Below are positions 1 through 64,000 of a stretch of DNA of 64,000 nt, one piece after another. The DNA comes from Chloroflexota bacterium (GTDB taxonomy: Bacteria; Chloroflexota; Dehalococcoidia; Dehalococcoidales; RBG-16-60-22), in assembly GCA_016190695.1 (NCBI GenBank), contig JACPQC010000015.1, positions 13,435 through 77,434 on the forward strand, given 5' to 3'. Position 1 is the stretch's first letter; each line of letters starts with the position of its first letter. The notes beneath the pieces are model-generated. The model saw nothing but the letters and a program-made list of their open reading frames with translations. It had not been told where the DNA came from and searched no databases. Both the position numbers and the translations under genes were made by a program.

Positions 1-5
1 TGGTA

Positions 6-1085
6 ATGGTGGAGGGCATGGCCGAAGCCGGATTTTTCCGGTGGTTGTGTCTGCTTGTGGCCAGGATGGTAAATTACCGCGCCGTGCCTATCCTGGTCAC
101 CTTCATGCTGCTCTCCGGTTTCCTGTCCATGTTCATCGATAGCATAACGGTGCTGTTGTTCCTCACCACAGTGACCATCGAGCTTGCCCGTATGCTCAAG
201 TTCGATCCGGTGCCCGTGATAATCGCTGAAATCTTCGCCTCCAATACCGGCGGGGCCGCCACCATGAGCGGAGACCCTCCCAATATCATCATCGGCACCG
301 CGTTCGGCTTCACTTTTACCGATTTCGCCGTTAACACCGGGCCTATCGCCTGGGCCGGAATGCTGGTGACATTAGCCTTCTTCTACCTGGTCTTTCGCAA
401 AAAACTGGCTGCCAGCCAGGACAACTCCTCGGCCACCAACCAGTACCCCAGCCCTTCAGAGGCCATAACAAACCCCTGGTTATTCAAGACGAACGTGGCC
501 ATCTTCATTATTGTAGTGCTGCTGCTGGTGACCCACGCCGAAACAGGCATGTCTGTGGCGCTTATCGGAGTGATCGCTGCAGTCCTCACCTCCCTGGCTG
601 CAACCAGGCAGGCGTTCCATATCATCAGCCGGGCCGACTGGCGGACGTTGCTCTTTTTCATCGGGCTGTTCGTCACCGTGGGCGGCCTGGAAGAGACGGG
701 AGTGCTGAAGATGGTGGCCGAGTACATCGGGGAGGTCTCCGGAGGCGATATCAAGCTGGTGATACCGATAATTCTCTGGGTATCGGCCTTCTCCTCGGCC
801 ATCGTGGACAACATACCCTTTGCCGCCACCATGGTCCCGGTGATAAGCCAGCTTGCCCTCCTGCCCGGACTGGAACTGAGGACCCTGAGCTGGACGCTGG
901 CGCTGGGCACGGATATCGGCGGCAACGCCACCCCCATCGGGGCATCGGCCAACGTGGTGGGGACCGCCATCGCCGAGCGGGAGGGCTATGCCATCAGTTG
1001 GGGGCGCTTCATGAAATACGCCGTGCCGGCCATGTTCTTGACCGTCGGACTCAGTCACCTCCTGCTGATACTGAGGTACACCTAG
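6..1085 (+). CDS. ArsB/NhaD-superfamily ion permease (C-terminal ~360 aa; probably continues upstream of the window)
   Basis: Long ORF encoding a multi-TM hydrophobic protein. GDPPNIIIGTA and DNIPFAATMVP motifs are typical of ArsB/NhaD (YbiR-like) permeases. No stop codon between the window edge and the first Met. Confidence 0.7.
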   Translation: MVEGMAEAGFFRWLCLLVARMVNYRAVPILVTFMLLSGFLSMFIDSITVLLFLTTVTIELARMLKFDPVPVIIAEIFASNTGGAATMSGDPPNIIIGTAFGFTFTDFAVNTGPIAWAGMLVTLAFFYLVFRKKLAASQDNSSATNQYPSPSEAITNPWLFKTNVAIFIIVVLLLVTHAETGMSVALIGVIAAVLTSLAATRQAFHIISRADWRTLLFFIGLFVTVGGLEETGVLKMVAEYIGEVSGGDIKLVIPIILWVSAFSSAIVDNIPFAATMVPVISQLALLPGLELRTLSWTLALGTDIGGNATPIGASANVVGTAIAEREGYAISWGRFMKYAVPAMFLTVGLSHLLLILRYT

Positions 1086-1129
1086 TAATTCGTAGACCTG
1101 CCCGCCCCAATCACGCCTGCCCGAACCCT

Positions 1130-1157
1130 TTGCCTGAACACGATAAGATGTTATAAT
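1130..1157 (+). promoter_or_regulatory. sigma70-like promoter candidate for the Crp/Fnr gene
   Basis: TTGCCT (1130-1135), 16-nt spacer, TATAAT (1152-1157). It lies 30 nt upstream of the ATG at 1187, with AAGAGAAGG as a possible SD. Confidence 0.4.
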
Positions 1158-1186
1158 CGAAAAGAGAAGGTCTACGTGGCAGCAAG

Positions 1187-1882
1187 ATGGCTATTCAGGA
1201 AGACTTTTTAAAATCAACCCTTTACTTTTCGGGGCTCACTTCTGCCGAGCTCGAACCGGTCAAGGCGGTGGTCTTCGAAAAGACGGCAGATAGGGGTGAG
1301 ATGTTCCTCGTCGAGGGCGAAGCGGCAAAGGCAGTCTACTTCGTGGTCTCGGGCATGATCAAGGTCTTCAAGCTCTCTCCGGACGGAAAGGAGCAAATTC
1401 TTTCCCTGGTGCGGCCCCCCGAATCCTTCAATGACGTACCTGCTTTTGACGGCGGCCTGGCCCTGGCCAGCGTCGAAGCGATGACGGCCTCCCTGATCTA
1501 CGGCATAGAAAAGAGCAACCTTGAGCTTATCGTGCAGCAGAATAACAAGGTGGCTCTAAACCTGGTAAAAGTGCTGTGTCACCAGGTGCAGCACCTGATA
1601 GCGCTGGTCGAAGACCTCTCCTTCCGGCATGTCACCAACCGGGTAGCCAAGATACTGCTCGAATATGCTGAGGCAAGCGTCTCAAACCCCAGGCTTACCC
1701 AGCAGGAAATAGCAGCCCTTGCCGGCACCGCCCGTGAGATCGTGGGCCGGTCTTTGAAGTCCCTGGAAGAGGAAGGCAAGATAAAACTGGACCGCCACCG
1801 CATCGTGATAACCGATAGAAAGGCCCTCAGGGAGATGGCCGGCATGGCAACCGTTGAAACACAGGTGAGAAAAAGCCTATGA
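1187..1882 (+). CDS. Crp/Fnr-family transcriptional regulator
   Basis: N-terminal cNMP-binding-like beta-roll (FLVEGEAAKAVYFVVSGMIKVFK) and a C-terminal HTH (LTQQEIAALAGTAREIVGRSLKSLEEEGKI). Confidence 0.85.
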   Translation: MAIQEDFLKSTLYFSGLTSAELEPVKAVVFEKTADRGEMFLVEGEAAKAVYFVVSGMIKVFKLSPDGKEQILSLVRPPESFNDVPAFDGGLALASVEAMTASLIYGIEKSNLELIVQQNNKVALNLVKVLCHQVQHLIALVEDLSFRHVTNRVAKILLEYAEASVSNPRLTQQEIAALAGTAREIVGRSLKSLEEEGKIKLDRHRIVITDRKALREMAGMATVETQVRKSL

Positions 1883-2091
1883 TTGAAATGCCGTCGGTAG
1901 ACCTGAGCAAATGTAATGGTTGCGGGCTGTGCGTGATGGCCTGCCGCTGCGGGGCCATGCGCATCACCAATAACAGGGCCAGTGTTGTTGAGACCAGCCA
2001 GTGCGAGTGGTGTACCTACTGCGAAGCCGTTTGCCCTACCAGCGCCATAAATTGCGGCTACATCATTACCCTCCAGGACAGAGAAGTCTGA
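1879..2091 (+). CDS. small 2x[4Fe-4S]-type ferredoxin
   Basis: Two Cys clusters (CNGCGLCVMAC, CEWCTYCEAVCP). Its ATGA overlaps the crp-like stop, which suggests translational coupling. Confidence 0.75.
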   Translation: MIEMPSVDLSKCNGCGLCVMACRCGAMRITNNRASVVETSQCEWCTYCEAVCPTSAINCGYIITLQDREV

Positions 2092-2394
2092 GCCGCCCCG
2101 GGGCAAGCTACCAAGCGCCGCCGGCCCGGTAAACTTCCTGCTGAAGCTGCACCCGGCTACTCGCCAACTGTACACCGCCTCTTTGGGAACGAACGGTCGC
2201 CCACGCCCCTGCCGAAGCCCGGACAATGATCCGCCAGATTCTCCCACAAAAGATTGGCGTTGGCCGGGCATTTGCTTTATAATCTGTCAGGGCGGCGAAG
2301 GCTTTGGTGGGGGCCACAATTACTAATGGTCTCATAGTTGACTGGATTTCCCTGCTCGAGATAAAGGTAAAAAGGAGGCGCGCAAAACCTCTAA

Positions 2395-2461
2395 TGTCAT
2401 TCCGGCGCAGGCCGGAATCCAGTCGGAACTCTTTCTGGATACCGACTTTCGTCGGTATGAC
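2395..2461. repeat. hairpin repeat family 3 (TGTCATTCC-stem-GCAG-stem-GGAATCCA type), full copy
   Basis: tgtcattccggcgcaggccggaatccag, followed by the partner arm ctggataccgactttcgtcggtatgac. A related copy lies at 15365-15394. Confidence 0.6.
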
Positions 2462-2535
2462 GCTCCAGCTTTGGTTTGAACCATTATGAGACGATTAGTA
2501 AATTGGTGGGATAATTTCCGGAAAGAAGGCGTTTC

Positions 2536-3510
2536 ATGAGGGCACTGATCACCGGCGGGGCCGGTTTTATCGGCAGTCACCTGGCGGAAAAGCTGCTCGG
2601 ACGGGGAGATGAGGTAATGATAATCGATGACCTCTCCACCGGCAGCTTCGACAATATCAAACACCTGACCGGCGACTTGCATTTCCATTTCGCCATCGAG
2701 ACCATCCTGAACGAGGCAGTCATGGACCGCCTGGTGAGCGAGTGTGACTGCATCTACCACCTGGCCGCAGCGGTTGGGGTGGAACTGGTGATCCGTGACC
2801 CGGTCCATACCATCGAGGCCAATGTCCTGGGTACGGACGTTGTGCTGAAAACGGCCAACCGGTACCGGAAAAAGGTAATCTTGACCTCAACCTCGGAGAT
2901 TTACGGAAAAGGGGTCAACCCGTGTTTCGGGGAAAACGACGACCGCCTGCTGGGCCCGGTCACGCGCAGCCGGTGGAGCTATGCCTGCTCCAAGACGCTG
3001 GACGAGTTCCTGGCACTGGCGTACTTCCGGCAGAAGAAGCTGCCCGTCGTTATCTGCCGCCTGTTCAATACCATCGGCCCGCGCCAGACCGGCCACTATG
3101 GCATGGTCGCCCCCAGGTTCGTCCGCCAGGCGCTGGCCGGGGAGCCGGTCACGGTCTACGGGGATGGGCAGCAGTCCCGCTGCTTTTGCAACGTGCTGGA
3201 CGTGGTGGAAGCGCTGTCACTTCTCTGCGGCAGCGACCAGTGCGAGGGAGAAGTGTTCAACGTGGGCAATGACCATGATATAACCATATCTGACCTGGCC
3301 CGGAAGGTGATCGCCATGACCGGCAGCCGCTCGAAGATAGTCTACATCCCCTATGAGCAGGCCTATGAAGAGGGCTTCGAGGACATGCAGAGGAGAAAGC
3401 CGGATACTGCCAAGATCCGCCGCATGCTTGGCTGGCGCCCGGAGTACTCGCTGGATGAGACATTGCAGAGCATGATCGATTATGAGAAGAGGTTGATGGC
3501 GAGGGGTTAA
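2536..3510 (+). CDS. NAD-dependent sugar-nucleotide epimerase/dehydratase (extended SDR)
   Basis: GGAGFIGSHL Rossmann motif, YACSK catalytic YxxxK, length 324 aa. Confidence 0.85.
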   Translation: MRALITGGAGFIGSHLAEKLLGRGDEVMIIDDLSTGSFDNIKHLTGDLHFHFAIETILNEAVMDRLVSECDCIYHLAAAVGVELVIRDPVHTIEANVLGTDVVLKTANRYRKKVILTSTSEIYGKGVNPCFGENDDRLLGPVTRSRWSYACSKTLDEFLALAYFRQKKLPVVICRLFNTIGPRQTGHYGMVAPRFVRQALAGEPVTVYGDGQQSRCFCNVLDVVEALSLLCGSDQCEGEVFNVGNDHDITISDLARKVIAMTGSRSKIVYIPYEQAYEEGFEDMQRRKPDTAKIRRMLGWRPEYSLDETLQSMIDYEKRLMARG

Positions 3511-3511
3511 T

Positions 3512-4522
3512 TTGGGAAATATCGGCAGCATCCGCTTCTCAGTAATAATACCCACGCTGAACCGCAGGGACATGCTGCGCCAGGCGATCGAGGCGCTCTG
3601 CCGTCAGGAAGACCCGGGCTGCGCTTACGAGGTCATCGCCGTGGACAACGGGTCTAAGGACGACACGCGCCAGATGGTCGAAGCCCTGGCGAAGGATAGC
3701 GCCGTGCCGGTACGCTGTCTGTTTGAGCCGCGCGGCGGCAGCCATTACGCCCGGAACACCGGCTTCAAAGCGGGCCGGGGTGATGTCCTGGGTCTCATTG
3801 ACGATGACGTCATTGTTGACAGCCGCTGGGTGAGGAACATGGTCCGGGTCTATGACAACCCGGTGGTGAGCTGCGCCGGCGGCCCGCTTGAGCTGCGCTG
3901 GATAAACGGCTCGCCGCCGGACTGGATCGGGCCGTTCAAAGGGGTGATCGGCGAGATAAACTATGGGGAACAACTGCTTGAGTTGCACTATCCCCGCACC
4001 GTCAACGCCGGGAACTTCTCCATTCGCAAGGACATGCTGCTGAGGGTGGGCGGGTACAACCCGTGCAACGCCCCCGGCGATAAGCTCATCGGCGATGGCG
4101 AATGCGGCTTGTGCTGGAAGGTCTACCAGGCGGGAGGGCATATCTTCTGGGTGCCCGACGCCAGAGGGTGGCACGTGCAGGACGCCAGCCGGGTCACTTT
4201 CCCTTACATAAGGCGCCGCGCCCGCTTCCAGGGCATGACCGACGCCTATACGCTCTACCGCCGTAACGGTGGCGCTTCTTCAAAAGTGCTGAAAGACGCC
4301 ATCGCCGCCTCAGCGCGAAGGGCGCTCAACGCCACCCTCCTGGCGCGGCATATTGTGCTCAAGCATGTGCTGCTGAGGCGTCCCGGCTCGCCGCGGGAGG
4401 ACCTGTACCGGGCCGTCTGCGACATGGAGAACGTGCGCGGTCTGTGGTCTTACCTCGCCAGCATCAGGTCTGACCCCAAATTGCGGGAACTGGTCCGCCG
4501 CAGTGACTGGCTGAACGTATGA
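3512..4522 (+). CDS. family 2 glycosyltransferase
   Basis: FSVIIPTLNRRDML...VDNGSKDDT...IDDD motifs. Apparent TTG start, 1 nt after the epimerase stop. Confidence 0.8.
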   Translation: MGNIGSIRFSVIIPTLNRRDMLRQAIEALCRQEDPGCAYEVIAVDNGSKDDTRQMVEALAKDSAVPVRCLFEPRGGSHYARNTGFKAGRGDVLGLIDDDVIVDSRWVRNMVRVYDNPVVSCAGGPLELRWINGSPPDWIGPFKGVIGEINYGEQLLELHYPRTVNAGNFSIRKDMLLRVGGYNPCNAPGDKLIGDGECGLCWKVYQAGGHIFWVPDARGWHVQDASRVTFPYIRRRARFQGMTDAYTLYRRNGGASSKVLKDAIAASARRALNATLLARHIVLKHVLLRRPGSPREDLYRAVCDMENVRGLWSYLASIRSDPKLRELVRRSDWLNV

Positions 4523-4547
4523 CGGGAGGCTGGCTTTGGCTAACCCC

Positions 4548-5546
4548 TCACATCACTCGCTTGAGGCGTGGGTTGGGGGTGATGCCCGGTATCCGGCCCC
4601 GCTTGGCCACGGGGCGGCCTTCCACCTGGTGCAAGTCGGCGGTGAAGTCTATGGGGGCGGCGCTGGTGATGTAGCTGCCCACGCCGAAGCCGTCCACCGG
4701 GGCGCCTGCCTCGACGAACCGGGCGATGCGCTCCGGACCGATGCCGCCGCTGACGAAAATCCTGACATGCTTGAACCCGGCCAGGTCCAGCCTGGCGCGG
4801 CATTCTTTGACCAGCTCAGGGGTCACCCGGCCCCTTTCGCCGGGGGTATCCAGACGGACGGCGTGCAGCCTTTCCCCCAGCGCCCCAGCCACACGCAGGC
4901 TCTCCTCGCACTCGTCCTTGAAGGTGTCCACCAGCGAGACGCGGGGCGCTTCCGGCGGCGTGTGGCGGTCGAAGGCCTCGGTGGCGGTGACGGTGTCTCC
5001 CATGACGATTATCAGGGCGTGGGGCATGGTGCCGGAAGGCTCCAGGCCGGCCAGCCTGGCCCCGGCGATGCTGGAGCATCCGGCACAGCCGCCGACCACC
5101 GCCGAGTAGTCCATAACTCCGGCCACCGCAGGATGGACGTGGCGGGCGCCAAAGCTGACCACCGGTATCCCGCAGGCGGCCTCAACACACTCCCTGGCGG
5201 CGGTGGCCCAGCCGCTGCACTGCGCCAGCATGCCCAGGTAGGCCGTCTCGTACAGCCCGTAGCTCTGGTAAGGTGCGGTTATGCGCAGCACCACCTCTTT
5301 GGCGGCCATAGAGTCGCCCTCTTGCAGCGCCCAGACCTCGCGCTGCGATTCAGGCAGCACGCGGGACAGCAACGCCCTGGCCTCCTCTATGCCGCAGAGC
5401 ACCCCGGCGCGGCTGGCGAACACCTCCATGGTGGCCACCGGGTTGATGCCTTCCCGCTGCAGTATCTCAACGGTGTGGGCGAAGTAGATATCCGCCGTAT
5501 CACCGGAGAGGACGTCCCGGCCCGGCTCGAACTGGGGCTGTGTCAT
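4548..5546 (-). CDS. pncB: nicotinate phosphoribosyltransferase (archaeal/short type)
   Basis: N-terminal DTADIYF..T.EIL, VDTFKDE and RLDTPGERG blocks typical of NAPRTase/QPRTase-fold enzymes. 4-nt overlap with the upstream isochorismatase-family gene. Confidence 0.7.
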   Translation of the reverse strand: MTQPQFEPGRDVLSGDTADIYFAHTVEILQREGINPVATMEVFASRAGVLCGIEEARALLSRVLPESQREVWALQEGDSMAAKEVVLRITAPYQSYGLYETAYLGMLAQCSGWATAARECVEAACGIPVVSFGARHVHPAVAGVMDYSAVVGGCAGCSSIAGARLAGLEPSGTMPHALIIVMGDTVTATEAFDRHTPPEAPRVSLVDTFKDECEESLRVAGALGERLHAVRLDTPGERGRVTPELVKECRARLDLAGFKHVRIFVSGGIGPERIARFVEAGAPVDGFGVGSYITSAAPIDFTADLHQVEGRPVAKRGRIPGITPNPRLKRVM

Positions 5547-6085
5547 CTGGCCACCTCGCCAACGCTGGTCAACTCCACCCCCAGCACTTTCTCGATGTGT
5601 TCCAGGGCGAACTGGTGGTCCCGCTCGTTTGACGAGGCCACGCAGTCGACCGGCACTGCCACCTGGTAGTCACGGTTCCTGGCGTCGGCCACGGTGTGCA
5701 GGACGCAGATATTGGTCAGCACCCCGCACACTATCAATCTCTCCGGCTCAAGCTCCTTCAGCCTTGCCTCAAGCCGTGTGCCGAAAAAGCCGCTGTAGCG
5801 TTTCTTGGGCAGTATCTCGCCGGGGTATCCGGCAAGCTCCGGTATTACCTCGGCCTCAGCGGTGCCGGCAATACAGTGCGGCGGGAACATCCTGAACTCA
5901 AGGTCGTCAGGGTCATGGTTGTCACAGATGAAGAAAACTTTTGCCCCCTGCTCCAGTTTCCGCTCCAGGAGACGCTGCACGTTGGGGATGATGCGCCGGG
6001 CGTCAGCGCCGATGTAGAGGGGATGGCCCTCCTCCAGAAAGCCCCTGAGCATGTCAATTACCAGGACTACATCAGTGACAGGCAT
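5543..6085 (-). CDS. pncA: isochorismatase-family cysteine hydrolase, probable nicotinamidase
   Basis: VLVIDMLRGF, DNHDPDD, CGVLTNICVLHT (nucleophile Cys). Translationally coupled to pncB. SD GAGGAG before the ATG. Confidence 0.7.
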   Translation of the reverse strand: MPVTDVVLVIDMLRGFLEEGHPLYIGADARRIIPNVQRLLERKLEQGAKVFFICDNHDPDDLEFRMFPPHCIAGTAEAEVIPELAGYPGEILPKKRYSGFFGTRLEARLKELEPERLIVCGVLTNICVLHTVADARNRDYQVAVPVDCVASSNERDHQFALEHIEKVLGVELTSVGEVAR

Positions 6086-6102
6086 GAGTAACTACTCCTC
6101 AT

Positions 6103-6245
6103 CTAACAGGTTGATGAAAAATAGGGAAAGATGTGTCGTCTCCCTTTAAGAAAGGGAGACCGAGAGGGATTTTGAGAGTAGAAAATCCCCCTTCCGTCCC
6201 CCTTTTTCAAAGGGGGAAACTCAACCGAGACTTTTTCATCACACT
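6103..6245. repeat. intergenic hairpin-module repeat family 1, copy a
   Basis: Near-identical to 17763-17905 and 7444-7605. Core: gatgt.tcgtctcccttt....aaagggaga..gagagggattttgaga...gaaaatcccccttccgtcccccttt.tcaaagggggaaactc. Confidence 0.85.
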
Positions 6246-6259
6246 GCTACCCCCCTCTC

Positions 6260-7408
6260 CTATTTCTCTAACAAGAAAAGGTGTTCAGATACGTGAATAC
6301 TGCGGCCCCTCAGGTTCCTGCTGCCTCTGAATGTATTATATCTTGTTTCAAAAAATTCCACTTTCCCGTGTCTCTTTAACATCGTGACCATCTCGTCTTT
6401 GCCAATAAAACCCTCGGAGTTGAAGGAAACCAGGATATATTTCGCTTTCGTCTTTTCTATCAGCTCGGTAAAAGAGTTCAGGGCTTTACTCTTCTTGTTA
6501 TAGTCTGAACGCTGCCAACCGGTGGGTATTCCCGAAACCTTGCTTATATGCCCCGGCTCTTTATATTCTACTAACAGGTTGAGCATGAAATAGTTCGAGC
6601 CATAAGGATGTTGATTATAAGGCGGGTCGAAATAGGCCAGGTCTACCTCTTCAAGTCCTCCGACAAGAGTATTAATGTCCTCCCTGAATACCTGGCTGGC
6701 ACATTCGAAGTTGCTCAACACCGGAAACTGGAGTGATATATCGGCTTTAATTCGCTGTAGCGCGTCGCAGTTATTGCCGCCGAATTGACCAATATCCGTA
6801 ATTGAGTTCTTGTAGAATCCTTTGAATACTCCCGAAGTATTGGCATGTATTGAGGCTTCAGACAAAAGCGGGGCCAGGAATAAATGCAAATAATCCTGAT
6901 TGATACCTTTCAACAGGCCGCGGGCGGTATCCAGGTACATGGCGTTTCTGCGGGTATAGAAAACTCTTTCACCTGGCTCGATGTTGCCATCTTGCTCAGG
7001 AGCATATAGCCTCGTAATAAAACCTTCGAGGAGTTGTTCCTCAGTTAGCTTGCTCTTCAAGTATGCGTATGTTTCCCTCAGATCGGGCAAAGGCAAGTCA
7101 CTCTTGTTGCTTTGATAGCACCTGCTTATTATTTCCGCGTACTGTTCAATATCGTTGCAGATAACCAATTCTGAATGTTGGCGAGCGTAGCGGGAAACGA
7201 TGCCACACCCGGAAAAACCGTCAAGAAAAGTTATCCTGTCCTTATGAAGCCGTTTCTTCACTACGTCTACGGCCTGGCCGATAAACCGTAGCAAGGCCCT
7301 CTTGTTACCGATGTATGTGACCAACTGCTGAGTCAGGTATTCGCCATTTTCAATGGGACTGGAGCCTTCAGCATTGAAGTCGAACAATTCCATTGGTGCA
7401 AGAGTCAC
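6260..7408 (-). CDS. D12-class (Dam/T4 Dam-like) N6-adenine DNA methyltransferase, no adjacent restriction gene
   Basis: YIGNKRALL (compare T4 Dam YTGNKQSLL), FLDGFSGCGIVS (motif I), FDPPY (motif IV). AT-rich relative to flanks: 23 G+C in the 60-nt line at 6421. Confidence 0.8.
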   Translation of the reverse strand: MTLAPMELFDFNAEGSSPIENGEYLTQQLVTYIGNKRALLRFIGQAVDVVKKRLHKDRITFLDGFSGCGIVSRYARQHSELVICNDIEQYAEIISRCYQSNKSDLPLPDLRETYAYLKSKLTEEQLLEGFITRLYAPEQDGNIEPGERVFYTRRNAMYLDTARGLLKGINQDYLHLFLAPLLSEASIHANTSGVFKGFYKNSITDIGQFGGNNCDALQRIKADISLQFPVLSNFECASQVFREDINTLVGGLEEVDLAYFDPPYNQHPYGSNYFMLNLLVEYKEPGHISKVSGIPTGWQRSDYNKKSKALNSFTELIEKTKAKYILVSFNSEGFIGKDEMVTMLKRHGKVEFFETRYNTFRGSRNLRGRSIHVSEHLFLLEK

Positions 7409-7443
7409 TAACTACCCCCCGCCTCAAATGGCCTGTGTTCCTT

Positions 7444-7605
7444 CCTAACAGGTGATGAAAGATTGTGAAAGATGTTTCGTCTCCCTTTCGTAAGGCATGT
7501 CCTGAGCGAAGCGAACGGAAGCCTGCGCCATACTCGATACGGGGGAGATAAGAGAGGGATTTTGAGATTGTGAAATCCCCCTTTGTCCCCCTCCCCTTTT
7601 CTCCC
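7444..7605. repeat. repeat family 1, copy b, carrying a ~50-nt nested insertion
   Basis: Same ends as copies a and c. The first hairpin loop is interrupted at ~7493-7542 by ggcatgtcctgagcgaagcgaacggaagcctgcgccatactcgatacgg, which contains the family-2 core cctgagcgaagcgaa. Confidence 0.8.
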
Positions 7606-7607
7606 AC

Positions 7608-7640
7608 GTCATTGCGAGCGTAGCGAAGCAATCCGTTTCC
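7608..7640. repeat. 33-nt repeat gtcattgcgagcgtagcgaagcaatccgtttcc (copy A)
   Basis: Identical 33-mer at 8123-8155, in direct orientation. Confidence 0.9.
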
Positions 7641-7653
7641 GTCGAAGTGCGTC

Positions 7654-7944
7654 TCAAAGTTCGTCATACAGGTCTTGCCATCGAGGGTTCAGCGATTCGA
7701 CGAGCCGATTCTTTCTCGCCCTAGAGCCACCTTTTAAGCGCTTCTCCCTGGTTATGGCGTTCTCCGGGTCATCTAATATTTCGTAATATACCAGTTTGTC
7801 TATGCCATACTTCTCGGGGAATCCTTTAGCTAACTTTTCTTTATGCTCGTAAACCCTTCTTTTCAGGTCATTGGTTACGCCAATGTACAGAGCCACGTTT
7901 GTCTTATTTGCCAGGATATAAACATAATTTTGATTATCAGACAT
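7654..7944 (-). CDS. GIY-YIG nuclease-family protein (UPF0213/YhbQ-like, 96 aa)
   Basis: YVYILANKTNVALYIGVTNDLKRRVYEHK is a classic GIY...YIG...R..EH motif set. Confidence 0.85.
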   Translation of the reverse strand: MSDNQNYVYILANKTNVALYIGVTNDLKRRVYEHKEKLAKGFPEKYGIDKLVYYEILDDPENAITREKRLKGGSRARKNRLVESLNPRWQDLYDEL

Positions 7945-7955
7945 CGCATCTCGAA

Positions 7956-8035
7956 GTCATTGCGAGCGCAACGAAGCAATCCGTGAAATAGCCGGTAATA
8001 ACGGATTGCTTCGTCGCTGCGCTCCTCGCAATGAC
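7956..8035. repeat. 80-nt palindromic hairpin built from two inverted copies of the gtcattgcgagcg..cgaagcaatccgt motif
   Basis: Arm 7956-7984 and inverted arm 8001-8035, with a 16-nt loop. Confidence 0.85.
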
Positions 8036-8122
8036 GGGGTAAATACGCATTCTAATTATATGTAATAAAATATGTTCGCATTATGCTCATGATTTGACTG
8101 TTGATTTTCTTTTTCTCCAATG

Positions 8123-8155
8123 GTCATTGCGAGCGTAGCGAAGCAATCCGTTTCC
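8123..8155. repeat. 33-nt repeat (copy C), identical to 7608-7640
   Basis: Exact match read directly from the sequence. Confidence 0.9.
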
Positions 8156-8183
8156 ATTTAGAGAGACGAAGCCTCTCTTAGAC

Positions 8184-8564
8184 TCACCTTCTCTTTTCCG
8201 CTTTAAGTAGCGTCTTTAATCCTCTTTCTATCACCTCATGCAACAGCTCAATTCGTCGCTGAATCGTGACTTTTCGGCCATCTCCATTCAGTTTAACTAA
8301 CTCACTAAACCGCTCAATATCTTTAGGTAAAAACACAGGATTATGCAATAGTTCTTCGTGGCACTCGAAACACAACCGTTCGGTGTCCTCCTTCTTTACC
8401 CCCACCCACGGGCAGGTTTTAAAAATGCGCCTCCGCCAAGGCTTTTTCTCAAAGAAGCGCTGAGCAACCAAATGATGTGTACTCACGTCCGAATTGGCAC
8501 GCGGAGTACCCTTGGTGTACGTCCTATGAGTAAGTTTGCAACCGCAAATTCTGCATTTCTCCAT
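8184..8564 (-). CDS. small HNH-type zinc-finger nuclease-like protein
   Basis: CRICGC ... THHLVAQ ... LCFECHEELLHN gives the CxxC...HH...CxxCH arrangement. AT-rich. Lies 13 nt downstream of ispG. Confidence 0.55.
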   Translation of the reverse strand: MEKCRICGCKLTHRTYTKGTPRANSDVSTHHLVAQRFFEKKPWRRRIFKTCPWVGVKKEDTERLCFECHEELLHNPVFLPKDIERFSELVKLNGDGRKVTIQRRIELLHEVIERGLKTLLKAEKRR

Positions 8565-8577
8565 TGGAGTCTCACTT

Positions 8578-9624
8578 CTACACCTTCTCCACCTCGGCCA
8601 TGAGCGCCCCGATGAAGTCCTTTTCCTCTACCACCTTTACCTTGACGCCTTTGCGGAACAGTATGGCCCGGCCTTTGCCGCAGGCGATGCCCACGTCGGC
8701 GTCCATGGCCTCGCCGGGGCCGTTGACCACGCAGCCCATTACCGCCACCTTGACCGGCTTGCTGATGCTGGCCAGCCTGCGGTCTACCTCTTCGGCCAGT
8801 TTGACGATGTCCACCTCGGCCCGCCCGCAGGAAGGGCAACTGACCAGCACCGGCCCGTGCTGGCGCAGATCGAGGCTCTTCAGTATCTCGTAGGCGGCGG
8901 TGACCTCTTCCCTGGGGTGAGCGGTCAGCGATACGCGGATGGTGTCGCCTATACCCAGGTACAACAGGGTGCCGATGCCCACGGCGCTGCGGATGACCCC
9001 CCTGGCCGGGGTGCCCGCTTCGGTGATGCCCAGGTGCAGCGGGTAGGGCATTCTGTCTGCGATCTCCCGGTAGGCGGCGATGGTGGTGGGCACATCGAAG
9101 GCCTTGAGCGATACCTTGATCAGGTCGAAGTCCAGGCTCTCCAGCAGGCGCACCTGCTCCACAGCCGCCAGCACCATCTGCTCGGCGGTGGAGAGTCCGG
9201 GGCGGGATGGCCTGGGCAGGCTGCCGGCATTTACGCCGACTCGTATGGGTGCGCTGCGCTCCCTCGCTGCCAGGGCCACCGCTTTGACCCGCTCCGGCCC
9301 GCCGATGTTGCCCGGATTCAGCCGCAGGGCGTCGGCGCCGGACTCCAGGGCCAGCAGCGCCAGCCGGTAGTCGAAGTGGATATCGGCCACCAGCGGTATC
9401 TTGATGCCCCGCTTGATCCCGGCGATGGCCCGCGCCGCCTCGGCATCAGGCACGGCCACCCGGACCAGCTCACAGCCGCGTTCTTCAAGCTCCAGTACCT
9501 GGTTAACCGTCGCCCGGACGTCGCGCGTGTCCGTATTGGTCATGGACTGCACCACGATGGGTGCTCCGCCGCCGATGGCGACATCCCCTATTCTTATTGT
9601 CTTACTGATACGCCTGGGATTCAT
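8578..9624 (-). CDS. ispG: 4-hydroxy-3-methylbut-2-en-1-yl diphosphate synthase
   Basis: IGGGAPIVVQSMTNTDT, ADIHFDYRLAL, GCVVNGPGE motifs. The ORF extends to 9666, but that ATG lies inside the family-2 repeat, so Met-15 (9624) is preferred. Confidence 0.9.
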   Translation of the reverse strand: MNPRRISKTIRIGDVAIGGGAPIVVQSMTNTDTRDVRATVNQVLELEERGCELVRVAVPDAEAARAIAGIKRGIKIPLVADIHFDYRLALLALESGADALRLNPGNIGGPERVKAVALAARERSAPIRVGVNAGSLPRPSRPGLSTAEQMVLAAVEQVRLLESLDFDLIKVSLKAFDVPTTIAAYREIADRMPYPLHLGITEAGTPARGVIRSAVGIGTLLYLGIGDTIRVSLTAHPREEVTAAYEILKSLDLRQHGPVLVSCPSCGRAEVDIVKLAEEVDRRLASISKPVKVAVMGCVVNGPGEAMDADVGIACGKGRAILFRKGVKVKVVEEKDFIGALMAEVEKV

Positions 9625-9661
9625 GGTTGCTTCGTTCTTAGGATATCTGAGAATTCGAACT

Positions 9662-9778
9662 GTCATCCTGAGCCGCAGCCCTGAGCGAAGCGAAGGGGAA
9701 GCGAAGGATCTCGGCTGGGAGTGGTTTCACGTTCGCCCCACCCCGAGATTCTTCAGTCGCTGCGTTCCTCAGAATGAC
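9662..9778. repeat. MITE-like repeat family 2, copy a (TIR gtcatcctgag / ctcagaatgac)
   Basis: Related copies at 55813-55946, 57410-57546 (inverted) and 44843-44962. Shared blocks: cctgagc..agccctga.cgaagcgaagg and gagattcttcagtcg. Confidence 0.8.
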
Positions 9779-9816
9779 TTTCCCGGACAGCCTCATAGAG
9801 GAGAATTTGTTGATAA

Positions 9817-12210
9817 TTACCTCTGGACAGCGCCTAGCTCTTTCTCCAGCCGCCCCAGGACCTGCCGCTGCACCTCGTCCACCTCGGCATCGGTCAGGGT
9901 GTGGTCCGGCGCGCGGAAGATAATGCGGTAGGCCATCGACTTCTTGCCCTCCGGCACCGGTCCTCCGGTGAACAGGTCGAACAGGGCAACCTGGCTGACC
10001 AGGGGAAACCCTTTAATAATATCATAAAGCTGGCGGTAGCTTGTCCCGGCATCCACCAGCAAGGCCACGTCGCGGAAGGTGCCGGGGAAGCGGGGCAATG
10101 GCTGGAAGGTTTTGATGGCGGCGGCATGGGGCAGCAGCGCCGAGATATCGACCTCGAACAGGTACACCGGCTCGCCGATCTCGAAGGCATGGAGCACCTT
10201 GGGGTGCGCTTCGCCCAGGACGCCCACCCTTTCACCGGCGACCACTATGCCCGCCTGCCGCGCCGGGTGCAGTCCTTCGTCCTCTCCCGGCTCGAAACCG
10301 GCCTCGATACCCAGCCTGGCGAATATGCCCTCCACCACTCCTTTGGCGTCGAAGAAGTCAACCGGCTGGTCACCGGTGAGCCAGGTTCGCTCCGTCCTTG
10401 CCCCGCTGAGTATGCCGCAGAGGGCGTAGGGTTCGGCGGGAAGCATCTTTTCCCGGGGCAGATAGACCTTGCCCAGCTCGAACAGCTTCATGCCGCCGGA
10501 CTCGTGCCGCCGGTTGGCGGACAGGGCCAGCAGCAGGTTGCCGCGCAGGTTGGGCCGCAGGTACTCCTGGTCTGCTGTCATCGGGTTGGTCACCCTCAGC
10601 GGCTCCGGTTCCAGGGGACGGGGTTCAGCCGCCAGCCTCTCCAGCGTGGCCCGGCCCACCAGGGAAAAGGTGACCACTTCCTGGAAACCGTAGCAGGCCA
10701 GCCCCTGCCTCACCTGCTGCCTCAGGGCGATGAGCGGGTCAGGGTCATGCCTGGGGATGGGCTGGCTCAACATGGTCATGGGGATGCGGTCATAGCCGGT
10801 AACCCGCGCTACTTCCTCCACCAGGTCGACGGTAAGCCTGATATCGCTGCGCCAGTAAGGAGCAGCCACTTTAAGCTCAGTCCCGTCAGCCTTGCAGTCA
10901 AAGCCGAGAGAACTAAGCGCGCCTGCTATCTCTTCCAGGGCCAGTTCAACGCCGAGGATACGCTTTATTTCACCAGCGGACAGGGGAATGGGCGCAATCT
11001 CCGCGCGACCGGGGTAATTGTCGATTATGCCTTGTGAGGCCTTTCCACCGGCCAGTTCCACCAGGAGACGGGTGGCCCGCCTGAGCGCCGATCCGCTCAC
11101 CCCGGCGCTGATACCGCGCTCAAAACGCGCCGAAGCCTCGCTGCCGAGCAGCAGTTTCTGGCTGGTATGGTGGATGCTGGCCGGATAGAAGCTGGCCGAT
11201 TCCAGCAGGATGGAGGTAGTGCCCCCGGTGACCTCGGTGCTGGCGCCTCCCATCACCCCGGCAAGGGCTACCGCCCGGCCTTCATCAGCGATGACCAGCA
11301 TGTCAGCGGAGAGGGTGCGCTCCTCTCCGTCCAGCGTCACCAGGGTCTCGCCTTCCCTGGCAGGGCGGATGATCACCTTCCCGCCCAGTTTGTCATAGTC
11401 AAAGGCGTGGAGCGGCTGCCCGTACTCCAGCATGACGTAGTTGGTGATGTCCACCACGTTGTTTATGGGGCGCATGCCGCAGGCCCTGAGCCGCGCCTGC
11501 ATCCAGGGCGGGGAGGGGGCTACCGTTACGCCGTTGACCAGGCTGGCGCAGTAACGGGGGCAAAGCGCCGGGTCTGCTATTGTCACTGAGACCTGCCGCC
11601 CGATTTCCGGCCCTGCTTCTTCGTAACCGGTATCAGGCGATCGGAAGGACTGGCCGGTGAGGGCGGCTATTTCCCTGGCCAGGCCGGTTATGGAAAGGCA
11701 ATCGGGCCGGTTGGGCGTTATGTCCAGGTCGAGGATGGTATCGCCCAGGTAACCGGCCAGCGGCATTCCCACCGGCGCATCCGGCGGCAGCACCATTATG
11801 CCCTGGTGGTTGTCTGAAATACCGAGTTCCCTCTCCGAGCAGACCATGCCGCTGGAGACCACCCCCCGTATCTTGGACGGGGTCAGCCGGGCTAGTTTGC
11901 CTGTGGCCGGGTCCAGGATCTGCGCGCCAACACGGGCGAAGGCTATCTTGTCGCCCACCCTCAGGTTCGGCGCGCCGCAGACAACCGTCTCCTGCCCGGC
12001 GCCCAGGTCTACGGTGGGCAGGGTGAGGCGGTCGGCGTTGGGGTGGGGCTTTATCTCCATTATCTGGCCGACGACGACCCCCTCCCAGTCGCTGCCGGTG
12101 ACCTCCATGTCCTTGACCTCGTGACCGGCCATGGTCAGCCGGCGGGCGATCTCGGCGGCGGGCAGGGTGATATCTACATAGTCACGGAGCCATTTCAGCG
12201 GGGCTTTCAT
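9817..12210 (-). CDS. pheT: phenylalanine--tRNA ligase beta subunit
   Basis: 797 aa with tRNA-binding, B3/4, B5 and FDX-ACB domain order. Immediately follows pheS. Confidence 0.95.
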   Translation of the reverse strand: MKAPLKWLRDYVDITLPAAEIARRLTMAGHEVKDMEVTGSDWEGVVVGQIMEIKPHPNADRLTLPTVDLGAGQETVVCGAPNLRVGDKIAFARVGAQILDPATGKLARLTPSKIRGVVSSGMVCSERELGISDNHQGIMVLPPDAPVGMPLAGYLGDTILDLDITPNRPDCLSITGLAREIAALTGQSFRSPDTGYEEAGPEIGRQVSVTIADPALCPRYCASLVNGVTVAPSPPWMQARLRACGMRPINNVVDITNYVMLEYGQPLHAFDYDKLGGKVIIRPAREGETLVTLDGEERTLSADMLVIADEGRAVALAGVMGGASTEVTGGTTSILLESASFYPASIHHTSQKLLLGSEASARFERGISAGVSGSALRRATRLLVELAGGKASQGIIDNYPGRAEIAPIPLSAGEIKRILGVELALEEIAGALSSLGFDCKADGTELKVAAPYWRSDIRLTVDLVEEVARVTGYDRIPMTMLSQPIPRHDPDPLIALRQQVRQGLACYGFQEVVTFSLVGRATLERLAAEPRPLEPEPLRVTNPMTADQEYLRPNLRGNLLLALSANRRHESGGMKLFELGKVYLPREKMLPAEPYALCGILSGARTERTWLTGDQPVDFFDAKGVVEGIFARLGIEAGFEPGEDEGLHPARQAGIVVAGERVGVLGEAHPKVLHAFEIGEPVYLFEVDISALLPHAAAIKTFQPLPRFPGTFRDVALLVDAGTSYRQLYDIIKGFPLVSQVALFDLFTGGPVPEGKKSMAYRIIFRAPDHTLTDAEVDEVQRQVLGRLEKELGAVQR

Positions 12211-12211
12211 C

Positions 12212-13267
12212 TCAGAACTGCCTCAAAAAGCGAAGGTCGCTGCCGTAGAACAGCCTGACGTCATCGATACCGTAGCGCAGCATGGGCAGGCGGTCAATGC
12301 CGATGCCGAAGGCAAAGCTGCCGTAGACCTGGGGGTCGATGCCGCCCCGCTCCAGGACGCGGGGGTGGGTCATGCCGGCGCCAAGCACCTCTATCCAGCC
12401 CGAGTTGCCGCAGAGACGGCAGCCATCGCCGTGACAGACGGCGCACTCGATGGCCATCTCCACTCCAGGCTCGACGAAGGGGAAGTAATCGCAGCGGAAG
12501 CGCACTCGCCTGTCCGCGCCGAAGAAACGCCGGGCGAACTCGTAAAGAGCGCCCTTGAGGTCGGCCATGGTAATGCCTTTGTCCACGGCCACGCCGTCAA
12601 TCTGGTGGAACATGGGGACGTGGGTGGCGTCGCTGGCCTCGTAGCGATAGACCCGGCCCGGCTCGATCACCCTTATCGGCGGCTCCAGGCGCTCCAGCGT
12701 CCGGGCAGTGACCGAGGTGGTATGAGTGCGCAGCAGCATGGGCCTCTTGCCGTCGGCCTGGTAATCTATCCAGGAGGTAGACATGACGTCACGCGCCGGG
12801 TGTTCCTCGGGGATGTTCAGCGCCTCGAAGTTGTAATAGTCCCACTCTACGTCCGGCCCCTCCGCCACCTGGAACCCCATCGTGGCGAAGATGCCGCAAA
12901 TCTCCTCGATGGTCTGGGTGAGGGGATGCAACCGACCCACCGGGCAGGGACGGCCGGGGAGGGTGATGTCGACGGACTCTCCGGCACGGGCGGCCAGGTG
13001 CGCCTCGCGGAGGGTATGCTCCCGGTGGGACAGGGACTCCTCCAACTGCCGCTTTATCTCGTTGGCCAGGGCGCCGGTGGTCTTCCGCTCTTCAACGGAC
13101 AGAGAGGCCAGCCCGCGGAGCACCTGGGTCAGACGGCTTTTCTTGCCCAGGTAGCGCACTCGCCAGGCTTCCATCTCCTTGAGGTCGCGGATGCCCTGGA
13201 GTTCACGCAGCGCGCCCGCTCTAAGCTCTTCCAGTTCCTGTAACATGCTTGGATTATAGGTCATCAT
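12212..13267 (-). CDS. pheS: phenylalanine--tRNA ligase alpha subunit
   Basis: YLGKKS, class II motifs ([19 protein letters not shown]). Start uncertain: TTG 13312, ATG 13267 or ATG 13246. 13246 best matches the E. coli PheS length. Confidence 0.9.
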
Positions 13268-13348
13268 GGTGAAGGGGTCAATGGATGATGAATCTACCAG
13301 GAGGCACGGCAAAAAGCCCGCCCCTGAGCGCGCGACAGCGATAAGCGG

Positions 13349-13711
13349 TCAGGCGACCTGGAGGCCGGCCCTGGCCGCGCTCACCAGCTCGGTGAAGGCA
13401 GCGGGTTCCCGGACCGCCATGTCCGCCAGCATCTTGCGGTTGACGGCCGTCCCCGATTTGATCAGGCCAGCTATGAACTGGCTGTAGGTCAGACCCTCGG
13501 CCCGCGCGGCGGCGCTGATACGCTGGATCCACAGCCGCCTCATATCGCCTTTCCGTTCCCGGCGATGGGCGTAGGTGTAGCTCAATGACTTGAGCATGGC
13601 CTCGTGGGCGCGCTTGTACAGGGAATGCCGGGATGCCCTCTGCCCCTTGGTCAGGGCGAGGACCTTCTTGTGTCTATGGTGATGGGTTACGCCTGTCTTT
13701 ACCCTTGGCAA
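13349..13711 (-). CDS. rplT: 50S ribosomal protein L20
   Basis: MPRVKTGVTHHHRHKKVLALTKG... is a canonical L20 N-terminus. Confidence 0.95.
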   Translation of the reverse strand: MPRVKTGVTHHHRHKKVLALTKGQRASRHSLYKRAHEAMLKSLSYTYAHRRERKGDMRRLWIQRISAAARAEGLTYSQFIAGLIKSGTAVNRKMLADMAVREPAAFTELVSAARAGLQVA

Positions 13712-13729
13712 CTGAGGACTCCTTCCTGT

Positions 13730-13933
13730 CTAGGCAACCCCGTTGGGGATAAGCCTCTTTATCCTGGTGGTATCAGCGGGGCTTAAAGGCACCTTGCTAT
13801 CAAAAAGGCGCTTTACCCTGGCGGACTTGTTCCGGCGCAGATGGCTCTTCGGCCCTTTGATGCGCATTATCTTGCCGGTGCCGGTCACGTGAAAGCGCCT
13901 CTTGGCCCCTTTATGTGTCTTAAGCTTTGGCAT
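13730..13933 (-). CDS. rpmI: 50S ribosomal protein L35
   Basis: [21 protein letters not shown] is a canonical L35 sequence. Confidence 0.95.
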
Positions 13934-14513
13934 CCTGACTTTCCTTTACTGTTGCTTCTTCTGTCTCTTCCGGCGCTTCTTCCCGCTTTGCCTTTACCTT
14001 GGCGGGGGCGACCGGAGACAATATTATGTGCATGTGCTTGCCCAGCAGCACCGGCTGCTTTTCCATGGCGGCGACGTCGCCCAGCTTCTCAGCCATGCGC
14101 TGCAATAACTTCCATCCCAGGTCAGGATGGGTGATCTCGCGTCCCCGGAACATCACCGTCACTTTGACCTTGTCTCCGTCAGCGAGGAGCTTTCTGACGA
14201 TCCTGGCCTTGGCCTCAAAATCGTGGTCGCCGATCTTGGGCCTCATCCGCATCTCCCGGAGCAGCACGATCTTCTGGCTTTTCCTGGCGTCGTGCTCCTT
14301 CTTGGCCTGCTCGTACCTGAACTTCCCGTAATCGAGAATCCGGCACACCGGTGGGACTGCCATAGGCGCCACCTCGACCAGGTCCAGGTTCTGCTTCCGG
14401 GCCATCTCCTGCGCCTGGCTTAAGGGCATAACCCCTAACTGCTCGCCCTTGCTGCCAACCAGCCGCACTTCACGAGCAGTGATCATCTCATTAATACGCA
14501 GTTTCTTTATTAT
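13920..14513 (-). CDS. infC: translation initiation factor IF-3 (probable non-AUG ATA start)
   Basis: The ORF from ATG 14486 lacks the conserved I-K-x-x-R-I-N-E N-terminus. That motif is encoded in frame just upstream (ATA ATA AAG AAA CTG CGT ATT AAT GAG ATG). AGGAGG lies 10 nt before the ATA at 14513. Confidence 0.85.
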
Positions 14514-14810
14514 GTCCTTGTATACCTCCTACCATGCACAGGTTCCTATGCGAATAACTATACCATATCTTCCAGCATCCGGCAAATAGCAAGGGGGTTC
14601 AAAAATTGTCATCGCCGGCCAAGTTTCGCCACCCTGTCTTGTCCCAGGTGGGCGTTTCAGGACTATAGTCACAGGACTTCAGGAGGTAGGACTAATCATT
14701 CAGGGACTTTATTGTCACTCCAAACAGGTACTAATAGTTGATTGACGCCCGGCGAGGCTGTGTTAAGCTAAATTCTGTGACCATTAAACTCAATCGAGGA
14801 GGAGAGGAAA

Positions 14811-15203
14811 ATGAAGACAAGGGTCGCCAAATGGGGGAGACAGTTCCACAAAGGGCAAAGGGGCTTTACCCTGATCGAGCTGCTGGTGGTTATCGCCATC
14901 CTGGGCGCGCTGTCGGCAGTGGCCGTTCCCAACGTCGGCAAGTTCATCGGCAAGGGCAAGACCGAGTCCTACAGCGCCGAGCTGCAGAATGTCAGGACGG
15001 GGGTCATGGCCATGCTGGCTGACAGCACCGCGGGCGTGCTGGATGGCACCCCGACAACCAAAGACATGGACCTGGTGACCACCGACAACTCGACCAAGCT
15101 GCTAAGCTCCTACATGACCGGCCTGGACGCCAACAACGAGACGCAGACGGGGGCCACTTATACCTTCGCCCTGGACGGGTCGGTCACCCAGATACCGCCC
15201 TAG
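14811..15203 (+). CDS. type IV pilin / T2SS pseudopilin-like protein (prepilin N-methylation motif)
   Basis: KGQRGFTLIELLVVIAILGAL class III signal. SD GGAGGAGAGG before the ATG. No assembly genes nearby. Confidence 0.8.
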   Translation: MKTRVAKWGRQFHKGQRGFTLIELLVVIAILGALSAVAVPNVGKFIGKGKTESYSAELQNVRTGVMAMLADSTAGVLDGTPTTKDMDLVTTDNSTKLLSSYMTGLDANNETQTGATYTFALDGSVTQIPP

Positions 15204-15224
15204 TCCTCAGGGGTAACTGAAAAG

Positions 15225-15266
15225 CCCGGCAGGTCAGTTGGAGCGCTGGTCTGCCGGGTCTTTTAT
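15225..15266 (+). terminator. rho-independent terminator after the pilin gene
   Basis: cccggcag (15225-15232) pairs with ctgccggg (15251-15258), followed by tcttttattt. Confidence 0.6.
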
Positions 15267-15364
15267 TTGGCGAATATCAGCGCGATCGACTAATACTCAG
15301 TAATTTCTCATTCTGGCGTGTCAGCCAGCACCACGAATGATGAAAATGACCATCCTTTCGTCCC

Positions 15365-15394
15365 TGTCTATTCCCCGCGCAGGCGGGGAATCCA
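15365..15394. repeat. hairpin repeat family 3, short copy
   Basis: tgtctattccccgcgcaggcggggaatcca has the same architecture as 2395-2422, with compensatory stem changes (ccggc/gccgg versus ccccgc/gcgggg). Confidence 0.55.
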
Positions 15395-15443
15395 CGCGCC
15401 TTGATGAGTAGACCCCCGCTCCCATATCAGAGCGGCAATCTCC

Positions 15444-15812
15444 TCAACCCCCGGCCTTCGCCAGCACGTCCTCGATCTTCTTCAGCAGCTCATCGGGGCG
15501 GAAGGGCTTGGCGATGAAGCCGTTCGCCCCCAGCTTCAGGGACTCCTCGGCGATGTTGCTCCGCGCCGTGAAGACGATCACGGGTACCTTTGAGAAGGCG
15601 CGCAGCCTGTCCAGCACCTGTAACCCGTCCAGCGGCACCATGAGGATATCCAGGAGCATGATATCCGGTTTCCGGGAGCGGACAAGCTCCAGCGCCTCTT
15701 CGCCGCTGGCAGTAGTGGTCACGTCATAACCTGCCAGGGTCAGGCCGGCCTTGATGAACCTGAGCACCGCCGGCTCATCGTCAACCACCAGAACGTGTCT
15801 TTTGGCATTCAT
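15444..15812 (-). CDS. single-domain CheY-like response regulator
   Basis: HVLVVDDEPAV...DIMLLDILMP..DG...KPF receiver motifs. The Met at 15812 lies 4 nt after the ftsH stop, so the longer ORF to 15890 overlaps ftsH and is unlikely. Confidence 0.85.
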   Translation of the reverse strand: MNAKRHVLVVDDEPAVLRFIKAGLTLAGYDVTTTASGEEALELVRSRKPDIMLLDILMVPLDGLQVLDRLRAFSKVPVIVFTARSNIAEESLKLGANGFIAKPFRPDELLKKIEDVLAKAGG

Positions 15813-15816
15813 GCTG

Positions 15817-17733
15817 CTAGTGTAGCACACCCGGCGCAGTATTTCCCAGCACTTCGCCCGGTATGCCTTTCTCCTTGCCGGCTTCACCATCCAGCGGCTC
15901 GGTGAAAATTTGTTTCAGCTCCCGGCCTTCAAGGGACTCCCTTATTATCAACCGCTCGGCGAAGTATACCAGCCGTGTCCTGTTTTCTTCCAGTATCTTC
16001 CTGGCCAGGGCGCGGGCCTCGTTCATCAGTTTGTGCACCGCATCATCAATCTGCCTGGCCATATCCTCACTGAAGTCCTTCCGCTCCATGCCCCACTCGA
16101 TCTGCTCGCTGCCGAAGGTGCGCAAAGGCAGTTCCTCCCCCATGCCGTAGTCCGTTATCATCTTGCGGGCAAGCTCGGTAGCCCGTTTGATGTCGTTATG
16201 CGGCCCGGTGGAAATATCCGGGAAGAAGGCTTCTTCGGCGCAGTATCCCCCCAGAAGCGTGGTCAGGTTGGCCTTGAGCTGCCGGCGCGTCATCAGGTAG
16301 TGCTCTTCTTCGGGGAGGGTGCGCGTGTAGCCGCCGATGCCGCCGCGGGACACGATGGAGACCTTGAACACCGGGTCAGCATCGGGCAACAGGCGGGCGA
16401 CCAGGGCGTGGCCGGCCTCGTGATAGGCGGTCCTCTTCTTGTCCTGGGGGTTTATCAGGCGGCTCTTCTTGGCCGGCCCGGCCAGCGCGCGGTCGATAGC
16501 CTCGCCCAGTTCCTCCATGGTGATGGACGATTTGTCCCGTCTTGCCGCCAGTATCGCCGCCTCATTGACCAGGTTGGCCAGGTCAGCCCCGCTGAAGCCC
16601 GGGGTCTCCTTGGCGATAACATCGAGGTCGACCGATTTGTCCAGGGGCTTGCCTTTGGTATGAATATCGAGGATGGCCCTGCGCTCGGCATAGTCCGGGG
16701 CATCGAGCATAACCCGCCGGTCGAACCGGCCCGGGCGCAACAGGGCGGGGTCGAGCACGTCCGGCCGGTTGGTGGCCGCCAGCACGATGACCCCGGAGTT
16801 AGGGGTGAAGCCGTCCATCTCGGAGAGTATCTGGTTCAGCGTCTGCTCGCGCTCTTCATGGCTCACTGCCGGGCCGCCGCCGCGCCTCCGTCCCACCGCG
16901 TCTATTTCATCGATGAAGATAATGGAGGGGCGGTTGGCCTTGGCCTGCTGAAAGAGGTCGCGCACCCTGGAAGCGCCCACCCCGACGAACATCTCCACGA
17001 ACTCGCTGCCGCTTATGGAGAAGAAGGGGACAGCGGCCTCGCCGGCCACCGCCTTGGCCAGGAGGGTTTTGCCTGTCCCCGGGGGGCCGGCCAGGAGCAC
17101 CCCTTTGGGGACGCGGGCGCCCAGGCGCTGGAACTTCTCCTGGTGCTTCAGGAATTCCACCACCTCCAGGAGGTCCTGTTTGACCTCGGCCACGCCGGCG
17201 ACGTCAGAGAAGGTGACCGTGGGCACGTCTGTGCTTCTCAGCCGAGCTTTGGTCCGGGCGAAATCGCCCATCTGGTTCCTCGCCGAGCTGCCTGAGCGTA
17301 TGAGCATTATGAACAGCAGTCCGAGGAGAAGCAAAGGCATGAGCACCAGGAAACCGGCGGAGCCGCTGGGACTGCCTGCCGTCCTCTTGCTCACCGAGAA
17401 ATCGCCGGGGAAGACAAACCCCATTCCCTTCAGGTCGACCGCGCTCATGCCGCCTATGTAGGCCACCAGCTCCGTCCCGTCACCGATGGCAGCCGGGGCG
17501 CCTTCGATATCGACCAGTTCCAGCGTTTCATTCCCGGCGCGGGCGGTCATCAGCATCCAGCCCTTGTCCATCTCCACCCGGGCGCTGGCGATATTGTTGT
17601 TCTGGGACAGGGCGATGGCCTGGCTAAGGGTGATCTTGACCGCAGAAGAGGGGGGGGCAGGCTCGCAGGCGAAAAGGAAGAGAGAAAGTACAGACGCCAG
17701 GGCAACAAGGGCTATCAGGGCCGGTCTTCTCAT
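15817..17733 (-). CDS. ftsH: ATP-dependent zinc metalloprotease FtsH
   Basis: GPPGTGKT Walker [10 protein letters not shown] Walker B, SRH, HEAGHAL zinc site. Confidence 0.95.
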
Positions 17734-17762
17734 GGTAACCTTCCCGCTGATTTATTAGTATT

Positions 17763-17905
17763 AGCAGATGATGAAAAACTGTGAAGGATGTTTCGTCTCC
17801 CTTTCGTAAAGGGAGAGGAGAGAGGGATTTTGAGATTGTGAAATCCCCCTTCCGTCCCCCTTTCTCAAAGGGGGAAACTCTTCAAACTCTTTTTCAGCAT
17901 CCTGC
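17763..17905. repeat. repeat family 1, copy c
   Basis: See 6103-6245. Lies directly 5' of the ftsH start. Confidence 0.85.
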
Positions 17906-18060
17906 CAGTATTTCCCCTTTATATCATTACAATAGCACATCTAGGAAGCTATTGGTATCTTCACTTATTTCTGGGGGAACATACCCGTAGATTTAGTCTT
18001 TCTTGATATTTTGTGCATTTTATACAATAATGAACATGTATCCTGTTGGAGAGGTGCGCC

Positions 18061-19413
18061 ATGTCAGACAAGGCAGAGATGAGAGTGGAGGGGGTGGTCG
18101 ATGAGTTGTCCCGGAAGGGGGTGCAGTTCATCCACCTCCAGTTTACCGATGTCCTCGGCGTCGTTAAAAGCGTCACCATCCCCCTGGACCAGTTCCCTGA
18201 CTGCGCCCGGCGGGGCAAGTGGTTTGACGGCTCTTCGGTGGAAGGCTTCGTCCGGGTGCTGGAGAGCGATATGTATCTCAAGCCCGACCTGACCACGCTA
18301 TCCCTGCTCCCCTGGGAACAGGACAGCCAGCCCGCCGCCCGCGCCATATGTTTCCTGCTCACCCCGGAAGGGGCGCTGTTCCAGGGAGACCCCCGCGCCG
18401 CCCTGATACGGGCGGTACAGGAAGCGGCCTCCCTGGGCTACCAGTTTTATGTTTCCCCGGAGCTTGAGTTCTTCCTGTTTCTGCCCGCCGATGGCACCAG
18501 GATGGGCCCGTTGCCCCAGGACCGCAGCGGCTATTTCGACCTGTCGACGGGGCTATCGGCGTCGGTGCGCAAAGAGATGGTGGCCACGTTGAAGGAGATG
18601 TCCATCGGGGTGGAGGCCAGCCACCACGAGCTTGCCGTCGGCCAGCACGAGATCGATTTCCTGCCCGAAGAGGCGCTGAGAACGGCGGACAACCTGATCA
18701 CGGCCCGGTATACGTTGAAGGCGGTTGCCCAGCGGCACGGGCTGGACGTCACCTTTATGCCCAAGCCCCTGGAGAAGGCTGAAGGCAGCGGCATGCATCT
18801 CCATATGAGCCTGTTCCACGCCGGCACCAGCGAAAACGCCTTTTCCGCCCCCGCCGACGAGTACGGCCTGTCTCCGGTGGCCCGCCATTTTGTCGCCGGC
18901 CTGCTGCACCACGCCCGGGGCATGACCGCCATCCTGAACCCGCTGGTCAACTCGTACAAGCGGCTGGTGAGGGGGTTCGAGGCCCCAATCTATATTAGCT
19001 GGGCCAGGGTGAACCGCTCAGCCCTGGTGCGGGTACCCAGGGTCAATCCCGACAAGCTGCACACCACCCGCATCGAGATACGCAACCCGGACCCCGCCTG
19101 TAACCCGTACCTGGCCCTGGCCGTGCTGCTGAAATGCGGCCTGCATGGCGTCAGGGACAAGCTGCCCCTGCCCCCGCCAGTGGAGGAGAACCTGTTCACC
19201 TTTGACCCGGTGGAACTGGAGCGGCGACAGATAGCCCGCCTACCGGAGACGCTGGGGGAGGCGCTCGAGGAGATGCGCAGCGACGGCGTCATCAGGGAAG
19301 CGCTGGGCGATATGCTGTTCGAGAAGCTGCTGGAGGCCAAGGTGCGCGAGTGGCAGGAGTACCGCCAGCACGTCACGCCCTGGGAGATAGAGCACTACCT
19401 GGGAGTGTGGTAA
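18061..19413 (+). CDS. glutamine synthetase-family protein (GlnA-like / gamma-glutamyl-amine ligase type)
   Basis: GS beta-grasp plus catalytic-domain blocks (HHELAVGQHEIDF, GSGMHLHMSL, NSYKRL, RIEIRNPD). ATG at 18061 preceded by GGAGAGGTG. Confidence 0.85.
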   Translation: MSDKAEMRVEGVVDELSRKGVQFIHLQFTDVLGVVKSVTIPLDQFPDCARRGKWFDGSSVEGFVRVLESDMYLKPDLTTLSLLPWEQDSQPAARAICFLLTPEGALFQGDPRAALIRAVQEAASLGYQFYVSPELEFFLFLPADGTRMGPLPQDRSGYFDLSTGLSASVRKEMVATLKEMSIGVEASHHELAVGQHEIDFLPEEALRTADNLITARYTLKAVAQRHGLDVTFMPKPLEKAEGSGMHLHMSLFHAGTSENAFSAPADEYGLSPVARHFVAGLLHHARGMTAILNPLVNSYKRLVRGFEAPIYISWARVNRSALVRVPRVNPDKLHTTRIEIRNPDPACNPYLALAVLLKCGLHGVRDKLPLPPPVEENLFTFDPVELERRQIARLPETLGEALEEMRSDGVIREALGDMLFEKLLEAKVREWQEYRQHVTPWEIEHYLGVW

Positions 19414-20967
19414 ATGCCGACGGTGCAACAGGTGTGGCGGCAGGCCCTGCCTGCTGAGACTGAGCTGGTGGCCGGCGAGTCCGGTCTCTACGAGGAAGTT
19501 AGCTGGGTGGTCTCCCTGAAACCCACCCCGCCCGGCTTCCAGAGCATACGGGGCCGTGAGTTCGCCCTGGTGGACGCGGGCGCGGCGGAGAAGCTGGGCG
19601 TTTCCCTCCCCGCGCTGGTCTCTTCCCTGGCCGAGCGGAAGGTGAGCGCCACCGCCATCCTGGGCGATATCGTTCCCGACCTCAAGGCGCAGGCAGACAG
19701 GGCGGATATGTGCCTGTTCCGCCTCCCCCGCGGGTGTAATATCCTCTCGCTCGAGGCGGATATGGCCCGGCTCATCAGCGAAGAGAGGTCCCACCTCTAC
19801 AACCGGGAATACGAGCTGAGCAACGCCTTGATGGATGTCGCCCTTTCCGGCAAAGGGACCGGGGTGATACTGGAAAGATTGCGCCGGCTGACCGGGCGGA
19901 GCATCATGCTCCTGGATGCGGCCTTTCAGCCCCGCTCCGATGCCCCACCGGAGGCGCTCAGCGAGGTCAGTAACGCTGCCAAACTTATTGTGGAGAGGTT
20001 GGAGCGCTCTTCGTCCACGCCCCAGGTGGCCGGACTGAGGCTCGGCCCGGAGCACGCCTGTTTTGCCGGCCTGCTGACCCTGGGGCGCGCCACCGGAGGC
20101 TACCTTGTGTTGCTGGGGACGGCCGGGGAGCTGGGCGGGGCGGACCGGCTGGCGGTCAAGGTGGGCACCCTGGCGCTGACGGTAGAGATGTCCCGGCGCC
20201 AGGCGGTGGAGGAGACCGAAGACCGCTTCCAGACCGAGATAATGGAAAGCCTGCTCGCCGGCGATTTCTCTTCATCGCAGGTCATGGCTGAGCGGGCCAG
20301 GCGGCTCGGCCTGGACTTCTCGGTGCCCTACGTAGCCCTGGCAGTGCAGTCGCCGGAGCCGCATAAGCTGGAAGACCTTGCCGGTAAAGCGGCCTCAACG
20401 CTGCGGACGGCGCGATGCCACCTCCACCAGGGGGCGCTGGTGGTGCTGCATCCCAGCCCTGATGCGACCGTATCCGGGATGCGCCATCTGGGCGCTGAGA
20501 TTGCCCGCCAGTTGTCCGCAGGTGACGGGCCGGTGTCCCTGGGGCTGGGGCGGCCCTATACCGGCGCGGAAGGGGTCCACATCTCCTTCCAGGAGGCGCT
20601 GCGGGCGCTCACCATGGGCCGGCAGCTCTTCGGGGACGGGGCGGTGGTCTACTTCGGAGACCTGGGCATCTACCGTCTCCTCTTTTCCTCGGAGAAGTCC
20701 GAGCTGAAGACCTTCTGCGAAGAGCACCTGGGCCAACTTGCCGAGTACGACCGGAAAAACGCCGGCGAGTTGCTGCGCACCCTGGAAGTCTTTCTGAAGT
20801 GCAACAACATCTCCGAGACCGCCCGCCGCCTCCACGTCCACCGCAACACGCTGCTGTACCGCCTCAACCGCATCCAGGAGATCTCCGCCATCGACCTGGA
20901 AGACGGCGAGACGCGCCTGGCTCTGCACCTGGCTCTGCGCGCCCTGCAGGTAATCCAGTCCGCCTGA
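19414..20967 (+). CDS. PucR-family transcriptional regulator
   Basis: C-terminal PucR HTH (ISETARRLHVHRNTLLYRLNRIQEI). The ATG immediately follows the GS-like stop. Confidence 0.8.
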   Translation: MPTVQQVWRQALPAETELVAGESGLYEEVSWVVSLKPTPPGFQSIRGREFALVDAGAAEKLGVSLPALVSSLAERKVSATAILGDIVPDLKAQADRADMCLFRLPRGCNILSLEADMARLISEERSHLYNREYELSNALMDVALSGKGTGVILERLRRLTGRSIMLLDAAFQPRSDAPPEALSEVSNAAKLIVERLERSSSTPQVAGLRLGPEHACFAGLLTLGRATGGYLVLLGTAGELGGADRLAVKVGTLALTVEMSRRQAVEETEDRFQTEIMESLLAGDFSSSQVMAERARRLGLDFSVPYVALAVQSPEPHKLEDLAGKAASTLRTARCHLHQGALVVLHPSPDATVSGMRHLGAEIARQLSAGDGPVSLGLGRPYTGAEGVHISFQEALRALTMGRQLFGDGAVVYFGDLGIYRLLFSSEKSELKTFCEEHLGQLAEYDRKNAGELLRTLEVFLKCNNISETARRLHVHRNTLLYRLNRIQEISAIDLEDGETRLALHLALRALQVIQSA

Positions 20968-21095
20968 TTTAGGCATTTTACACAAAATCGACCCTCCCTC
21001 TTTCTGTCATTCTATCCGTAGACCGCCCCCCTAACTTCCACTAGACTATTAGCAAGTGCTTTTTGTGCAAATAGTCCAGTCATCGGAGGGGAATA

Positions 21096-21236
21096 ATGTC
21101 AGTTGAAGTCATAATGGGGGCCGCGTCCTTCGTGGGGCTGTTTTTCGCCTGGGTGGTGCTGCCCAGCCAAATCCAGAAGCGGCATGATGGCAAAGATGTG
21201 AAGGCTCCCCCGGCGGAACCGGGGATCGAGTCATAG
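21096..21236 (+). CDS. 46-aa single-TM small protein upstream of amt (below the ORF-track cutoff)
   Basis: ATG preceded by GGAGGGG. MSVEVIMGAASFVGLFFAWVVLPSQIQKRHDGKDVKAPPAEPGIES is a hydrophobic helix with a charged tail. The stop lies 13 nt before the amt GTG, which has its own GGGAGAGGGG. Confidence 0.45.
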   Translation: MSVEVIMGAASFVGLFFAWVVLPSQIQKRHDGKDVKAPPAEPGIES

Positions 21237-21249
21237 GGAGAGGGGCAGC

Positions 21250-22752
21250 GTGAGCTTTTTATCGGTCTTGTTGTCGCGTGAACATATAGCCGGATTGCCC
21301 CGGAGGACGAGGCTGCTCTGGCGGGCGGGCATCATCCTCTGCCTGCTCCTCTTCCTGGGCGTAGCTTTTGTGGCCGCCCCGGCGTTAGTGCGCGCTGACC
21401 CTACCGGCAGCGATACGCTGGCCGCCGACCCCGGCGCGCCGGTCAATATCGCCTGGACGTTGATGGCCGGTTTCCTGGTGTGGTTCATGCAGTTGGGCTT
21501 CGCCTTCCTCGGCGCCGGCCTGATCCGCTCCAAGAACACGGTGAACTATTTCACCAAGAGCTTTATCGATTTCTGCATAGCATCGCTGGCGTTCTGGGCC
21601 TTCGGTTTCGCCATCATGTTCGGCGGCTCGAAGCTGTCGCCGGGCCTGGAGCAAGGCAACAGTTTCATCGGCTACTCCGGCTTTTTCCTGGGCGGGGCCA
21701 GCTATGACGTCACCACCGTCGCTGTCTGGTTCTTCCAGATGGTCTTTGCCGCCACTGCCTGCACCATCGTCGCCGGCGCGGTGGCGGAGCGGATGAAGAT
21801 CACCGCCTACCTGGGCTACAGCTTCATTATCAGCGCCATCATCTATCCCGTTTACGGCAAGTGGGTCTGGGGCGGCGGCTGGCTGAGCGAGTTGACCATC
21901 GGCGGGGCTACCGGCGTCAGGGACTTTGCCGGCTCCGGGGTGGTGCACATGGTGGGCGGGCTGGCGGCGCTGGTGGGGGCGGCAATGGTCGGCCCCAGGA
22001 TAGGCAGGTTCAACAGGGACGGCACCCCGAACATTTTGCGGGGACACAACCTGCCCTACGTGGTCATCGGCACCTTCATACTCTTCTTCGGCTGGTTCGG
22101 CTTTAACGCGGGCAGCACCATGGCCGCCACCGATTTGCGCATCTCCATCATCGCCGCCAACACCTTTCTGGCCGGGGCCACCGGCGCCATAATCGCCCTC
22201 TACTGGAACTTTGTCCGCACCGGCAGGACGGATGTGATTATGGCCTGCAACGGGGCGCTGGCCGGGCTGGTCGGCATTACCGCCGGGTGCGCCTTCGTGC
22301 CGCCCTGGGCCGCCGTGCTCATCGGGGCGATATCGGCGCCGGCGATGATGCTCACCGCCTGGTTCGTCGAGCGGCGGCTAAAGGTGGATGACGCTGTCGG
22401 CGCTGTCGCCGTCCATTTCGGCGCGGGAGTCTGGGGGCTGCTGGCCGTGGGCATCTTCGCCGATGGCACCTATCTCGGCGTGAAAGGACTTATCGCCGGG
22501 GAAGCGGGGCAGCTATTGCTCCAGGTGCTCAACATCGGCGTGCTCATTGCCTGGGTACTGCCCACCGCCTTCATCACCTTCTGGCTTATGGACAGGACCA
22601 TGGGACTGCGCGCCACCGCCGAGGAAGAACTGCTGGGCCTCGATGTCCCCGAGCATGGCATGGAGGCCTACCCCGGCCAAATGAGGCTTGAGCCTTCGCT
22701 GCGCCGGGCCATGCCGCTCACCGGTCCTGGAGAGGCCGGGCAGGTTAGTTGA
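21250..22752 (+). CDS. amt: ammonium transporter (Amt family)
   Basis: AWTLMAGFLVWFMQLGFAFLGAG, DFAGSGVVHMVGG, GFNAGS, AVHFGAGVWG motifs. Confidence 0.95.
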   Translation: MSFLSVLLSREHIAGLPRRTRLLWRAGIILCLLLFLGVAFVAAPALVRADPTGSDTLAADPGAPVNIAWTLMAGFLVWFMQLGFAFLGAGLIRSKNTVNYFTKSFIDFCIASLAFWAFGFAIMFGGSKLSPGLEQGNSFIGYSGFFLGGASYDVTTVAVWFFQMVFAATACTIVAGAVAERMKITAYLGYSFIISAIIYPVYGKWVWGGGWLSELTIGGATGVRDFAGSGVVHMVGGLAALVGAAMVGPRIGRFNRDGTPNILRGHNLPYVVIGTFILFFGWFGFNAGSTMAATDLRISIIAANTFLAGATGAIIALYWNFVRTGRTDVIMACNGALAGLVGITAGCAFVPPWAAVLIGAISAPAMMLTAWFVERRLKVDDAVGAVAVHFGAGVWGLLAVGIFADGTYLGVKGLIAGEAGQLLLQVLNIGVLIAWVLPTAFITFWLMDRTMGLRATAEEELLGLDVPEHGMEAYPGQMRLEPSLRRAMPLTGPGEAGQVS

Positions 22753-22781
22753 TAACGGTAAAGATACAAGGAGGAAAAAAT

Positions 22782-24236
22782 ATGGCGATTCAACCGGGAA
22801 TTCAGGGGGAGACCTTCAGGGACTACAGGGACTTGCTGGAGTGGGCCCAGGAGAAGGGCTGCCAGTTCGTGGACCTCAAGTTCGTAGACCTGCTCGGCCA
22901 GTGGCAGCATTTCTCCATATCAATGGCTGGCGTTGACGAAGACCTCTTCACCGAGGGCATCGGCTTTGACGGCTCTTCGATCAGGGGCTTCCAGAAAATA
23001 CACGAGAGCGACATGCTCCTGGTGCCTGACCTGAGCACCGCTATTCTTGACCCTGCCCTCGAAGTGCCCACCATAAGCATGGTCTGCGATATAAAAGACC
23101 CGATCACCGGCCAGAGCTACTCCCGCGATCCCCGGTGCGTGGCCAGGAAGGCCGAGGGATACCTGAAGACCACCGGCATAGCCGAGATGAGCTACTGGGG
23201 CCCGGAGCTGGAGTTCTTTATCTTCAACAGCATCCGGTTCGAACAGAACGGTCACGCCGGGCACTATGCCATCGACTCCGACGAGGGCATCTGGAACTCC
23301 GGCAACGGTCACGGCGCGCCTAACCTGGCCTACCGCCCCCGCCCCAAGGAGGGCTATTTCCCGGTGCCGCCCACAGACAAGCTCCAGGACCTCCGCTCCC
23401 GGATGGCCATGAAGATGATGGAGTCGGGCATCGACGTCGAGGTGCACCACCACGAGGTGGCCACCGGCGGACAGGTGGAGTTCGACATGCGCTTTGACAC
23501 CCTCACCCGCATGGCGGACAAGGTGATGTTGTACAAGTACATCGTTAAGAATATGGCCATCAAGCACGGCTTCACCGCCACCTTTATGCCCAAGCCGCTG
23601 TTCGGGGACAACGGCTCCGGAATGCACGTCCACCAGAGCCTGTGGAACGATTCCAGCAACGTATTTTACGATAGCAACGGCTACGGGCTGCTCAGCGCCG
23701 ACGCCCGCTACTACATCGGCGGACTGCTGGCCCACGCCCCGGCGTTGCTGGCCCTGTGCGCCCCCACCACCAACTCCTACCGGCGGCTGGTGCCCGGCTA
23801 CGAAGCCCCGATAAACCTGGTCTACTCCCAGCGCAACCGGAGCGCCTGTATCCGCATCCCGGTTTACTCCTCGAAGCCGAAGGCCAAGCGCATCGAGTTC
23901 CGCTGTCCCGACGCCACCGCCAACCCCTATCTGGCCTTTGCCGCCATGTTGATGGCCGGGCTGGACGGCATCAAGAACAAGATCGACCCCGGCGAGCCTA
24001 TGGACCGGGACGTCTACGAGCTTGGGCCTGAGGAGAAGGCCAGGATAAAGTCCACGCCTGGTTCCCTGGGGGAGGTGCTGGAAGCCCTGGAGCGTGACCA
24101 TGCTTTCCTGCTCGTGGGGGATGTCTTCACCCCGGACCTGATAGAGAACTGGATAAGCTACAAGAGAAAGCATGAACTGGAGCCGGTGGCGCTACGTCCC
24201 CATCCCTACGAGTTCTATCTCTACCATGACGTCTAG
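22782..24236 (+). CDS. glnA: glutamine synthetase type I
   Basis: FVDLKFVDLLGQW, HHHEVATGGQVEFD, GSGMHVHQSLW, NSYRRLVPGYEAP, RIEFRCPD. GGAGGAAAAAAT before the ATG at 22782. Confidence 0.95.
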   Translation: MAIQPGIQGETFRDYRDLLEWAQEKGCQFVDLKFVDLLGQWQHFSISMAGVDEDLFTEGIGFDGSSIRGFQKIHESDMLLVPDLSTAILDPALEVPTISMVCDIKDPITGQSYSRDPRCVARKAEGYLKTTGIAEMSYWGPELEFFIFNSIRFEQNGHAGHYAIDSDEGIWNSGNGHGAPNLAYRPRPKEGYFPVPPTDKLQDLRSRMAMKMMESGIDVEVHHHEVATGGQVEFDMRFDTLTRMADKVMLYKYIVKNMAIKHGFTATFMPKPLFGDNGSGMHVHQSLWNDSSNVFYDSNGYGLLSADARYYIGGLLAHAPALLALCAPTTNSYRRLVPGYEAPINLVYSQRNRSACIRIPVYSSKPKAKRIEFRCPDATANPYLAFAAMLMAGLDGIKNKIDPGEPMDRDVYELGPEEKARIKSTPGSLGEVLEALERDHAFLLVGDVFTPDLIENWISYKRKHELEPVALRPHPYEFYLYHDV

Positions 24237-24282
24237 AGTCCCGGATAATTCCGGCTGGAAGTTTCTTCAGGGAGGTGCGGCA

Positions 24283-24489
24283 GTGAGTTATGATCTGGCT
24301 AACATCACCAGGAGCGGGGGAATTTACCACGTCATGTACCTGTGGGCGATGACCTCGCCCAGGCTGGCCCGGGCCGGCGAACTGCCCGGGGACAAGGCTC
24401 ACGCTTCCACTGGAGACGTTGCTGTCGAGGTCCCCGCAGCGGACTCGGAGCGGCGGGAGGACAGCGTGGGAGTGCCACTGGCAACTTAG
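24283..24489 (+). CDS. hypothetical 68-aa protein (GTG start), tentative
   Basis: GGGAGGTG lies 5 nt before the GTG. Third-position G/C bias is similar to neighbouring genes. Followed by the terminator at 24518-24572. No recognisable motif. Confidence 0.3.
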   Translation: MSYDLANITRSGGIYHVMYLWAMTSPRLARAGELPGDKAHASTGDVAVEVPAADSERREDSVGVPLAT

Positions 24490-24517
24490 CCGGCTAAGGC
24501 TAACAGGCTTAAATCGG

Positions 24518-24572
24518 GCAGGGCCTCTTCTCGCCTGGAAAAAGGGTGGGAGGGGGTCCTGCCTGTTTTTTT
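24518..24572 (+). terminator. rho-independent terminator closing the amt-glnA unit
   Basis: ggcagggcc (24518-24526) pairs with ggtcctgcc (24555-24563, one G-U), followed by tgttttttt. Confidence 0.65.
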
Positions 24573-24655
24573 GAACTGTGAAACGCTCTTGGCCGGGGGC
24601 CTCCCCGTGTTGTATCATAGGAGGGAGAAAACCAGTTGCGGGAAAGGGAGGTGAC

Positions 24656-25042
24656 ATGGCAGCCTACGGTTACAAGCGACAGGTCAGCGCCGGCTACGAG
24701 GAAACGGTAGCAAAGACGAGGGCCGAGCTGCAGAAGGAAGGCTTTGGCGTGCTCACCGAGATAGACGTCAAGGCCACCCTGAAGAAGAAACTGGACGTCG
24801 ATTTTGACAAGTATATCATCCTGGGGGCCTGTAATCCGCCCTTTGCCTACCAGGCCCTTCAAGCGGAAAAAGATATCGGCCTGCTGATGCCGTGCAACGT
24901 CATCGTCCACGAGCAGGGGGGCAAGAGCTATGTATCGGCCATCCTGCCGACGGTGGCCATGGGCATGGTTGACAACGACAAGCTGCGCGGCCTGGCCGCC
25001 CAAGTGGAGACCAAGCTGAAGAAGGTCATCGACAGCGTTTGA
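24656..25042 (+). CDS. DUF302-domain protein
   Basis: GFGVLTEIDVKATLKKKL....YIILGACNP..A..AL......G.LMPCNVIV is the typical DUF302 pattern. GGGAGGTGAC before the ATG. Confidence 0.75.
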   Translation: MAAYGYKRQVSAGYEETVAKTRAELQKEGFGVLTEIDVKATLKKKLDVDFDKYIILGACNPPFAYQALQAEKDIGLLMPCNVIVHEQGGKSYVSAILPTVAMGMVDNDKLRGLAAQVETKLKKVIDSV

Positions 25043-25068
25043 AAAGGACGCCGGGTTGACAAGAGGCG

Positions 25069-25941
25069 CTAGAGCGAGCTACTGAGTTCCCGGTACTTGG
25101 CCGGGCTTGCCTCGAACCTCTTTTTGCACTCCACCGAACAAAAGTAATAGGTGTCCCCGTCATATTGGAAGGAGTCGGGGGTCTTGGTGCGCTCAATAGC
25201 CATGAGACATACGGGGTCGAGCGTTACACCGTCAGACCACCTCACTCGCAAGCGCCCATCTTCCAGCCACAGGGTGCGGTCCACCAGGGCGCGGATCCTG
25301 TGGTCGTGGCTGACTATGACTATCGTCTTACCTTGCTCCTTGGAGATATTTCTTAGCAGCTCTGTTACGGTCTGTCCCGACTTGGAATCCAGGTTGGCCG
25401 TAGGCTCGTCAGCCAGCAACACCTGCGGGTCGTTGGCCAGCGCCCTGGCTACGGCTACCCTCTGCTGCTCGCCGCCACTTAGCATGGCTGGCCTGTGGGA
25501 CAACCTGTGTCCGAGACCCAGTCGCTCCAGTAATTCCGCAGCTTTATTCCGGGCCGTGTTTCCCTGCACACCACCCAGGTTAACAACCATCTCCACGTTC
25601 TGAGCTGCGGTCAGGGTGGACAGCAAATTCGGAGTCTGAAAGATAAAGCCGAAAGTCTTCAGCCTGACCTGTGGCAGCGCCTTCTCGGGTAGAGACGCGA
25701 TGTCCCTGCCGCCGATCATTACTTCGCCGGACGTCGGCCTCATCAGTGCGCCGATGATTTGCAGCAAGGTTGTCTTCCCTGAGCCGGAAGGCCCCATGAC
25801 GGCCACGATTTCCCCTCTGGCCACGTGCAGTGAGACATCATCGACCGCTCTCACTGCCACCGGCCCGCTGCCGTAGACCTTGCTCAGGTGCCGCAGGTCT
25901 ATGATTACATCATTATCATTGTCCATGACTTGCGCGATCAT
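25069..25941 (-). CDS. MacB/LolD-type ABC transporter ATP-binding protein with C-terminal YHS (TRASH-like) domain
   Basis: [32 protein letters not shown]-terminus: DPVCLMAIERTKTPDSFQYDGDTYYFCSVECKKRFEASPAKY. Confidence 0.9.
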   Translation of the reverse strand: MIAQVMDNDNDVIIDLRHLSKVYGSGPVAVRAVDDVSLHVARGEIVAVMGPSGSGKTTLLQIIGALMRPTSGEVMIGGRDIASLPEKALPQVRLKTFGFIFQTPNLLSTLTAAQNVEMVVNLGGVQGNTARNKAAELLERLGLGHRLSHRPAMLSGGEQQRVAVARALANDPQVLLADEPTANLDSKSGQTVTELLRNISKEQGKTIVIVSHDHRIRALVDRTLWLEDGRLRVRWSDGVTLDPVCLMAIERTKTPDSFQYDGDTYYFCSVECKKRFEASPAKYRELSSSL

Positions 25942-27047
25942 TGCTGCTTAAAGACCACCGCCGGGTCTATCTGAGATAACCTTCTCACCGGAATGAAGGA
26001 GGCCACCAGGCCGGTGACGACAAACAATGAGAATACCCATGCCATCATTCTCGGCGTGATAGTTGATACGAACTCAGGCACCAAGTACTGCATACCGGAC
26101 ATCAACGGCGGAGAGATGGCGGCTCCGATGACGAAGCCGAGGATGGAAACAGTCAGGGACTGGAACAACACGATCCGGTAGAGGTAGAGGTTGCCAGCCC
26201 CGATAGCCCTTAATATCCCGTATTCCCGGCTCTTCTCAATGGTCATGGTATAGACCAGCAGGCCGACCACAAGCACACCTACCAGGGCGCCAATTGCGCT
26301 GATGACAAAAACAATAGGCAGAAAACCGCCAACGGTCTCCTCCTTTGCCTGCGCCGCGTTTTCCCGGCTGGTGCTCACTGATACGGCTGGCAGGTTGCTT
26401 TCAATAGCCTGCTTGACCTGGGTCACATCACCGGGCGCCTTCACTGTTACCAGAAAGAAATTGGTCAGGTCACCTGGCATGAAGGAGCGGGCGTCCTCCA
26501 ATGTGACGAAGACCATGTAAGAGATCAGGGTGAAGGTCTCGTCTGAGATGCCCACGATCTCGAAGCGTTTGCCTTCCAGCTCCATGCTGTCCCCAATGCC
26601 CAGGCCCTTTTTCTGTGCCAGTACCCTATCTACGATCGCTTCACCATCACGCGGTGTCGATTTCCCCTCGACGACCTTCCAGGGACCCCCCAGCCCGCTG
26701 ACAGTATCGAAGCCATTGATAGAAACGAGCACCTGTTCCCCATTCATATCGGTGGCTATGGGTCGCCTTATCAGTGGGGACACCTTCTGTATGCCGTTAA
26801 TCTCCTTCAAGTCCGATGCCAACCGATTACTCGGTAGCGAAGGGCTGTGCAGCGAGCCGGAAGAGCCTTTGGAAGTTACCCACAGATCAGCCCCTGCTTT
26901 CATCACCATATTGTCCACCACGGCGCTAATGGCGTAGTACAGCCCGGTCGTGGCGAAGATAAGAAAAACAGCCAGGACAACCCCGCCGACACTGAGGGCG
27001 ATCTTTGACCTCTCGCGCAGCAGGTTTTCTTTAGCCAAAGATACCAT
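25938..27047 (-). CDS. ABC transporter permease (MacB periplasmic core + FtsX domain)
   Basis: N-terminal TM, large extracytoplasmic domain, C-terminal FtsX-like 3-TM bundle. 4-nt overlap with the ATPase gene. Confidence 0.85.
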   Translation of the reverse strand: MVSLAKENLLRERSKIALSVGGVVLAVFLIFATTGLYYAISAVVDNMVMKAGADLWVTSKGSSGSLHSPSLPSNRLASDLKEINGIQKVSPLIRRPIATDMNGEQVLVSINGFDTVSGLGGPWKVVEGKSTPRDGEAIVDRVLAQKKGLGIGDSMELEGKRFEIVGISDETFTLISYMVFVTLEDARSFMPGDLTNFFLVTVKAPGDVTQVKQAIESNLPAVSVSTSRENAAQAKEETVGGFLPIVFVISAIGALVGVLVVGLLVYTMTIEKSREYGILRAIGAGNLYLYRIVLFQSLTVSILGFVIGAAISPPLMSGMQYLVPEFVSTITPRMMAWVFSLFVVTGLVASFIPVRRLSQIDPAVVFKQQ

Positions 27048-27135
27048 GAAAGCAAATCACCTTGAATCTACTTCATACCCCTATAGAGTATGATAGAGCC
27101 AAATATATAATCTTGTCAAGAGGTAATTGATAGTA

Positions 27136-27465
27136 TTACTTGTAACGTTCTATTTCTTTGCCCAGGAAATAGCTCAGCACCGTCCTGATGGCCACTATGC
27201 CACCCAGGATGGCCAGCTCCTCAAGCGTGGGCCGGATCACGCTGCGAACGATGTCGGCGGCGATGAGAAACTCCAGGCCGAGCAGCAGGTGAAAGCCGAG
27301 GTCATAGCGGATTTTCTCAAAGGCGGGGGCCTTCTCGTCCCCGCTCCTGAGCCGCTTCCATTCGACGGCTACCAGTTCCACCACGCTTAATATTACGCCG
27401 TAGATGATCACCAGGCCGGCTATGGAGGCGATGCCCAGGGTCACGTAATCAACTACCTGCTGCAT
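27136..27465 (-). CDS. DUF1622-like small membrane protein
   Basis: The Met at 27465 is preceded by AGGAG. Pattern R..LG..LLLGLEFLIAADI..S is typical of DUF1622. Confidence 0.65.
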   Translation of the reverse strand: MQQVVDYVTLGIASIAGLVIIYGVILSVVELVAVEWKRLRSGDEKAPAFEKIRYDLGFHLLLGLEFLIAADIVRSVIRPTLEELAILGGIVAIRTVLSYFLGKEIERYK

Positions 27466-27598
27466 ATGGCTTGTCTCCTGCAAGCGGGCGCCCTCTGGTC
27501 TTAGTGTAAGAAATATTATGGCATTATTCAAGGGGAGATTCCGGGCGGGCACGGCGCTCCTGTTGACTCTACGTGCCATATTGTATAATCCCCTTTAG

Positions 27599-29041
27599 AT
27601 GACAGATTATTCGAGGGGCAAACTCCCCCGGGGGTACCGGCGCAAAGCAGCTGACCGGTTTTACCGCGTCCAGAGGCAAAAACCGTGGCGGGTGCTCCTC
27701 CCTCCCGCCGTCAGGAAGACCGGCCCCCGGGCGTCACTGGCCACGCTGGCCTATGGGTTCGCCGGAATGATTGTCCTGGGCACGTTGCTGCTCACGCTTC
27801 CAATTTCCAGCAGGTCCGGCCAGCCGACGGCTCTTGTCGACGCCTTTTTCACGGCGACATCGGCCGTCTGCGTGACCGGCCTTGTTGTCGTCGATACCCT
27901 GGACCACTGGAACTTCTTCGGGCAGTTGGTCATCCTGGCGCTTATCCAGCTTGGCGGCTTCGGCTATATGACCATGACCACCCTGGTCCTGATGACGCTT
28001 GGGCGGAGGATCGGGCTGCGGGAGAGGTTGCTTGTCGGAGAGTCTATCGGCTTGTTCCGGCTTGGCGGGATAGTAAGCCTGGTCCGGAACATGGCCTTCT
28101 TCGCCCTGTCTGCCGAGGCCATTGGCGCTGTCCTGTTCTATCTCCGCTTTTCAACAGAGTATCCCGGAGGGGCTGCCATCTGGAAGTCTATCTTTCATTC
28201 TGTCTCCGCGTTCAATAATGCCGGCTTTGACATCTTCGGCGGGTTCATCAGCCTGACCGGATATAGCAATGATTACCTGGTGTTGCTGGTCACCGCCGCC
28301 CTGGTAATCACCGGCGGCATAAGTTTCCTGGTGGTACAAGATGTTTTCAGCAAGAGGCGGCCAAGCCGGTTTTCTACCGATACCAGGATGATACTCTCGG
28401 TCACATTGGCCCTGCTTGCCCTGGGCACGGTGATGGTGCTGACCACTGAATATAACAACGGGGCGACCATCGGCGCCATGCCCGATGTTGACAGAGTAAT
28501 AAACGCCTTCTTCCAGTCAGTCACAGCCAGGACCGCCGGATTCAACGCCATCGATACCGCTATGCTGGCTGACCAGACGCTCTTCTTTGTCATGTTGCTG
28601 ATGTTTATCGGCGGCGCTTCCGGGTCAACCGCCGGGGGTATCAAGGTGAACACCTTGGGGCTGATAGTGGCTACCGTGTGGAGCACAATGAGGGGCAGGG
28701 AGCATCCGGGGGCCTACGGCAGGGAGTTCATGATCGCCCAGATACTGCGGGCGCTCTCGGTGCTGGTGTTATCCCTGGGCATAATGGCCTTTGTGGTCTT
28801 CACGCTCACCATCACCGAGGATGCCCGCTTCCTCGATATCCTCTTTGAAGCGGTTTCCGCCTTCGGCACCGTGGGTCTGACGACGGGGGTAACCCCTGCC
28901 CTGTCCGTCATCGGGCGGCTGGTGATAATCGCCGCCATGTTCGTGGGACGGCTTGGGCCGCTTACCCTGACGCTGGCCCTGGTCAAGGTGCAGCAGCCGA
29001 GCATATACCGCCGTCCCAAAGAGATAATCAGAATAGGTTAG
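27599..29041 (+). CDS. trkH: TrkH/KtrB-family potassium transporter membrane subunit
   Basis: Repeated M1-P-M2 units with SA.C.TG, NAGF, TARTAGF and GLTTG selectivity-loop signatures. Confidence 0.9.
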   Translation: MTDYSRGKLPRGYRRKAADRFYRVQRQKPWRVLLPPAVRKTGPRASLATLAYGFAGMIVLGTLLLTLPISSRSGQPTALVDAFFTATSAVCVTGLVVVDTLDHWNFFGQLVILALIQLGGFGYMTMTTLVLMTLGRRIGLRERLLVGESIGLFRLGGIVSLVRNMAFFALSAEAIGAVLFYLRFSTEYPGGAAIWKSIFHSVSAFNNAGFDIFGGFISLTGYSNDYLVLLVTAALVITGGISFLVVQDVFSKRRPSRFSTDTRMILSVTLALLALGTVMVLTTEYNNGATIGAMPDVDRVINAFFQSVTARTAGFNAIDTAMLADQTLFFVMLLMFIGGASGSTAGGIKVNTLGLIVATVWSTMRGREHPGAYGREFMIAQILRALSVLVLSLGIMAFVVFTLTITEDARFLDILFEAVSAFGTVGLTTGVTPALSVIGRLVIIAAMFVGRLGPLTLTLALVKVQQPSIYRRPKEIIRIG

Positions 29042-29051
29042 GAGACTGGAG

Positions 29052-29729
29052 ATGAAAAAGCAAGTCGCTGTGATTGGACTGGGCCGCTTCGGCGCCAGCC
29101 TGGCTGCCACTTTGACCAACATGGGGCATGATGTGCTGGCGGTGGATTCCAGCGAACACGATGTCCAGGCAATCGCCACGCAGGTCACCCATGCCATCCA
29201 GGCGGATGCCACCGATGAAACAGTGCTGAGCGAGCTAGGCATCAAGAACTTCGACATAGCCGTAGTCGCAATCGGCTCGGATATGCTGAGCAGCATACTG
29301 GCGACGGTGCTGCTGAAAAGGCTGAACGTCCCCTTTGTCATAGCCAGGGCGAGCAATGAGTCCCACAAAGAAATCCTGCGGAAGATCGGGGCTGACAGGG
29401 TGGTGTCTCCCGAAAACGAAATGGGGGAGAGGATGGCCCACGAAATCCGCCTGGGCAAGGTGCTGGACTATATGCCGGTAGGAGCAGGGTACGGCATTAC
29501 CAGCATCGAGGCGCAGGCGGAGTTTGCCGGGCAGGCGCTGGTTGAACTCGGATTGGGGCCGAAGGGGAAGAATGCTATTGCGGTGTTGCTTGTCAAGCGC
29601 GGAAATGAAGTCATCGTCTCGCCGAGCATGGGCGAGGTTGTCAGGCCTGGCGATACCCTGATCGTTGCCGGCAGTGACGATAACCTGGAATCGTTTTTGT
29701 CCAGGGTATTGAAAAAATCGGAGAAGTAG
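29052..29729 (+). CDS. trkA: TrkA/KtrA potassium-uptake regulatory subunit (RCK N+C)
   Basis: VIGLGRFG Rossmann motif plus a TrkA-C domain. Confidence 0.9.
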   Translation: MKKQVAVIGLGRFGASLAATLTNMGHDVLAVDSSEHDVQAIATQVTHAIQADATDETVLSELGIKNFDIAVVAIGSDMLSSILATVLLKRLNVPFVIARASNESHKEILRKIGADRVVSPENEMGERMAHEIRLGKVLDYMPVGAGYGITSIEAQAEFAGQALVELGLGPKGKNAIAVLLVKRGNEVIVSPSMGEVVRPGDTLIVAGSDDNLESFLSRVLKKSEK

Positions 29730-29934
29730 CGGAAGCCGGCCCGTTTTTCTTTGATAGTTCTGGCAAAGCAACCGTCAAAAAGTGAGCATTTGGCCGCTTT
29801 GGAGACGAAATTAAGGAAAGAGAGACAAAAGAGCAAGTTGTCTTGATTGGCTGGGCCGGAGCATGCCAGGCAAGGCCGGGAGCGGGTTGAACCGGCGACT
29901 GTTTGCCCTTAAACTGATGAACGGAGGTGCAGAG

Positions 29935-30513
29935 ATGAAAAGATTTCGCCTGATTATTGCGGTGACGCTGTCCCTGGCGCTGCTGTTCGGTCCTTCCAGC
30001 GCCAGCCTGGCCGCGGGCAAGCCGGTAGCCTTTGAATCAACCGGGGCGGTCCTGGGTATCAACCCGGGCACGGTCAGCCCGGCGGGAAACAGCGGCCGGT
30101 GGAACGTCGCTGACCGCTGGGTGCTGGGCTACATCGTCCCGGTCACGGGCAACATCGGCGGGATGGCGTCCATGACCTATGATGCCAACGTCAACTCCGC
30201 CCAGGTGGGCACCTTCCGGGGTACGCTGCTCATCTTCCAGGACATTGATGGAGACCTCCAGCCGGACGACGTCACCGGCGACGGCGTGCCAGATACCATC
30301 TCCGCCCTGGTCGAGGGCAGGACCGGGTCATCATCCCCCATCCAGTACTCCGTGGCTGGCAGCCTCACCATCATGGGCGGCACAGGCGCCTATGCCGGCA
30401 TCCAGGGGACGGGCCGTCTCTCCGGCGACTATGCGCTGGTGCTGGATGCAGGCGGGCACGTGGTCGGGGTAGAAGGGACCTTGACCATCAGCGGCAAAGC
30501 GCAGTACCGGTAG
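29935..30513 (+). CDS. secreted hypothetical protein
   Basis: GGAGGTGCAGAG before the ATG. Signal peptide MKRFRLIIAVTLSLALLFGPSSASLAAG. No recognisable domain. Confidence 0.6.
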   Translation: MKRFRLIIAVTLSLALLFGPSSASLAAGKPVAFESTGAVLGINPGTVSPAGNSGRWNVADRWVLGYIVPVTGNIGGMASMTYDANVNSAQVGTFRGTLLIFQDIDGDLQPDDVTGDGVPDTISALVEGRTGSSSPIQYSVAGSLTIMGGTGAYAGIQGTGRLSGDYALVLDAGGHVVGVEGTLTISGKAQYR

Positions 30514-30578
30514 ACATCCTTTCAGTCTTCCTCAAGCCCGGGACGTTTCCCATGGTGACTCGAGAAGAGCCATGAGGG

Positions 30579-30599
30579 GGCGTTCCGGCACGCCTTTTT
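30579..30599 (+). terminator. short hairpin + T-run after the secreted protein gene
   Basis: ggcgt/acgcc stem with a 6-nt loop, then ttttt. Confidence 0.35.
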
Positions 30600-30738
30600 C
30601 GATGCTCAACACTCCCCTGAACAACTACGTATATCACCCGCCCCGCAATAAGTGAAGATACTTATTCCAGCGAGAGGTTGGACGGACTATAGTGATAGTG
30701 TGTGCCGGGGACGAAGTATGTTTGGGGCGAGGTGAATT

Positions 30739-30906
30739 ATGCCATTCAGGTTAGGGCCGTGGGAGATCGCTATAGTTCTGGTGATCATCCTCATCGTTTT
30801 TGGGGTGGGTAAACTGCCCCAGATCGGTGGGGCGGTGGGGAAGTCGATCCGGCAGTTCCGCCAGGAGCAGCGCGGCGAGGACGAAGAGGTGGAGAAAGCC
30901 GGGTGA
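30739..30906 (+). CDS. tatA: twin-arginine translocase TatA/E (55 aa; below the ORF-track cutoff)
   Basis: MPFRLGPWEIAIVLVIILIVFGVGKLPQIGGAVGKSIRQFRQ is a canonical TatA TM helix plus amphipathic helix. Confidence 0.85.
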   Translation: MPFRLGPWEIAIVLVIILIVFGVGKLPQIGGAVGKSIRQFRQEQRGEDEEVEKAG

Positions 30907-30978
30907 TCTTACCTCCGGTGTGAGATTATCGACGGAATGCCGGGAAGACCCTGATCTTGAGCAGGTTGAGGTGTCAGC

Positions 30979-31548
30979 ATGCGCAGCAAGACAATGAGGG
31001 CAATTCTGGGGACAGGTCTCACCCTCGCGCTACTGGCGGCGCTCTCAGCCTGCCAGCCGGCGGCAACTCCCGGCCCGGAACCGCAGCCGCCACCCCCGGC
31101 CACTCCCGCGCCCGGTGAAACAGGGTCTGGAGCCGGGTCTGAAGGCGGCGGCACAGCCGAGCCCCCGGCAGACGCCAGCCCGGCAAGTCCCGGGGGAGGC
31201 TCGGGAAACGAGGCGGGAAGCAGCCAGCCCGCCCCGGCGGCATCAGGCATCAGGCTGGTCGAGACCGGAAGGACAGTCTTTACCAACCGCTGTGCCCGGT
31301 GTCACGGGGCGCGGGGGCAGGGACTTATCGGCCCGCAGCTCATCGGCGCCAACTCTGCGCTGGCCAGATATGATACCGCCCAGGAGCTTTTCGGCTTTCT
31401 GAGCACCGCCATGCCCATGGACGCCCCAGGGTCGCTCAGCCATGACGAATATCTGCAGGTGCTCGGTTTCCTCCTCACCGAGAACAACTACACAGCTGCG
31501 GCGGAATACCAGACCGACGGTTTGCACACCATACCTCTGAAGAGATAG
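30979..31548 (+). CDS. lipoprotein c-type cytochrome (class I, single haem)
   Basis: Lipobox LAALSAC, long Pro/Ala/Gly/Glu-rich linker, CARCHG haem motif, distal AMPMD. Confidence 0.8.
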   Translation: MRSKTMRAILGTGLTLALLAALSACQPAATPGPEPQPPPPATPAPGETGSGAGSEGGGTAEPPADASPASPGGGSGNEAGSSQPAPAASGIRLVETGRTVFTNRCARCHGARGQGLIGPQLIGANSALARYDTAQELFGFLSTAMPMDAPGSLSHDEYLQVLGFLLTENNYTAAAEYQTDGLHTIPLKR

Positions 31549-31829
31549 TGCCAGGGGCGCAAGGGGCGAGTCCGTACAGAGGCGCCTGTTAGGACGCTGC
31601 GAAGTCTCATTGAAGCAAGGCTGTCCGAAATCAATGCCATAATCATATCATCCCGGCAGAGTATCCCCTACGTTTAGGCTCCTGCCGCCGCACCTCTCGG
31701 CGTCCTTGTGGTAAGCCAGTTCCCCCCTTCTTAATTTGGTCAGTTAGCGCCGGCAGTATTTACGTAATCCAGATGCAGTGGTAAAATTGAACAATATCTG
31801 GAGTGGCCAAATAGGAAAGAGGGAAATTT

Positions 31830-32705
31830 ATGTTCAATCATCCTTTGGCAGAAATTTTTGGATTTCCCGCCAGAAATATCTCCGCCGAAGCGATGAGATG
31901 TCGTAAACTGCGACTCTGTCCATTCAATAACAAAGTCCCAAACTGCACAAAAGACAAAGCTGAGAATCCTCTTGGCGTATGCAGTATATTTAGTGAGAGG
32001 GGTACGGCAATCACATGCCCCGTACGTTTTCGACAAAATTGGCTAATAGCAGAGGATGCCGCCAATTTCTTCTTTGCGGCGGGGACTCATTGGACATCAC
32101 TTACCGAAGTGAGACTGAATGATAAGGAAGGGATCTCAGCCGGAAATATTGATGTGGTACTGGTTGCTTACGATTCCGAAGGCAAAGTGACTGACTTTGG
32201 CGCATTGGAAATTCAGGCAGTATATATATCTGGTAATGTGAGAAAGCCCTTCGAGCACTATATGGATGACCCTGAAAAAAATACGGAAATGGAATGGCGC
32301 GGAAAGCCCAATTACCCGCGCCCTGATTACTTGTCGTCGAGCAGGAAACGATTAGCACCTCAGTTGATGTATAAAGGCAGCATTTTGCATTCATGGAAGA
32401 AGAAGATTGCGGTTGCATTGGATAAGGAGTTTTTTGCAACGCTTCCTGATTTAGAGGAAACAGATAGCAAGCAGGCAGACATCGTGTGGATGGTCTACGA
32501 TCTTAAACTTAACAAAACAGCGAAGAAATACTCGCTGAGAAAAGATAGAAAAGTCTATACCAAGTTTGATGCATCATTAAATCGAATTGCGTGGCCCAAT
32601 ATTGGTTCCGTTAGCAATTTCATTGATAAACTTCAAGAGAGACTAAACGAGAAACTGGAGAATGGCCATAAGTTGCAAACCAGAACAATAGAGATGAGAG
32701 AATAG
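31830..32705 (+). CDS. NotI-family type II restriction endonuclease
   Basis: N-terminal LAEIFGF......CPF....C.K......GVCS....ITCP.RF is a Cys4 metal-site pattern like NotI. GALEIQAVY is equivalent to the NotI VLEIQTMD catalytic E-x-Q. AT-rich: 24 G+C in the 60-nt line at 32401. Confidence 0.75.
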   Translation: MFNHPLAEIFGFPARNISAEAMRCRKLRLCPFNNKVPNCTKDKAENPLGVCSIFSERGTAITCPVRFRQNWLIAEDAANFFFAAGTHWTSLTEVRLNDKEGISAGNIDVVLVAYDSEGKVTDFGALEIQAVYISGNVRKPFEHYMDDPEKNTEMEWRGKPNYPRPDYLSSSRKRLAPQLMYKGSILHSWKKKIAVALDKEFFATLPDLEETDSKQADIVWMVYDLKLNKTAKKYSLRKDRKVYTKFDASLNRIAWPNIGSVSNFIDKLQERLNEKLENGHKLQTRTIEMRE

Positions 32706-33584
32706 ATGCATCAACTCAGGCTGATAGAAAGCTATGATTCGGCGGTAGTGGTAAACGTGGCTTCTGTACCCCAGAGAAGCCCATTTCGCTATCCTGGCGG
32801 CAAAACATGGTTGATACCTCAAGTCAGGCGTTGGCTTACAAGTCAAAAACCAAAGCCCAACTTGTTGATTGAGCCATTTGCTGGAGGGGGAATTGTGGGC
32901 TTGACAGCTGCTTTCGAAGAACTAACGGATCGAGTATTACTCGTAGAACTGGACGAGCAGGTTGCCAGTGTTTGGGGTACTATCCTGGGTGACGAAGCTG
33001 AATGGCTTGCTAATAGGATTTTGACCTTCAAAATGTCACATGATGCTTTGGAGCATGAGCTTGGTAGGAGCAGCGGGGAGGTGCGAGAGATAGCATTTAG
33101 AACTCTGCTGCGCAACAGGACTAATCATGGTGGAATAATGGCGCCCGGGGCTGGGCTTATCAAAAACGGAGAGAGTGGCAAGGGAATAAGTTCCCGTTGG
33201 TATCCTGGAACGCTGGCTAAACGAATACGCGATATCAAGAGAATTAGCGCAAGGATTGAATTTATTAAGGGCAATGGTCTGGACGTGATTCGCGAACATA
33301 TGTGGGACCCTGGCACAACATTTTTCATTGATCCACCATACACTGCTGCTGGCAAGAAGGCGGGGAAGCGTTTGTATGCCTACAATGAAATTGATCACGA
33401 GAGGCTATTTAGTCTGGCGGAGTCGATTCAGGGCAAATTTTTGATGACCTATGACAATGCGGACGGAGTTCGTGATCTGGCCTTAAGACATGGTTTTCAG
33501 GTGGAGACAATAGCAATGAGTAATACGCATCATGCCAAGATGGAGGAATTACTAATAAGCAAAGACTTGGCATGGGTACGGTAA
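32706..33584 (+). CDS. D12-class (Dam-like) DNA methyltransferase, cognate to the NotI-family enzyme
   Basis: FRYPGGKTWL, IEPFAGGGIVGL, FFIDPPY. The ATG abuts the endonuclease stop. Confidence 0.85.
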   Translation: MHQLRLIESYDSAVVVNVASVPQRSPFRYPGGKTWLIPQVRRWLTSQKPKPNLLIEPFAGGGIVGLTAAFEELTDRVLLVELDEQVASVWGTILGDEAEWLANRILTFKMSHDALEHELGRSSGEVREIAFRTLLRNRTNHGGIMAPGAGLIKNGESGKGISSRWYPGTLAKRIRDIKRISARIEFIKGNGLDVIREHMWDPGTTFFIDPPYTAAGKKAGKRLYAYNEIDHERLFSLAESIQGKFLMTYDNADGVRDLALRHGFQVETIAMSNTHHAKMEELLISKDLAWVR

Positions 33585-33665
33585 GCACAGCTAACCACTG
33601 AAACAAAGAGCTAAGCTGTTTGTATCCCAGGCTTCCTCTATCCGCCTTCCGGTTGATAACGCGCC

Positions 33666-35057
33666 CTAAGGCAACGCCAGCGGTACTCCCATGCCGGCAA
33701 GCTCCTTCTTGACCTTCAGGTAGATGCCCGCCCATTCTTCGCTTGGCCGCAGCGTGGCCAGGTCATAGCACTCATCAAAGCCTTTGCCGGTGTGGGGTTT
33801 ATACAGGTCGGCCTCGTATTTGGGTATGAGCGCATTCAGCAGGTCGTTGGCCTGGCGGCGGGTCAGGCCGGCGGCGCCTTTCAATACCTCGGCGCAAAAC
33901 TTGCACTCCAGCGGGCTGATGTGGTTGGCGTACTTCGTGCCCGAGGTCCTCGGCCCCAGGTAGCAGCTTGTGCCTGACGCCGAAAGATTTATCATGGACA
34001 CGGCGCACTCGTAGAGCAGCATCTCGGTGCAGGGACCGCCCAGTTGACCGGCCACTTCTATCCCCAGGAAGTGGGTGTTCCGGGTGAGGGCCTGGGTGGC
34101 CACGCTCTGCGCCCACTGCGCCTCCCGCCCGCCGTTGCCCAGGTAACGGGCGTCACAGATAAAGGCGTTCCAGAAATCGGTCTGGTGCAGGGCGAACTGG
34201 AGGTGAACGTCGGCGATATAGGATATGGCCGCCCCTTCCGGCCCGCCGACGAAGCCGCCGATGGTGCAGGGGAAGCCGCAGGCGGTCCTGGCGCCGCAGT
34301 TGCTGGCGTGAATGACTTTGTGGAGGACGTGAAAGCTGGTGGTGAGCTCCCCCGGAGACAGGATGACGGCGTAGTGGAGCTCGGGGTCGAAGCTGCCGGA
34401 GAGTCCGAAGCTGCCCAGTTGACCGAAGACGGTGGGGCTGGAGACGACGCCCTGCACCGGCATGCCGGGGCGTCCCGCCCGCCACAGCGCCTCCGAGGTA
34501 AGCCGCGCCTGGAAGCGGCCCACCGCCGTCTCGTAAGGGCTGCCCGCCAGCACCTGCCGCCCGAACATGGTGATGGGGGTGGCGTTGCGCAGGATGTCTA
34601 TCTCGCGGTGCTGGGCCACGCCCTGGTGCAAGGCTACGTACAGGTCCTCCCGGACCATCTGGCCCATCGGCGAGGCGCTCAACGGGCGGAGCGGGTCTTC
34701 CGGCCTGCGGTGTCTCATCACCACCCGGTCCCGTCCCTTGCCCAACTGGGCCTCGGCGGGGGCGTCCTTGACGGCGTCGGCCAGGTCTTCTTCGGTTATC
34801 TTTATGACCCTCTCCGTGTCCTGGCAAAGCTCGCCCATCTCCAGGGCCAGCTCCAGACCGGCCTGGTAAAAGCGGTCGGCCAGCTCATCGTCCCAGTTGA
34901 CCGGATTGTCCCGGCCGCAGGTCTTCTCCAGGCCGTACTTCTTCGCCTTCTGGGCGATCACCCTGGAAAGCTCGAAGCCCCATTCCTTGACCGTGGCCGG
35001 GCGGCCGGTGTGCGCCCGGTCCAGGATATCAAGCACATGTTCTATGGATGCGGTCAC
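33666..35057 (-). CDS. MtmB-family (monomethylamine methyltransferase-like) corrinoid methyltransferase lacking pyrrolysine (Gln202)
   Basis: Collinear with Methanosarcina MtmB as I recall it: YDRA..G, KYGL, F.AG.E.....G..C.DT.R..K.TE.., LG.GRD, AGRPGM.V-x-G, GPCTEM, GK.F.ECYD..T..P.EE. Continuous ORF with CAG at 34452-34454 where MtmB has UAG. GTG start with GGGAGG. Confidence 0.8.
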   Translation of the reverse strand: MTASIEHVLDILDRAHTGRPATVKEWGFELSRVIAQKAKKYGLEKTCGRDNPVNWDDELADRFYQAGLELALEMGELCQDTERVIKITEEDLADAVKDAPAEAQLGKGRDRVVMRHRRPEDPLRPLSASPMGQMVREDLYVALHQGVAQHREIDILRNATPITMFGRQVLAGSPYETAVGRFQARLTSEALWRAGRPGMPVQGVVSSPTVFGQLGSFGLSGSFDPELHYAVILSPGELTTSFHVLHKVIHASNCGARTACGFPCTIGGFVGGPEGAAISYIADVHLQFALHQTDFWNAFICDARYLGNGGREAQWAQSVATQALTRNTHFLGIEVAGQLGGPCTEMLLYECAVSMINLSASGTSCYLGPRTSGTKYANHISPLECKFCAEVLKGAAGLTRRQANDLLNALIPKYEADLYKPHTGKGFDECYDLATLRPSEEWAGIYLKVKKELAGMGVPLALP

Positions 35058-35077
35058 CTGTCATACCTCCCTTGTGC

Positions 35078-35782
35078 TTACTGCTCGACGACCAGGGGCT
35101 GGGGCAGCGGAGGGGCTGTCCCGCCGCCCACCAGTTTCTTCATAAGCCGACCGGCGCCGATGGCCGTCCTGGCATAGCCGTCAGCCCCTATGTCCGCCGC
35201 CCACTCCGGTGATACCGGGGCGCCGCCCACGACCACGTAGTACTTCTCCCTCAGTCCCCGGTCTTTGAGGTAGTCTATGACCTGCTTCTGGTAGTTGGCC
35301 GAATAGGTGAGCAGAGCGGACATGGCGATCACCCTGGCCTTGACCTCTTCCGCCTTTTCGATGAAACGCTTGACCGGCACATCGGTGCCGATATCGCAGA
35401 CGTCGAAGCCGGTCACGGAGAGCATGCTGGCCACCAGGTTCTTGCCGATGTCGTGGATATCTCCGGAGACGGTGCCGATGACCACCGTTCCTGATGAAAT
35501 TGACTGCATCTGCTCCGGCTTGACGTGAGGCAGGAACACACCCAGGCAGGCCTTCATGGCGTCCCCGCCCCGGATGAGGTCGGGCAGGAAGGCCTCCAGC
35601 CGCTGGTACCGTTCCCCGATGATGTCCAGGCCTTTCACCGCTCCCTGGGTGATAGCCTCCAGAGGGTCAATGCCGGCGGCGAGCACCGCCCGGGCTGTCT
35701 CCTTTACCGTCTCTTCATCGCCATCGGCAATGGCCGTGGCCAAACGCCCGATCAGCTCTGCTTTGCTCACTTCTGTCTCCAA
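35078..35782 (-). CDS. cobalamin-binding corrinoid protein (MtmC/MtbC-like)
   Basis: B12-binding_2 cap helix bundle plus a Rossmann domain with DIHDIGKN (DxHxxG), SALLT and GGA motifs. Confidence 0.9.
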   Translation of the reverse strand: METEVSKAELIGRLATAIADGDEETVKETARAVLAAGIDPLEAITQGAVKGLDIIGERYQRLEAFLPDLIRGGDAMKACLGVFLPHVKPEQMQSISSGTVVIGTVSGDIHDIGKNLVASMLSVTGFDVCDIGTDVPVKRFIEKAEEVKARVIAMSALLTYSANYQKQVIDYLKDRGLREKYYVVVGGAPVSPEWAADIGADGYARTAIGAGRLMKKLVGGGTAPPLPQPLVVEQ

Positions 35783-35929
35783 TCCTCAATTGATTTTATG
35801 ACCGGCGGCAGCCCCCGCCTGACCGGTGACATCCTGAAGACGGCCGCAGCAGGCCGGACTGAGACAATATATCGCCAATCAGGTTTGAATGTCAATGTTT
35901 CCATGCCATGGGGAGATTGAAGGGAAACC

Positions 35930-36065
35930 CAACGAAAGACCAAAATCCCTCTCCTGTCTCCCTTTGCCAAAGGGGGGGACGCATTATCCGACTCTTTCAC
36001 AATGAGAACGGACGACCTCCCCCTTTCGTAAAGGGGGATTGAGGGGGATTTCAGTAATCTCCCGC
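35930..36065. repeat. repeat family 1-related hairpin modules, copy d (module order differs)
   Basis: Contains aaaatccctctcctgtctccctttgccaaaggggg and cctccccctttcgtaaagggggattgagggggattt. Lies 5' of the corrinoid gene. Confidence 0.65.
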
Positions 36066-36136
36066 CGCTTAAAGTAAGGCGTGGTAGCCGGTTTTCCGGC
36101 ACCTCCGTGTTTCACCGGCTACCACGAGTCCACCGG

Positions 36137-36475
36137 CTACTTCCCGGTTGGTGTATAGGTGACGGTCAGGATTTTGGTTACCGTCTCTTTACCTGACTGT
36201 GCCTCCACATTAATGATGTTTTGGCCCTCGGCCAGCGTGACGCTGGTGCTGAACTGCAGCTTTTTGACGGGTACCACGGTGCCGTTGACCGTGACCGTGG
36301 CCGACTTGTTCACGGTGCCATTCACCACCACTGACTGTTCAGTGACCGTAGCCCCATCCCTGGGTGCGACCACTCCCAGCAGCAGCACCTGGGCGCTTTC
36401 ATAGCAAGCCGTCAGTGACGAAACCAGTACAAAGACTGCCAGTAAAATGCTGAATGCCTTTAACAGTTTATGCAC
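36137..36475 (-). CDS. small lipoprotein with Ig-like beta-sandwich character
   Basis: Signal/lipobox LVSSLTAC. Alternating beta pattern (VVVNGTVNKSATVTVNGTVV...NIINVEA). Confidence 0.6.
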   Translation of the reverse strand: MHKLLKAFSILLAVFVLVSSLTACYESAQVLLLGVVAPRDGATVTEQSVVVNGTVNKSATVTVNGTVVPVKKLQFSTSVTLAEGQNIINVEAQSGKETVTKILTVTYTPTGK

Positions 36476-36663
36476 GTAAATATCTCCTTTTTACTACTGA
36501 TTCAGGCTAACCCATCTCGATGGCGGTCATCTCATCACCCTTGAAAAAGGCGTCAGCATGAAAGCCGGCGTCTGAAAATGGTTGGGAAGAAGCACAGCAG
36601 TCCTTGCCGACAGTCATAACGGGGACGTGGCCGCACATTGTGGATGGCTGGCGGGGTTAATGC

Positions 36664-37122
36664 CTAGACCAGGAGGAACAGGCCGGGTGGCGAGTTCGAC
36701 TGGAGACTGGGGGAAAAAGCTGAGTGGAAAGTGAAGGAGGCCCGCTGGGGAATACGAGACAACCTGAGAGCCTCAGACATGGCTTTATGAAAGGGTGCGA
36801 TGATGGCGCGGGTTAGAGGGGACTTCTGCCTCTTGTTACCCGGAGCCCATGAAGAATATGGCTGGATGGCATAGTCCTGGACCAGGTCTGCCACCGGAGC
36901 GCCGCGGGCGCTTCCCAGTCGTGATGATACATAGGCTGGCGCCTGGTCGAGGTCGGCCGTGTACAATCCAACCCTGTCCAGGTCTTTGGGAGCGAGATGA
37001 CTGGCGGGGCTTTCGGGGGCTAAAGCTGCAACCTGAACGAGACTGCTTTGCTGCGGGCTGACTCCGAGCAGTGAAATAAGAACAGCCACACTAACCAGAG
37101 CTGAAACTGTCCTGGACGCCAT
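36664..37122 (-). CDS. hypothetical exported protein (tentative)
   Basis: ORF with an N-terminal hydrophobic segment. No motif recognised. Confidence 0.3.
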   Translation of the reverse strand: MASRTVSALVSVAVLISLLGVSPQQSSLVQVAALAPESPASHLAPKDLDRVGLYTADLDQAPAYVSSRLGSARGAPVADLVQDYAIQPYSSWAPGNKRQKSPLTRAIIAPFHKAMSEALRLSRIPQRASFTFHSAFSPSLQSNSPPGLFLLV

Positions 37123-37251
37123 CCGACTGTTCTCCAGCTACCGGGTCCGGTCAGGTACCCGACAGCTATAATTGTAGCAAGCCGGCACGGGGAAAGCAAT
37201 GAAAAATCGGGCTGACCGCGGGCGGCCTTACCCCGCACCATCTCACTGGCA

Positions 37252-37280
37252 TTGACAATATAAAATTTCCCCATTATTAT
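37252..37280 (+). promoter_or_regulatory. sigma70-like promoter candidate for the OmpR-family regulator
   Basis: TTGACA (37252-37257), 17 nt, TATTAT (37275-37280), 27 nt before the ATG at 37308. Confidence 0.45.
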
Positions 37281-37307
37281 TAAGCGGTAAGTGGCTGCCG
37301 GGACATT

Positions 37308-38024
37308 ATGATGAAACATTTCCGTATCCTTTTGGTCGACGACGAAGAGCGGTTGCTCAGTTTTCTCAAACTTAAGCTCAAGGCCTTGAACTACGAGGTT
37401 GCTACCGCTGGCAACGGAGCCGAGGCCCTGGAGTTGGTCAGGGCGCAGGAACCTAACCTGCTTGTCCTGGACCTGATGATGCCGGTGATGGACGGCTTTG
37501 AGACGCTCAGGCAACTGCGTACCTTTTCTACCACCCCGGTCATCATCCTCTCCGCCAGAGACTCGGATGTGGACAAGCTCAAAGGCTTTGACCTCCAGGC
37601 GGATGATTTTCTGTCAAAGCCCTTCAACCCTGACGAACTCGTGGCCAGGATCGAAGCGGTGAGGCGGCGCGTTAATCCGGCCAGCAGGTACACGGCGAAC
37701 GAGTCGCTCAGCATCGGGGACATAACCATTGATTTCAAGAGGCGGCACGTCCTTATCAAAGGCAAAGAGGTCCGTCTTACCCGCATCGAATGGCTCCTGC
37801 TCAGTGAACTGGCCCACAATGCCGGCCGGCTGATATTATACGAAGACCTTCTCAGCCGGGTCTGGGGGCCGGAGTACCGCGACGATATCCAGTTGCTCCG
37901 GTCATGGGTCAGCCGCCTCAGAAACAAGCTGGGCAAGGAGTCCAGCCAACCTGATCTTATCCGCACTATCACCAAGGCCGGCTATATCATCGAACAACAG
38001 AAAGCATCCGTCTCAGAATCCTGA
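37308..38024 (+). CDS. OmpR/PhoB-family response regulator (no adjacent kinase)
   Basis: Receiver (ILLVDDEE, LDLMMP, KPF) plus a winged-helix trans_reg_C domain (LTRIEWLLLSEL....V.SR..L...VWG). Confidence 0.9.
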   Translation: MMKHFRILLVDDEERLLSFLKLKLKALNYEVATAGNGAEALELVRAQEPNLLVLDLMMPVMDGFETLRQLRTFSTTPVIILSARDSDVDKLKGFDLQADDFLSKPFNPDELVARIEAVRRRVNPASRYTANESLSIGDITIDFKRRHVLIKGKEVRLTRIEWLLLSELAHNAGRLILYEDLLSRVWGPEYRDDIQLLRSWVSRLRNKLGKESSQPDLIRTITKAGYIIEQQKASVSES

Positions 38025-38238
38025 AGACAACGTCCACCATCTGCCGCTATAGCTCTTGCTAACCCCCTGCAGTTCCGTCAGCCCCTTTTCTTTGCCCCGG
38101 CACTTCTCCAGATAGCTCTTAGCTTCGCCGTGATTTCTTTTACAACTATTTAACTTTCGTTTGCCCTTTTTTATGACTTATTGAGCCTCAATTTCATACA
38201 ATTGTGACGAGCCGCAAATACCACGAAGGAGACCTTCC

Positions 38239-38466
38239 ATGCCCGCTACACTTGAACTGCCCAAAAAGGAGACTCCGGTCAACCTGTCGCACTTTGCCCC
38301 GGCGACGGACGAGATCATTGCCTATTGCCCGAAATGCAAAACGTTCGAGACATTATGGTTCGCCGGGGACAGGCTGCTGCAGACGCGCAAGTTCAGCCAG
38401 GATGATATCCAGGTGTACCATGACTGTGGCATCAGGGTACCCTGCAGGCTCTACCGGTCTCTCTGA
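38239..38466 (+). CDS. 75-aa zinc-ribbon-like hypothetical protein
   Basis: AAGGAG SD. CPKC ... HDCG...C cysteine/histidine pattern. Confidence 0.5.
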   Translation: MPATLELPKKETPVNLSHFAPATDEIIAYCPKCKTFETLWFAGDRLLQTRKFSQDDIQVYHDCGIRVPCRLYRSL

Positions 38467-38493
38467 GTCCTCCGTTTCTGGTTGAAATAACAT

Positions 38494-38805
38494 TTGGCAA
38501 TGCTACCAGTTGTTGTGATGAAAAACGCCAGGGCATACATCCTGCTTGACATAGTAGATGGCAAAGAGGCTGAAGCAACCAGGAAGCTCAGCTCAATGCC
38601 AGGCATAGTTATTGTCGACCGGCTGGAGGGCACGCCCAATGTCCTCATCATGGTCGAGGCTGCCCGGCGCCAGCAACTGGCTGAACTGACCAATAGCGCC
38701 CTGGCCGCCGTCGGTCCCCTCACCCAGGAAATACGCCTGATGCCGGTCCAGGCCAATGGCCGGCATACCATCGCCAGAAAAGGCGCCACTCGTACATCGA
38801 ATTAG
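38494..38805 (+). CDS. stand-alone Lrp/AsnC ligand-binding (RAM)-like domain protein
   Basis: ARAYILLDIVDGKEAEATRKLSSMPGIVIVDRLEGTPNVLIMVEA resembles AsnC_trans_reg domains. Start (TTG 38494 or ATG 38500) lacks a clear SD. Confidence 0.5.
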   Translation: MAMLPVVVMKNARAYILLDIVDGKEAEATRKLSSMPGIVIVDRLEGTPNVLIMVEAARRQQLAELTNSALAAVGPLTQEIRLMPVQANGRHTIARKGATRTSN

Positions 38806-38819
38806 AAGGAGCAGATAAG

Positions 38820-40166
38820 ATGGGGCGGCCAACAGGCCTGAACGCTGATAACACGGTTTTTGTATTGCTTTCTTTCGAGGGGCCTGACCGCTATTCACAA
38901 GCGGGGGGGCTGGGAGTCCGGGTAACCAATCTCTCCCAGACCCTGGCAACGATGGGGTTTCCCACCCATCTCTTCTTTATCGGAGACCCGCGGGGTAAAG
39001 GTGAGGAGACCGGTGCCGGAATGAGGTTGGTGCTCCACCGCTGGTGCCAGTGGATTAGTGAATATTACCCGGCAGGCGTATACCAGGGGGAAAACGAAAA
39101 ACTGTATGACTTCAACGAATCGCTGCCGGGCTTCATCAACGACCGTATCATCAAGCCGGCGCTGGACGAAGGGAAACTGGTGGTCATACTGGGCGAAGAG
39201 TGGCATACCACCGAAGTGATGTCTCGCATTGCTAACATGCTGGAAATTGACGGCACCCGGGAGCGTGTCGTCATGTTCTGGAATGCCAACAACACCTTTG
39301 GCTTTGACAGGATAGACTGGAAGCGGCTGGCTGTCGCCTCCATTATTACCACGGTAAGCCGCTATATGAAGCAAATCATGAGGGGGGTGGGCGTCAATCC
39401 CATGGTGATACCCAACGGGATACCCAGCGCGCTGCTCAATCAAAAGGTCGATGCCCGGGCGGCGGCCGAGTTTAAAGAGAAGCTGCGGGCCACGGTGGTC
39501 CTGGCCAAGGTGGCCCGATGGGACCCGGACAAGTGCTGGAATGCCGCCGTTGAAGCTGCCGCCCGTCTCAAAGAAAGAGGGCTGAACACGGTGCTGCTGG
39601 CCAGGGGCGGAATAGAACCTCACGGGGAAGAGGTGAAATATAACGCCCGCCAGATGGGCCTCAAGGTGGTTGAGATAACCGACAACGGCGGGAATGGCCC
39701 CATATCCAGCCTCAAGGCTATCGCCAGCGGTGAGACGGCGGATATCCTGGATATAAAGTTCCACTGTACCCCTGACCTCCTCCAGATAATATACCGGGCG
39801 GCCAGCGCCGTGCTGGCTAACAGCGGGCATGAGCCTTTCGGGCTGGTCGGCCTGGAGGCCATGGCTGCCGGAGGAGTCGCTTTTACCGGCGGCACTGGCG
39901 AAGATTATGCCATTCCCTTTCACAATTCCATCGTCCTGGAGACCTCCGATCCCCGCGAGATAGAGGCTTACGTCGCTTACCTCCACGATGCCCCCCAGGA
40001 GAGCGAGAGGATACGCGAGGCGGCCAAACAGACCGCCAGCCAGTTTACCTGGGAACATGCGGCGAGGATACTTATCCGGAAGCTGGAATACCAGGCGAGA
40101 AACCAGGGGTTGCTTGCTGATAAAAACGAGTCGTCCGTTCAGGAAGGCAATAGTCATTCAGACTAA
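38820..40166 (+). CDS. GT4-family (GT-B) retaining glycosyltransferase
   Basis: N-terminal GGLGV, C-terminal EPFGLVGLEAMAAG (E-x7-E). Confidence 0.8.
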   Translation: MGRPTGLNADNTVFVLLSFEGPDRYSQAGGLGVRVTNLSQTLATMGFPTHLFFIGDPRGKGEETGAGMRLVLHRWCQWISEYYPAGVYQGENEKLYDFNESLPGFINDRIIKPALDEGKLVVILGEEWHTTEVMSRIANMLEIDGTRERVVMFWNANNTFGFDRIDWKRLAVASIITTVSRYMKQIMRGVGVNPMVIPNGIPSALLNQKVDARAAAEFKEKLRATVVLAKVARWDPDKCWNAAVEAAARLKERGLNTVLLARGGIEPHGEEVKYNARQMGLKVVEITDNGGNGPISSLKAIASGETADILDIKFHCTPDLLQIIYRAASAVLANSGHEPFGLVGLEAMAAGGVAFTGGTGEDYAIPFHNSIVLETSDPREIEAYVAYLHDAPQESERIREAAKQTASQFTWEHAARILIRKLEYQARNQGLLADKNESSVQEGNSHSD

Positions 40167-40207
40167 TCGCCAGGGCGCGGTATTTTTTCTACGGAGGCAA
40201 GAAAAAA

Positions 40208-40510
40208 ATGGCAAGGATATTGTCACAGGATGCCCAAAGGCTCCTGGGGGATGTACCGCCAGAGAAAAGCTTCTGGTGCCGTGACGGGCGTGCTTTCAAA
40301 AATATCCAGGAGCTGAGCGCGGCCCTGGCCACCATGTCCGACGAGACTTTCGGCCACCATGCCAACGCCGGCAGGAATGACTTCAGTAACTGGGTGAAAG
40401 AGGTCATCGGGGATGAAAAACTGGCCAGGGACCTCGCGAAGTCCACTACCAGGACCGCGGCCAACAAAAAAGTGATGGAACGGATCATCTTTCTTACTAC
40501 CAAGCTGTAA
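40208..40510 (+). CDS. hypothetical 100-aa protein (possibly DUF5752-like)
   Basis: F.C.DG....N..EL..AL..MS.E.F.HH.N...NDFS.W. The family assignment is from memory only. Confidence 0.5.
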   Translation: MARILSQDAQRLLGDVPPEKSFWCRDGRAFKNIQELSAALATMSDETFGHHANAGRNDFSNWVKEVIGDEKLARDLAKSTTRTAANKKVMERIIFLTTKL

Positions 40511-40535
40511 TAAATTACTTACGAAAGGGAAGGCA

Positions 40536-41456
40536 ATGAAGATCAGAAAGGCCGTGATAACAGCCGGCGGATGGGGTACGCGGTTTCTGCCGCTCACCAA
40601 GTCCCAGCCCAAGGAAATGCTGCCACTGGTAAATAAACCGCTGATACAGTACAGCGTAGAAGAGGCGATCGCTTGTGGCGTAGAGCTTATAGTCATCGTC
40701 ACTTCCCTGGGCAAGCGGGCCATTGAAGACCACTTTGACCGCTCCTTTGACCTCGAGCATGCCCTGCAGCAAAAAGGGGAGCTCAAGATGGTCGAAGAAA
40801 TCCGCCGCCTGTCCAACATGGTGGATATCTGCTATGTTCGCCAGAAGGAGCAACTGGGGCTGGGCCATGCCGTGCTCATGACCCGGAACGTGATCGGAGA
40901 CGAGCCTTTTGTTCTCTTGCTGCCCGATGACCTTTTTGAGTACCGGGAAGTGCCGTTGAAGCGGATGATCGAGATATACGAGCGTTACAATGCCAGCGTC
41001 ATCGCGGTCAAAGAAGTTGCGGAGCACGAGGTCAACCGCTATGGGATAATCAGCCCGCAAGAAGTGGAGCGGCGGGTCTATCAGGTGACCGGCCTGGTAG
41101 AAAAGCCGCCTTTGGGAGAATCCCCTTCAAACCTGGCCATCATGGGGCGGTATGTCCTCTCCCCGGAGATATTCGAGTGCCTGGAATGCACGCTCCCTGG
41201 CAGGAACCAGGAGATCCAACTGACCGACGCCCTGCAGGGGCTGCAGCGTTCCGAGCCGGTGTATGCCTACCAGTTCGAAGGCGAGCGTTACGACGCCGGT
41301 ACGCTCAATGGCTGGCTGGAGGCAACGGTATCCCTGGCACTGGCGGACCCGAACATCGGCCCGCAGTTCAGGGAATGCGTACACCGGCAGCTTTCCCGCT
41401 GTGCCCGTGAAGAGAAAGCCATCAGCAAAAATGATCCGGTCCAATCCCTGCGGTAG
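40536..41456 (+). CDS. galU: UTP--glucose-1-phosphate uridylyltransferase
   Basis: KAVITAGGWGTRFLPLTKSQPKEMLPLVNKP, LGLGHAV, LLPDD, VEKP. Confidence 0.9.
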   Translation: MKIRKAVITAGGWGTRFLPLTKSQPKEMLPLVNKPLIQYSVEEAIACGVELIVIVTSLGKRAIEDHFDRSFDLEHALQQKGELKMVEEIRRLSNMVDICYVRQKEQLGLGHAVLMTRNVIGDEPFVLLLPDDLFEYREVPLKRMIEIYERYNASVIAVKEVAEHEVNRYGIISPQEVERRVYQVTGLVEKPPLGESPSNLAIMGRYVLSPEIFECLECTLPGRNQEIQLTDALQGLQRSEPVYAYQFEGERYDAGTLNGWLEATVSLALADPNIGPQFRECVHRQLSRCAREEKAISKNDPVQSLR

Positions 41457-41632
41457 TACCTTACGTGAAAGCAAGAAGGGTTGAGCATGATCTATGGTGG
41501 CGGGCCGGGGACAAGCACGGGCAATCTGGCAGTCCACCGGCTGTCCGTGGCGGCGCAGAGGCGCATGCCCTGGCTCCCAAAAGAGACGAGAGGGACATCT
41601 GGTATATGCGGAGAAACGGGGAGGTAGAGAAA

Positions 41633-42172
41633 ATGCTTGCCAGAAAGAGAATTGCCGTCCTGGTCGAGGGGGACTTTGAAGACTCGGAGCTGACCGAACC
41701 GGTCAAGGCCATGAAAGAAGCCGGGGCGACGGTCGTCCTGGTGGGCAGCGACGCGAAAGCTACCTTCAAGGGGAAAAAGGGGACAATGGTAAAGACGGAT
41801 GCTGCCGCCGACGAGGTCCGCGCCGATGACTTTGACGTCATCATTGTGCCTGGAGGCTATGCCCCTGATAAGATGCGGCTCCATCAGGGCATGGTCAACC
41901 TGGTCAGGCAGGCGCATGACGCCGGAAGGGTCATCGCCGCCGTGTGTCACGGCCCGCAGCTCCTGATTTCGGCTGATGTAGTCAGGGGGCGGCGGGTCAC
42001 TTCATGGCCGTCGATAGCGGTGGACCTCAGAAACGCCGGGGCAACGTGGGTGGACGAGCCGGTGGTGCGTGACGGCAATATCATCACCTCTCGCAAGCCC
42101 GCCGACCTCCCCGTTTTCAACAGGGCCATCATCGAAGCCCTGGCCGCAGAGGTTGCCGCCCCAACCAGGTAG
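41633..42172 (+). CDS. DJ-1/PfpI-family protein (type 1 glutamine amidotransferase-like)
   Basis: RIAVLVEGDFEDSEL, VPGG, AAVCHGPQLL nucleophile elbow. GGGGAGG before the ATG. The longer ORF from 41465 has no support. Confidence 0.85.
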   Translation: MLARKRIAVLVEGDFEDSELTEPVKAMKEAGATVVLVGSDAKATFKGKKGTMVKTDAAADEVRADDFDVIIVPGGYAPDKMRLHQGMVNLVRQAHDAGRVIAAVCHGPQLLISADVVRGRRVTSWPSIAVDLRNAGATWVDEPVVRDGNIITSRKPADLPVFNRAIIEALAAEVAAPTR

Positions 42173-42198
42173 TCCAAATAAAACTAAGGAGAAGGAAG

Positions 42199-42606
42199 AT
42201 GGCAGTACAGGTAAAACAGTTCAGCCAGGTATTCCAGACAGCAGACTGGAAGACCGAGAAGCATGTCCCGGTCATCGAATGCCCGGAGCGGGTCAAGGCC
42301 GGCGAAATGTTCCGGGTCAATGTCAGCATTGGCAAGGAGATATCTCATCCCAACACCACTGAGCATCACATCCGGTGGATCGCGGTCTACTTTCAGCCCG
42401 AAGGGGACAAGTTCGCCCATCAGGTAGGGGACTTTCAGTTCTCGGCGCATGGAGAAAGCACCGAAGGGCCAAACACGGGCCCGGTCTACACCCACCATGA
42501 GGTGACGCTGTGCATGAAGCTGAACAAACCTGGAATGCTTTATGCGTCCTCGTACTGCAACATCCACGGACTCTGGCAGTCGGGTAAAGAAATAGTGGTC
42601 GGCTGA
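42199..42606 (+). CDS. superoxide reductase (1Fe-SOR / neelaredoxin type)
   Basis: EKHVPVI, HPNTTEHHIRWI, YCNIHGLW ligand pattern. No N-terminal desulforedoxin Cys motif. Confidence 0.85.
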   Translation: MAVQVKQFSQVFQTADWKTEKHVPVIECPERVKAGEMFRVNVSIGKEISHPNTTEHHIRWIAVYFQPEGDKFAHQVGDFQFSAHGESTEGPNTGPVYTHHEVTLCMKLNKPGMLYASSYCNIHGLWQSGKEIVVG

Positions 42607-42609
42607 GTC

Positions 42610-43437
42610 ATGTCATTGATGATAATAGCTAACAACATAAACGCCAGGAACCCGGAGGTAGGGCATTGGTTCCATGACCTCCTGGCCGGGGGCCCCACCG
42701 GTGAGCCGGCGGCGAAGTTGAAGGCGCTGGCCAGGCAGTGCGTCAGCGCCGGGGCCGATGTCCTGGAAATCAATCTCCAGCAGCACGATGACCGCCCCCC
42801 GGTGATGGAAGCCGCGGTCAGAATGGTCCAGGACGCCGCCGGCTGCCAGCTATGTCTCAGCACGAACAACGCCGCCACGCTGGAGGCGGGCCTGCGCGCC
42901 TGCGACCGGGCGCCCATGATAAACTACCTGTCACTGGATGAGGTCCGGCTCAAGGAGATGCTGCCGCTGGCGGCGAATTACAAGGCTGAGGTGGTGCTCC
43001 TGGTCAGTGACCCGGCCCGCCCCACCGATGCCCGTGACATGCTGCACAAGGCGGCGGTACTGGAGGGGGCGGCCAACGAGATGGGCATTCCCGATGAGCG
43101 CATAATCATCGATCCCGGCCTGATCCACGTGACCCATGTCCTGGGACAGCGCCACTTGCTCGAGATCAGGGAGTTCCTCAAGGCGATGCCGGACGTACTT
43201 GACCCCAGGTTGAGAAGCACCTGCTGGTTGAACAACGCCTCGGCAGGGGCAGCGCCCAGGCTGCGCTCGCTCATAGATACCACGGTGCTGGCCACCCTCT
43301 CTATCCTGGGCCTGTCCGGCGCTTTTATGGACGTGCTCAGCATGGAGCATATGCGGATGGTGCGCCTGCTGCGGATGCTCGATAATGAGCGAGTCTACTC
43401 CGATGGCGAGATAGACCTGGCCCTGGCGCGCCGGTAA
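42610..43437 (+). CDS. pterin-binding methyltransferase (MeTr/AcsE/MtgA-like methyl-THF:corrinoid methyltransferase)
   Basis: Collinear with Moorella MeTr as recalled: IIANNIN (IIGERIN), LCLSTNN..TLEAGL..C....MINY, IDPGL, WLNNAS (GLSNVS). Confidence 0.75.
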   Translation: MSLMIIANNINARNPEVGHWFHDLLAGGPTGEPAAKLKALARQCVSAGADVLEINLQQHDDRPPVMEAAVRMVQDAAGCQLCLSTNNAATLEAGLRACDRAPMINYLSLDEVRLKEMLPLAANYKAEVVLLVSDPARPTDARDMLHKAAVLEGAANEMGIPDERIIIDPGLIHVTHVLGQRHLLEIREFLKAMPDVLDPRLRSTCWLNNASAGAAPRLRSLIDTTVLATLSILGLSGAFMDVLSMEHMRMVRLLRMLDNERVYSDGEIDLALARR

Positions 43438-43471
43438 CGATTTCCATCTCAAACCAGGAGGATAATGGTCC

Positions 43472-43744
43472 ATGGCGTATTACATCACCGACGAATGCAT
43501 TAGCTGCGGGGCCTGCGAACCGGAGTGTCCCAATGTGGCCATATCCGAAGGGGAGACTATCTACATCATAAACCCGGACAGATGTACCGAGTGCGTAGGC
43601 TCTTTTGAATCGTCACGCTGCGCCGCCGTCTGCCCGGTAGACGCCTGTCACCCTGACCCCAACTACCCTGAGACCAGGGAAGAGCTTCTGGCGAAGTGGC
43701 GCGGCCTGCATCCCGGCGAAGAGCCGGTCGCGGGGACGTATTGA
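43472..43744 (+). CDS. YfhL-like 2x[4Fe-4S] ferredoxin
   Basis: YITDECISCGACEPECP ... CTECVG...CAAVCPVDAC. Confidence 0.85.
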   Translation: MAYYITDECISCGACEPECPNVAISEGETIYIINPDRCTECVGSFESSRCAAVCPVDACHPDPNYPETREELLAKWRGLHPGEEPVAGTY

Positions 43745-43782
43745 CCGGAAACCTCTACTGCGGGGCGTCGGTGAGGAGGGAA

Positions 43783-44208
43783 ATGTTTCGCCTTGCCCTG
43801 GTCCTGGCCCTGCTGGCCCTGGTCCTGGCAGCCTGCGCCCGGGAAGCGCCTCCCGCCGCCGGACCGGTCTCAGACTACGATAGCCTGGTCAGCGCCCTGC
43901 GCGCCGCCGGGGCCACGGTCGAGACCGCCGGTGAAGTAGAGCAGCCCTTCTTTGCGGTCAAGGGCCGGGTGATAAAGGTAAACGGCCAGGACGTGCAGGT
44001 CTTCGGTTACCGGGACGAGGCCGCTGCCGGCGCCGATGCGGCTAAAGTATCGCCTGATGGTAGCTCCATCGGCACTACCATGGTAAGCTGGATAGCGCCG
44101 CCCCATTTCTACCGGTCAGGAAAGCTGATAGCGCTTTATGTGGGACAGGAACAGTCAACCATATCGGCGCTGGAGGGCGTACTCGGCCCCCAGTTTGCCG
44201 GGCGATAG
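43783..44208 (+). CDS. hypothetical lipoprotein
   Basis: GAGGAGGGAA before the ATG. Signal/lipobox LALVLAAC. Confidence 0.6.
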   Translation: MFRLALVLALLALVLAACAREAPPAAGPVSDYDSLVSALRAAGATVETAGEVEQPFFAVKGRVIKVNGQDVQVFGYRDEAAAGADAAKVSPDGSSIGTTMVSWIAPPHFYRSGKLIALYVGQEQSTISALEGVLGPQFAGR

Positions 44209-44218
44209 GGGAGAGGTT

Positions 44219-44815
44219 ATGTTCAAGTTCAACGGGGTGAACCACCTGGCTATGGCCACCGGCGACATGGACCGGACGATACATTTCTGGCGTGACCTGC
44301 TCGGGATGAGGCTGGTCGCCGGGCTGGGCCAGCCGGGCTACCGGCACTACTTCTTCGAGATATCGGAGAACGACTTGCTCGCCTTCTTCGAGTGGCCAGG
44401 AGTCGAACCGGTGGCCAGGAAGGAGCACGGGCGGCCGGTGAAAGGCCCCTTTGTCTTCGACCATATCTCCTTCGGCGTTGACACCGAGGATGACCTCTGG
44501 GCGGTCAAGGACAGGCTGGAGGCCGCCGGCTTTCATGTCTCTGAGGTCATCGATCACGGCTTTATCCACTCCATCTATGCCCATGACCCCAACGGCATAC
44601 CCATCGAGTTCTCTCACAACGTGGCAGGGGTGGATATCCGCAGCCATCCCCGGATGAAAGACAGCGTGCCCTCACCGGCGGCGCAGGAAGGCCCCGAGCC
44701 GGAGCTGGGCCACTGGCCCGCCGTGACCGCCCCCACACCCCCCTCCGAGCGCAGAGTGTACCCCGGCGCCGGCAGCGAGCTGTTCCACGGGAAGAAGACC
44801 ACCGCCGCAAAGTGA
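44219..44815 (+). CDS. VOC-family (glyoxalase/dioxygenase-fold) protein
   Basis: VNHLAMATGDMDRTIHFWRDLLGM, HISF, EF motifs. ~50-aa Pro-rich C-terminal tail. Confidence 0.75.
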   Translation: MFKFNGVNHLAMATGDMDRTIHFWRDLLGMRLVAGLGQPGYRHYFFEISENDLLAFFEWPGVEPVARKEHGRPVKGPFVFDHISFGVDTEDDLWAVKDRLEAAGFHVSEVIDHGFIHSIYAHDPNGIPIEFSHNVAGVDIRSHPRMKDSVPSPAAQEGPEPELGHWPAVTAPTPPSERRVYPGAGSELFHGKKTTAAK

Positions 44816-44842
44816 GGGGTCTTCGGAAAGACTTACCGAGAA

Positions 44843-44962
44843 TGTCATGCTGGAAGGAGCAGAGCGACTGAAGCATCTCAGGGTGGGGAGGTAACGATGG
44901 TTTCCCTACCCTTCCCCCATTCGCTTCGCTCCCTCAAGAATGCCATGCTCGGACAGCCTTTC
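44843..44962. repeat. repeat family 2, copy d (divergent)
   Basis: tgtcatgctggaaggagcagagcgactgaagcatctcagggtgggg...ttcgcttcgctccctcaagaatgccatg aligns with the reverse complement of 9662-9778. Confidence 0.6.
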
Positions 44963-45081
44963 CATGGGGAGACGCTTTCACTGGATATCGCTTTCGCCGG
45001 TCTGACGTCATGTAGTTGTCGTTTCTTCGTGCTATAATGGACAGTGGCGGACAAGTAAGAAGCATTTGAAGCAGGTGACTG

Positions 45082-45765
45082 ATGGCGAAGCTGCGCATCG
45101 TGTCCCACAGCGACCAGCGCTTCCAGGACCGCAGTGAGGCGGGGCGGTTGCTGGCCCGAGAACTGGCCCACCTGTCCGGCCCGGCAACGGTGGTGCTGGG
45201 CATCCCGCGCGGTGGGGTGATGGTGGCCCTGGAGGTGGGCCGCGCGCTGGGGGCACAGGTGGATATCGTCTTTTCCAGGAAGCTGCGCGCCCCGGGCCAT
45301 CTTGAACTGGCCATGGGCTCCGTGTCTGAAAACGGCCAGGTGTTCCTCAACGACATGGTGGTGCGGGAGTTGGGTATCACCAGGGACTATATTGAACAGG
45401 AGCGGGCCTTGCAGATGCAGGAGATCGCCCGCCGTGCCGAGGCCATCCGCCGCGTCTGGCCCAGGGTACCCCTGGCCGGCAAGACAGCCATAGTGACCGA
45501 TGACGGGGTGGCCACCGGGGCCACCACCAGGGCCGCGATCTGGTCAGTGCGCCAGCAACATCCTGAAAAGCTGGTCTGCGCTGTGCCCGTCGGCCCCGAG
45601 GACACGCTCCGGGAGCTTGCCGGAGAAGTGGACGAAATGGTGTGCCTGCGCGCCCCGCCCTACTTCGTGGCGGTAGGGCAGTTCTACGCCGCCTTTCTGC
45701 CGGTCAGTGACGAGGACATTCTGGCAGCGTTCCGCCGCTACGTGGACAGCCCGGTCAACCCCTGA
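45082..45765 (+). CDS. phosphoribosyltransferase-family protein
   Basis: PRPP loop TAIVTDDGVATGATTRAA. 227 aa. Confidence 0.75.
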   Translation: MAKLRIVSHSDQRFQDRSEAGRLLARELAHLSGPATVVLGIPRGGVMVALEVGRALGAQVDIVFSRKLRAPGHLELAMGSVSENGQVFLNDMVVRELGITRDYIEQERALQMQEIARRAEAIRRVWPRVPLAGKTAIVTDDGVATGATTRAAIWSVRQQHPEKLVCAVPVGPEDTLRELAGEVDEMVCLRAPPYFVAVGQFYAAFLPVSDEDILAAFRRYVDSPVNP

Positions 45766-45994
45766 AGCCCCTTCCCGCCCCAGCCGGACTTATAAATTCC
45801 CCAAAATGCCCAAAAAGGGACTTTTCGTGCCATTTGGTTATGAAACAGTGAGATAATTGCGCCCGGCGGCAATCTTTCAGGCGGCCAGCAGACTTGAACC
45901 GCAAGGGGCTTCGCGGTATACTCAGCAATGGGCGCGCCGCCAATGAGACATTTCAGAGCAGAAGTCCACTGCGGCATCGCACCTTTCAGGTTTA

Positions 45995-46675
45995 TTGAGC
46001 GCTACAATGTCTTCAAAAGCCCGTGAACAACAACTGCCGCCGGATAGCATCCTCAGGAATTCGGTGGACCAGTTCACCCATCTGTACAATATCCTGCTCA
46101 TGGTCAGGAACGTTGGCCGGGTCGTTATGGAAGCCGCCGGTGAAGCAGACCTGACAAAAAAGACCTGTGACGCCCTGATGGAAGCCCGCCGCTACAAAGG
46201 GGTGTGGATTGGCAGCACGGCCCGCGGTGAAGGAGAAGCTCTGGCGAGCGCTCAGGCCGGCTCTGTAGACCTGGCGGCCGTCCGGCTGGCTGGAGATGCC
46301 GGGGATGGCGAGACGCTGGTTGATGTTGCGCTGAGGACCTCCGCCCCGGCGGTAGTGCAGGATGTCCTCAATGACGAGCGGTGCTCCTCCTGGGGAAGGG
46401 AGGCAGTGGCGCTGGGCGTCCGCTCCGCGGCAGCCGTGCCTGTAAAACTGCCGGGCAAGGCCTCCGCCGCGCTCTATGTTTGTTCCGGGCAACCGGACAT
46501 CTTCGATAAGGCCGAGGTCGGCGCCCTGGCGAAAGTGGCCAGAGACCTTTCAAGCGGCATAGAAAGGCTCCGCCAGAGAAAGGCGATGAAGGACTCGGAA
46601 GCACGGTACCGGGCTACCCTGGATAGCATGTTGGAAGGCTGCCAGATTATCGGCTCCGATTGCCGGTACTTATAG
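45995..46675 (+). CDS. sensor histidine kinase, N-terminal fragment (GAF + first half of a PAS domain), ends at an in-frame TAG
   Basis: Same reading frame as 46691-48073. The PAS beta-strand motif ...DCRYL*LNDVAVKH... is split by the TAG at 46673-46675. Likely ATG start at 46007. Confidence 0.7.
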   Translation: MSATMSSKAREQQLPPDSILRNSVDQFTHLYNILLMVRNVGRVVMEAAGEADLTKKTCDALMEARRYKGVWIGSTARGEGEALASAQAGSVDLAAVRLAGDAGDGETLVDVALRTSAPAVVQDVLNDERCSSWGREAVALGVRSAAAVPVKLPGKASAALYVCSGQPDIFDKAEVGALAKVARDLSSGIERLRQRKAMKDSEARYRATLDSMLEGCQIIGSDCRYL

Positions 46676-48073
46676 CTGAACGATGTTGCGGTGAAGCACA
46701 GCAGGCGGACCAGGCAGGAGTTGCTGGGACATACCATGATGGAGGCGTATCCCGGCATCGAGAACAGCGAGATGTTTGTCCATCTCCGCCGCTGCATGGA
46801 AGAGCGCGTTCCGCACCACATGGAAAACATGTTCACCTATCCCGATGGCTCTCAAGGCTGGTTTGAACTCAGCATCGAGCCGGTACCGGAAGGCGCTTTT
46901 ATACTGTCCCTGGACGTCACCGGGCGCAAACGTGCCGAAACAGAGTTGAAACACGATGCAGACATTCAAAGCGCCATCAATTCGCTGCTGCGCATGTCCC
47001 TTACTGACCTCCCGCTGCAAGACCTTCTGTGCCAGGCACTGGACATTATCCTTGGCATTCCCTGGCTCTCCCATGAGGGGAGGGGGGTGGTATTCCTGGT
47101 CGAAGATGAGCAGCCCGAAGTGCTGGTGATGAAAGCCCACCGCGGGCTGCCAGAACCGATGGTGATGAAGTGCGCGCAGCTCCCTTTCGGTAAATGCCTG
47201 TGTGGCCAGACGGCATCGACCGGGCAGGTGCAATTTGCCGACCGCCTGGATAGACGCCATGATATTGTGTATGATGGTATGGCCCAGCACGGCCACTATT
47301 GCGTTCCTATCCACATAGCAGGCAGTGTGGTCGGGGTGTTCAGTTTATACATGGCCGAAGGACATCGATACGATGAGGCGGAGGCGGCGTTTCTTCAGGC
47401 GGTGGCCGACGTCCTGGCTGGCATAATCGAGAGGCGGCGTGCCCTGGACAAGGTGCTGGAATCCCTCAGGGAAAAGGAGGTATTGCTCAGAGAGGTGCAC
47501 CACCGGGTCAAGAACAACCTCCAGGTGGTATCCAGCCTGCTTCGCCTCCAGTCCGGCCATGTGAAAGACGCCAATGCGCTCCAGATGTTCCGGGCCACCG
47601 AGGAGCGGGTCAGGTCAATGGCCCTGGTCCATGAGCAACTGTACCGTTCGCCCGCCCTTTCGAGCATCGATTTCGGCACATTTGTGCGCGAGATATGCCA
47701 GAGACTGGTCTTTTCCTATGCCGCCGACCCGGCCGCGGTCACGCTTACGCTGGATGTAGAGGATGTGGACCTGGGCATCGACCTTGCCATCCCCTGCGGG
47801 CTGGTCATCAACGAGCTGGTGACCAACGCCCTGTTGCATGGTCTTGCCGGGGGCAAGGGTAAAATAGGGGTTTCGCTGAAGTCTCACGGTAATGACTATG
47901 TGCTCATTATCAGTGATGACGGGACCGGTTTTCCCAGGGAACTGGACTTCAGGCATACAGAGTCGCTGGGCATGCAGCTCGTGATGAGCCTGACACGGCA
48001 GCTCCAGGGGAGCATCAGTCTTGACCGCGAGGAGGGCACGCAATGGAAGATAATGTTCAAGTCAAGGGAATAG
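46676..48073 (+). CDS. sensor histidine kinase, C-terminal fragment (rest of PAS, GAF, HisKA_2, HATPase_c)
   Basis: HHRVKNNLQVVSSLLRLQ (HisKA_2 H-box), NELVTNALLHG, DDGTGFP, GMQLV. No SD or ATG directly after the TAG. The ORF track starts at GTG 46691. Confidence 0.75.
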   Translation: MNDVAVKHSRRTRQELLGHTMMEAYPGIENSEMFVHLRRCMEERVPHHMENMFTYPDGSQGWFELSIEPVPEGAFILSLDVTGRKRAETELKHDADIQSAINSLLRMSLTDLPLQDLLCQALDIILGIPWLSHEGRGVVFLVEDEQPEVLVMKAHRGLPEPMVMKCAQLPFGKCLCGQTASTGQVQFADRLDRRHDIVYDGMAQHGHYCVPIHIAGSVVGVFSLYMAEGHRYDEAEAAFLQAVADVLAGIIERRRALDKVLESLREKEVLLREVHHRVKNNLQVVSSLLRLQSGHVKDANALQMFRATEERVRSMALVHEQLYRSPALSSIDFGTFVREICQRLVFSYAADPAAVTLTLDVEDVDLGIDLAIPCGLVINELVTNALLHGLAGGKGKIGVSLKSHGNDYVLIISDDGTGFPRELDFRHTESLGMQLVMSLTRQLQGSISLDREEGTQWKIMFKSRE

Positions 48074-48687
48074 CAATCGAGGGGAATCCGTCCGACCAGG
48101 CGCGCATTTTGATCGTGGAGGATGAAAGTGTCGTTGCCCTGGACCTCGGCCAGAGAATAAGAAACTGCGGGCACGAGGTTGCCGGCATTGCCGCCACCGG
48201 CGGTGAGGCTATCGAGATGGCAAAGCGGACCCGGCCGGGCCTGGTGCTGATGGATATCCGGCTGCCGGGGGCCATGGACGGCGTTGAAGCCGCCAACCAG
48301 ATACGGAAGCAACTGGACATCCCGGTCATATTCGCCACCGCCTACGGGGATGACGCTACCCTGGGGCGGGCCAAGGTCACCGGCCCCTTCGGCTACATTA
48401 TCAAGCCCATAGAAGAGTGGGAACTGTGCGCCGCCGTGGAAGTGGCCCTGTGGCGGCATCGAGTTGAAAGCGAGCTTAAGCAGCGCACCCGCGAGCTAAC
48501 CGCCCTTAACTCGCTCTTCCAGAAGCACCTCTCCGAATGGTTCACCGTCGTCGAGGCCTACCGGGGACTGCTCGACCCCCTGCGCTCGGTCTGCGCCGAA
48601 CTGTCAGAGATAAAGGAAAAGGCCGAGTCCCAGCCCATCCCGCACATCCTGGAGATATCGAGCTATATTCAGCCGGACAAGGCGTAA
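48043..48687 (+). CDS. response regulator (receiver + coiled-coil C-terminal region)
   Basis: ILIVEDESVVALDL, LVLMDIRLPG.MDG, KP motifs. Overlaps the kinase 3' end by 31 nt. Confidence 0.85.
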   Translation: MEDNVQVKGIAIEGNPSDQARILIVEDESVVALDLGQRIRNCGHEVAGIAATGGEAIEMAKRTRPGLVLMDIRLPGAMDGVEAANQIRKQLDIPVIFATAYGDDATLGRAKVTGPFGYIIKPIEEWELCAAVEVALWRHRVESELKQRTRELTALNSLFQKHLSEWFTVVEAYRGLLDPLRSVCAELSEIKEKAESQPIPHILEISSYIQPDKA

Positions 48688-48695
48688 ATATCTTC

Positions 48696-48746
48696 TGAAA
48701 AAGCGAGAACCCCGGCGAGGGCGGATATCTCTCCCCACCGGGGTTC
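48696..48746 (-). terminator. hairpin terminator (T-run on the minus strand) between convergent genes
   Basis: gaaccccgg (48707-48715) pairs with ccggggttc (48738-48746). On the minus strand the stem is followed by ctcgcttttt. Confidence 0.5.
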
Positions 48747-48789
48747 ATTGCTTTCAGGATTAGCCTGGTTACCGGTCAGACAATCAGGA

Positions 48790-49890
48790 CTACTTCTTCT
48801 CCAGCAGCGCCCGGGCCTTTGTAGCTACCGCGCCGCCGCGCTCTATCTGCGCCGCCCATTCAGCCTCGTAAGCCATATCGGTGAAGGCCTTGGCTTCTCC
48901 CGCGGAGAAACTGATGAGCTGGGTCTTTCCGGCCAGCATCTTCTTCTGGTTATCCACCAGGTCAGCGCCGTAGAGCGGCGGGACTTCCTTCATGACCTCG
49001 GCGTGGGCCTGTTTCATGACGTTCTTCAGCCGGTCAGGGAGGTTGGCCCAGGCATCCGGGTTCATGATGAACGAGTTGTTGGCCTGGAACCACCAGTGCT
49101 CGATGAGGTAAGTGGACAGCTCCTGCAGCTTCAGTGAGGCATGAACATTGGTGCTGCTGGTATAGCCATCGACCAGCTTGCTGTCCAGGGACAGGTAAGT
49201 CTCAGGGGTGGGGATGATCACCGGAATCGCCCCCAGCGCCTTTATGAACGAGTTGGAATGGGTGCCGGAAGCCCCGATCTTCAGCCCTGTCATGTCTTTG
49301 GGGCTGGAAACGCTCTTGGTGAGCACGAAGCTGAAGATAGGCCGGTCGCTGGTCGAGCCTCGTCCCAGGTAGAATAGGCCAGCCTTGGCGTGCTCCTCTA
49401 CCAGCAGGTCATGGAAACCGGCGGCTCGCTCCTCGGCATCGGTAAGCCGGGACAGGGCGATGGTGTTGATGATGGGGACGAGATTGCCGTAGGAGCCGGC
49501 GAAGACATGGGCCATTTCGAGCACGCCCTTCCTCACTGCCGTCGCCTGGTCAGGGACCGGGATGACCTCCGGGCCTCCCAGTATCTTTATGGTAAGCTCA
49601 CCGTTGGTCATGGCGTTGACCTTGTCCCGGAGCATCCACAGGGCCAGGTTCGACTGTGACAGCACGGGCAAGGTAGTGGTCGCCCTCAGCACCACCGGCT
49701 GGGTCTTTGGCGCTGGCGCCGGCTTGGGCGCTGGAGCGGGTGCCGGGGCCGGCTTGGGAGCGGGCGCCGGGGCCGGCTTGGGAGCCGGGGCGGGTGCAGG
49801 CTGCGGCGCTGGCGCGGGAGCGGTCTGTCCGCAGGCTATGCCGGCCAGCAGGGATAACACTGCCAGGGCAAGAACAATCTTCTTTTTCAT
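48790..49890 (-). CDS. TRAP-transporter DctP-family substrate-binding lipoprotein (no dctQM nearby)
   Basis: Lipobox LLAGIAC, ~40-aa (A/K/Q)P repeat linker, then a DctP-like fold. Confidence 0.75.
   Translation of the reverse strand: MKKKIVLALAVLSLLAGIACGQTAPAPAPQPAPAPAPKPAPAPAPKPAPAPAPAPKPAPAPKTQPVVLRATTTLPVLSQSNLALWMLRDKVNAMTNGELTIKILGGPEVIPVPDQATAVRKGVLEMAHVFAGSYGNLVPIINTIALSRLTDAEERAAGFHDLLVEEHAKAGLFYLGRGSTSDRPIFSFVLTKSVSSPKDMTGLKIGASGTHSNSFIKALGAIPVIIPTPETYLSLDSKLVDGYTSSTNVHASLKLQELSTYLIEHWWFQANNSFIMNPDAWANLPDRLKNVMKQAHAEVMKEVPPLYGADLVDNQKKMLAGKTQLISFSAGEAKAFTDMAYEAEWAAQIERGGAVATKARALLEKK
49705..49821. repeat. imperfect tandem repeat encoding the Pro-Ala linker of the DctP-like protein
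   Basis: Reiterated ggcgccggggccggcttgggagc units encode APAPAPKPAPAPAPKP... Confidence 0.7.
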
Positions 49891-49991
49891 TGCGGCCTCC
49901 TTTATGTACTAAAGCTGCTTCTCTCCAAGAGAAGATAACTATCTGAAAGGAGAGACGGGCATCCCTCCTGTACCCCCCCTTGAATACCGGC

Positions 49992-51401
49992 CTAAATCTT
50001 TATGTAGTCGCTCAGGTTGACCTTGTCCAGGTCGTCGTAGCGGCACGGGCCGAGGTCGCGCAGCACTTCAATGCGGCCTTTCTTGTCCCCGCCCAGGGGC
50101 AGGGTGGCATCGATGCCCACCTTGGTTATCAGGTTGGGAGGGGTGACCATCGGGTCGAGGGACTGCCCGGCCATTTCCGAGGTGATAATGTAGTCCTCGC
50201 CTCTGGCGCGGAAAGTGGTGGCCCATTCTACATCCAGCGCGTTGAGAACATCAATATCCTCGTCCACCACTGTTACCCTCTTCAAAGAGCCGTGGGCCAG
50301 GATGGAATGGATTACCTGCTTGGCCTGGCCGGGGTGCGTCTTCTTGATGGATATGACCATGCCCTGGCCACAGGCGCCCAGCGGGGAGTTCACCCCCTTT
50401 ATATTCTCCTCCGGGACGGTGAGGCAGATATAGGCGTAGGCGTCTGCCTCCTTGTTGAGGGTGATCATTATCTGGTGCTCTGATGGCGATACCGAGGTGC
50501 CCATGGCGTGATAGATGTAGTTCTTGCGGTGGGTCACCGCGGTCACCTGCATCAGGGGAGAGCGGCGACGGATGCCGTAGTACCCGGTGAACTCGGCGAA
50601 GGGGGCTTCATCGCAATAGGTGCCCGGGCCGACATAGCCGTCCTCGTCACCAGGCATGACAAACCCCTCGATTACCAGCTCCGAGGTGGCCGGCACGTCC
50701 AGGTCTACCGTCTCGCATTTGACCACTTCCACCGGTGCGCCCCTCACCCCGCCGGCGAAGGCGATCTCATCCATATCATAAGGTATCTTGCACGAGCCGC
50801 AGAGCAGCACCGCCGGGTCCGCCCCCACCGCCACCACTATGGGGCAGGGCTGGCCCCGCTCCAGGTGTTTCCTTATTATTACCCTGAGGTTCCCCAGCGC
50901 ATTAATCCACAGGCCCAGCTTGTCCCGGTCAAGCACCTCCATGCGGTGGATGGAGTTGTTCCTGACACGGCTGTCCGGGTCTTGGGCGATGACGTTGGTG
51001 GCGCTGATGAAATAGCCGCTGTCTTTCACCTGGTGCCACAGGGCTGGTACGCGGTTGAGATCAATGTCCTTGCCGGTCATAATGACATCTTTGCACGGGC
51101 CGGTCCTGACAGTGACCGGGTCGATGGGGTGCTCCCGGCCCTTGATCATCTTCCTGAAGGCTTCCCGCTTGGTGCTCTCCACCACCAGGGCGTTCCGCTC
51201 CAGCGTGCCGAAAAGCCCGGTGATCACCGGCGTATCAAAGCCCTTTACATTCTCAAAGAGGATGGCCGGACCGCCGGACTTGGTCGCCTTGTCGGTCACC
51301 TTGGCGATCTCTATCTTCCGGTCTACTTCCTTGCTGCAGACCTCAAACTCCCCTCTCTGCTTCAATAGCTCCATGAACTCCCGCATATCCTGGTATGGCA
51401 A
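49992..51401 (-). CDS. UbiD-family (prFMN-dependent) decarboxylase
   Basis: PYQDMREFMELLKQRGE...PAILFENVKG...; 469 aa, typical UbiD N-terminus and length. Confidence 0.9.
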   Translation of the reverse strand: MPYQDMREFMELLKQRGEFEVCSKEVDRKIEIAKVTDKATKSGGPAILFENVKGFDTPVITGLFGTLERNALVVESTKREAFRKMIKGREHPIDPVTVRTGPCKDVIMTGKDIDLNRVPALWHQVKDSGYFISATNVIAQDPDSRVRNNSIHRMEVLDRDKLGLWINALGNLRVIIRKHLERGQPCPIVVAVGADPAVLLCGSCKIPYDMDEIAFAGGVRGAPVEVVKCETVDLDVPATSELVIEGFVMPGDEDGYVGPGTYCDEAPFAEFTGYYGIRRRSPLMQVTAVTHRKNYIYHAMGTSVSPSEHQIMITLNKEADAYAYICLTVPEENIKGVNSPLGACGQGMVISIKKTHPGQAKQVIHSILAHGSLKRVTVVDEDIDVLNALDVEWATTFRARGEDYIITSEMAGQSLDPMVTPPNLITKVGIDATLPLGGDKKGRIEVLRDLGPCRYDDLDKVNLSDYIKI

Positions 51402-51908
51402 CTTAACTTCTCCTTTGCGCTTTCTATATATTTTTATATGTGCTGGCGTTATCGCCAGGGAAACCGGCTAAACTGGGCAGGGGAGGGCTTGCAGGAGTGA
51501 TGTACTATTTACATACAGTGTTCAATAATAACCCAGCCTTCTGTTCTTTGTCAAGGGAGAATTTTTCAGGTGCGATATTATTTATGATAGTGCGGCGTCT
51601 TGATTTCCCGGCGCAGACGATACGTGCACAGTACTTTTCAAATGTGGACATGAGGCAAAGGCGCAAGAAGCTGGAACAGGAGGGGCTGCTCCGCGCCAGG
51701 GAAAAGGGTCATAACGGGCGCAGGCAAACATTCCCGTTTATCGCATTGGACGGAGGAACAGGGGATGGTTACGGAACGGACTCGAAGGCTTTCACCGGGG
51801 CGACTTGCTCGCCTCCTACATCCACCTGCACCTGGCCAGCGCGCCGGGCATGGCGCAGAGGTTCATGGAGGGATGCCGCGATTTTCAATCCGGGGGCGCA
51901 GTCACCCA

Positions 51909-54401
51909 TCAATAGCCGGCGGCGGTGACCACTCCCTCCGGTGACAGCCTGCCGTGTAAAGCGGCCAGCTCCCGCTCCGTCAGCAGTCCCTCTTCGGGAA
52001 TCTCCAGCAATCGCGCCGACTCCGTCAACACGTGCGCCCAGGTGCAGCGGTTGGCGAACAGCATGCCCGGGGTGGTCAGCGTACCCCCCTGGACCACGAA
52101 GCCCAGGCCGGAGGTATGCCTGCCGGTGCACAGCGGCTGGAGCACGCCAAGCATGATGTCGGGGCGGGTATGGGTCACAAACAGCCGGGCATAAACCTGC
52201 TCCGGGTAAAGCTCGCTGACAAGCTCCGGAGAGGCGGCATGCTGGCGCTCCCCCTGGCTGCGAGGGGCGCGGAAACGGCCCGGCTCAAGCATGTAGACCA
52301 CCGAGTGGGGTATCTCCTTTTCGGCGAGGCGGAACGAGGCCCTCAGCACCTCCTCCAACTGGTAAGCGCCGGTGGCGGTGAGCACCAGGCGCTGCTGGCC
52401 GACATTGTACCCGGCCCAGTCCAGGCGGAGCGCGCCCTGCTCGAAAAGATGAGCGGCCTCATCGGTGGTGAACAGGTCGGGTATGACCTCGTACTTGGGC
52501 ACCACCAGCGACCATATCTGCCCCTGCGTCTGGTAGACCTCGCGCATGACCACGGCGGCAGTGTTATAATCGGCCACGAACATCACCCTGGAGACGTCTG
52601 ACACCTCCCCCAGCATTGTCTCGGCCATGCTTGGGTCCTGGTGGGACTGCTCGTTCTTGGCGTTCTCCCAGGTATGCGAGGTCAAAATCAGGGGCACGGA
52701 AAGCCATCCCGGAGGCCGGCCGTTCTCCTTGCAGCTATTGGCGAAAATAATCTCCTGCCGGACGATGCCGTGCATCTTGGTGCCGAAGGCCTCGTAGGTG
52801 ACGATGATATTGATGCCCCCCTTGTTGCCCAGCGCGGCCGCGGCCACCGCCTCCTCGTTAAGGGCGGTAATAACGGCGCCGTGCACGTCTTCAGGCACAC
52901 CCGGCTCCGGCGCGGTGACCCTGAACTTCAGGGCATCGAGCGTCCGCAGCATCCGGTTGGAGCGCAGCTCGTCGGGATTGCCCACGCGGGGGCGGAGATG
53001 GGGGTTCTCCTGGACGGCGCGGAGGAACATGGCATCGACGGCATACATCGGCGAAAAGCGCGTCCACATCGACATGTCGTAGCGGTGGGCGGGCATCAGC
53101 CTGGAGACCGGTTGGGGGACTCGCCGCAGCGACACGTCGCGGTGGGCCAGGGCGTGGTCGCGTTCCCTGGGCCGGCCGGTCCGGAGGTGGTGCTGCATCT
53201 TCTCGATGGCCTCCTCCAGTTCAGGCAGGGGCGCCCAGAGCTGGCGGGCGCTGTCGTTGAAATGGTGGGCGGCCTCGATATCCAGGTGGGGATTGGCCTG
53301 CAGGGGCAGGTTGTGGGCCAGGTTGGTACCTTCCCCGTAGAACCCGGCCCCTTTGGGCGCAACGGCGATGCCGTAGGGCAGGCGCACCGGGTAACCCTGG
53401 CTTTGCCCCTTTACCAGCCTGGCCGCCGCCTCCAGGCGCATTTCCATTTCAAAGATGGCCCAGGCGAAGGCAGCCGGGTCACGCCCATCGAAAACGATGG
53501 GGTCAAAGCTGTTTATCTTGAGGTGTTCCACGAACCAGTCCACGCCGCCCACCTGGGACATAGTGGTGCGCTGGTCGATGCGCCGGCCGTTGGCTATCAT
53601 GATGGGCGTTACCAGCCCGCAGTCCTCGGCCCGCCACCACCTCGGCGTCCAGTCGCTGCCGCGCTGCTCCTCGAAGGCGCCGTCGCTGAGGAAAGCCACC
53701 AGCCGCTCCCCGGGCAGGGGCATGTGCACGTACTCAAGCTCGACGAAGCCCAGGTAGCCGCCCTCGGCCATGCCGCCGGCAGTATGCACGTTCACGTGGC
53801 TGCCCAGGGGGGAGTCCGGCCTCCCGTCGGGACCGATGGCGTAGGAGTAAAAGTCCCGTATGTACCGGGTCAGCCCCCGGTCGCTCAGTGAATAGCGCTC
53901 GGCGTGGGCCGGGGTCATGTTGTTGAGCAGCAGGTTCACGGTATCGATGGCGGCGACACAGTGCCCCTGGCCCATTATCCAGGAGCGGGTCAGGCCGGTC
54001 AAGGCATTGACGGCCATATAGCCGGTGTAGGCCGGTATCATGTTCAGCACCCCGCCGGTATGCCCCTCCGGGCTGGGCTTAAAGTCCTCGGGGTGCAGGT
54101 CGCGCCCGTCGAGGTAGATGTTCCGGGCGTAGGTCTCGTGTACCGCCACCCACATCGCGGCGCAGGCAACACGGTCCGCAGCGCGTAACACCTCGAACAG
54201 GGGCACGCCATCTCCCTGTACACCCCGCGCACTGAGCATCTCGGCCATAGTGAACACCCTGGCCTGGGTCTCTATGCTGTGTTCTACCGGCCCGTAGCCG
54301 GCCGCCCAGCGGGCCGCGTCCGGATTCTTCTTGCGGTACAGGTTGGCCCACTCTTCCCTGAGAATCCTTTCCGCCTCAGTGACCACATTGCTGTTGAACA
54401 T
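51909..54401 (-). CDS. xfp: phosphoketolase (xylulose-5-P/fructose-6-P)
   Basis: 830 aa. EGHTGG-like GHCVA/TPP blocks, GGYLGF-ELEY, and the PHGW-equivalent SHTWENAKNEQSHQDP. AAGGAGG SD 6 nt before the ATG. Confidence 0.9.
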   Translation of the reverse strand: MFNSNVVTEAERILREEWANLYRKKNPDAARWAAGYGPVEHSIETQARVFTMAEMLSARGVQGDGVPLFEVLRAADRVACAAMWVAVHETYARNIYLDGRDLHPEDFKPSPEGHTGGVLNMIPAYTGYMAVNALTGLTRSWIMGQGHCVAAIDTVNLLLNNMTPAHAERYSLSDRGLTRYIRDFYSYAIGPDGRPDSPLGSHVNVHTAGGMAEGGYLGFVELEYVHMPLPGERLVAFLSDGAFEEQRGSDWTPRWWRAEDCGLVTPIMIANGRRIDQRTTMSQVGGVDWFVEHLKINSFDPIVFDGRDPAAFAWAIFEMEMRLEAAARLVKGQSQGYPVRLPYGIAVAPKGAGFYGEGTNLAHNLPLQANPHLDIEAAHHFNDSARQLWAPLPELEEAIEKMQHHLRTGRPRERDHALAHRDVSLRRVPQPVSRLMPAHRYDMSMWTRFSPMYAVDAMFLRAVQENPHLRPRVGNPDELRSNRMLRTLDALKFRVTAPEPGVPEDVHGAVITALNEEAVAAAALGNKGGINIIVTYEAFGTKMHGIVRQEIIFANSCKENGRPPGWLSVPLILTSHTWENAKNEQSHQDPSMAETMLGEVSDVSRVMFVADYNTAAVVMREVYQTQGQIWSLVVPKYEVIPDLFTTDEAAHLFEQGALRLDWAGYNVGQQRLVLTATGAYQLEEVLRASFRLAEKEIPHSVVYMLEPGRFRAPRSQGERQHAASPELVSELYPEQVYARLFVTHTRPDIMLGVLQPLCTGRHTSGLGFVVQGGTLTTPGMLFANRCTWAHVLTESARLLEIPEEGLLTERELAALHGRLSPEGVVTAAGY

Positions 54402-55596
54402 TGGCTACCTCCTTAGCGCTCAGACACATCGCCGTGTCCCTGGCAATGATCAAGGCCTCGTTGACCGGGATGACGTAGACCTGGAGCGCGGAACCATCGG
54501 TGCTGATACGCCCCTCCCGCCCCACTGCCTCCCGGTTCCGTTTATCGTCAATGTGGATGCCGCACCACTCCATGCCGGACAGGATGCGGGCGCGCACCGC
54601 CGCGTCGTTCTCGCCAATGCCGCCGCCGAAGACCAGGGCGTCAGCCCCGCCCAGAACGGCCAGGTACGCCCCGATGTACTTCCTGGCGCTGTAGCAAAAC
54701 ATATCTATGGCCAGGGCCGCCCGGCCATCTCCCTGCTGCGCCGCCTTCCATACCTCGCGCATGTCAGCGGAGCGCCCGGAGACGCCGAGCAGGCCGGAGC
54801 GCCGGTTGAGCCAGTCTTCTATCGTCTCCACCAGCAACCCCTCCTGCCGGGCCAGGAAACCGGCCAGGGTAGGGTCAACATTGCCGGAGCGGGTGCCCAT
54901 CATCAGCCCTTCCGCCGGGGTAAACCCCATCGAGGTATCCACCGATTTTCCAGCGCTGATAGCTGTGGCGGAACAACCATTGCCCAGTTGCAGGGTGATG
55001 AGCTTGACTGTGTCCGGGGGCTTCCCGCTTATCTCAGCATATCGCTCCGCCATGTAGCGGTGGGCCAGGCCGTGAAAGCCAAAGCGGCGCACATGGTGCT
55101 TCTCAGCAAGTTCCAGGGGGATGGCATACATCCCCGCCGGCAGCGGCATGGTCCGGTGAAAAGCGGTATCGAAGACGGCCACCTGGGGGATGCCTGTTCC
55201 CATTATCTGCCTGACGGCGCGGATGGCGGAGAGGGCAGGCCGGTTGTGCAGCGGGGCCAGCTCGCCGAGCGACTCGACGGCGGAGAGGAGGCCCTCGTCC
55301 ACCAGCGCGGGGTCGCCGAACTGTTCTCCGCCGTGAATGATCCGGTGCCCCACTGCCGCGGGCGTCATTCCGGCGAGGGCGTTCAGCCAGTCGAGCATCA
55401 CCTGGCTGGCCTGGGCATGGTCAGCGATGGCGCGGGACACCCGTAGATTTTTGGCTCCGCAGGCAAAGTCTATGTCTGCCAGCCCGCCGATGCGTCCCAC
55501 GCTGCCCCGGGCCAGCCGGCGTTCTGTTCCGGGGAGCATCTCGAGAAGCTCGAACTTCAACGAGGAACTGCCGCAGTTGACCGCCAGGACTTTCAT
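54376..55596 (-). CDS. ackA: acetate kinase
   Basis: KVLAVNCGSSSLKF, HRIIHGG, FDTAFH, FGFHGLAH, LGNGCS, GGIGEN. Confidence 0.95.
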   Translation of the reverse strand: MKVLAVNCGSSSLKFELLEMLPGTERRLARGSVGRIGGLADIDFACGAKNLRVSRAIADHAQASQVMLDWLNALAGMTPAAVGHRIIHGGEQFGDPALVDEGLLSAVESLGELAPLHNRPALSAIRAVRQIMGTGIPQVAVFDTAFHRTMPLPAGMYAIPLELAEKHHVRRFGFHGLAHRYMAERYAEISGKPPDTVKLITLQLGNGCSATAISAGKSVDTSMGFTPAEGLMMGTRSGNVDPTLAGFLARQEGLLVETIEDWLNRRSGLLGVSGRSADMREVWKAAQQGDGRAALAIDMFCYSARKYIGAYLAVLGGADALVFGGGIGENDAAVRARILSGMEWCGIHIDDKRNREAVGREGRISTDGSALQVYVIPVNEALIIARDTAMCLSAKEVANVQQQCGH

Positions 55597-55812
55597 TTAG
55601 TCCTCCAGGCAAGGCATATCACCATGCTTGCATTATGGCACATCAATGAGTCCCCTGCCAGTTTTGAATTTGCACAGAATGACGAAGAAAGCTGCAGTCC
55701 TGAGCATAGGAGTCACTATGTGCGTCATATATTGCACTCGGCTTCGGTCATCGTGAAAATGTGAAGACTTTGTTCAAATTTGACCCTATTATCCCGAAAA
55801 TAGATTTCATAT

Positions 55813-55946
55813 TGTCACCCTGAGCCGCAGCCCTGAACGAAGCGAAGGGGCAGCGAAGGGTCTCGGAGAGGGGAGGTATCCGTCTTCCACTCACCCTGAG
55901 ATTCTTCAGTCGTCCCGATAGGATCGGGACTCCTTCCAGAATGACA
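55813..55946. repeat. repeat family 2, copy b
   Basis: tgtcaccctgagccgcagccctgaacgaagcgaaggggcagcgaagggtctcgg...ctgagattcttcagtcg...ccagaatgaca. Confidence 0.8.
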
Positions 55947-56076
55947 TTTTTCATACTTCGTGGTGCTGGCTGGCAAGCCAGAATGGGAAATTCTCAATGA
56001 AACACCCCCGGCGTACGAGAGCAGGGAACGGCAGAAAATTCTGCTATCCAACGGTAGTAATAACCGCCGGAAAGCC

Positions 56077-56132
56077 TTGACAAACCGAAGATATTAGTGT
56101 ATATTAATATCGCATCTTAGCATGTGCGATAT
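56077..56132 (+). promoter_or_regulatory. promoter candidate plus overlapping 8-bp inverted-repeat operator upstream of the iron-type ABC operon
   Basis: TTGACA (56077-56082), 17 nt, TATATT (56100-56105). ATATCGCA (56107-56114) and TGCGATAT (56125-56132) are separated by 10 nt. Confidence 0.45.
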
Positions 56133-56237
56133 GGTCGGTGGAGCCGCTTACAGGGGAAGGAGGGCCGGTCAGTCATGGCGTGATGGGAATCGAGCACTTT
56201 GGTGAACAAATCTGTTAAATTTGAAGGGAGTTACAAT

Positions 56238-57284
56238 ATGTTATCTCGGCCAAAACTACTTGCGATAGCTTCAAGCGTGATGGCGCTGGCACTGGCGGTC
56301 ACTGCCTGTGCCGGTCCGGCGCCCGCTCCTGCTCCCGCCCCCGCGCCGGCCAGGCCACAGTCCCTCACCGTTTACTCGGGACGGAGCGAAAGCCTGGTCA
56401 AGCCTATCATCGACCAGTTCGCCAGGACCAGCGGCATTGAGGTCAAGGTGCGCTACGGCGGCACGGCGGAGATGGCCGCCACCATCCTTGAAGAGGGTAG
56501 GAACAGCCCGGCAGACTTATTCTATGCCCAGGACCCCGGCGGCATTGGCGCCGTGGCTCATCTCCTTGCCCCGTTGCCCGATAGCCTTACCGCACCGGTA
56601 GAGCCAAGATTCCGGGCTGCTGACGGCAAGTGGGTCGGCATTTCGGGCCGGGCGCGCGTGATCGCTTACAATATCAACAGACTCAAGGAATCGGACCTGC
56701 CCGATGACATCTCCGGCCTTACCGACCCCAAATGGAAAGGCCGCATCGGCTGGGCGCCCACCAATGCCTCTTTCCAGGTGATGGTCACGGCGATGCGCAA
56801 GCTCTGGGGTGGAGAGAGGACCCGGCAGTGGTTGGCGGGCATGAAGGCCAATGACGCCAAGGTCTACGCGAACAACACGGCCCAGGTCAACGCCGCCGGC
56901 GCCGGAGAAATCGACGTGGCCCTGCCCAACCACTACTACCTCTATAGCATTATGCAGGGCGGCAAAGGCGAGTCCTTCCCGGTGCGGAACTACCATCCCC
57001 GGGCAGGCGGTCCGGGGGCCTTGATAATGGTATCCGGCGCCGGCGTGCTGGAGACATCGAAGAACAAAGAAGCCGCCCAGAAGTTCATCGAGTTCCTGCT
57101 CTCGCCGGTGGCGCAGCAGTACTTCGCCGGGCAGACCTTCGAGTACCCGGTGATAGAGGGCGTCAAGACACACCAACTCCTCACGCCTCTGGCCGAGATC
57201 AAAGCCCCGCAGATCAGCATGGAAGACCTGGTTGACCTGAAAGGCACGCTCAATCTGCTCAGGGAGACAGGCATAGTACCGTAG
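56238..57284 (+). CDS. Fe(3+)-type ABC transporter substrate-binding lipoprotein (FbpA/AfuA-like)
   Basis: Lipobox LAVTAC plus a (PA)n linker. YSGRSE...Y.G...E, FYAQDPG, PNHYY pattern of the iron-binding SBP family. Confidence 0.75.
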   Translation: MLSRPKLLAIASSVMALALAVTACAGPAPAPAPAPAPARPQSLTVYSGRSESLVKPIIDQFARTSGIEVKVRYGGTAEMAATILEEGRNSPADLFYAQDPGGIGAVAHLLAPLPDSLTAPVEPRFRAADGKWVGISGRARVIAYNINRLKESDLPDDISGLTDPKWKGRIGWAPTNASFQVMVTAMRKLWGGERTRQWLAGMKANDAKVYANNTAQVNAAGAGEIDVALPNHYYLYSIMQGGKGESFPVRNYHPRAGGPGALIMVSGAGVLETSKNKEAAQKFIEFLLSPVAQQYFAGQTFEYPVIEGVKTHQLLTPLAEIKAPQISMEDLVDLKGTLNLLRETGIVP

Positions 57285-57345
57285 TCGCGTGTGCGAGATA
57301 GGGGAAAGACGAAATCCGAAGGAAAACAAGTTCAAAGTACCAAAT

Positions 57346-57389
57346 GACAAAGTTCAAAAAGTTTTGAAATTGGGATTTTGAACTTTGAC
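57346..57389. repeat. AT-rich 12-bp perfect inverted repeat (hairpin) between the binding-protein and permease genes
   Basis: caaagttcaaaa (57348-57359) and ttttgaactttg (57376-57387). A further aagttcaaag copy lies at 57328-57337. Confidence 0.7.
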
Positions 57390-57409
57390 AATACGTAGAA
57401 AATACCTGG

Positions 57410-57546
57410 TTGTCATTCTGGAGGAGTCCTGACCTCCTTTACCCCTGAAGGACTCCGAAGAATCTGGTGGTGTGGGGTCTTTCCCCCAACCTCGCCAGAC
57501 CCTTCGCTTCGTTTATCCTGAGCAAAGCGAAGGGCTCCAGGGTGAC
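57410..57546. repeat. repeat family 2, copy c (opposite orientation)
   Basis: tgtcattctggaggagtcc...ccgaagaatc...cttcgcttcg..tatcctgagcaaagcgaagggctccagggtgaca. Confidence 0.8.
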
Positions 57547-57583
57547 ACCACATATTCTGGTTCTGGCTCGCTCAAGTTAGATA

Positions 57584-59212
57584 ATGATCAAGGTCGGAGC
57601 GCTAAAATCAGTGGGTGGCCGGATGGGCCGGGGGGGGCAGTCTTCCCGGCCTCCGGTCGTTATCTGGCTGCCGGCGGCAGTGGTAGCCCTGGCCATATCG
57701 CTGCCCATAGCTTACCTTGCCCTGCGCGCCTCCGGGGCCGGCGGCGAGGTCTGGGATCTGTTCTTCCGCACCCGTACCCTGGCCATCCTGGGGCGCACCG
57801 TGGCGCTGGTCGTCGCGGTGACCGCGGTCTCGGCAGCCATCTCGCTGCCCCTGGCCTGGCTCACCACGCGCACTGACCTCCCCTGGCGCAAGACATGGTC
57901 GGTGCTGACCGCCCTGCCGCTGGTCGTGCCCAGCTACGTATTAGGTTTCGCCGTGGTCGCTGCCCTGGGGCCGAGGGGAGTACTGCAGCAGGCGCTGGGC
58001 AGTCTGTTCGGCCTGGAACGCCTCCCCGAAATTTACGGTTTCCCCGGGGCGCTGCTGGCCATAACCGCAGTAGCTTACCCTTATATCCTGCTCACGGTGC
58101 AGGCATCGCTGCGCGGCCTGGACCCCTGCGTGGAGGAGGTCTCCCGGAGCCTGGGGCACGGGCAATGGGACACCTTCCGCCGGGTGGTGCTTCCCCAGCT
58201 CCGCCCCGCCCTGGCGGCAGGTTCGCTGCTGGTAGCGCTTTATGCGCTCCGGGACTTCGGCGCGGTATCCTTGCTGCGCTACGAGACCTTCACCTGGGCT
58301 ATCTATCTCCAGTACCAGACATCCTTCGACCGGATGCTGGCGGCCGCACTGTCCCTGGTGTTGGTGGCCATCGCCATCGTGATACTGATAGCTGAGGCCC
58401 GCACCCGGGGCGGGGGCCGCTACCACCGCAGCGCCGCCGGGGTGAGCCGCACGCCGGCGATTTCCTGCCTGGGGAGGTGGCGCTGGCCGGCGCTGGCCTT
58501 TTGCAGCCTGGTGGTGCTCTTCGCCCTGGCTATGCCGGTGGGTGTTATCGGCTACTGGATGGTGCGCGGCGTTGCTGCGGGCGAGTCGCTGCAGGCCGCC
58601 TGGATGCCCGCCCTGAACTCGGCCTACGTGTCCGCCCTGGCTGCGGCGGCAACGGCCCTGGCTGCTGTCCCGGTGGTCTTCATGGACGTCCGCTTCCCCG
58701 GCTTGATCAGCCGCTTGCTGGAGCGGGCCACCTACATCGGCTTCGCCCTGCCCGGCATCGTCATCGCCCTGGCACTGGTCTTCTTCGGCGCGAACTACGC
58801 CCTCTTCCTGTACCAGACCCTGGGGATGCTGGTGTTCGCCTACGCCGTCCTTTTCCTGCCCCAGGCGGTAGGACCGATGCGGGCATCGCTGCTCCAGGTC
58901 AGCCCGCGCCTGGAAGAGGTGGCGCGCAGCCTGGGACGGTCTCCGGCGAGAGTGCTGGCGGCGGTCACCCTGCCCCTGCTGCGCCCTGGCATACTGGCCG
59001 GCGCCGCGCTGGTCTTCCTTACCACCATGAAGGAGCTGCCGGCTACCCTCCTGCTCAGCCCCATCGGATTCAAGACCCTGGCGGTATCAATATGGTCGAC
59101 CACCTCTGAGGCCTTCTTCGCCAGGGCTGCGTTCCCCGCCCTTCTTCTGATATTATTATCTTCAGTGCCGATGGCCTTCCTGGTCAACCGGGAAAGGAAG
59201 GGACGCTCATGA
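57584..59212 (+). CDS. iron-type ABC transporter permease (duplicated BPD_transp_1 domains, FbpB-like)
   Basis: 542 aa with two EAA-loop-containing halves (EEVSRSLG, EEVARSLG). Confidence 0.85.
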   Translation: MIKVGALKSVGGRMGRGGQSSRPPVVIWLPAAVVALAISLPIAYLALRASGAGGEVWDLFFRTRTLAILGRTVALVVAVTAVSAAISLPLAWLTTRTDLPWRKTWSVLTALPLVVPSYVLGFAVVAALGPRGVLQQALGSLFGLERLPEIYGFPGALLAITAVAYPYILLTVQASLRGLDPCVEEVSRSLGHGQWDTFRRVVLPQLRPALAAGSLLVALYALRDFGAVSLLRYETFTWAIYLQYQTSFDRMLAAALSLVLVAIAIVILIAEARTRGGGRYHRSAAGVSRTPAISCLGRWRWPALAFCSLVVLFALAMPVGVIGYWMVRGVAAGESLQAAWMPALNSAYVSALAAAATALAAVPVVFMDVRFPGLISRLLERATYIGFALPGIVIALALVFFGANYALFLYQTLGMLVFAYAVLFLPQAVGPMRASLLQVSPRLEEVARSLGRSPARVLAAVTLPLLRPGILAGAALVFLTTMKELPATLLLSPIGFKTLAVSIWSTTSEAFFARAAFPALLLILLSSVPMAFLVNRERKGRS

Positions 59213-60258
59213 TAGCAGTACGTTGCTCAGATCTGACCAAAGACTTTGGCAGGACCCGCGCCCTCTACGACATCAATCTGGAGGTGGAGGAGGGCAGCTT
59301 CCTGGCGCTGCTCGGCCCCAGCGGCTGCGGCAAGACCACCTTGCTCAGGCTGATAGCCGGCTTTGAAGCGCCCGACCAGGGGGCCATTGAAGTGGCCGGA
59401 AGAACAGTGGCCGGCCCCGGCGTGTTCGTGCCTCCGGAAAAGCGGCAGACGGGCATCGTCTTCCAGGACTACGCCCTGTTCCCCCACCTGGACGTGTCCC
59501 GGAACATCGCCTTCGGGCTGCCCAAAGGGGCCAACCACCAAAACCGGATAGCCGAGATGCTGTCCCTGGTGGGACTCAAAGGGTACGAGCGCCGCATGCC
59601 CCACCAGCTTTCCGGCGGCGAGCAGCAGCGAGTCGCCCTGGCCCGCGCCCTGGCCCCTCACCCCACCGTCCTCCTCCTCGACGAGCCTTTCTCCAACCTG
59701 GACGCCGACCTGCGCAGCCGCATCCGCGCCGAGGTCAAGGGGATTCTGGCCTGCGCCGGGGCTACCGTCATCTTCGTTACCCACGACCAGGAAGAGGCAT
59801 TGTACATGGGCGACCGCGTGGGCGTGATGAACGCGGGGCGCATGGAGCAGATAGATACGCCTGAGGCCATCTTCTACCGCCCGGCCTCGCCCTTTGTGGC
59901 CCAGTTCATCGGCGTGGCTGATTTCATCCAGGGCGTGGTGCAGAACGGCGACGTGGTCACCGAGGTGGGCCGCGCCCCCCTGGACAGGAAGCTGCCGCCG
60001 GGGGAAAAGGTGAGGGTGATGCTCCGGCCCGGCGCTGTAGACATAGTCCCTGCCGCCGACGGGGACGGGGTCATCACCGAGCGCATCTTCCAGGGCAGCG
60101 AATACCTGTACCGGGTGCAACTGCCCTCAGGGGCGAGCATACGCAGCCTGCAACAATATAGCTGCTGCTACCCGGCGAACACGCGGGTCAGGGTCACCGC
60201 CCGGTTCGACAGCGGCCTGGTGTACTTCTCCAGCAACGGGGCCGGGCCGAAGGGGTAG
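59209..60258 (+). CDS. ABC transporter ATP-binding protein (FbpC/PotA-like with C-terminal TOBE-like domain)
   Basis: [32 protein letters not shown]. 4-nt overlap with the permease gene. Confidence 0.9.
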
Positions 60259-60412
60259 GGTTTTTCTGGCTGGGGAAGTTCGCCTGTTGTAAGGCTAATT
60301 GACCTTCCTCATACGGCGTACCTTGAATTTCCAACACCGACTACGAGCAGGCCATACTTTGCCACTTTCCTGCAGGATTCCTGTTTCTTCTATCGAAACA
60401 AGCCCTGGCTTA

Positions 60413-60442
60413 TTGACAAAATTGCTTTTCGGGGTTTATGCT
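60413..60442 (+). promoter_or_regulatory. promoter candidate for the island ORF
   Basis: TTGACA (60413-60418), 18 nt, TATGCT (60437-60442), ~45 nt before the ATG at 60488. Confidence 0.35.
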
Positions 60443-60487
60443 AAGGCAGATGGGTCGGAAAATCCAAATAAGCATAAGAAAAGAACT

Positions 60488-62854
60488 ATGGCAGTACTAC
60501 CTGGAGTAACTAGAGTGGCGCTTGAAACCGATGATAGTTACCTGCGATTTGAAAACTTCTGTATCGACTTGTTTAACAAGATCGAAGGCGTAGAACTTGT
60601 GCCCACTTCAAGAAGTTGGGACTATGGCCGTGATGGCCGGTCTGTTCTTCTTGGCAGGGCTGCCGTGAAACCTATACTATGTGCTACCCTTCGACGAGAC
60701 ATTGACGCAAAGATTGAGTCAGATATTTCTCGTCTCCACGAGACTACTAATACAGATTCGCTTATCTATTGCTCCTCGAAGGAATTAACCGAAGCGCGAT
60801 GTGACTCCCTTGAAAACAGAATTCGAGAACTTTGCCCTTCACTTCTAACTATCCGTGTCGTTGGACAAACACAATTCATCAATTTGGTTGAGCGTCATGA
60901 AGAAATTTTCAGAAAGCATTACTCAGCCGAAATACGAAATATCGAAAGGACTCTGCTTAGTTCGTGTGTAAGCCAAGATGTGAGAGAACTGGGTCTTCGT
61001 CTCGCACTATGTACCCAGGTTGGTGATGATGCCCAGCAACTTAGGGACGAGATAGCAAAAAGATTGTTCTTGCATACGCTTAGCAGTTGCGATGGTCTGA
61101 CAGTTCCGCAATTGGCCTCAACACTAGCTAACCAATTACATTTGCCACGCACCTTGTCAAACTACTACGTTGAAGAAGTTGTTAGTCATCTGTCCTCGGA
61201 AGAACTTGTCACCTACGATAATGGGCTGATAAGCATCACTGCTAAGGGTAGACATTATGCTGACCACATTCCTGAAGAAAGCCAGCGTAAACTGCTTGAA
61301 GGACGCAGTGCAGTCAGAGAGGCGATTTTTAGTTTGTCGGGACATCAGCTTGCTGATTCTCAATATAACCGACTTTGGGAGACATTTCAGGATAGTATGA
61401 CAGAGCTCTTCTACAGCCATGGGCTAGCTCTCGTCAGAATGATCAGGTCTATACTCATTGAAGAGTTAACTTCGGCTCCCAAAGATGATATTTACTCTCG
61501 GCTGATTGCATTAGCCGAAAAGTCTGTCTCCCATTTTTCAAGTTTAGAACAGGGATCCGAAGTAAAACAAGCAATCATTGATATGTTCTACGAAAAAAAG
61601 AATCCTGCATTTGAATGGCTGAGTCAAATATGTGGCATATATGTCATGATGTGCTCCTTGGGGCTCGAAGAACTGAGCAACCAACAAGTCATTCGTGTCC
61701 TTTCGACTTATCACGTTGTCCCCGATAGCGACATTCTCATCTCCTTGCTTTGCGAGGGAGAGAAGAATCATGAAGAGGTAAATAGAATTATGAGAGGATG
61801 GGTTGCAGTTGGCGGAAAGATCATGCTGTCTGCACCCGTTTTGGAAGAAGTAGCATACCATGCTTGGATAAGTGATTACGACTATTGTCATTTTGGTCCC
61901 AATCTGTCCAATATTTCTGACGACGACGCAAACCATACAATAGAAAACGCCTTTGTTCGCGCCTTTAGGAAGTCGGCCCGGTCGGAAACCTCTCCTAGTC
62001 ACTGGTATCAATATATTCAACAATACAGGGGCACATCTGGAAAGGATTATGCAAAAATACTTCGTATTTTACGGTATGAGTTTCCTCTGGAGCTTATGCC
62101 TCCAGCACCAGCGGGTGAGGAATATGATAGACTCTCCGCCAAAATAAAGCAATACATGCTTCATCGAATGAGCGAATTCTCAAATGCTCCCGTGTCTTAT
62201 CTTGACCGCCGCACCATTGATAAAATCACTCGAGATTGTGCCTTAGTGGTCTCGGTCGTTGCAGAGCGAAGAGACAGGAAATTCCAGGGCGACTATACGA
62301 CCTCATGTATTATTTCGTCTGCTGGCATATTGAAAGAATTAGATAGCATTTTTGGTCATGAGTTCGATCCTCCCGAATTAATTCTTTCGACCGCTGCAAT
62401 TAGCTTTTTACTAACTTTAACTCCTCAGGTGTCAATGGGCTTTGGCACTCTGCGCTCTGTACTCTTTGATTCTGTTCTATATCAGAGATTAACTCCGGCC
62501 CAAAGACACGCATTTCGCGTTATCACGTCCTCTGGCCAATGGAACGTGCCTTGGTCTCGTCGAGGGGCGCTAGAGCAGACTTTGAATGATATATTACTTC
62601 GGGAAGCGCGATCGAGAGGTATGCGAGTTTCTGACACAAGAGCGCGAGTAATAGGAACGAAAGAACCGGAGTATTCTGCTACTATTATTGCAGAAACCCT
62701 TAATAGAATGGCTATTACCCCGAAAGAACGACAGGAACTAATTAGAGCTAAGAACGAACTAGTGCAACTTCAGAAGGAATTGTCACGCATTAAGAGCCAG
62801 AAAATCCCCGCTACCGGCAGGCGCCGCGCCAAATTTAGATCCAAGAATGCGTGA
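60488..62854 (+). CDS. 788-aa hypothetical multi-domain protein: Mrr/PD-(D/E)xK-like N-terminal motif, wHTH-like segment, PIN-like core, basic coiled-coil tail
   Basis: AT-rich ORF: 27 G+C in the 60-nt line at 61141 versus 43 at 59641. YLRFENFCIDLF...VELVPTSRSWDYGRDGRS resembles restriction-endonuclease (Mrr_cat-type) N-termini. LTVPQLASTLANQLHL...YVEEVVSHLSSEELV is wHTH-like. HVVPDSDILISLL...SAPVLEEV...TRDCALVVSVVAE is PIN-like acidic spacing. No Walker A motif. The TTG-extended ORF from 60299 is rejected. Confidence 0.7.
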   Translation: MAVLPGVTRVALETDDSYLRFENFCIDLFNKIEGVELVPTSRSWDYGRDGRSVLLGRAAVKPILCATLRRDIDAKIESDISRLHETTNTDSLIYCSSKELTEARCDSLENRIRELCPSLLTIRVVGQTQFINLVERHEEIFRKHYSAEIRNIERTLLSSCVSQDVRELGLRLALCTQVGDDAQQLRDEIAKRLFLHTLSSCDGLTVPQLASTLANQLHLPRTLSNYYVEEVVSHLSSEELVTYDNGLISITAKGRHYADHIPEESQRKLLEGRSAVREAIFSLSGHQLADSQYNRLWETFQDSMTELFYSHGLALVRMIRSILIEELTSAPKDDIYSRLIALAEKSVSHFSSLEQGSEVKQAIIDMFYEKKNPAFEWLSQICGIYVMMCSLGLEELSNQQVIRVLSTYHVVPDSDILISLLCEGEKNHEEVNRIMRGWVAVGGKIMLSAPVLEEVAYHAWISDYDYCHFGPNLSNISDDDANHTIENAFVRAFRKSARSETSPSHWYQYIQQYRGTSGKDYAKILRILRYEFPLELMPPAPAGEEYDRLSAKIKQYMLHRMSEFSNAPVSYLDRRTIDKITRDCALVVSVVAERRDRKFQGDYTTSCIISSAGILKELDSIFGHEFDPPELILSTAAISFLLTLTPQVSMGFGTLRSVLFDSVLYQRLTPAQRHAFRVITSSGQWNVPWSRRGALEQTLNDILLREARSRGMRVSDTRARVIGTKEPEYSATIIAETLNRMAITPKERQELIRAKNELVQLQKELSRIKSQKIPATGRRRAKFRSKNA

Positions 62855-63077
62855 GTAGTTTGATATCCTCAATAAATTACCATGCTGTACCTTTGGCCCC
62901 CGCACTACTATGAGGAAAGCTCTGCCAAGCTAATCTGACATCACACCACCATGTGCCTCTCCCCCTCCCCCCGCCCCTTCTGCAATCCGCCCCCGCATAG
63001 TGCTACAATTACATTGAGACCGGATGACGGCGAAGGAGCACCCTACTACAGGTGAACTATGTCCGGCCGGATAAAAC

Positions 63078-63287
63078 ATGGCTGCTGATGCTTTCCCGGA
63101 CCACTACGTGTTCCTCCGGTCCGTGGGTGCAGTCCCTGATAGCTTCAGTGGTCCGCTGGCGGCATTGGCCGGGCCGTTGGCTGCCTTCACCGTAAAGAAG
63201 CTCGAGTCCGGGAAACTGAAGCTGATATTGGGACTGACCATTACACTCCTGGGGGCATGGAGACTAATGGGGGCTTATGCCGTTTAG
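63078..63287 (+). pseudogene. probable C-terminal remnant of a TSUP (TauE/SafE) family permease
   Basis: The 69-aa ORF GPLAALAGPLAAFTVKKLESGKLKLILGLTITLLGAWRLMG resembles the last two TM helices of TauE/SafE proteins (~250 aa). No upstream remainder is present. Confidence 0.4.
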
Positions 63288-63334
63288 AGGTGAAGACAGG
63301 AGGCCGCAAAGCCTTATCGGGGAGGTCCGGTACT

Positions 63335-64000
63335 ATGTTTAAGAGGACTCTGTGGGGCATCGCTGTCGTCTTCATCGTGGTGGTCTTGCTGTGGCTGGGG
63401 CTAAGCTGGGTAGCCCAGGTCTTGCGGCAGCCAGGTATATTGGGCAGCTACGAGCGGGTGATACTGCATACCCCCAGCGGAGGCTTTGAACTTACCGCCA
63501 CGGTCGATACCGGCGCTGACCTCACTTCTATCGACAGGGAACTGGCCCTTTCCCTCGGCCTGGCGCCGGAACCGGGTGTGACCAGGCGCATTATCACCGA
63601 AATAGGCGTTGTGGAGCGGCAGGCCGTACGGCTGCGGTTCCAGCTAGACGGGCGCGAGATAACCTCGGAAGCCACGCTGGCCGACCGCACCGCTTTCACC
63701 AACCGGATGCTCGTCGGCAAGGCCGATCTGTCCGGTTTTGTAGTCGATAGTTCCCGCCAGTTCTTGACGCGCCCCGCTGATGCCGGGACGTTTTATTTCG
63801 TAGACCCCGGCGCCTTGCTGGGCACTAGCCGGCTGGGACGGATCATCATAATGCTGCCCGTTCTCGCCTCGATAGTGGTATTGCTGCGCTTGCTGGCCGG
63901 CATACGGACCTATGGCGTCTTTGCCCCGACAATCATCGCCATCACTCTTATGGACCTGGGTGTACTGCCCGGTGCGGCCATCTACCTGTTTACGGTCGTC
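63335..64000 (+). CDS. retropepsin-like aspartic peptidase domain (DUF785 / 'ATP-dependent zinc protease' family) fused to a multi-TM domain; 3' end outside the window
   Basis: GGAGG 9 nt before the ATG. N-terminal TM, LTATVDTGADLTSID (DTGA motif), then hydrophobic helices. Open to the window end, so absent from the ORF track. Confidence 0.65.
   Translation, partial: MFKRTLWGIAVVFIVVVLLWLGLSWVAQVLRQPGILGSYERVILHTPSGGFELTATVDTGADLTSIDRELALSLGLAPEPGVTRRIITEIGVVERQAVRLRFQLDGREITSEATLADRTAFTNRMLVGKADLSGFVVDSSRQFLTRPADAGTFYFVDPGALLGTSRLGRIIIMLPVLASIVVLLRLLAGIRTYGVFAPTIIAITLMDLGVLPGAAIYLFTVV

What the first reader, a model, noticed from the sequence alone, without database searches (positions are those of the whole stretch)
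33666..35782. Pyrrolysine-free MtmB homologue (Gln202, CAG in place of UAG) in an operon with a corrinoid protein: methyltransferase system of unknown substrate
The 463-aa ORF is collinear with methanogen monomethylamine methyltransferase MtmB over its whole length. Blocks recalled from Methanosarcina MtmB: YDRA.(V/T)G, KYGL, DT.R(I/V).K.TE(D/E), LG.GRD, AGRPGM.V-X-G, GPCTEM, GK.F.ECYD. Residue 202 is the pyrrolysine position in MtmB as I recall it (memory only). Here it is Gln, encoded by CAG (34452-34454, minus strand), one transition away from TAG. Pyrrolysine is considered essential for methylamine activation, so a Gln variant should act on something else. Non-Pyl members of the unrelated MttB family turned out to be quaternary-amine (for example glycine betaine) methyltransferases. 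I am not aware of an assigned function for non-Pyl MtmB homologues. The gene is translationally linked (20-nt gap, GGGAGG) to a DxHxxG corrinoid protein. A MeTr/AcsE-like pterin methyltransferase plus a ferredoxin lie at 42610-43744, which would complete a substrate -> Co -> THF route. No RamA-type activase is in the window.
Basis: partly seen in the sequence, partly recalled or inferred. Interest (0 to 1): 0.72.

Follow-up and report, generated by a model that had tools for sequence, protein, structure and literature searches.

The report
Pyrrolysine-free MtmB-like methyltransferase, substrate unknown
A Chloroflexota bacterium carries a two-gene pair (a vitamin-B12-binding protein plus a pyrrolysine-free relative of the methanogen enzyme MtmB) that belongs to a large, already recognised family of such enzymes; what it takes its methyl group from is still unknown, so it is a fairly ordinary member of a poorly understood family.

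Summary
ORF 33666-35057(-) is a full-length MtmB-superfamily protein (Pfam 1.7e-71; AF2 model TM 0.93 to 1L2Q). Gln202 (CAG, 34452-34454) aligns exactly with pyrrolysine. A DxHxxG corrinoid protein lies 20 nt upstream.

The Gln is not informative. That column is hypervariable in the 120 closest homologues, and the nearest relatives have Leu or Met. CAG is simply the gene's usual Gln codon. The protein is about 27% identical to the Pyl clade and lies far from it (bootstrap 98-100).

Of the columns conserved in 78 true TAG-containing mtmB genes, 87 of 153 are changed here. These include the polar and acidic positions E205, H228, E229, E259, Q333 and Y335.

Non-Pyl MtmB homologues have been known for years. 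A first function was published in 2026 (MtqB, tetramethylammonium/choline; PMC13044021), so "no assigned function" is out of date. MtqB is reported to branch near the Pyl clade, which this protein does not. I could not obtain the MtqB sequence to test this directly.

The nearest relatives sit in DctPQM-corrinoid-MT1 operons, which points to a carboxylate-bearing methyl donor. The window copy has no adjacent transporter, activase or MT2.

Best reading: the MT1/corrinoid half of a corrinoid methyl-transfer system acting on something other than methylamine. It is a new member of a known kind, of modest interest.

The parts
33666..35057 (-). MT1: non-pyrrolysine MtmB-superfamily methyltransferase, 463 aa, GTG start, TAG stop. 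GenBank MBI2860354.1, annotated as 'monomethylamine:corrinoid methyltransferase'.
   Evidence: Pfam PF05369 1.7e-71, full length. PDB 1L2Q 2e-53. AF2 pLDDT 93.1 with Foldseek TM 0.93 and rmsd 1.7 to 1L2Q. Accession.
34452..34454 (-). CAG codon for Gln202, the residue that aligns with pyrrolysine 202 of M. barkeri MtmB.
   Evidence: The column is hypervariable in homologues. It is TAG in 78 of 78 Pyl-clade genes.
35058..35077 (-). 20-nt intergenic spacer carrying the ribosome-binding site AAGGGAGG, between the corrinoid stop and the MT1 start.
   Evidence: Sequence read.
35078..35770 (-). Cognate corrinoid protein, 230 aa from the GTG at 35770 (the longest ORF reaches 35782). It has a B12-binding_2 cap, a B12-binding Rossmann domain and a DIHDIG (DxHxxG) motif.
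   Evidence: Pfam hits 6.3e-24 and 5.1e-16. Best NCBIfam models MtgC and pyl_corrinoid are both below cutoff. Best PDB match is MttC 7XCN_M at 7e-54. It is 62-69% identical to the corrinoid proteins next to the nearest MT1 relatives.
35866..35895 (-). Promoter-like site TTGACA-18-TATATT (11 of 12 matches), about 95 nt upstream of the corrinoid start.
   Evidence: One such site is expected by chance in the scanned region, so this rests on position only.
42610..43437 (+). Candidate MT2 (methylcorrinoid:tetrahydrofolate methyltransferase): an AcsE/MeTr-like pterin-binding protein. Its link to the system is inferred only.
   Evidence: Pterin_bind 9.1e-12. PRK07535 scores 116 bits against a cutoff of 259. 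Best PDB match is MeTr 2E7F/1F6Y at 6e-23. It is not syntenic and only 24-33% identical to MT2s beside homologous systems.
43472..43744 (+). YfhL-type 2x[4Fe-4S] ferredoxin downstream of the MeTr-like gene. Any link to the system is speculative.
   Evidence: NF033683 scores 111 bits against a cutoff of 86.

Best explanation
The two genes encode the substrate-activating half of a corrinoid-dependent methyl-transfer system in an anaerobic Chloroflexota bacterium.

Proposed mechanism: the MtmB-fold TIM-barrel protein (MT1) binds a small methylated compound in the centre of the barrel. It presents the methyl group to the Co(I) corrinoid of the His-on corrinoid protein encoded 20 nt upstream, producing methyl-Co(III). 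A pterin-binding MT2 then passes the methyl group to tetrahydrofolate. That MT2 may be the AcsE-like protein at 42610-43437, or one encoded elsewhere. A RACo/RamA-type activase encoded outside the window re-reduces Co(II).

What is shown: fold, family, the pairing with the corrinoid protein, and the loss of the pyrrolysine site. What is inferred: MT2, the activase and the methyl donor.

The methyl donor is not monomethylamine. The pyrrolysine and the polar and acidic residues conserved around it in true MtmBs are replaced by small, hydrophobic, aromatic and Cys residues: Q202, V205, A230, V231, C260, G261, F262, C264, W296, F299, V335, A336, G337.

My best guess, at about 35-40%, is an N-methylated compound that needs no pyrrolysine adduct. 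That would be a quaternary or otherwise activated amine, probably carrying a carboxylate. The reasons are that the only characterised non-Pyl MtmB (MtqB) uses tetramethylammonium and choline, and that the nearest relatives are co-transcribed with TRAP carboxylate importers.

The protein belongs to a large, already recognised radiation of non-Pyl MtmB homologues. Gln202 is one of many residues tolerated at that position, not a footprint of pyrrolysine.
For: Family and fold: Pfam MtmB 1.7e-71 over the full length. PDB 1L2Q 2e-53. AF2 model pLDDT 93.1 with TM 0.93 to 1L2Q.

Pairing with the corrinoid protein: a corrinoid-protein gene lies next to the MT1 gene in 49 of 70 dereplicated homologous loci, many of them short contigs. 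The window corrinoid protein is 62-69% identical to those partners.

Not a Pyl enzyme:
- All 78 Pyl-clade genes found in genomes carry TAG at this column.
- 87 of the 153 columns that are at least 95% conserved in those genes differ in the window protein. They include E205V, H228A, E229V, E259G, Q260F, Q333V, Y334A and Y335G.
- TAG is the gene's own stop codon and the commonest stop in the window, 14 of 33 genes.
- NJ bootstrap supports the Pyl-proximal clade at 98/100 and the window subclade at 100/100.

Family size: 851, 469 and 179 cluster representatives at E <= 1e-3, 1e-10 and 1e-30 among 1.84 billion representatives.

Precedent: MtqB, a non-Pyl MtmB homologue, methylates cob(I)alamin from choline and tetramethylammonium, with only trace activity on monomethylamine (PMC13044021).

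Gene neighbourhoods:
- DctP-DctQ-DctM-corrinoid-MT1 in four loci at 57-66% identity (L003, L010, L102, L104), plus a DctM a few genes upstream in L105 at 56% identity, and a Liv-type ABC importer in L005.
- Pterin_bind MT2 in 6 loci and RACo activase in 4 loci of the wider clade.
Against: - No transporter, MT2 or activase lies next to the window copy. It is flanked by a restriction-modification island and a small secreted protein.
- The predicted pocket loops differ even from the 63-67% identical relatives: PVQGVVSS versus SNLAIASS, TACGFPCTIGGFVGG versus MTNGYSSMIGGYPGR, and IEVAGQLGG versus VDVQNQLAG. The substrate inferred from their TRAP context may therefore not carry over to this protein.
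- Neighbourhoods across the wider clade are heterogeneous. They include amidohydrolases, aldehyde:ferredoxin oxidoreductase, xanthine-dehydrogenase-type subunits, UbiD, GcvH and GlcD-like genes. No single substrate class follows from them.
- O-methyl or S-methyl donors are not excluded.
- I had no access to model coordinates, so 'pocket' residues are inferred from alignment and from predicted strand ends, not from measured distances.
- No biochemical data exist for any member of this clade.
Confidence: 0.72

Rival explanations
1. It is an orthologue in function of MtqB. It demethylates tetramethylammonium and/or choline and passes the methyl group to the adjacent corrinoid protein.
For: MtqB is the only characterised non-Pyl MtmB homologue (PMC13044021). 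That paper describes its ligand site as rich in sulfur-containing and aromatic residues. The window protein has Cys260, Cys264, Phe262, Trp296 and Phe299 in the loops that replace the Pyl-site residues.
Against: The paper places the MtqB clade next to the Pyl-MtmB clade. The window protein is about 27% identical to that region of the tree and is separated from it with 98-100% bootstrap support. Its nearest relatives are linked to TRAP importers, which take organic anions and not the cations tetramethylammonium or choline. There is no direct test, because I could not obtain the MtqB sequence. A check using its published length and mass (459 aa, 49,382.1 Da) matched none of the about 500 proteins collected.
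Confidence: 0.12
2. It demethylates a donor that is not nitrogen-linked. Examples are a methoxylated aromatic or aliphatic acid, or a methylthio or sulfonium compound such as methylmercaptopropionate or DMSP. These would be taken up as carboxylates.
For: TRAP and TctABC importers, UbiD decarboxylases, aldehyde:ferredoxin oxidoreductase and GlcD/GlcF-like oxidases recur near clade members. The window itself has an orphan DctP gene and a UbiD gene at 48790-51401. The pocket has lost its acidic residues.
Against: All members of the MtmB superfamily characterised so far act on N-methyl compounds (Pyl-MtmB and MtqB). Known O-demethylase and haloalkane MT1s belong to the UroD superfamily instead (PMC13222342). 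None of the neighbours is diagnostic. The window's DctP is unrelated to the DctPs of the relatives' operons, with only one weak hit at 27% identity.
Confidence: 0.2
3. The GenBank annotation is right. It is a monomethylamine:corrinoid methyltransferase that works without pyrrolysine.
For: PGAP names it so. MAG surveys count such genes in Chloroflexota as monomethylamine use (PMC11264602). MtqB shows a small amount of monomethylamine demethylation (PMC13044021).
Against: All 78 genuine mtmB genes, from both archaea and bacteria, keep TAG and a conserved polar and acidic environment. That environment is lost in the window protein. No NCBIfam model matches the protein at all.
Confidence: 0.04
4. 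It is a recently decayed pyrrolysine gene (TAG to CAG), left behind after loss of the Pyl machinery and possibly without function.
For: CAG is one transition from TAG. Such variation does exist elsewhere: one 90%-identity cluster in the Pyl clade (P0121) holds both TAG-split fragments of 202 and 244 aa and full-length forms with Gln at this position.
Against: The window protein is not in that clade. The column is hypervariable among its relatives. 66 of the 153 Pyl-clade-conserved columns are retained, the ORF is intact and the model has pLDDT 93. It keeps a tightly coupled corrinoid partner.
Confidence: 0.02

Closest known systems
MtqB/MtqC of Methanococcoides methylutens Q3c, the tetramethylammonium/choline:corrinoid methyltransferase system (PMC13044021, 2026)
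   Same: It is a non-pyrrolysine member of the MtmB superfamily (PF05369), encoded next to its own corrinoid protein. It uses a methyl donor other than monomethylamine. The paper describes its ligand site as rich in aromatic and sulfur-containing residues.
   Different: MtqB comes from a methanogen and hands the methyl group on to coenzyme M through MtbA/MtqA. It is reported to branch beside the Pyl-MtmB clade. The window protein is bacterial, about 27% identical to that part of the tree, and in a separate clade with 100% bootstrap support. Its relatives are linked to anion importers. No direct sequence comparison was possible.
Pyrrolysine-containing monomethylamine methyltransferase MtmB (M. 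barkeri, PDB 1L2Q/1NTH)
   Same: Same fold (TM 0.93, rmsd 1.7 Å) and collinear over the whole length. 66 of the 153 clade-conserved columns are kept, including AGRPGM, GG.GG and GPCTEM. It has the same gene pairing with a DxHxxG corrinoid protein.
   Different: There is no UAG/pyrrolysine. E205, H228, E229, E259, Q260, Q333, Y334 and Y335, among others, are replaced. Sequence identity in the structural alignment is 26%. No pyl genes are in the window, and TAG is its commonest stop codon.
Non-Pyl MttB-superfamily quaternary-amine methyltransferases (MtgB for glycine betaine, and others) with MtgC and MtgA
   Same: The same evolutionary logic applies: a pyrrolysine enzyme family whose many non-Pyl members use other methyl donors. 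The three-component architecture ending at tetrahydrofolate in bacteria is the same. The window corrinoid protein scores best against NCBIfam's MtgC model and against the solved MttC chain.
   Different: This is a different MT1 family (PF06253). The structural match to the model is only TM about 0.5. The MtgC model score of 219 bits is below its cutoff of 310.
Uncharacterised non-Pyl MtmB-superfamily protein Ga0180325_111810 of 'Ca. Formimonas warabiya' DCMF (PMC9768040)
   Same: It is a bacterial non-Pyl MtmB homologue of unknown substrate, about 30% identical to MtmB.
   Different: It was the protein most increased in dichloromethane-grown cells.

Membership tests
MtmB superfamily (Pfam PF05369) | Full-length match to the family profile above the gathering score | tested here: met
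   241.9 bits against a cutoff of 25; residues 8-457 match profile positions 3-449 of 450.
MtmB superfamily (Pfam PF05369) | MtmB-type TIM-barrel fold | tested here: met
   AF2 model pLDDT 93.1. Foldseek to 1L2Q/1NTH gives E 2.6e-42, TM 0.93 and rmsd 1.6-1.7.
MtmB superfamily (Pfam PF05369) | Encoded next to a cognate DxHxxG corrinoid protein | tested here: met
   20-nt gap; DIHDIG motif; B12-binding and B12-binding_2 domains. The same pairing occurs in 49 of 70 homologous loci.
Pyrrolysine-dependent monomethylamine methyltransferase MtmB (EC 2.1.1.248) | In-frame UAG (pyrrolysine) at position 202 | tested here: not met
   CAG (Gln) at 34452-34454. TAG occurs in 78 of 78 reference genes.
Pyrrolysine-dependent monomethylamine methyltransferase MtmB (EC 2.1.1.248) | Residues invariant in the Pyl clade around the pyrrolysine (E205, H228, E229, E259, Q333, Y335) | tested here: not met
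   All are replaced (V, A, V, G, V, G). 87 of the 153 clade-conserved columns differ. That these residues line the active site is my recollection of Hao et al. 2002, not something I tested.
Pyrrolysine-dependent monomethylamine methyltransferase MtmB (EC 2.1.1.248) | Groups with the Pyl clade in a phylogeny | tested here: not met
   NJ tree with bootstrap: Pyl-proximal clade 98/100 excluding the window protein; 27% mean identity.
Pyrrolysine-dependent monomethylamine methyltransferase MtmB (EC 2.1.1.248) | pylTSBCD present in the genome | not testable with these tools
   Only 64 kb is available. None was seen among the ORFs scanned. TAG is the commonest stop codon, 14 of 33 genes.
MtqB (tetramethylammonium/choline:corrinoid methyltransferase) | Non-Pyl MtmB homologue with an adjacent corrinoid protein | tested here: met
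MtqB (tetramethylammonium/choline:corrinoid methyltransferase) | Membership of the MtqB clade, which is reported to branch next to the Pyl-MtmBs | tested here: inconclusive
   The window protein lies far from the Pyl-proximal clade. The MtqB sequence itself could not be retrieved. The mass and length check found no match.
MtqB (tetramethylammonium/choline:corrinoid methyltransferase) | Conserved Met/Cys/aromatic ligand-site signature, and activity with tetramethylammonium or choline | not testable with these tools
   The signature is given only as a figure in PMC13044021.
Three-component corrinoid methyltransferase system (MT1, corrinoid protein, MT2, plus RACo/RamA activase) | MT2 (pterin-binding or UroD-type) functionally linked to the pair | tested here: inconclusive
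   An AcsE-like protein lies 7.5 kb away in another operon. It is only 24-33% identical to MT2s beside relatives. Pterin_bind MT2 genes are adjacent in 6 homologous loci.
Three-component corrinoid methyltransferase system (MT1, corrinoid protein, MT2, plus RACo/RamA activase) | Reductive activase gene nearby | tested here: not met
   No RACo domain in any window ORF scanned. RACo genes are present in 4 of 70 homologous loci. One may lie elsewhere in the genome.

The most novel reading that the evidence does not exclude
This clade of pyrrolysine-free MtmB homologues, found in Chloroflexota, Binatia, Desulfobacterota-type bacteria and Bathyarchaeia, may demethylate a substrate class not yet known for corrinoid methyltransferases. 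One candidate is N-methyl amino acids such as sarcosine, taken up by TRAP or Liv-type importers. Another, in sister subclades, is methylated N-heterocycles processed alongside amidohydrolases and xanthine-dehydrogenase-type enzymes. Either would give anaerobes a Pyl-independent route from N-methyl compounds to methyl-tetrahydrofolate. The window enzyme has a divergent predicted pocket and could have yet another specificity.
Probability: 0.35. Interest if true: 0.6.

Novelty: new member of a known kind. Interest (0 to 1): 0.33.

Why it matters
Genes like this one are routinely counted as "monomethylamine use" in metagenome surveys, and this protein is annotated that way in GenBank. The evidence here says that label is almost certainly wrong for the whole clade.

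The family is large: 179 to 469 clusters at 50% identity. Its substrate is known for a single member. The gene neighbourhoods compiled here give concrete substrate panels to test:
- TRAP importer operons in the nearest subclade.
- Purine or N-heterocycle catabolic clusters in others.
- A creatinase-like neighbour in a Pyl-proximal clade.

Finding the substrates would refine carbon and nitrogen budgets for abundant sediment Chloroflexota and Bathyarchaeia. It would also inform how pyrrolysine enzymes and their Pyl-free relatives evolved. The window gene itself adds one lineage-specific variant, not a new principle.

Tried and rejected
1. Retrieving the MtqB sequence (ACT9XH_RS04775) to place it on the tree. 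This failed.
- The paper's supplements hold no sequences.
- A protein search with M. barkeri MtmB, and another with a Pyl-proximal profile, returned no Methanococcoides entry.
- The genome scan returned only TAG-containing mtmB genes plus one Hadarchaeota homologue.
- A check against the published length and mass (459 aa, 49,382.1 Da) matched nothing.
- The candidates P0151, P0130 and P0136 turned out not to be Methanococcoides loci.

2. The idea that CAG marks a recent TAG-to-CAG change. Rejected.

3. CdmB, the chloromethane MT1, as a second characterised relative. Rejected, because it belongs to the UroD superfamily.

4. A cobalamin riboswitch or other known RNA upstream of the operon. Rfam found nothing in the window at gathering thresholds.

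5. Inferring the TRAP ligand from solved DctP structures. The best match is only E 2e-21 and carries no ligand information.

6. Linking the window's orphan DctP (48790-49890), UbiD or PucR-like genes to the system. They are not orthologous to those beside relatives; identities are 24-32%.

7. Small ORFs downstream of MT1 in relatives. They are not conserved and are absent from the window.

8. An open-text citation for the MtmB active-site residues. None was found. Those residue roles rest on my memory of Hao et al. 2002.
Full report
**What is there.** The minus strand carries a 463-aa ORF (33666-35057, GTG start, TAG stop). Twenty nucleotides upstream, a corrinoid-protein ORF ends at 35078. 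The corrinoid ORF most likely starts at the GTG at 35770, giving 230 aa as called on an identical public contig.

The large protein matches Pfam MtmB (PF05369) end to end at 1.7e-71. It matches M. barkeri MtmB (1L2Q/1NTH) at 2e-53 over residues 9-458. An AlphaFold2 model built on 31 homologues has mean pLDDT 93.1. It superposes on 1L2Q with TM 0.93 and rmsd 1.7 Å; the next best structures, MttB and MtgB, reach only TM about 0.5.

Gln202 aligns with the pyrrolysine 'X' of AGRPGMGVXG in both the HMMER and MAFFT alignments. Its codon is CAG at 34452-34454. The corrinoid protein has B12-binding_2 and B12-binding domains and a DIHDIG motif. Its best solved relative is MttC at 7e-54.

**The glutamine carries no special meaning.** Among the 120 nearest homologues the pyrrolysine column is one of the most variable: T32, R13, L12, V9, I9, D8, Q6, E6, G6 and others. 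The closest relatives, at 63-67% identity, have Leu or Met. CAG is used for 16 of the gene's 18 Gln codons. TAG is the gene's own stop codon and the commonest stop among 33 window genes, at 14.

I built a reference set of genuine pyrrolysine genes from a scan of species-representative genomes. Of the 79 best loci, 78 carry TAG at this column; they come from Methanosarcinales, Methanomassiliicoccales, Desulfosporosinus, Sporomusa, Acetobacterium and others.

Of the 153 columns that are at least 95% conserved in those 78 proteins, the window protein keeps 66. These are scaffold motifs such as AGR.G, GG.GG, GPCTEM and ECYD. It changes 87, including Pyl202Q, E205V, H228A, E229V, E259G, Q260F, Q333V, Y334A, Y335G, D217F and H294W. 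Several of these I recall as pyrrolysine-site residues from the 2002 structure paper. That is memory only, because no open text confirmed it. In the model these changed segments fall at or just after predicted barrel strands (201-202, 229-233, 257-266, 295-302, 332-335). That is where TIM-barrel active sites lie. I could not measure distances, because model coordinates are not exposed.

**Where it sits in the family.** An exhaustive HMMER search of 1.84 billion cluster representatives found 851, 469 and 179 representatives at E <= 1e-3, 1e-10 and 1e-30. The superfamily is therefore large and diverse.

In a neighbour-joining tree of 162 sequences (161 database proteins plus M. barkeri MtmB), M. 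barkeri MtmB groups with its close Pyl-free relatives at 38-57% identity. The window protein lies elsewhere, together with P0002, P0004, P0005, P0011 and P0014. Bootstrapping a 65-taxon subset gave 98/100 for the Pyl-proximal clade and 100/100 for the window subclade. Mean identity of the window protein to the Pyl-proximal clade was 27%.

The protein has no close orthologue in the 5.8-billion-cluster database. The best hit other than itself is 67% identical. It is already in GenBank as MBI2860354.1, 'monomethylamine:corrinoid methyltransferase [Chloroflexi bacterium]'. No NCBIfam model matches it at all.

**What is already known.** Kashyap et al. (Front Microbiol 2026, PMC13044021) showed that MtqB of Methanococcoides methylutens Q3c is a non-Pyl MtmB homologue. 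It methylates cob(I)alamin from choline and tetramethylammonium, with only residual activity on monomethylamine. They call this the first function shown for a non-Pyl MtmB. They also state that such homologues have been known for many years, and that the rest of their 1,061-sequence tree is of unknown function. Their MtqB clade branches near the Pyl-MtmBs.

An uncharacterised non-Pyl MtmB-superfamily protein was the protein most increased in dichloromethane-grown 'Ca. Formimonas warabiya' (PMC9768040). MAG surveys count mtmB in Chloroflexota as monomethylamine use (PMC11264602). CdmB, the recently described chloromethane MT1, is a UroD-superfamily protein and not a relative.

'Unknown substrate for this clade' still appears true. 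I could not test this directly, because every route to the MtqB sequence failed.

**Gene neighbourhoods.** I looked up annotated public contigs encoding seven homologues of the window clade. I also scanned metagenome contigs, obtaining 79 loci. Pooled with seven of the looked-up loci and the window itself, this gave 85 loci, or 70 after dereplication at 95% identity. Only about 30 of these have more than 3 kb on a given side. Neighbour proteins were clustered, and cluster representatives were annotated with Pfam.

Counts of loci with each neighbour type:
- corrinoid protein: 49
- amidohydrolase: 12
- aldehyde:ferredoxin oxidoreductase: 9
- a further MtmB-like paralogue: 8
- xanthine-dehydrogenase-type FAD subunit: 8
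- ABC ATPase: 7
- Pterin_bind MT2: 6
- BPD_transp_2 permease: 6
- DctM 5, DctP 4, DctQ 4
- Bmp-type binding protein: 5
- RACo activase: 4
- UbiD: 4
- GcvH: 4
- GlcD-like oxidase: 4
- MttB-family protein: 4
- PucR regulator: 3

The pattern follows the phylogeny:
- The subclade nearest the window protein (57-66% identity) has DctP-DctQ-DctM-corrinoid-MT1 in L003, L010, L102 and L104. L105 (56% identity) has a DctM a few genes upstream, and L005 has a Liv-type ABC importer.
- Members at 51-52% identity sit between an aldehyde oxidoreductase and GcvH/GlcD/GlcF-like genes.
- Members at 39-45% identity sit among molybdenum hydroxylase, amidohydrolase, Bmp, PucR and UbiD genes, which suggests N-heterocycle catabolism.

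TRAP and TctABC importers take organic anions. The nearest subclade therefore probably acts on a methylated carboxylate or sulfonate.

The window copy has none of these neighbours. Downstream lies a low-GC NotI-like endonuclease plus D12 methylase island (31830-33584). Upstream lies a small secreted protein.

The window protein's predicted pocket loops also differ from those of its TRAP-linked relatives. Transferring their substrate to it is not safe.

**The rest of the proposed pathway.** The protein at 42610-43437 is AcsE/MeTr-like. Its best PDB match is 2E7F/1F6Y at 6e-23, and NCBIfam PRK07535 scores 116 bits against a cutoff of 259. It could serve as MT2.

However, it lies 7.5 kb away on the other strand. 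It starts 4 nt after a desulfoferrodoxin-type superoxide reductase gene and is followed by a YfhL ferredoxin gene. A response regulator, a glycosyltransferase, a nucleotidyltransferase and a DJ-1/PfpI gene lie in between. It is only 24-33% identical to the MT2 genes beside homologous systems, whereas the corrinoid proteins are 62-69% identical.

No RACo/RamA activase was found in the window. Rfam found no riboswitch or other family. A good promoter-like site, TTGACA-18-TATATT, lies about 95 nt upstream of the corrinoid start. One such site is expected by chance in the scanned region.

**Conclusion.**
- Shown: a Pyl-free, structurally intact MtmB-fold MT1 paired with a cognate corrinoid protein. 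It belongs to a large, old Pyl-free radiation. It has lost the pyrrolysine environment, so it is very unlikely to be a monomethylamine methyltransferase.
- Inferred: it methylates Co(I) of its partner from another methyl donor, and the methyl group ends on tetrahydrofolate.
- Best guess for the donor (35-40%): an N-methyl compound that needs no pyrrolysine adduct, probably carrying a carboxylate.
- Rivals: a tetramethylammonium/choline enzyme like MtqB (about 12%), an O- or S-methyl donor (about 20%), and true monomethylamine activity or a decayed gene (a few per cent together).

This is a new member of a known but poorly characterised kind. It is useful as a correction to the annotation and as a source of testable substrate hypotheses, but it would not surprise a specialist.

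Noticed in passing
window 31830-33584 (+); also 6260-7408 (-): A NotI-family restriction endonuclease gene and a D12-class N6-adenine DNA methylase gene lie directly downstream of the MT1 gene, in convergent orientation. They form a low-GC island (0.48 against about 0.60). A second D12 methylase gene sits in another low-GC stretch at 6-8 kb.
   Followed up: partly
window 60299-62854 (+): An 851-aa ORF has no Pfam match at E <= 1e-4. It lies in a low-GC (0.47-0.53) stretch at the end of the window.
   Followed up: no
window 42199-43744 (+): An unusual three-gene arrangement: a desulfoferrodoxin-type superoxide reductase gene, then 4 nt later an AcsE/MeTr-like pterin-binding protein gene, then a YfhL 2x[4Fe-4S] ferredoxin gene. 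No CFeSP or ACS genes are nearby.
   Followed up: partly
window 18046-24236 (+): A nitrogen-assimilation cluster: glutamine synthetase, a PucR-type regulator, an Amt ammonium transporter and a second glutamine synthetase. PucR regulators also occur beside some MtmB-like genes elsewhere, but the window's regulator is only 24-28% identical to them.
   Followed up: partly
window 35957-36038 and 36080-36126: There are two C/G-rich hairpin-forming repeats (TCTCCCTTTGCCAAAGGGGG and CCCCCTTTCGTAAAGGGGGA) and a perfect 13-nt inverted repeat. They lie between the corrinoid gene's promoter-like site and the upstream gene. No Rfam family matches them.
   Followed up: no
proteins P0121, P0256-P0269: One 90%-identity cluster inside the true Pyl-MtmB clade holds two kinds of sequence. 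Some are fragments of 202 and 244 aa, split at the TAG. Others are full-length forms of 463-470 aa with Gln at the pyrrolysine position. This is a genuine TAG/CAG polymorphism (or a sequencing variant), in a different lineage from the window gene.
   Followed up: no
L176 6105-16135; L177 7361-17386: Pyl-free MtmB paralogues, with Met or Thr at the pyrrolysine position, each have their own corrinoid protein. Each sits next to an Amt-family transporter gene and directly upstream of a second corrinoid gene, a TAG-split mtmB and pylS-pylB-pylC-pylD.
   Followed up: no
L012 8085-13162: A Pyl-proximal, Pyl-free MtmB homologue (P0151, Glu at the pyrrolysine position) follows a Creatinase_N/Peptidase_M24 gene and a corrinoid-protein gene. 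It precedes an APC-family amino-acid permease gene. This layout would fit creatine or sarcosine use.
   Followed up: no
L119 4123-8319; L125; L161; L117; L129: Some metagenome contigs carry MtmB-like genes as multiple paralogues. Three are in tandem on L119, four are scattered on L125 and three on L161. This suggests diversification of substrates within single genomes.
   Followed up: no
proteins P0125-P0127, P0131, P0134: Full-length Methanomassiliicoccaceae-type MtmB sequences, 47-48% identical to M. barkeri MtmB where tabulated, show Lys at the pyrrolysine position. This may be a real AAG codon or an artefact of how pyrrolysine was written in the source records. I did not check.
   Followed up: no
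window 51909-55596 (-): Phosphoketolase and acetate kinase genes lie next to each other. Together with the superoxide reductase gene, they suggest a fermentative, oxygen-sensitive lifestyle.
   Followed up: no
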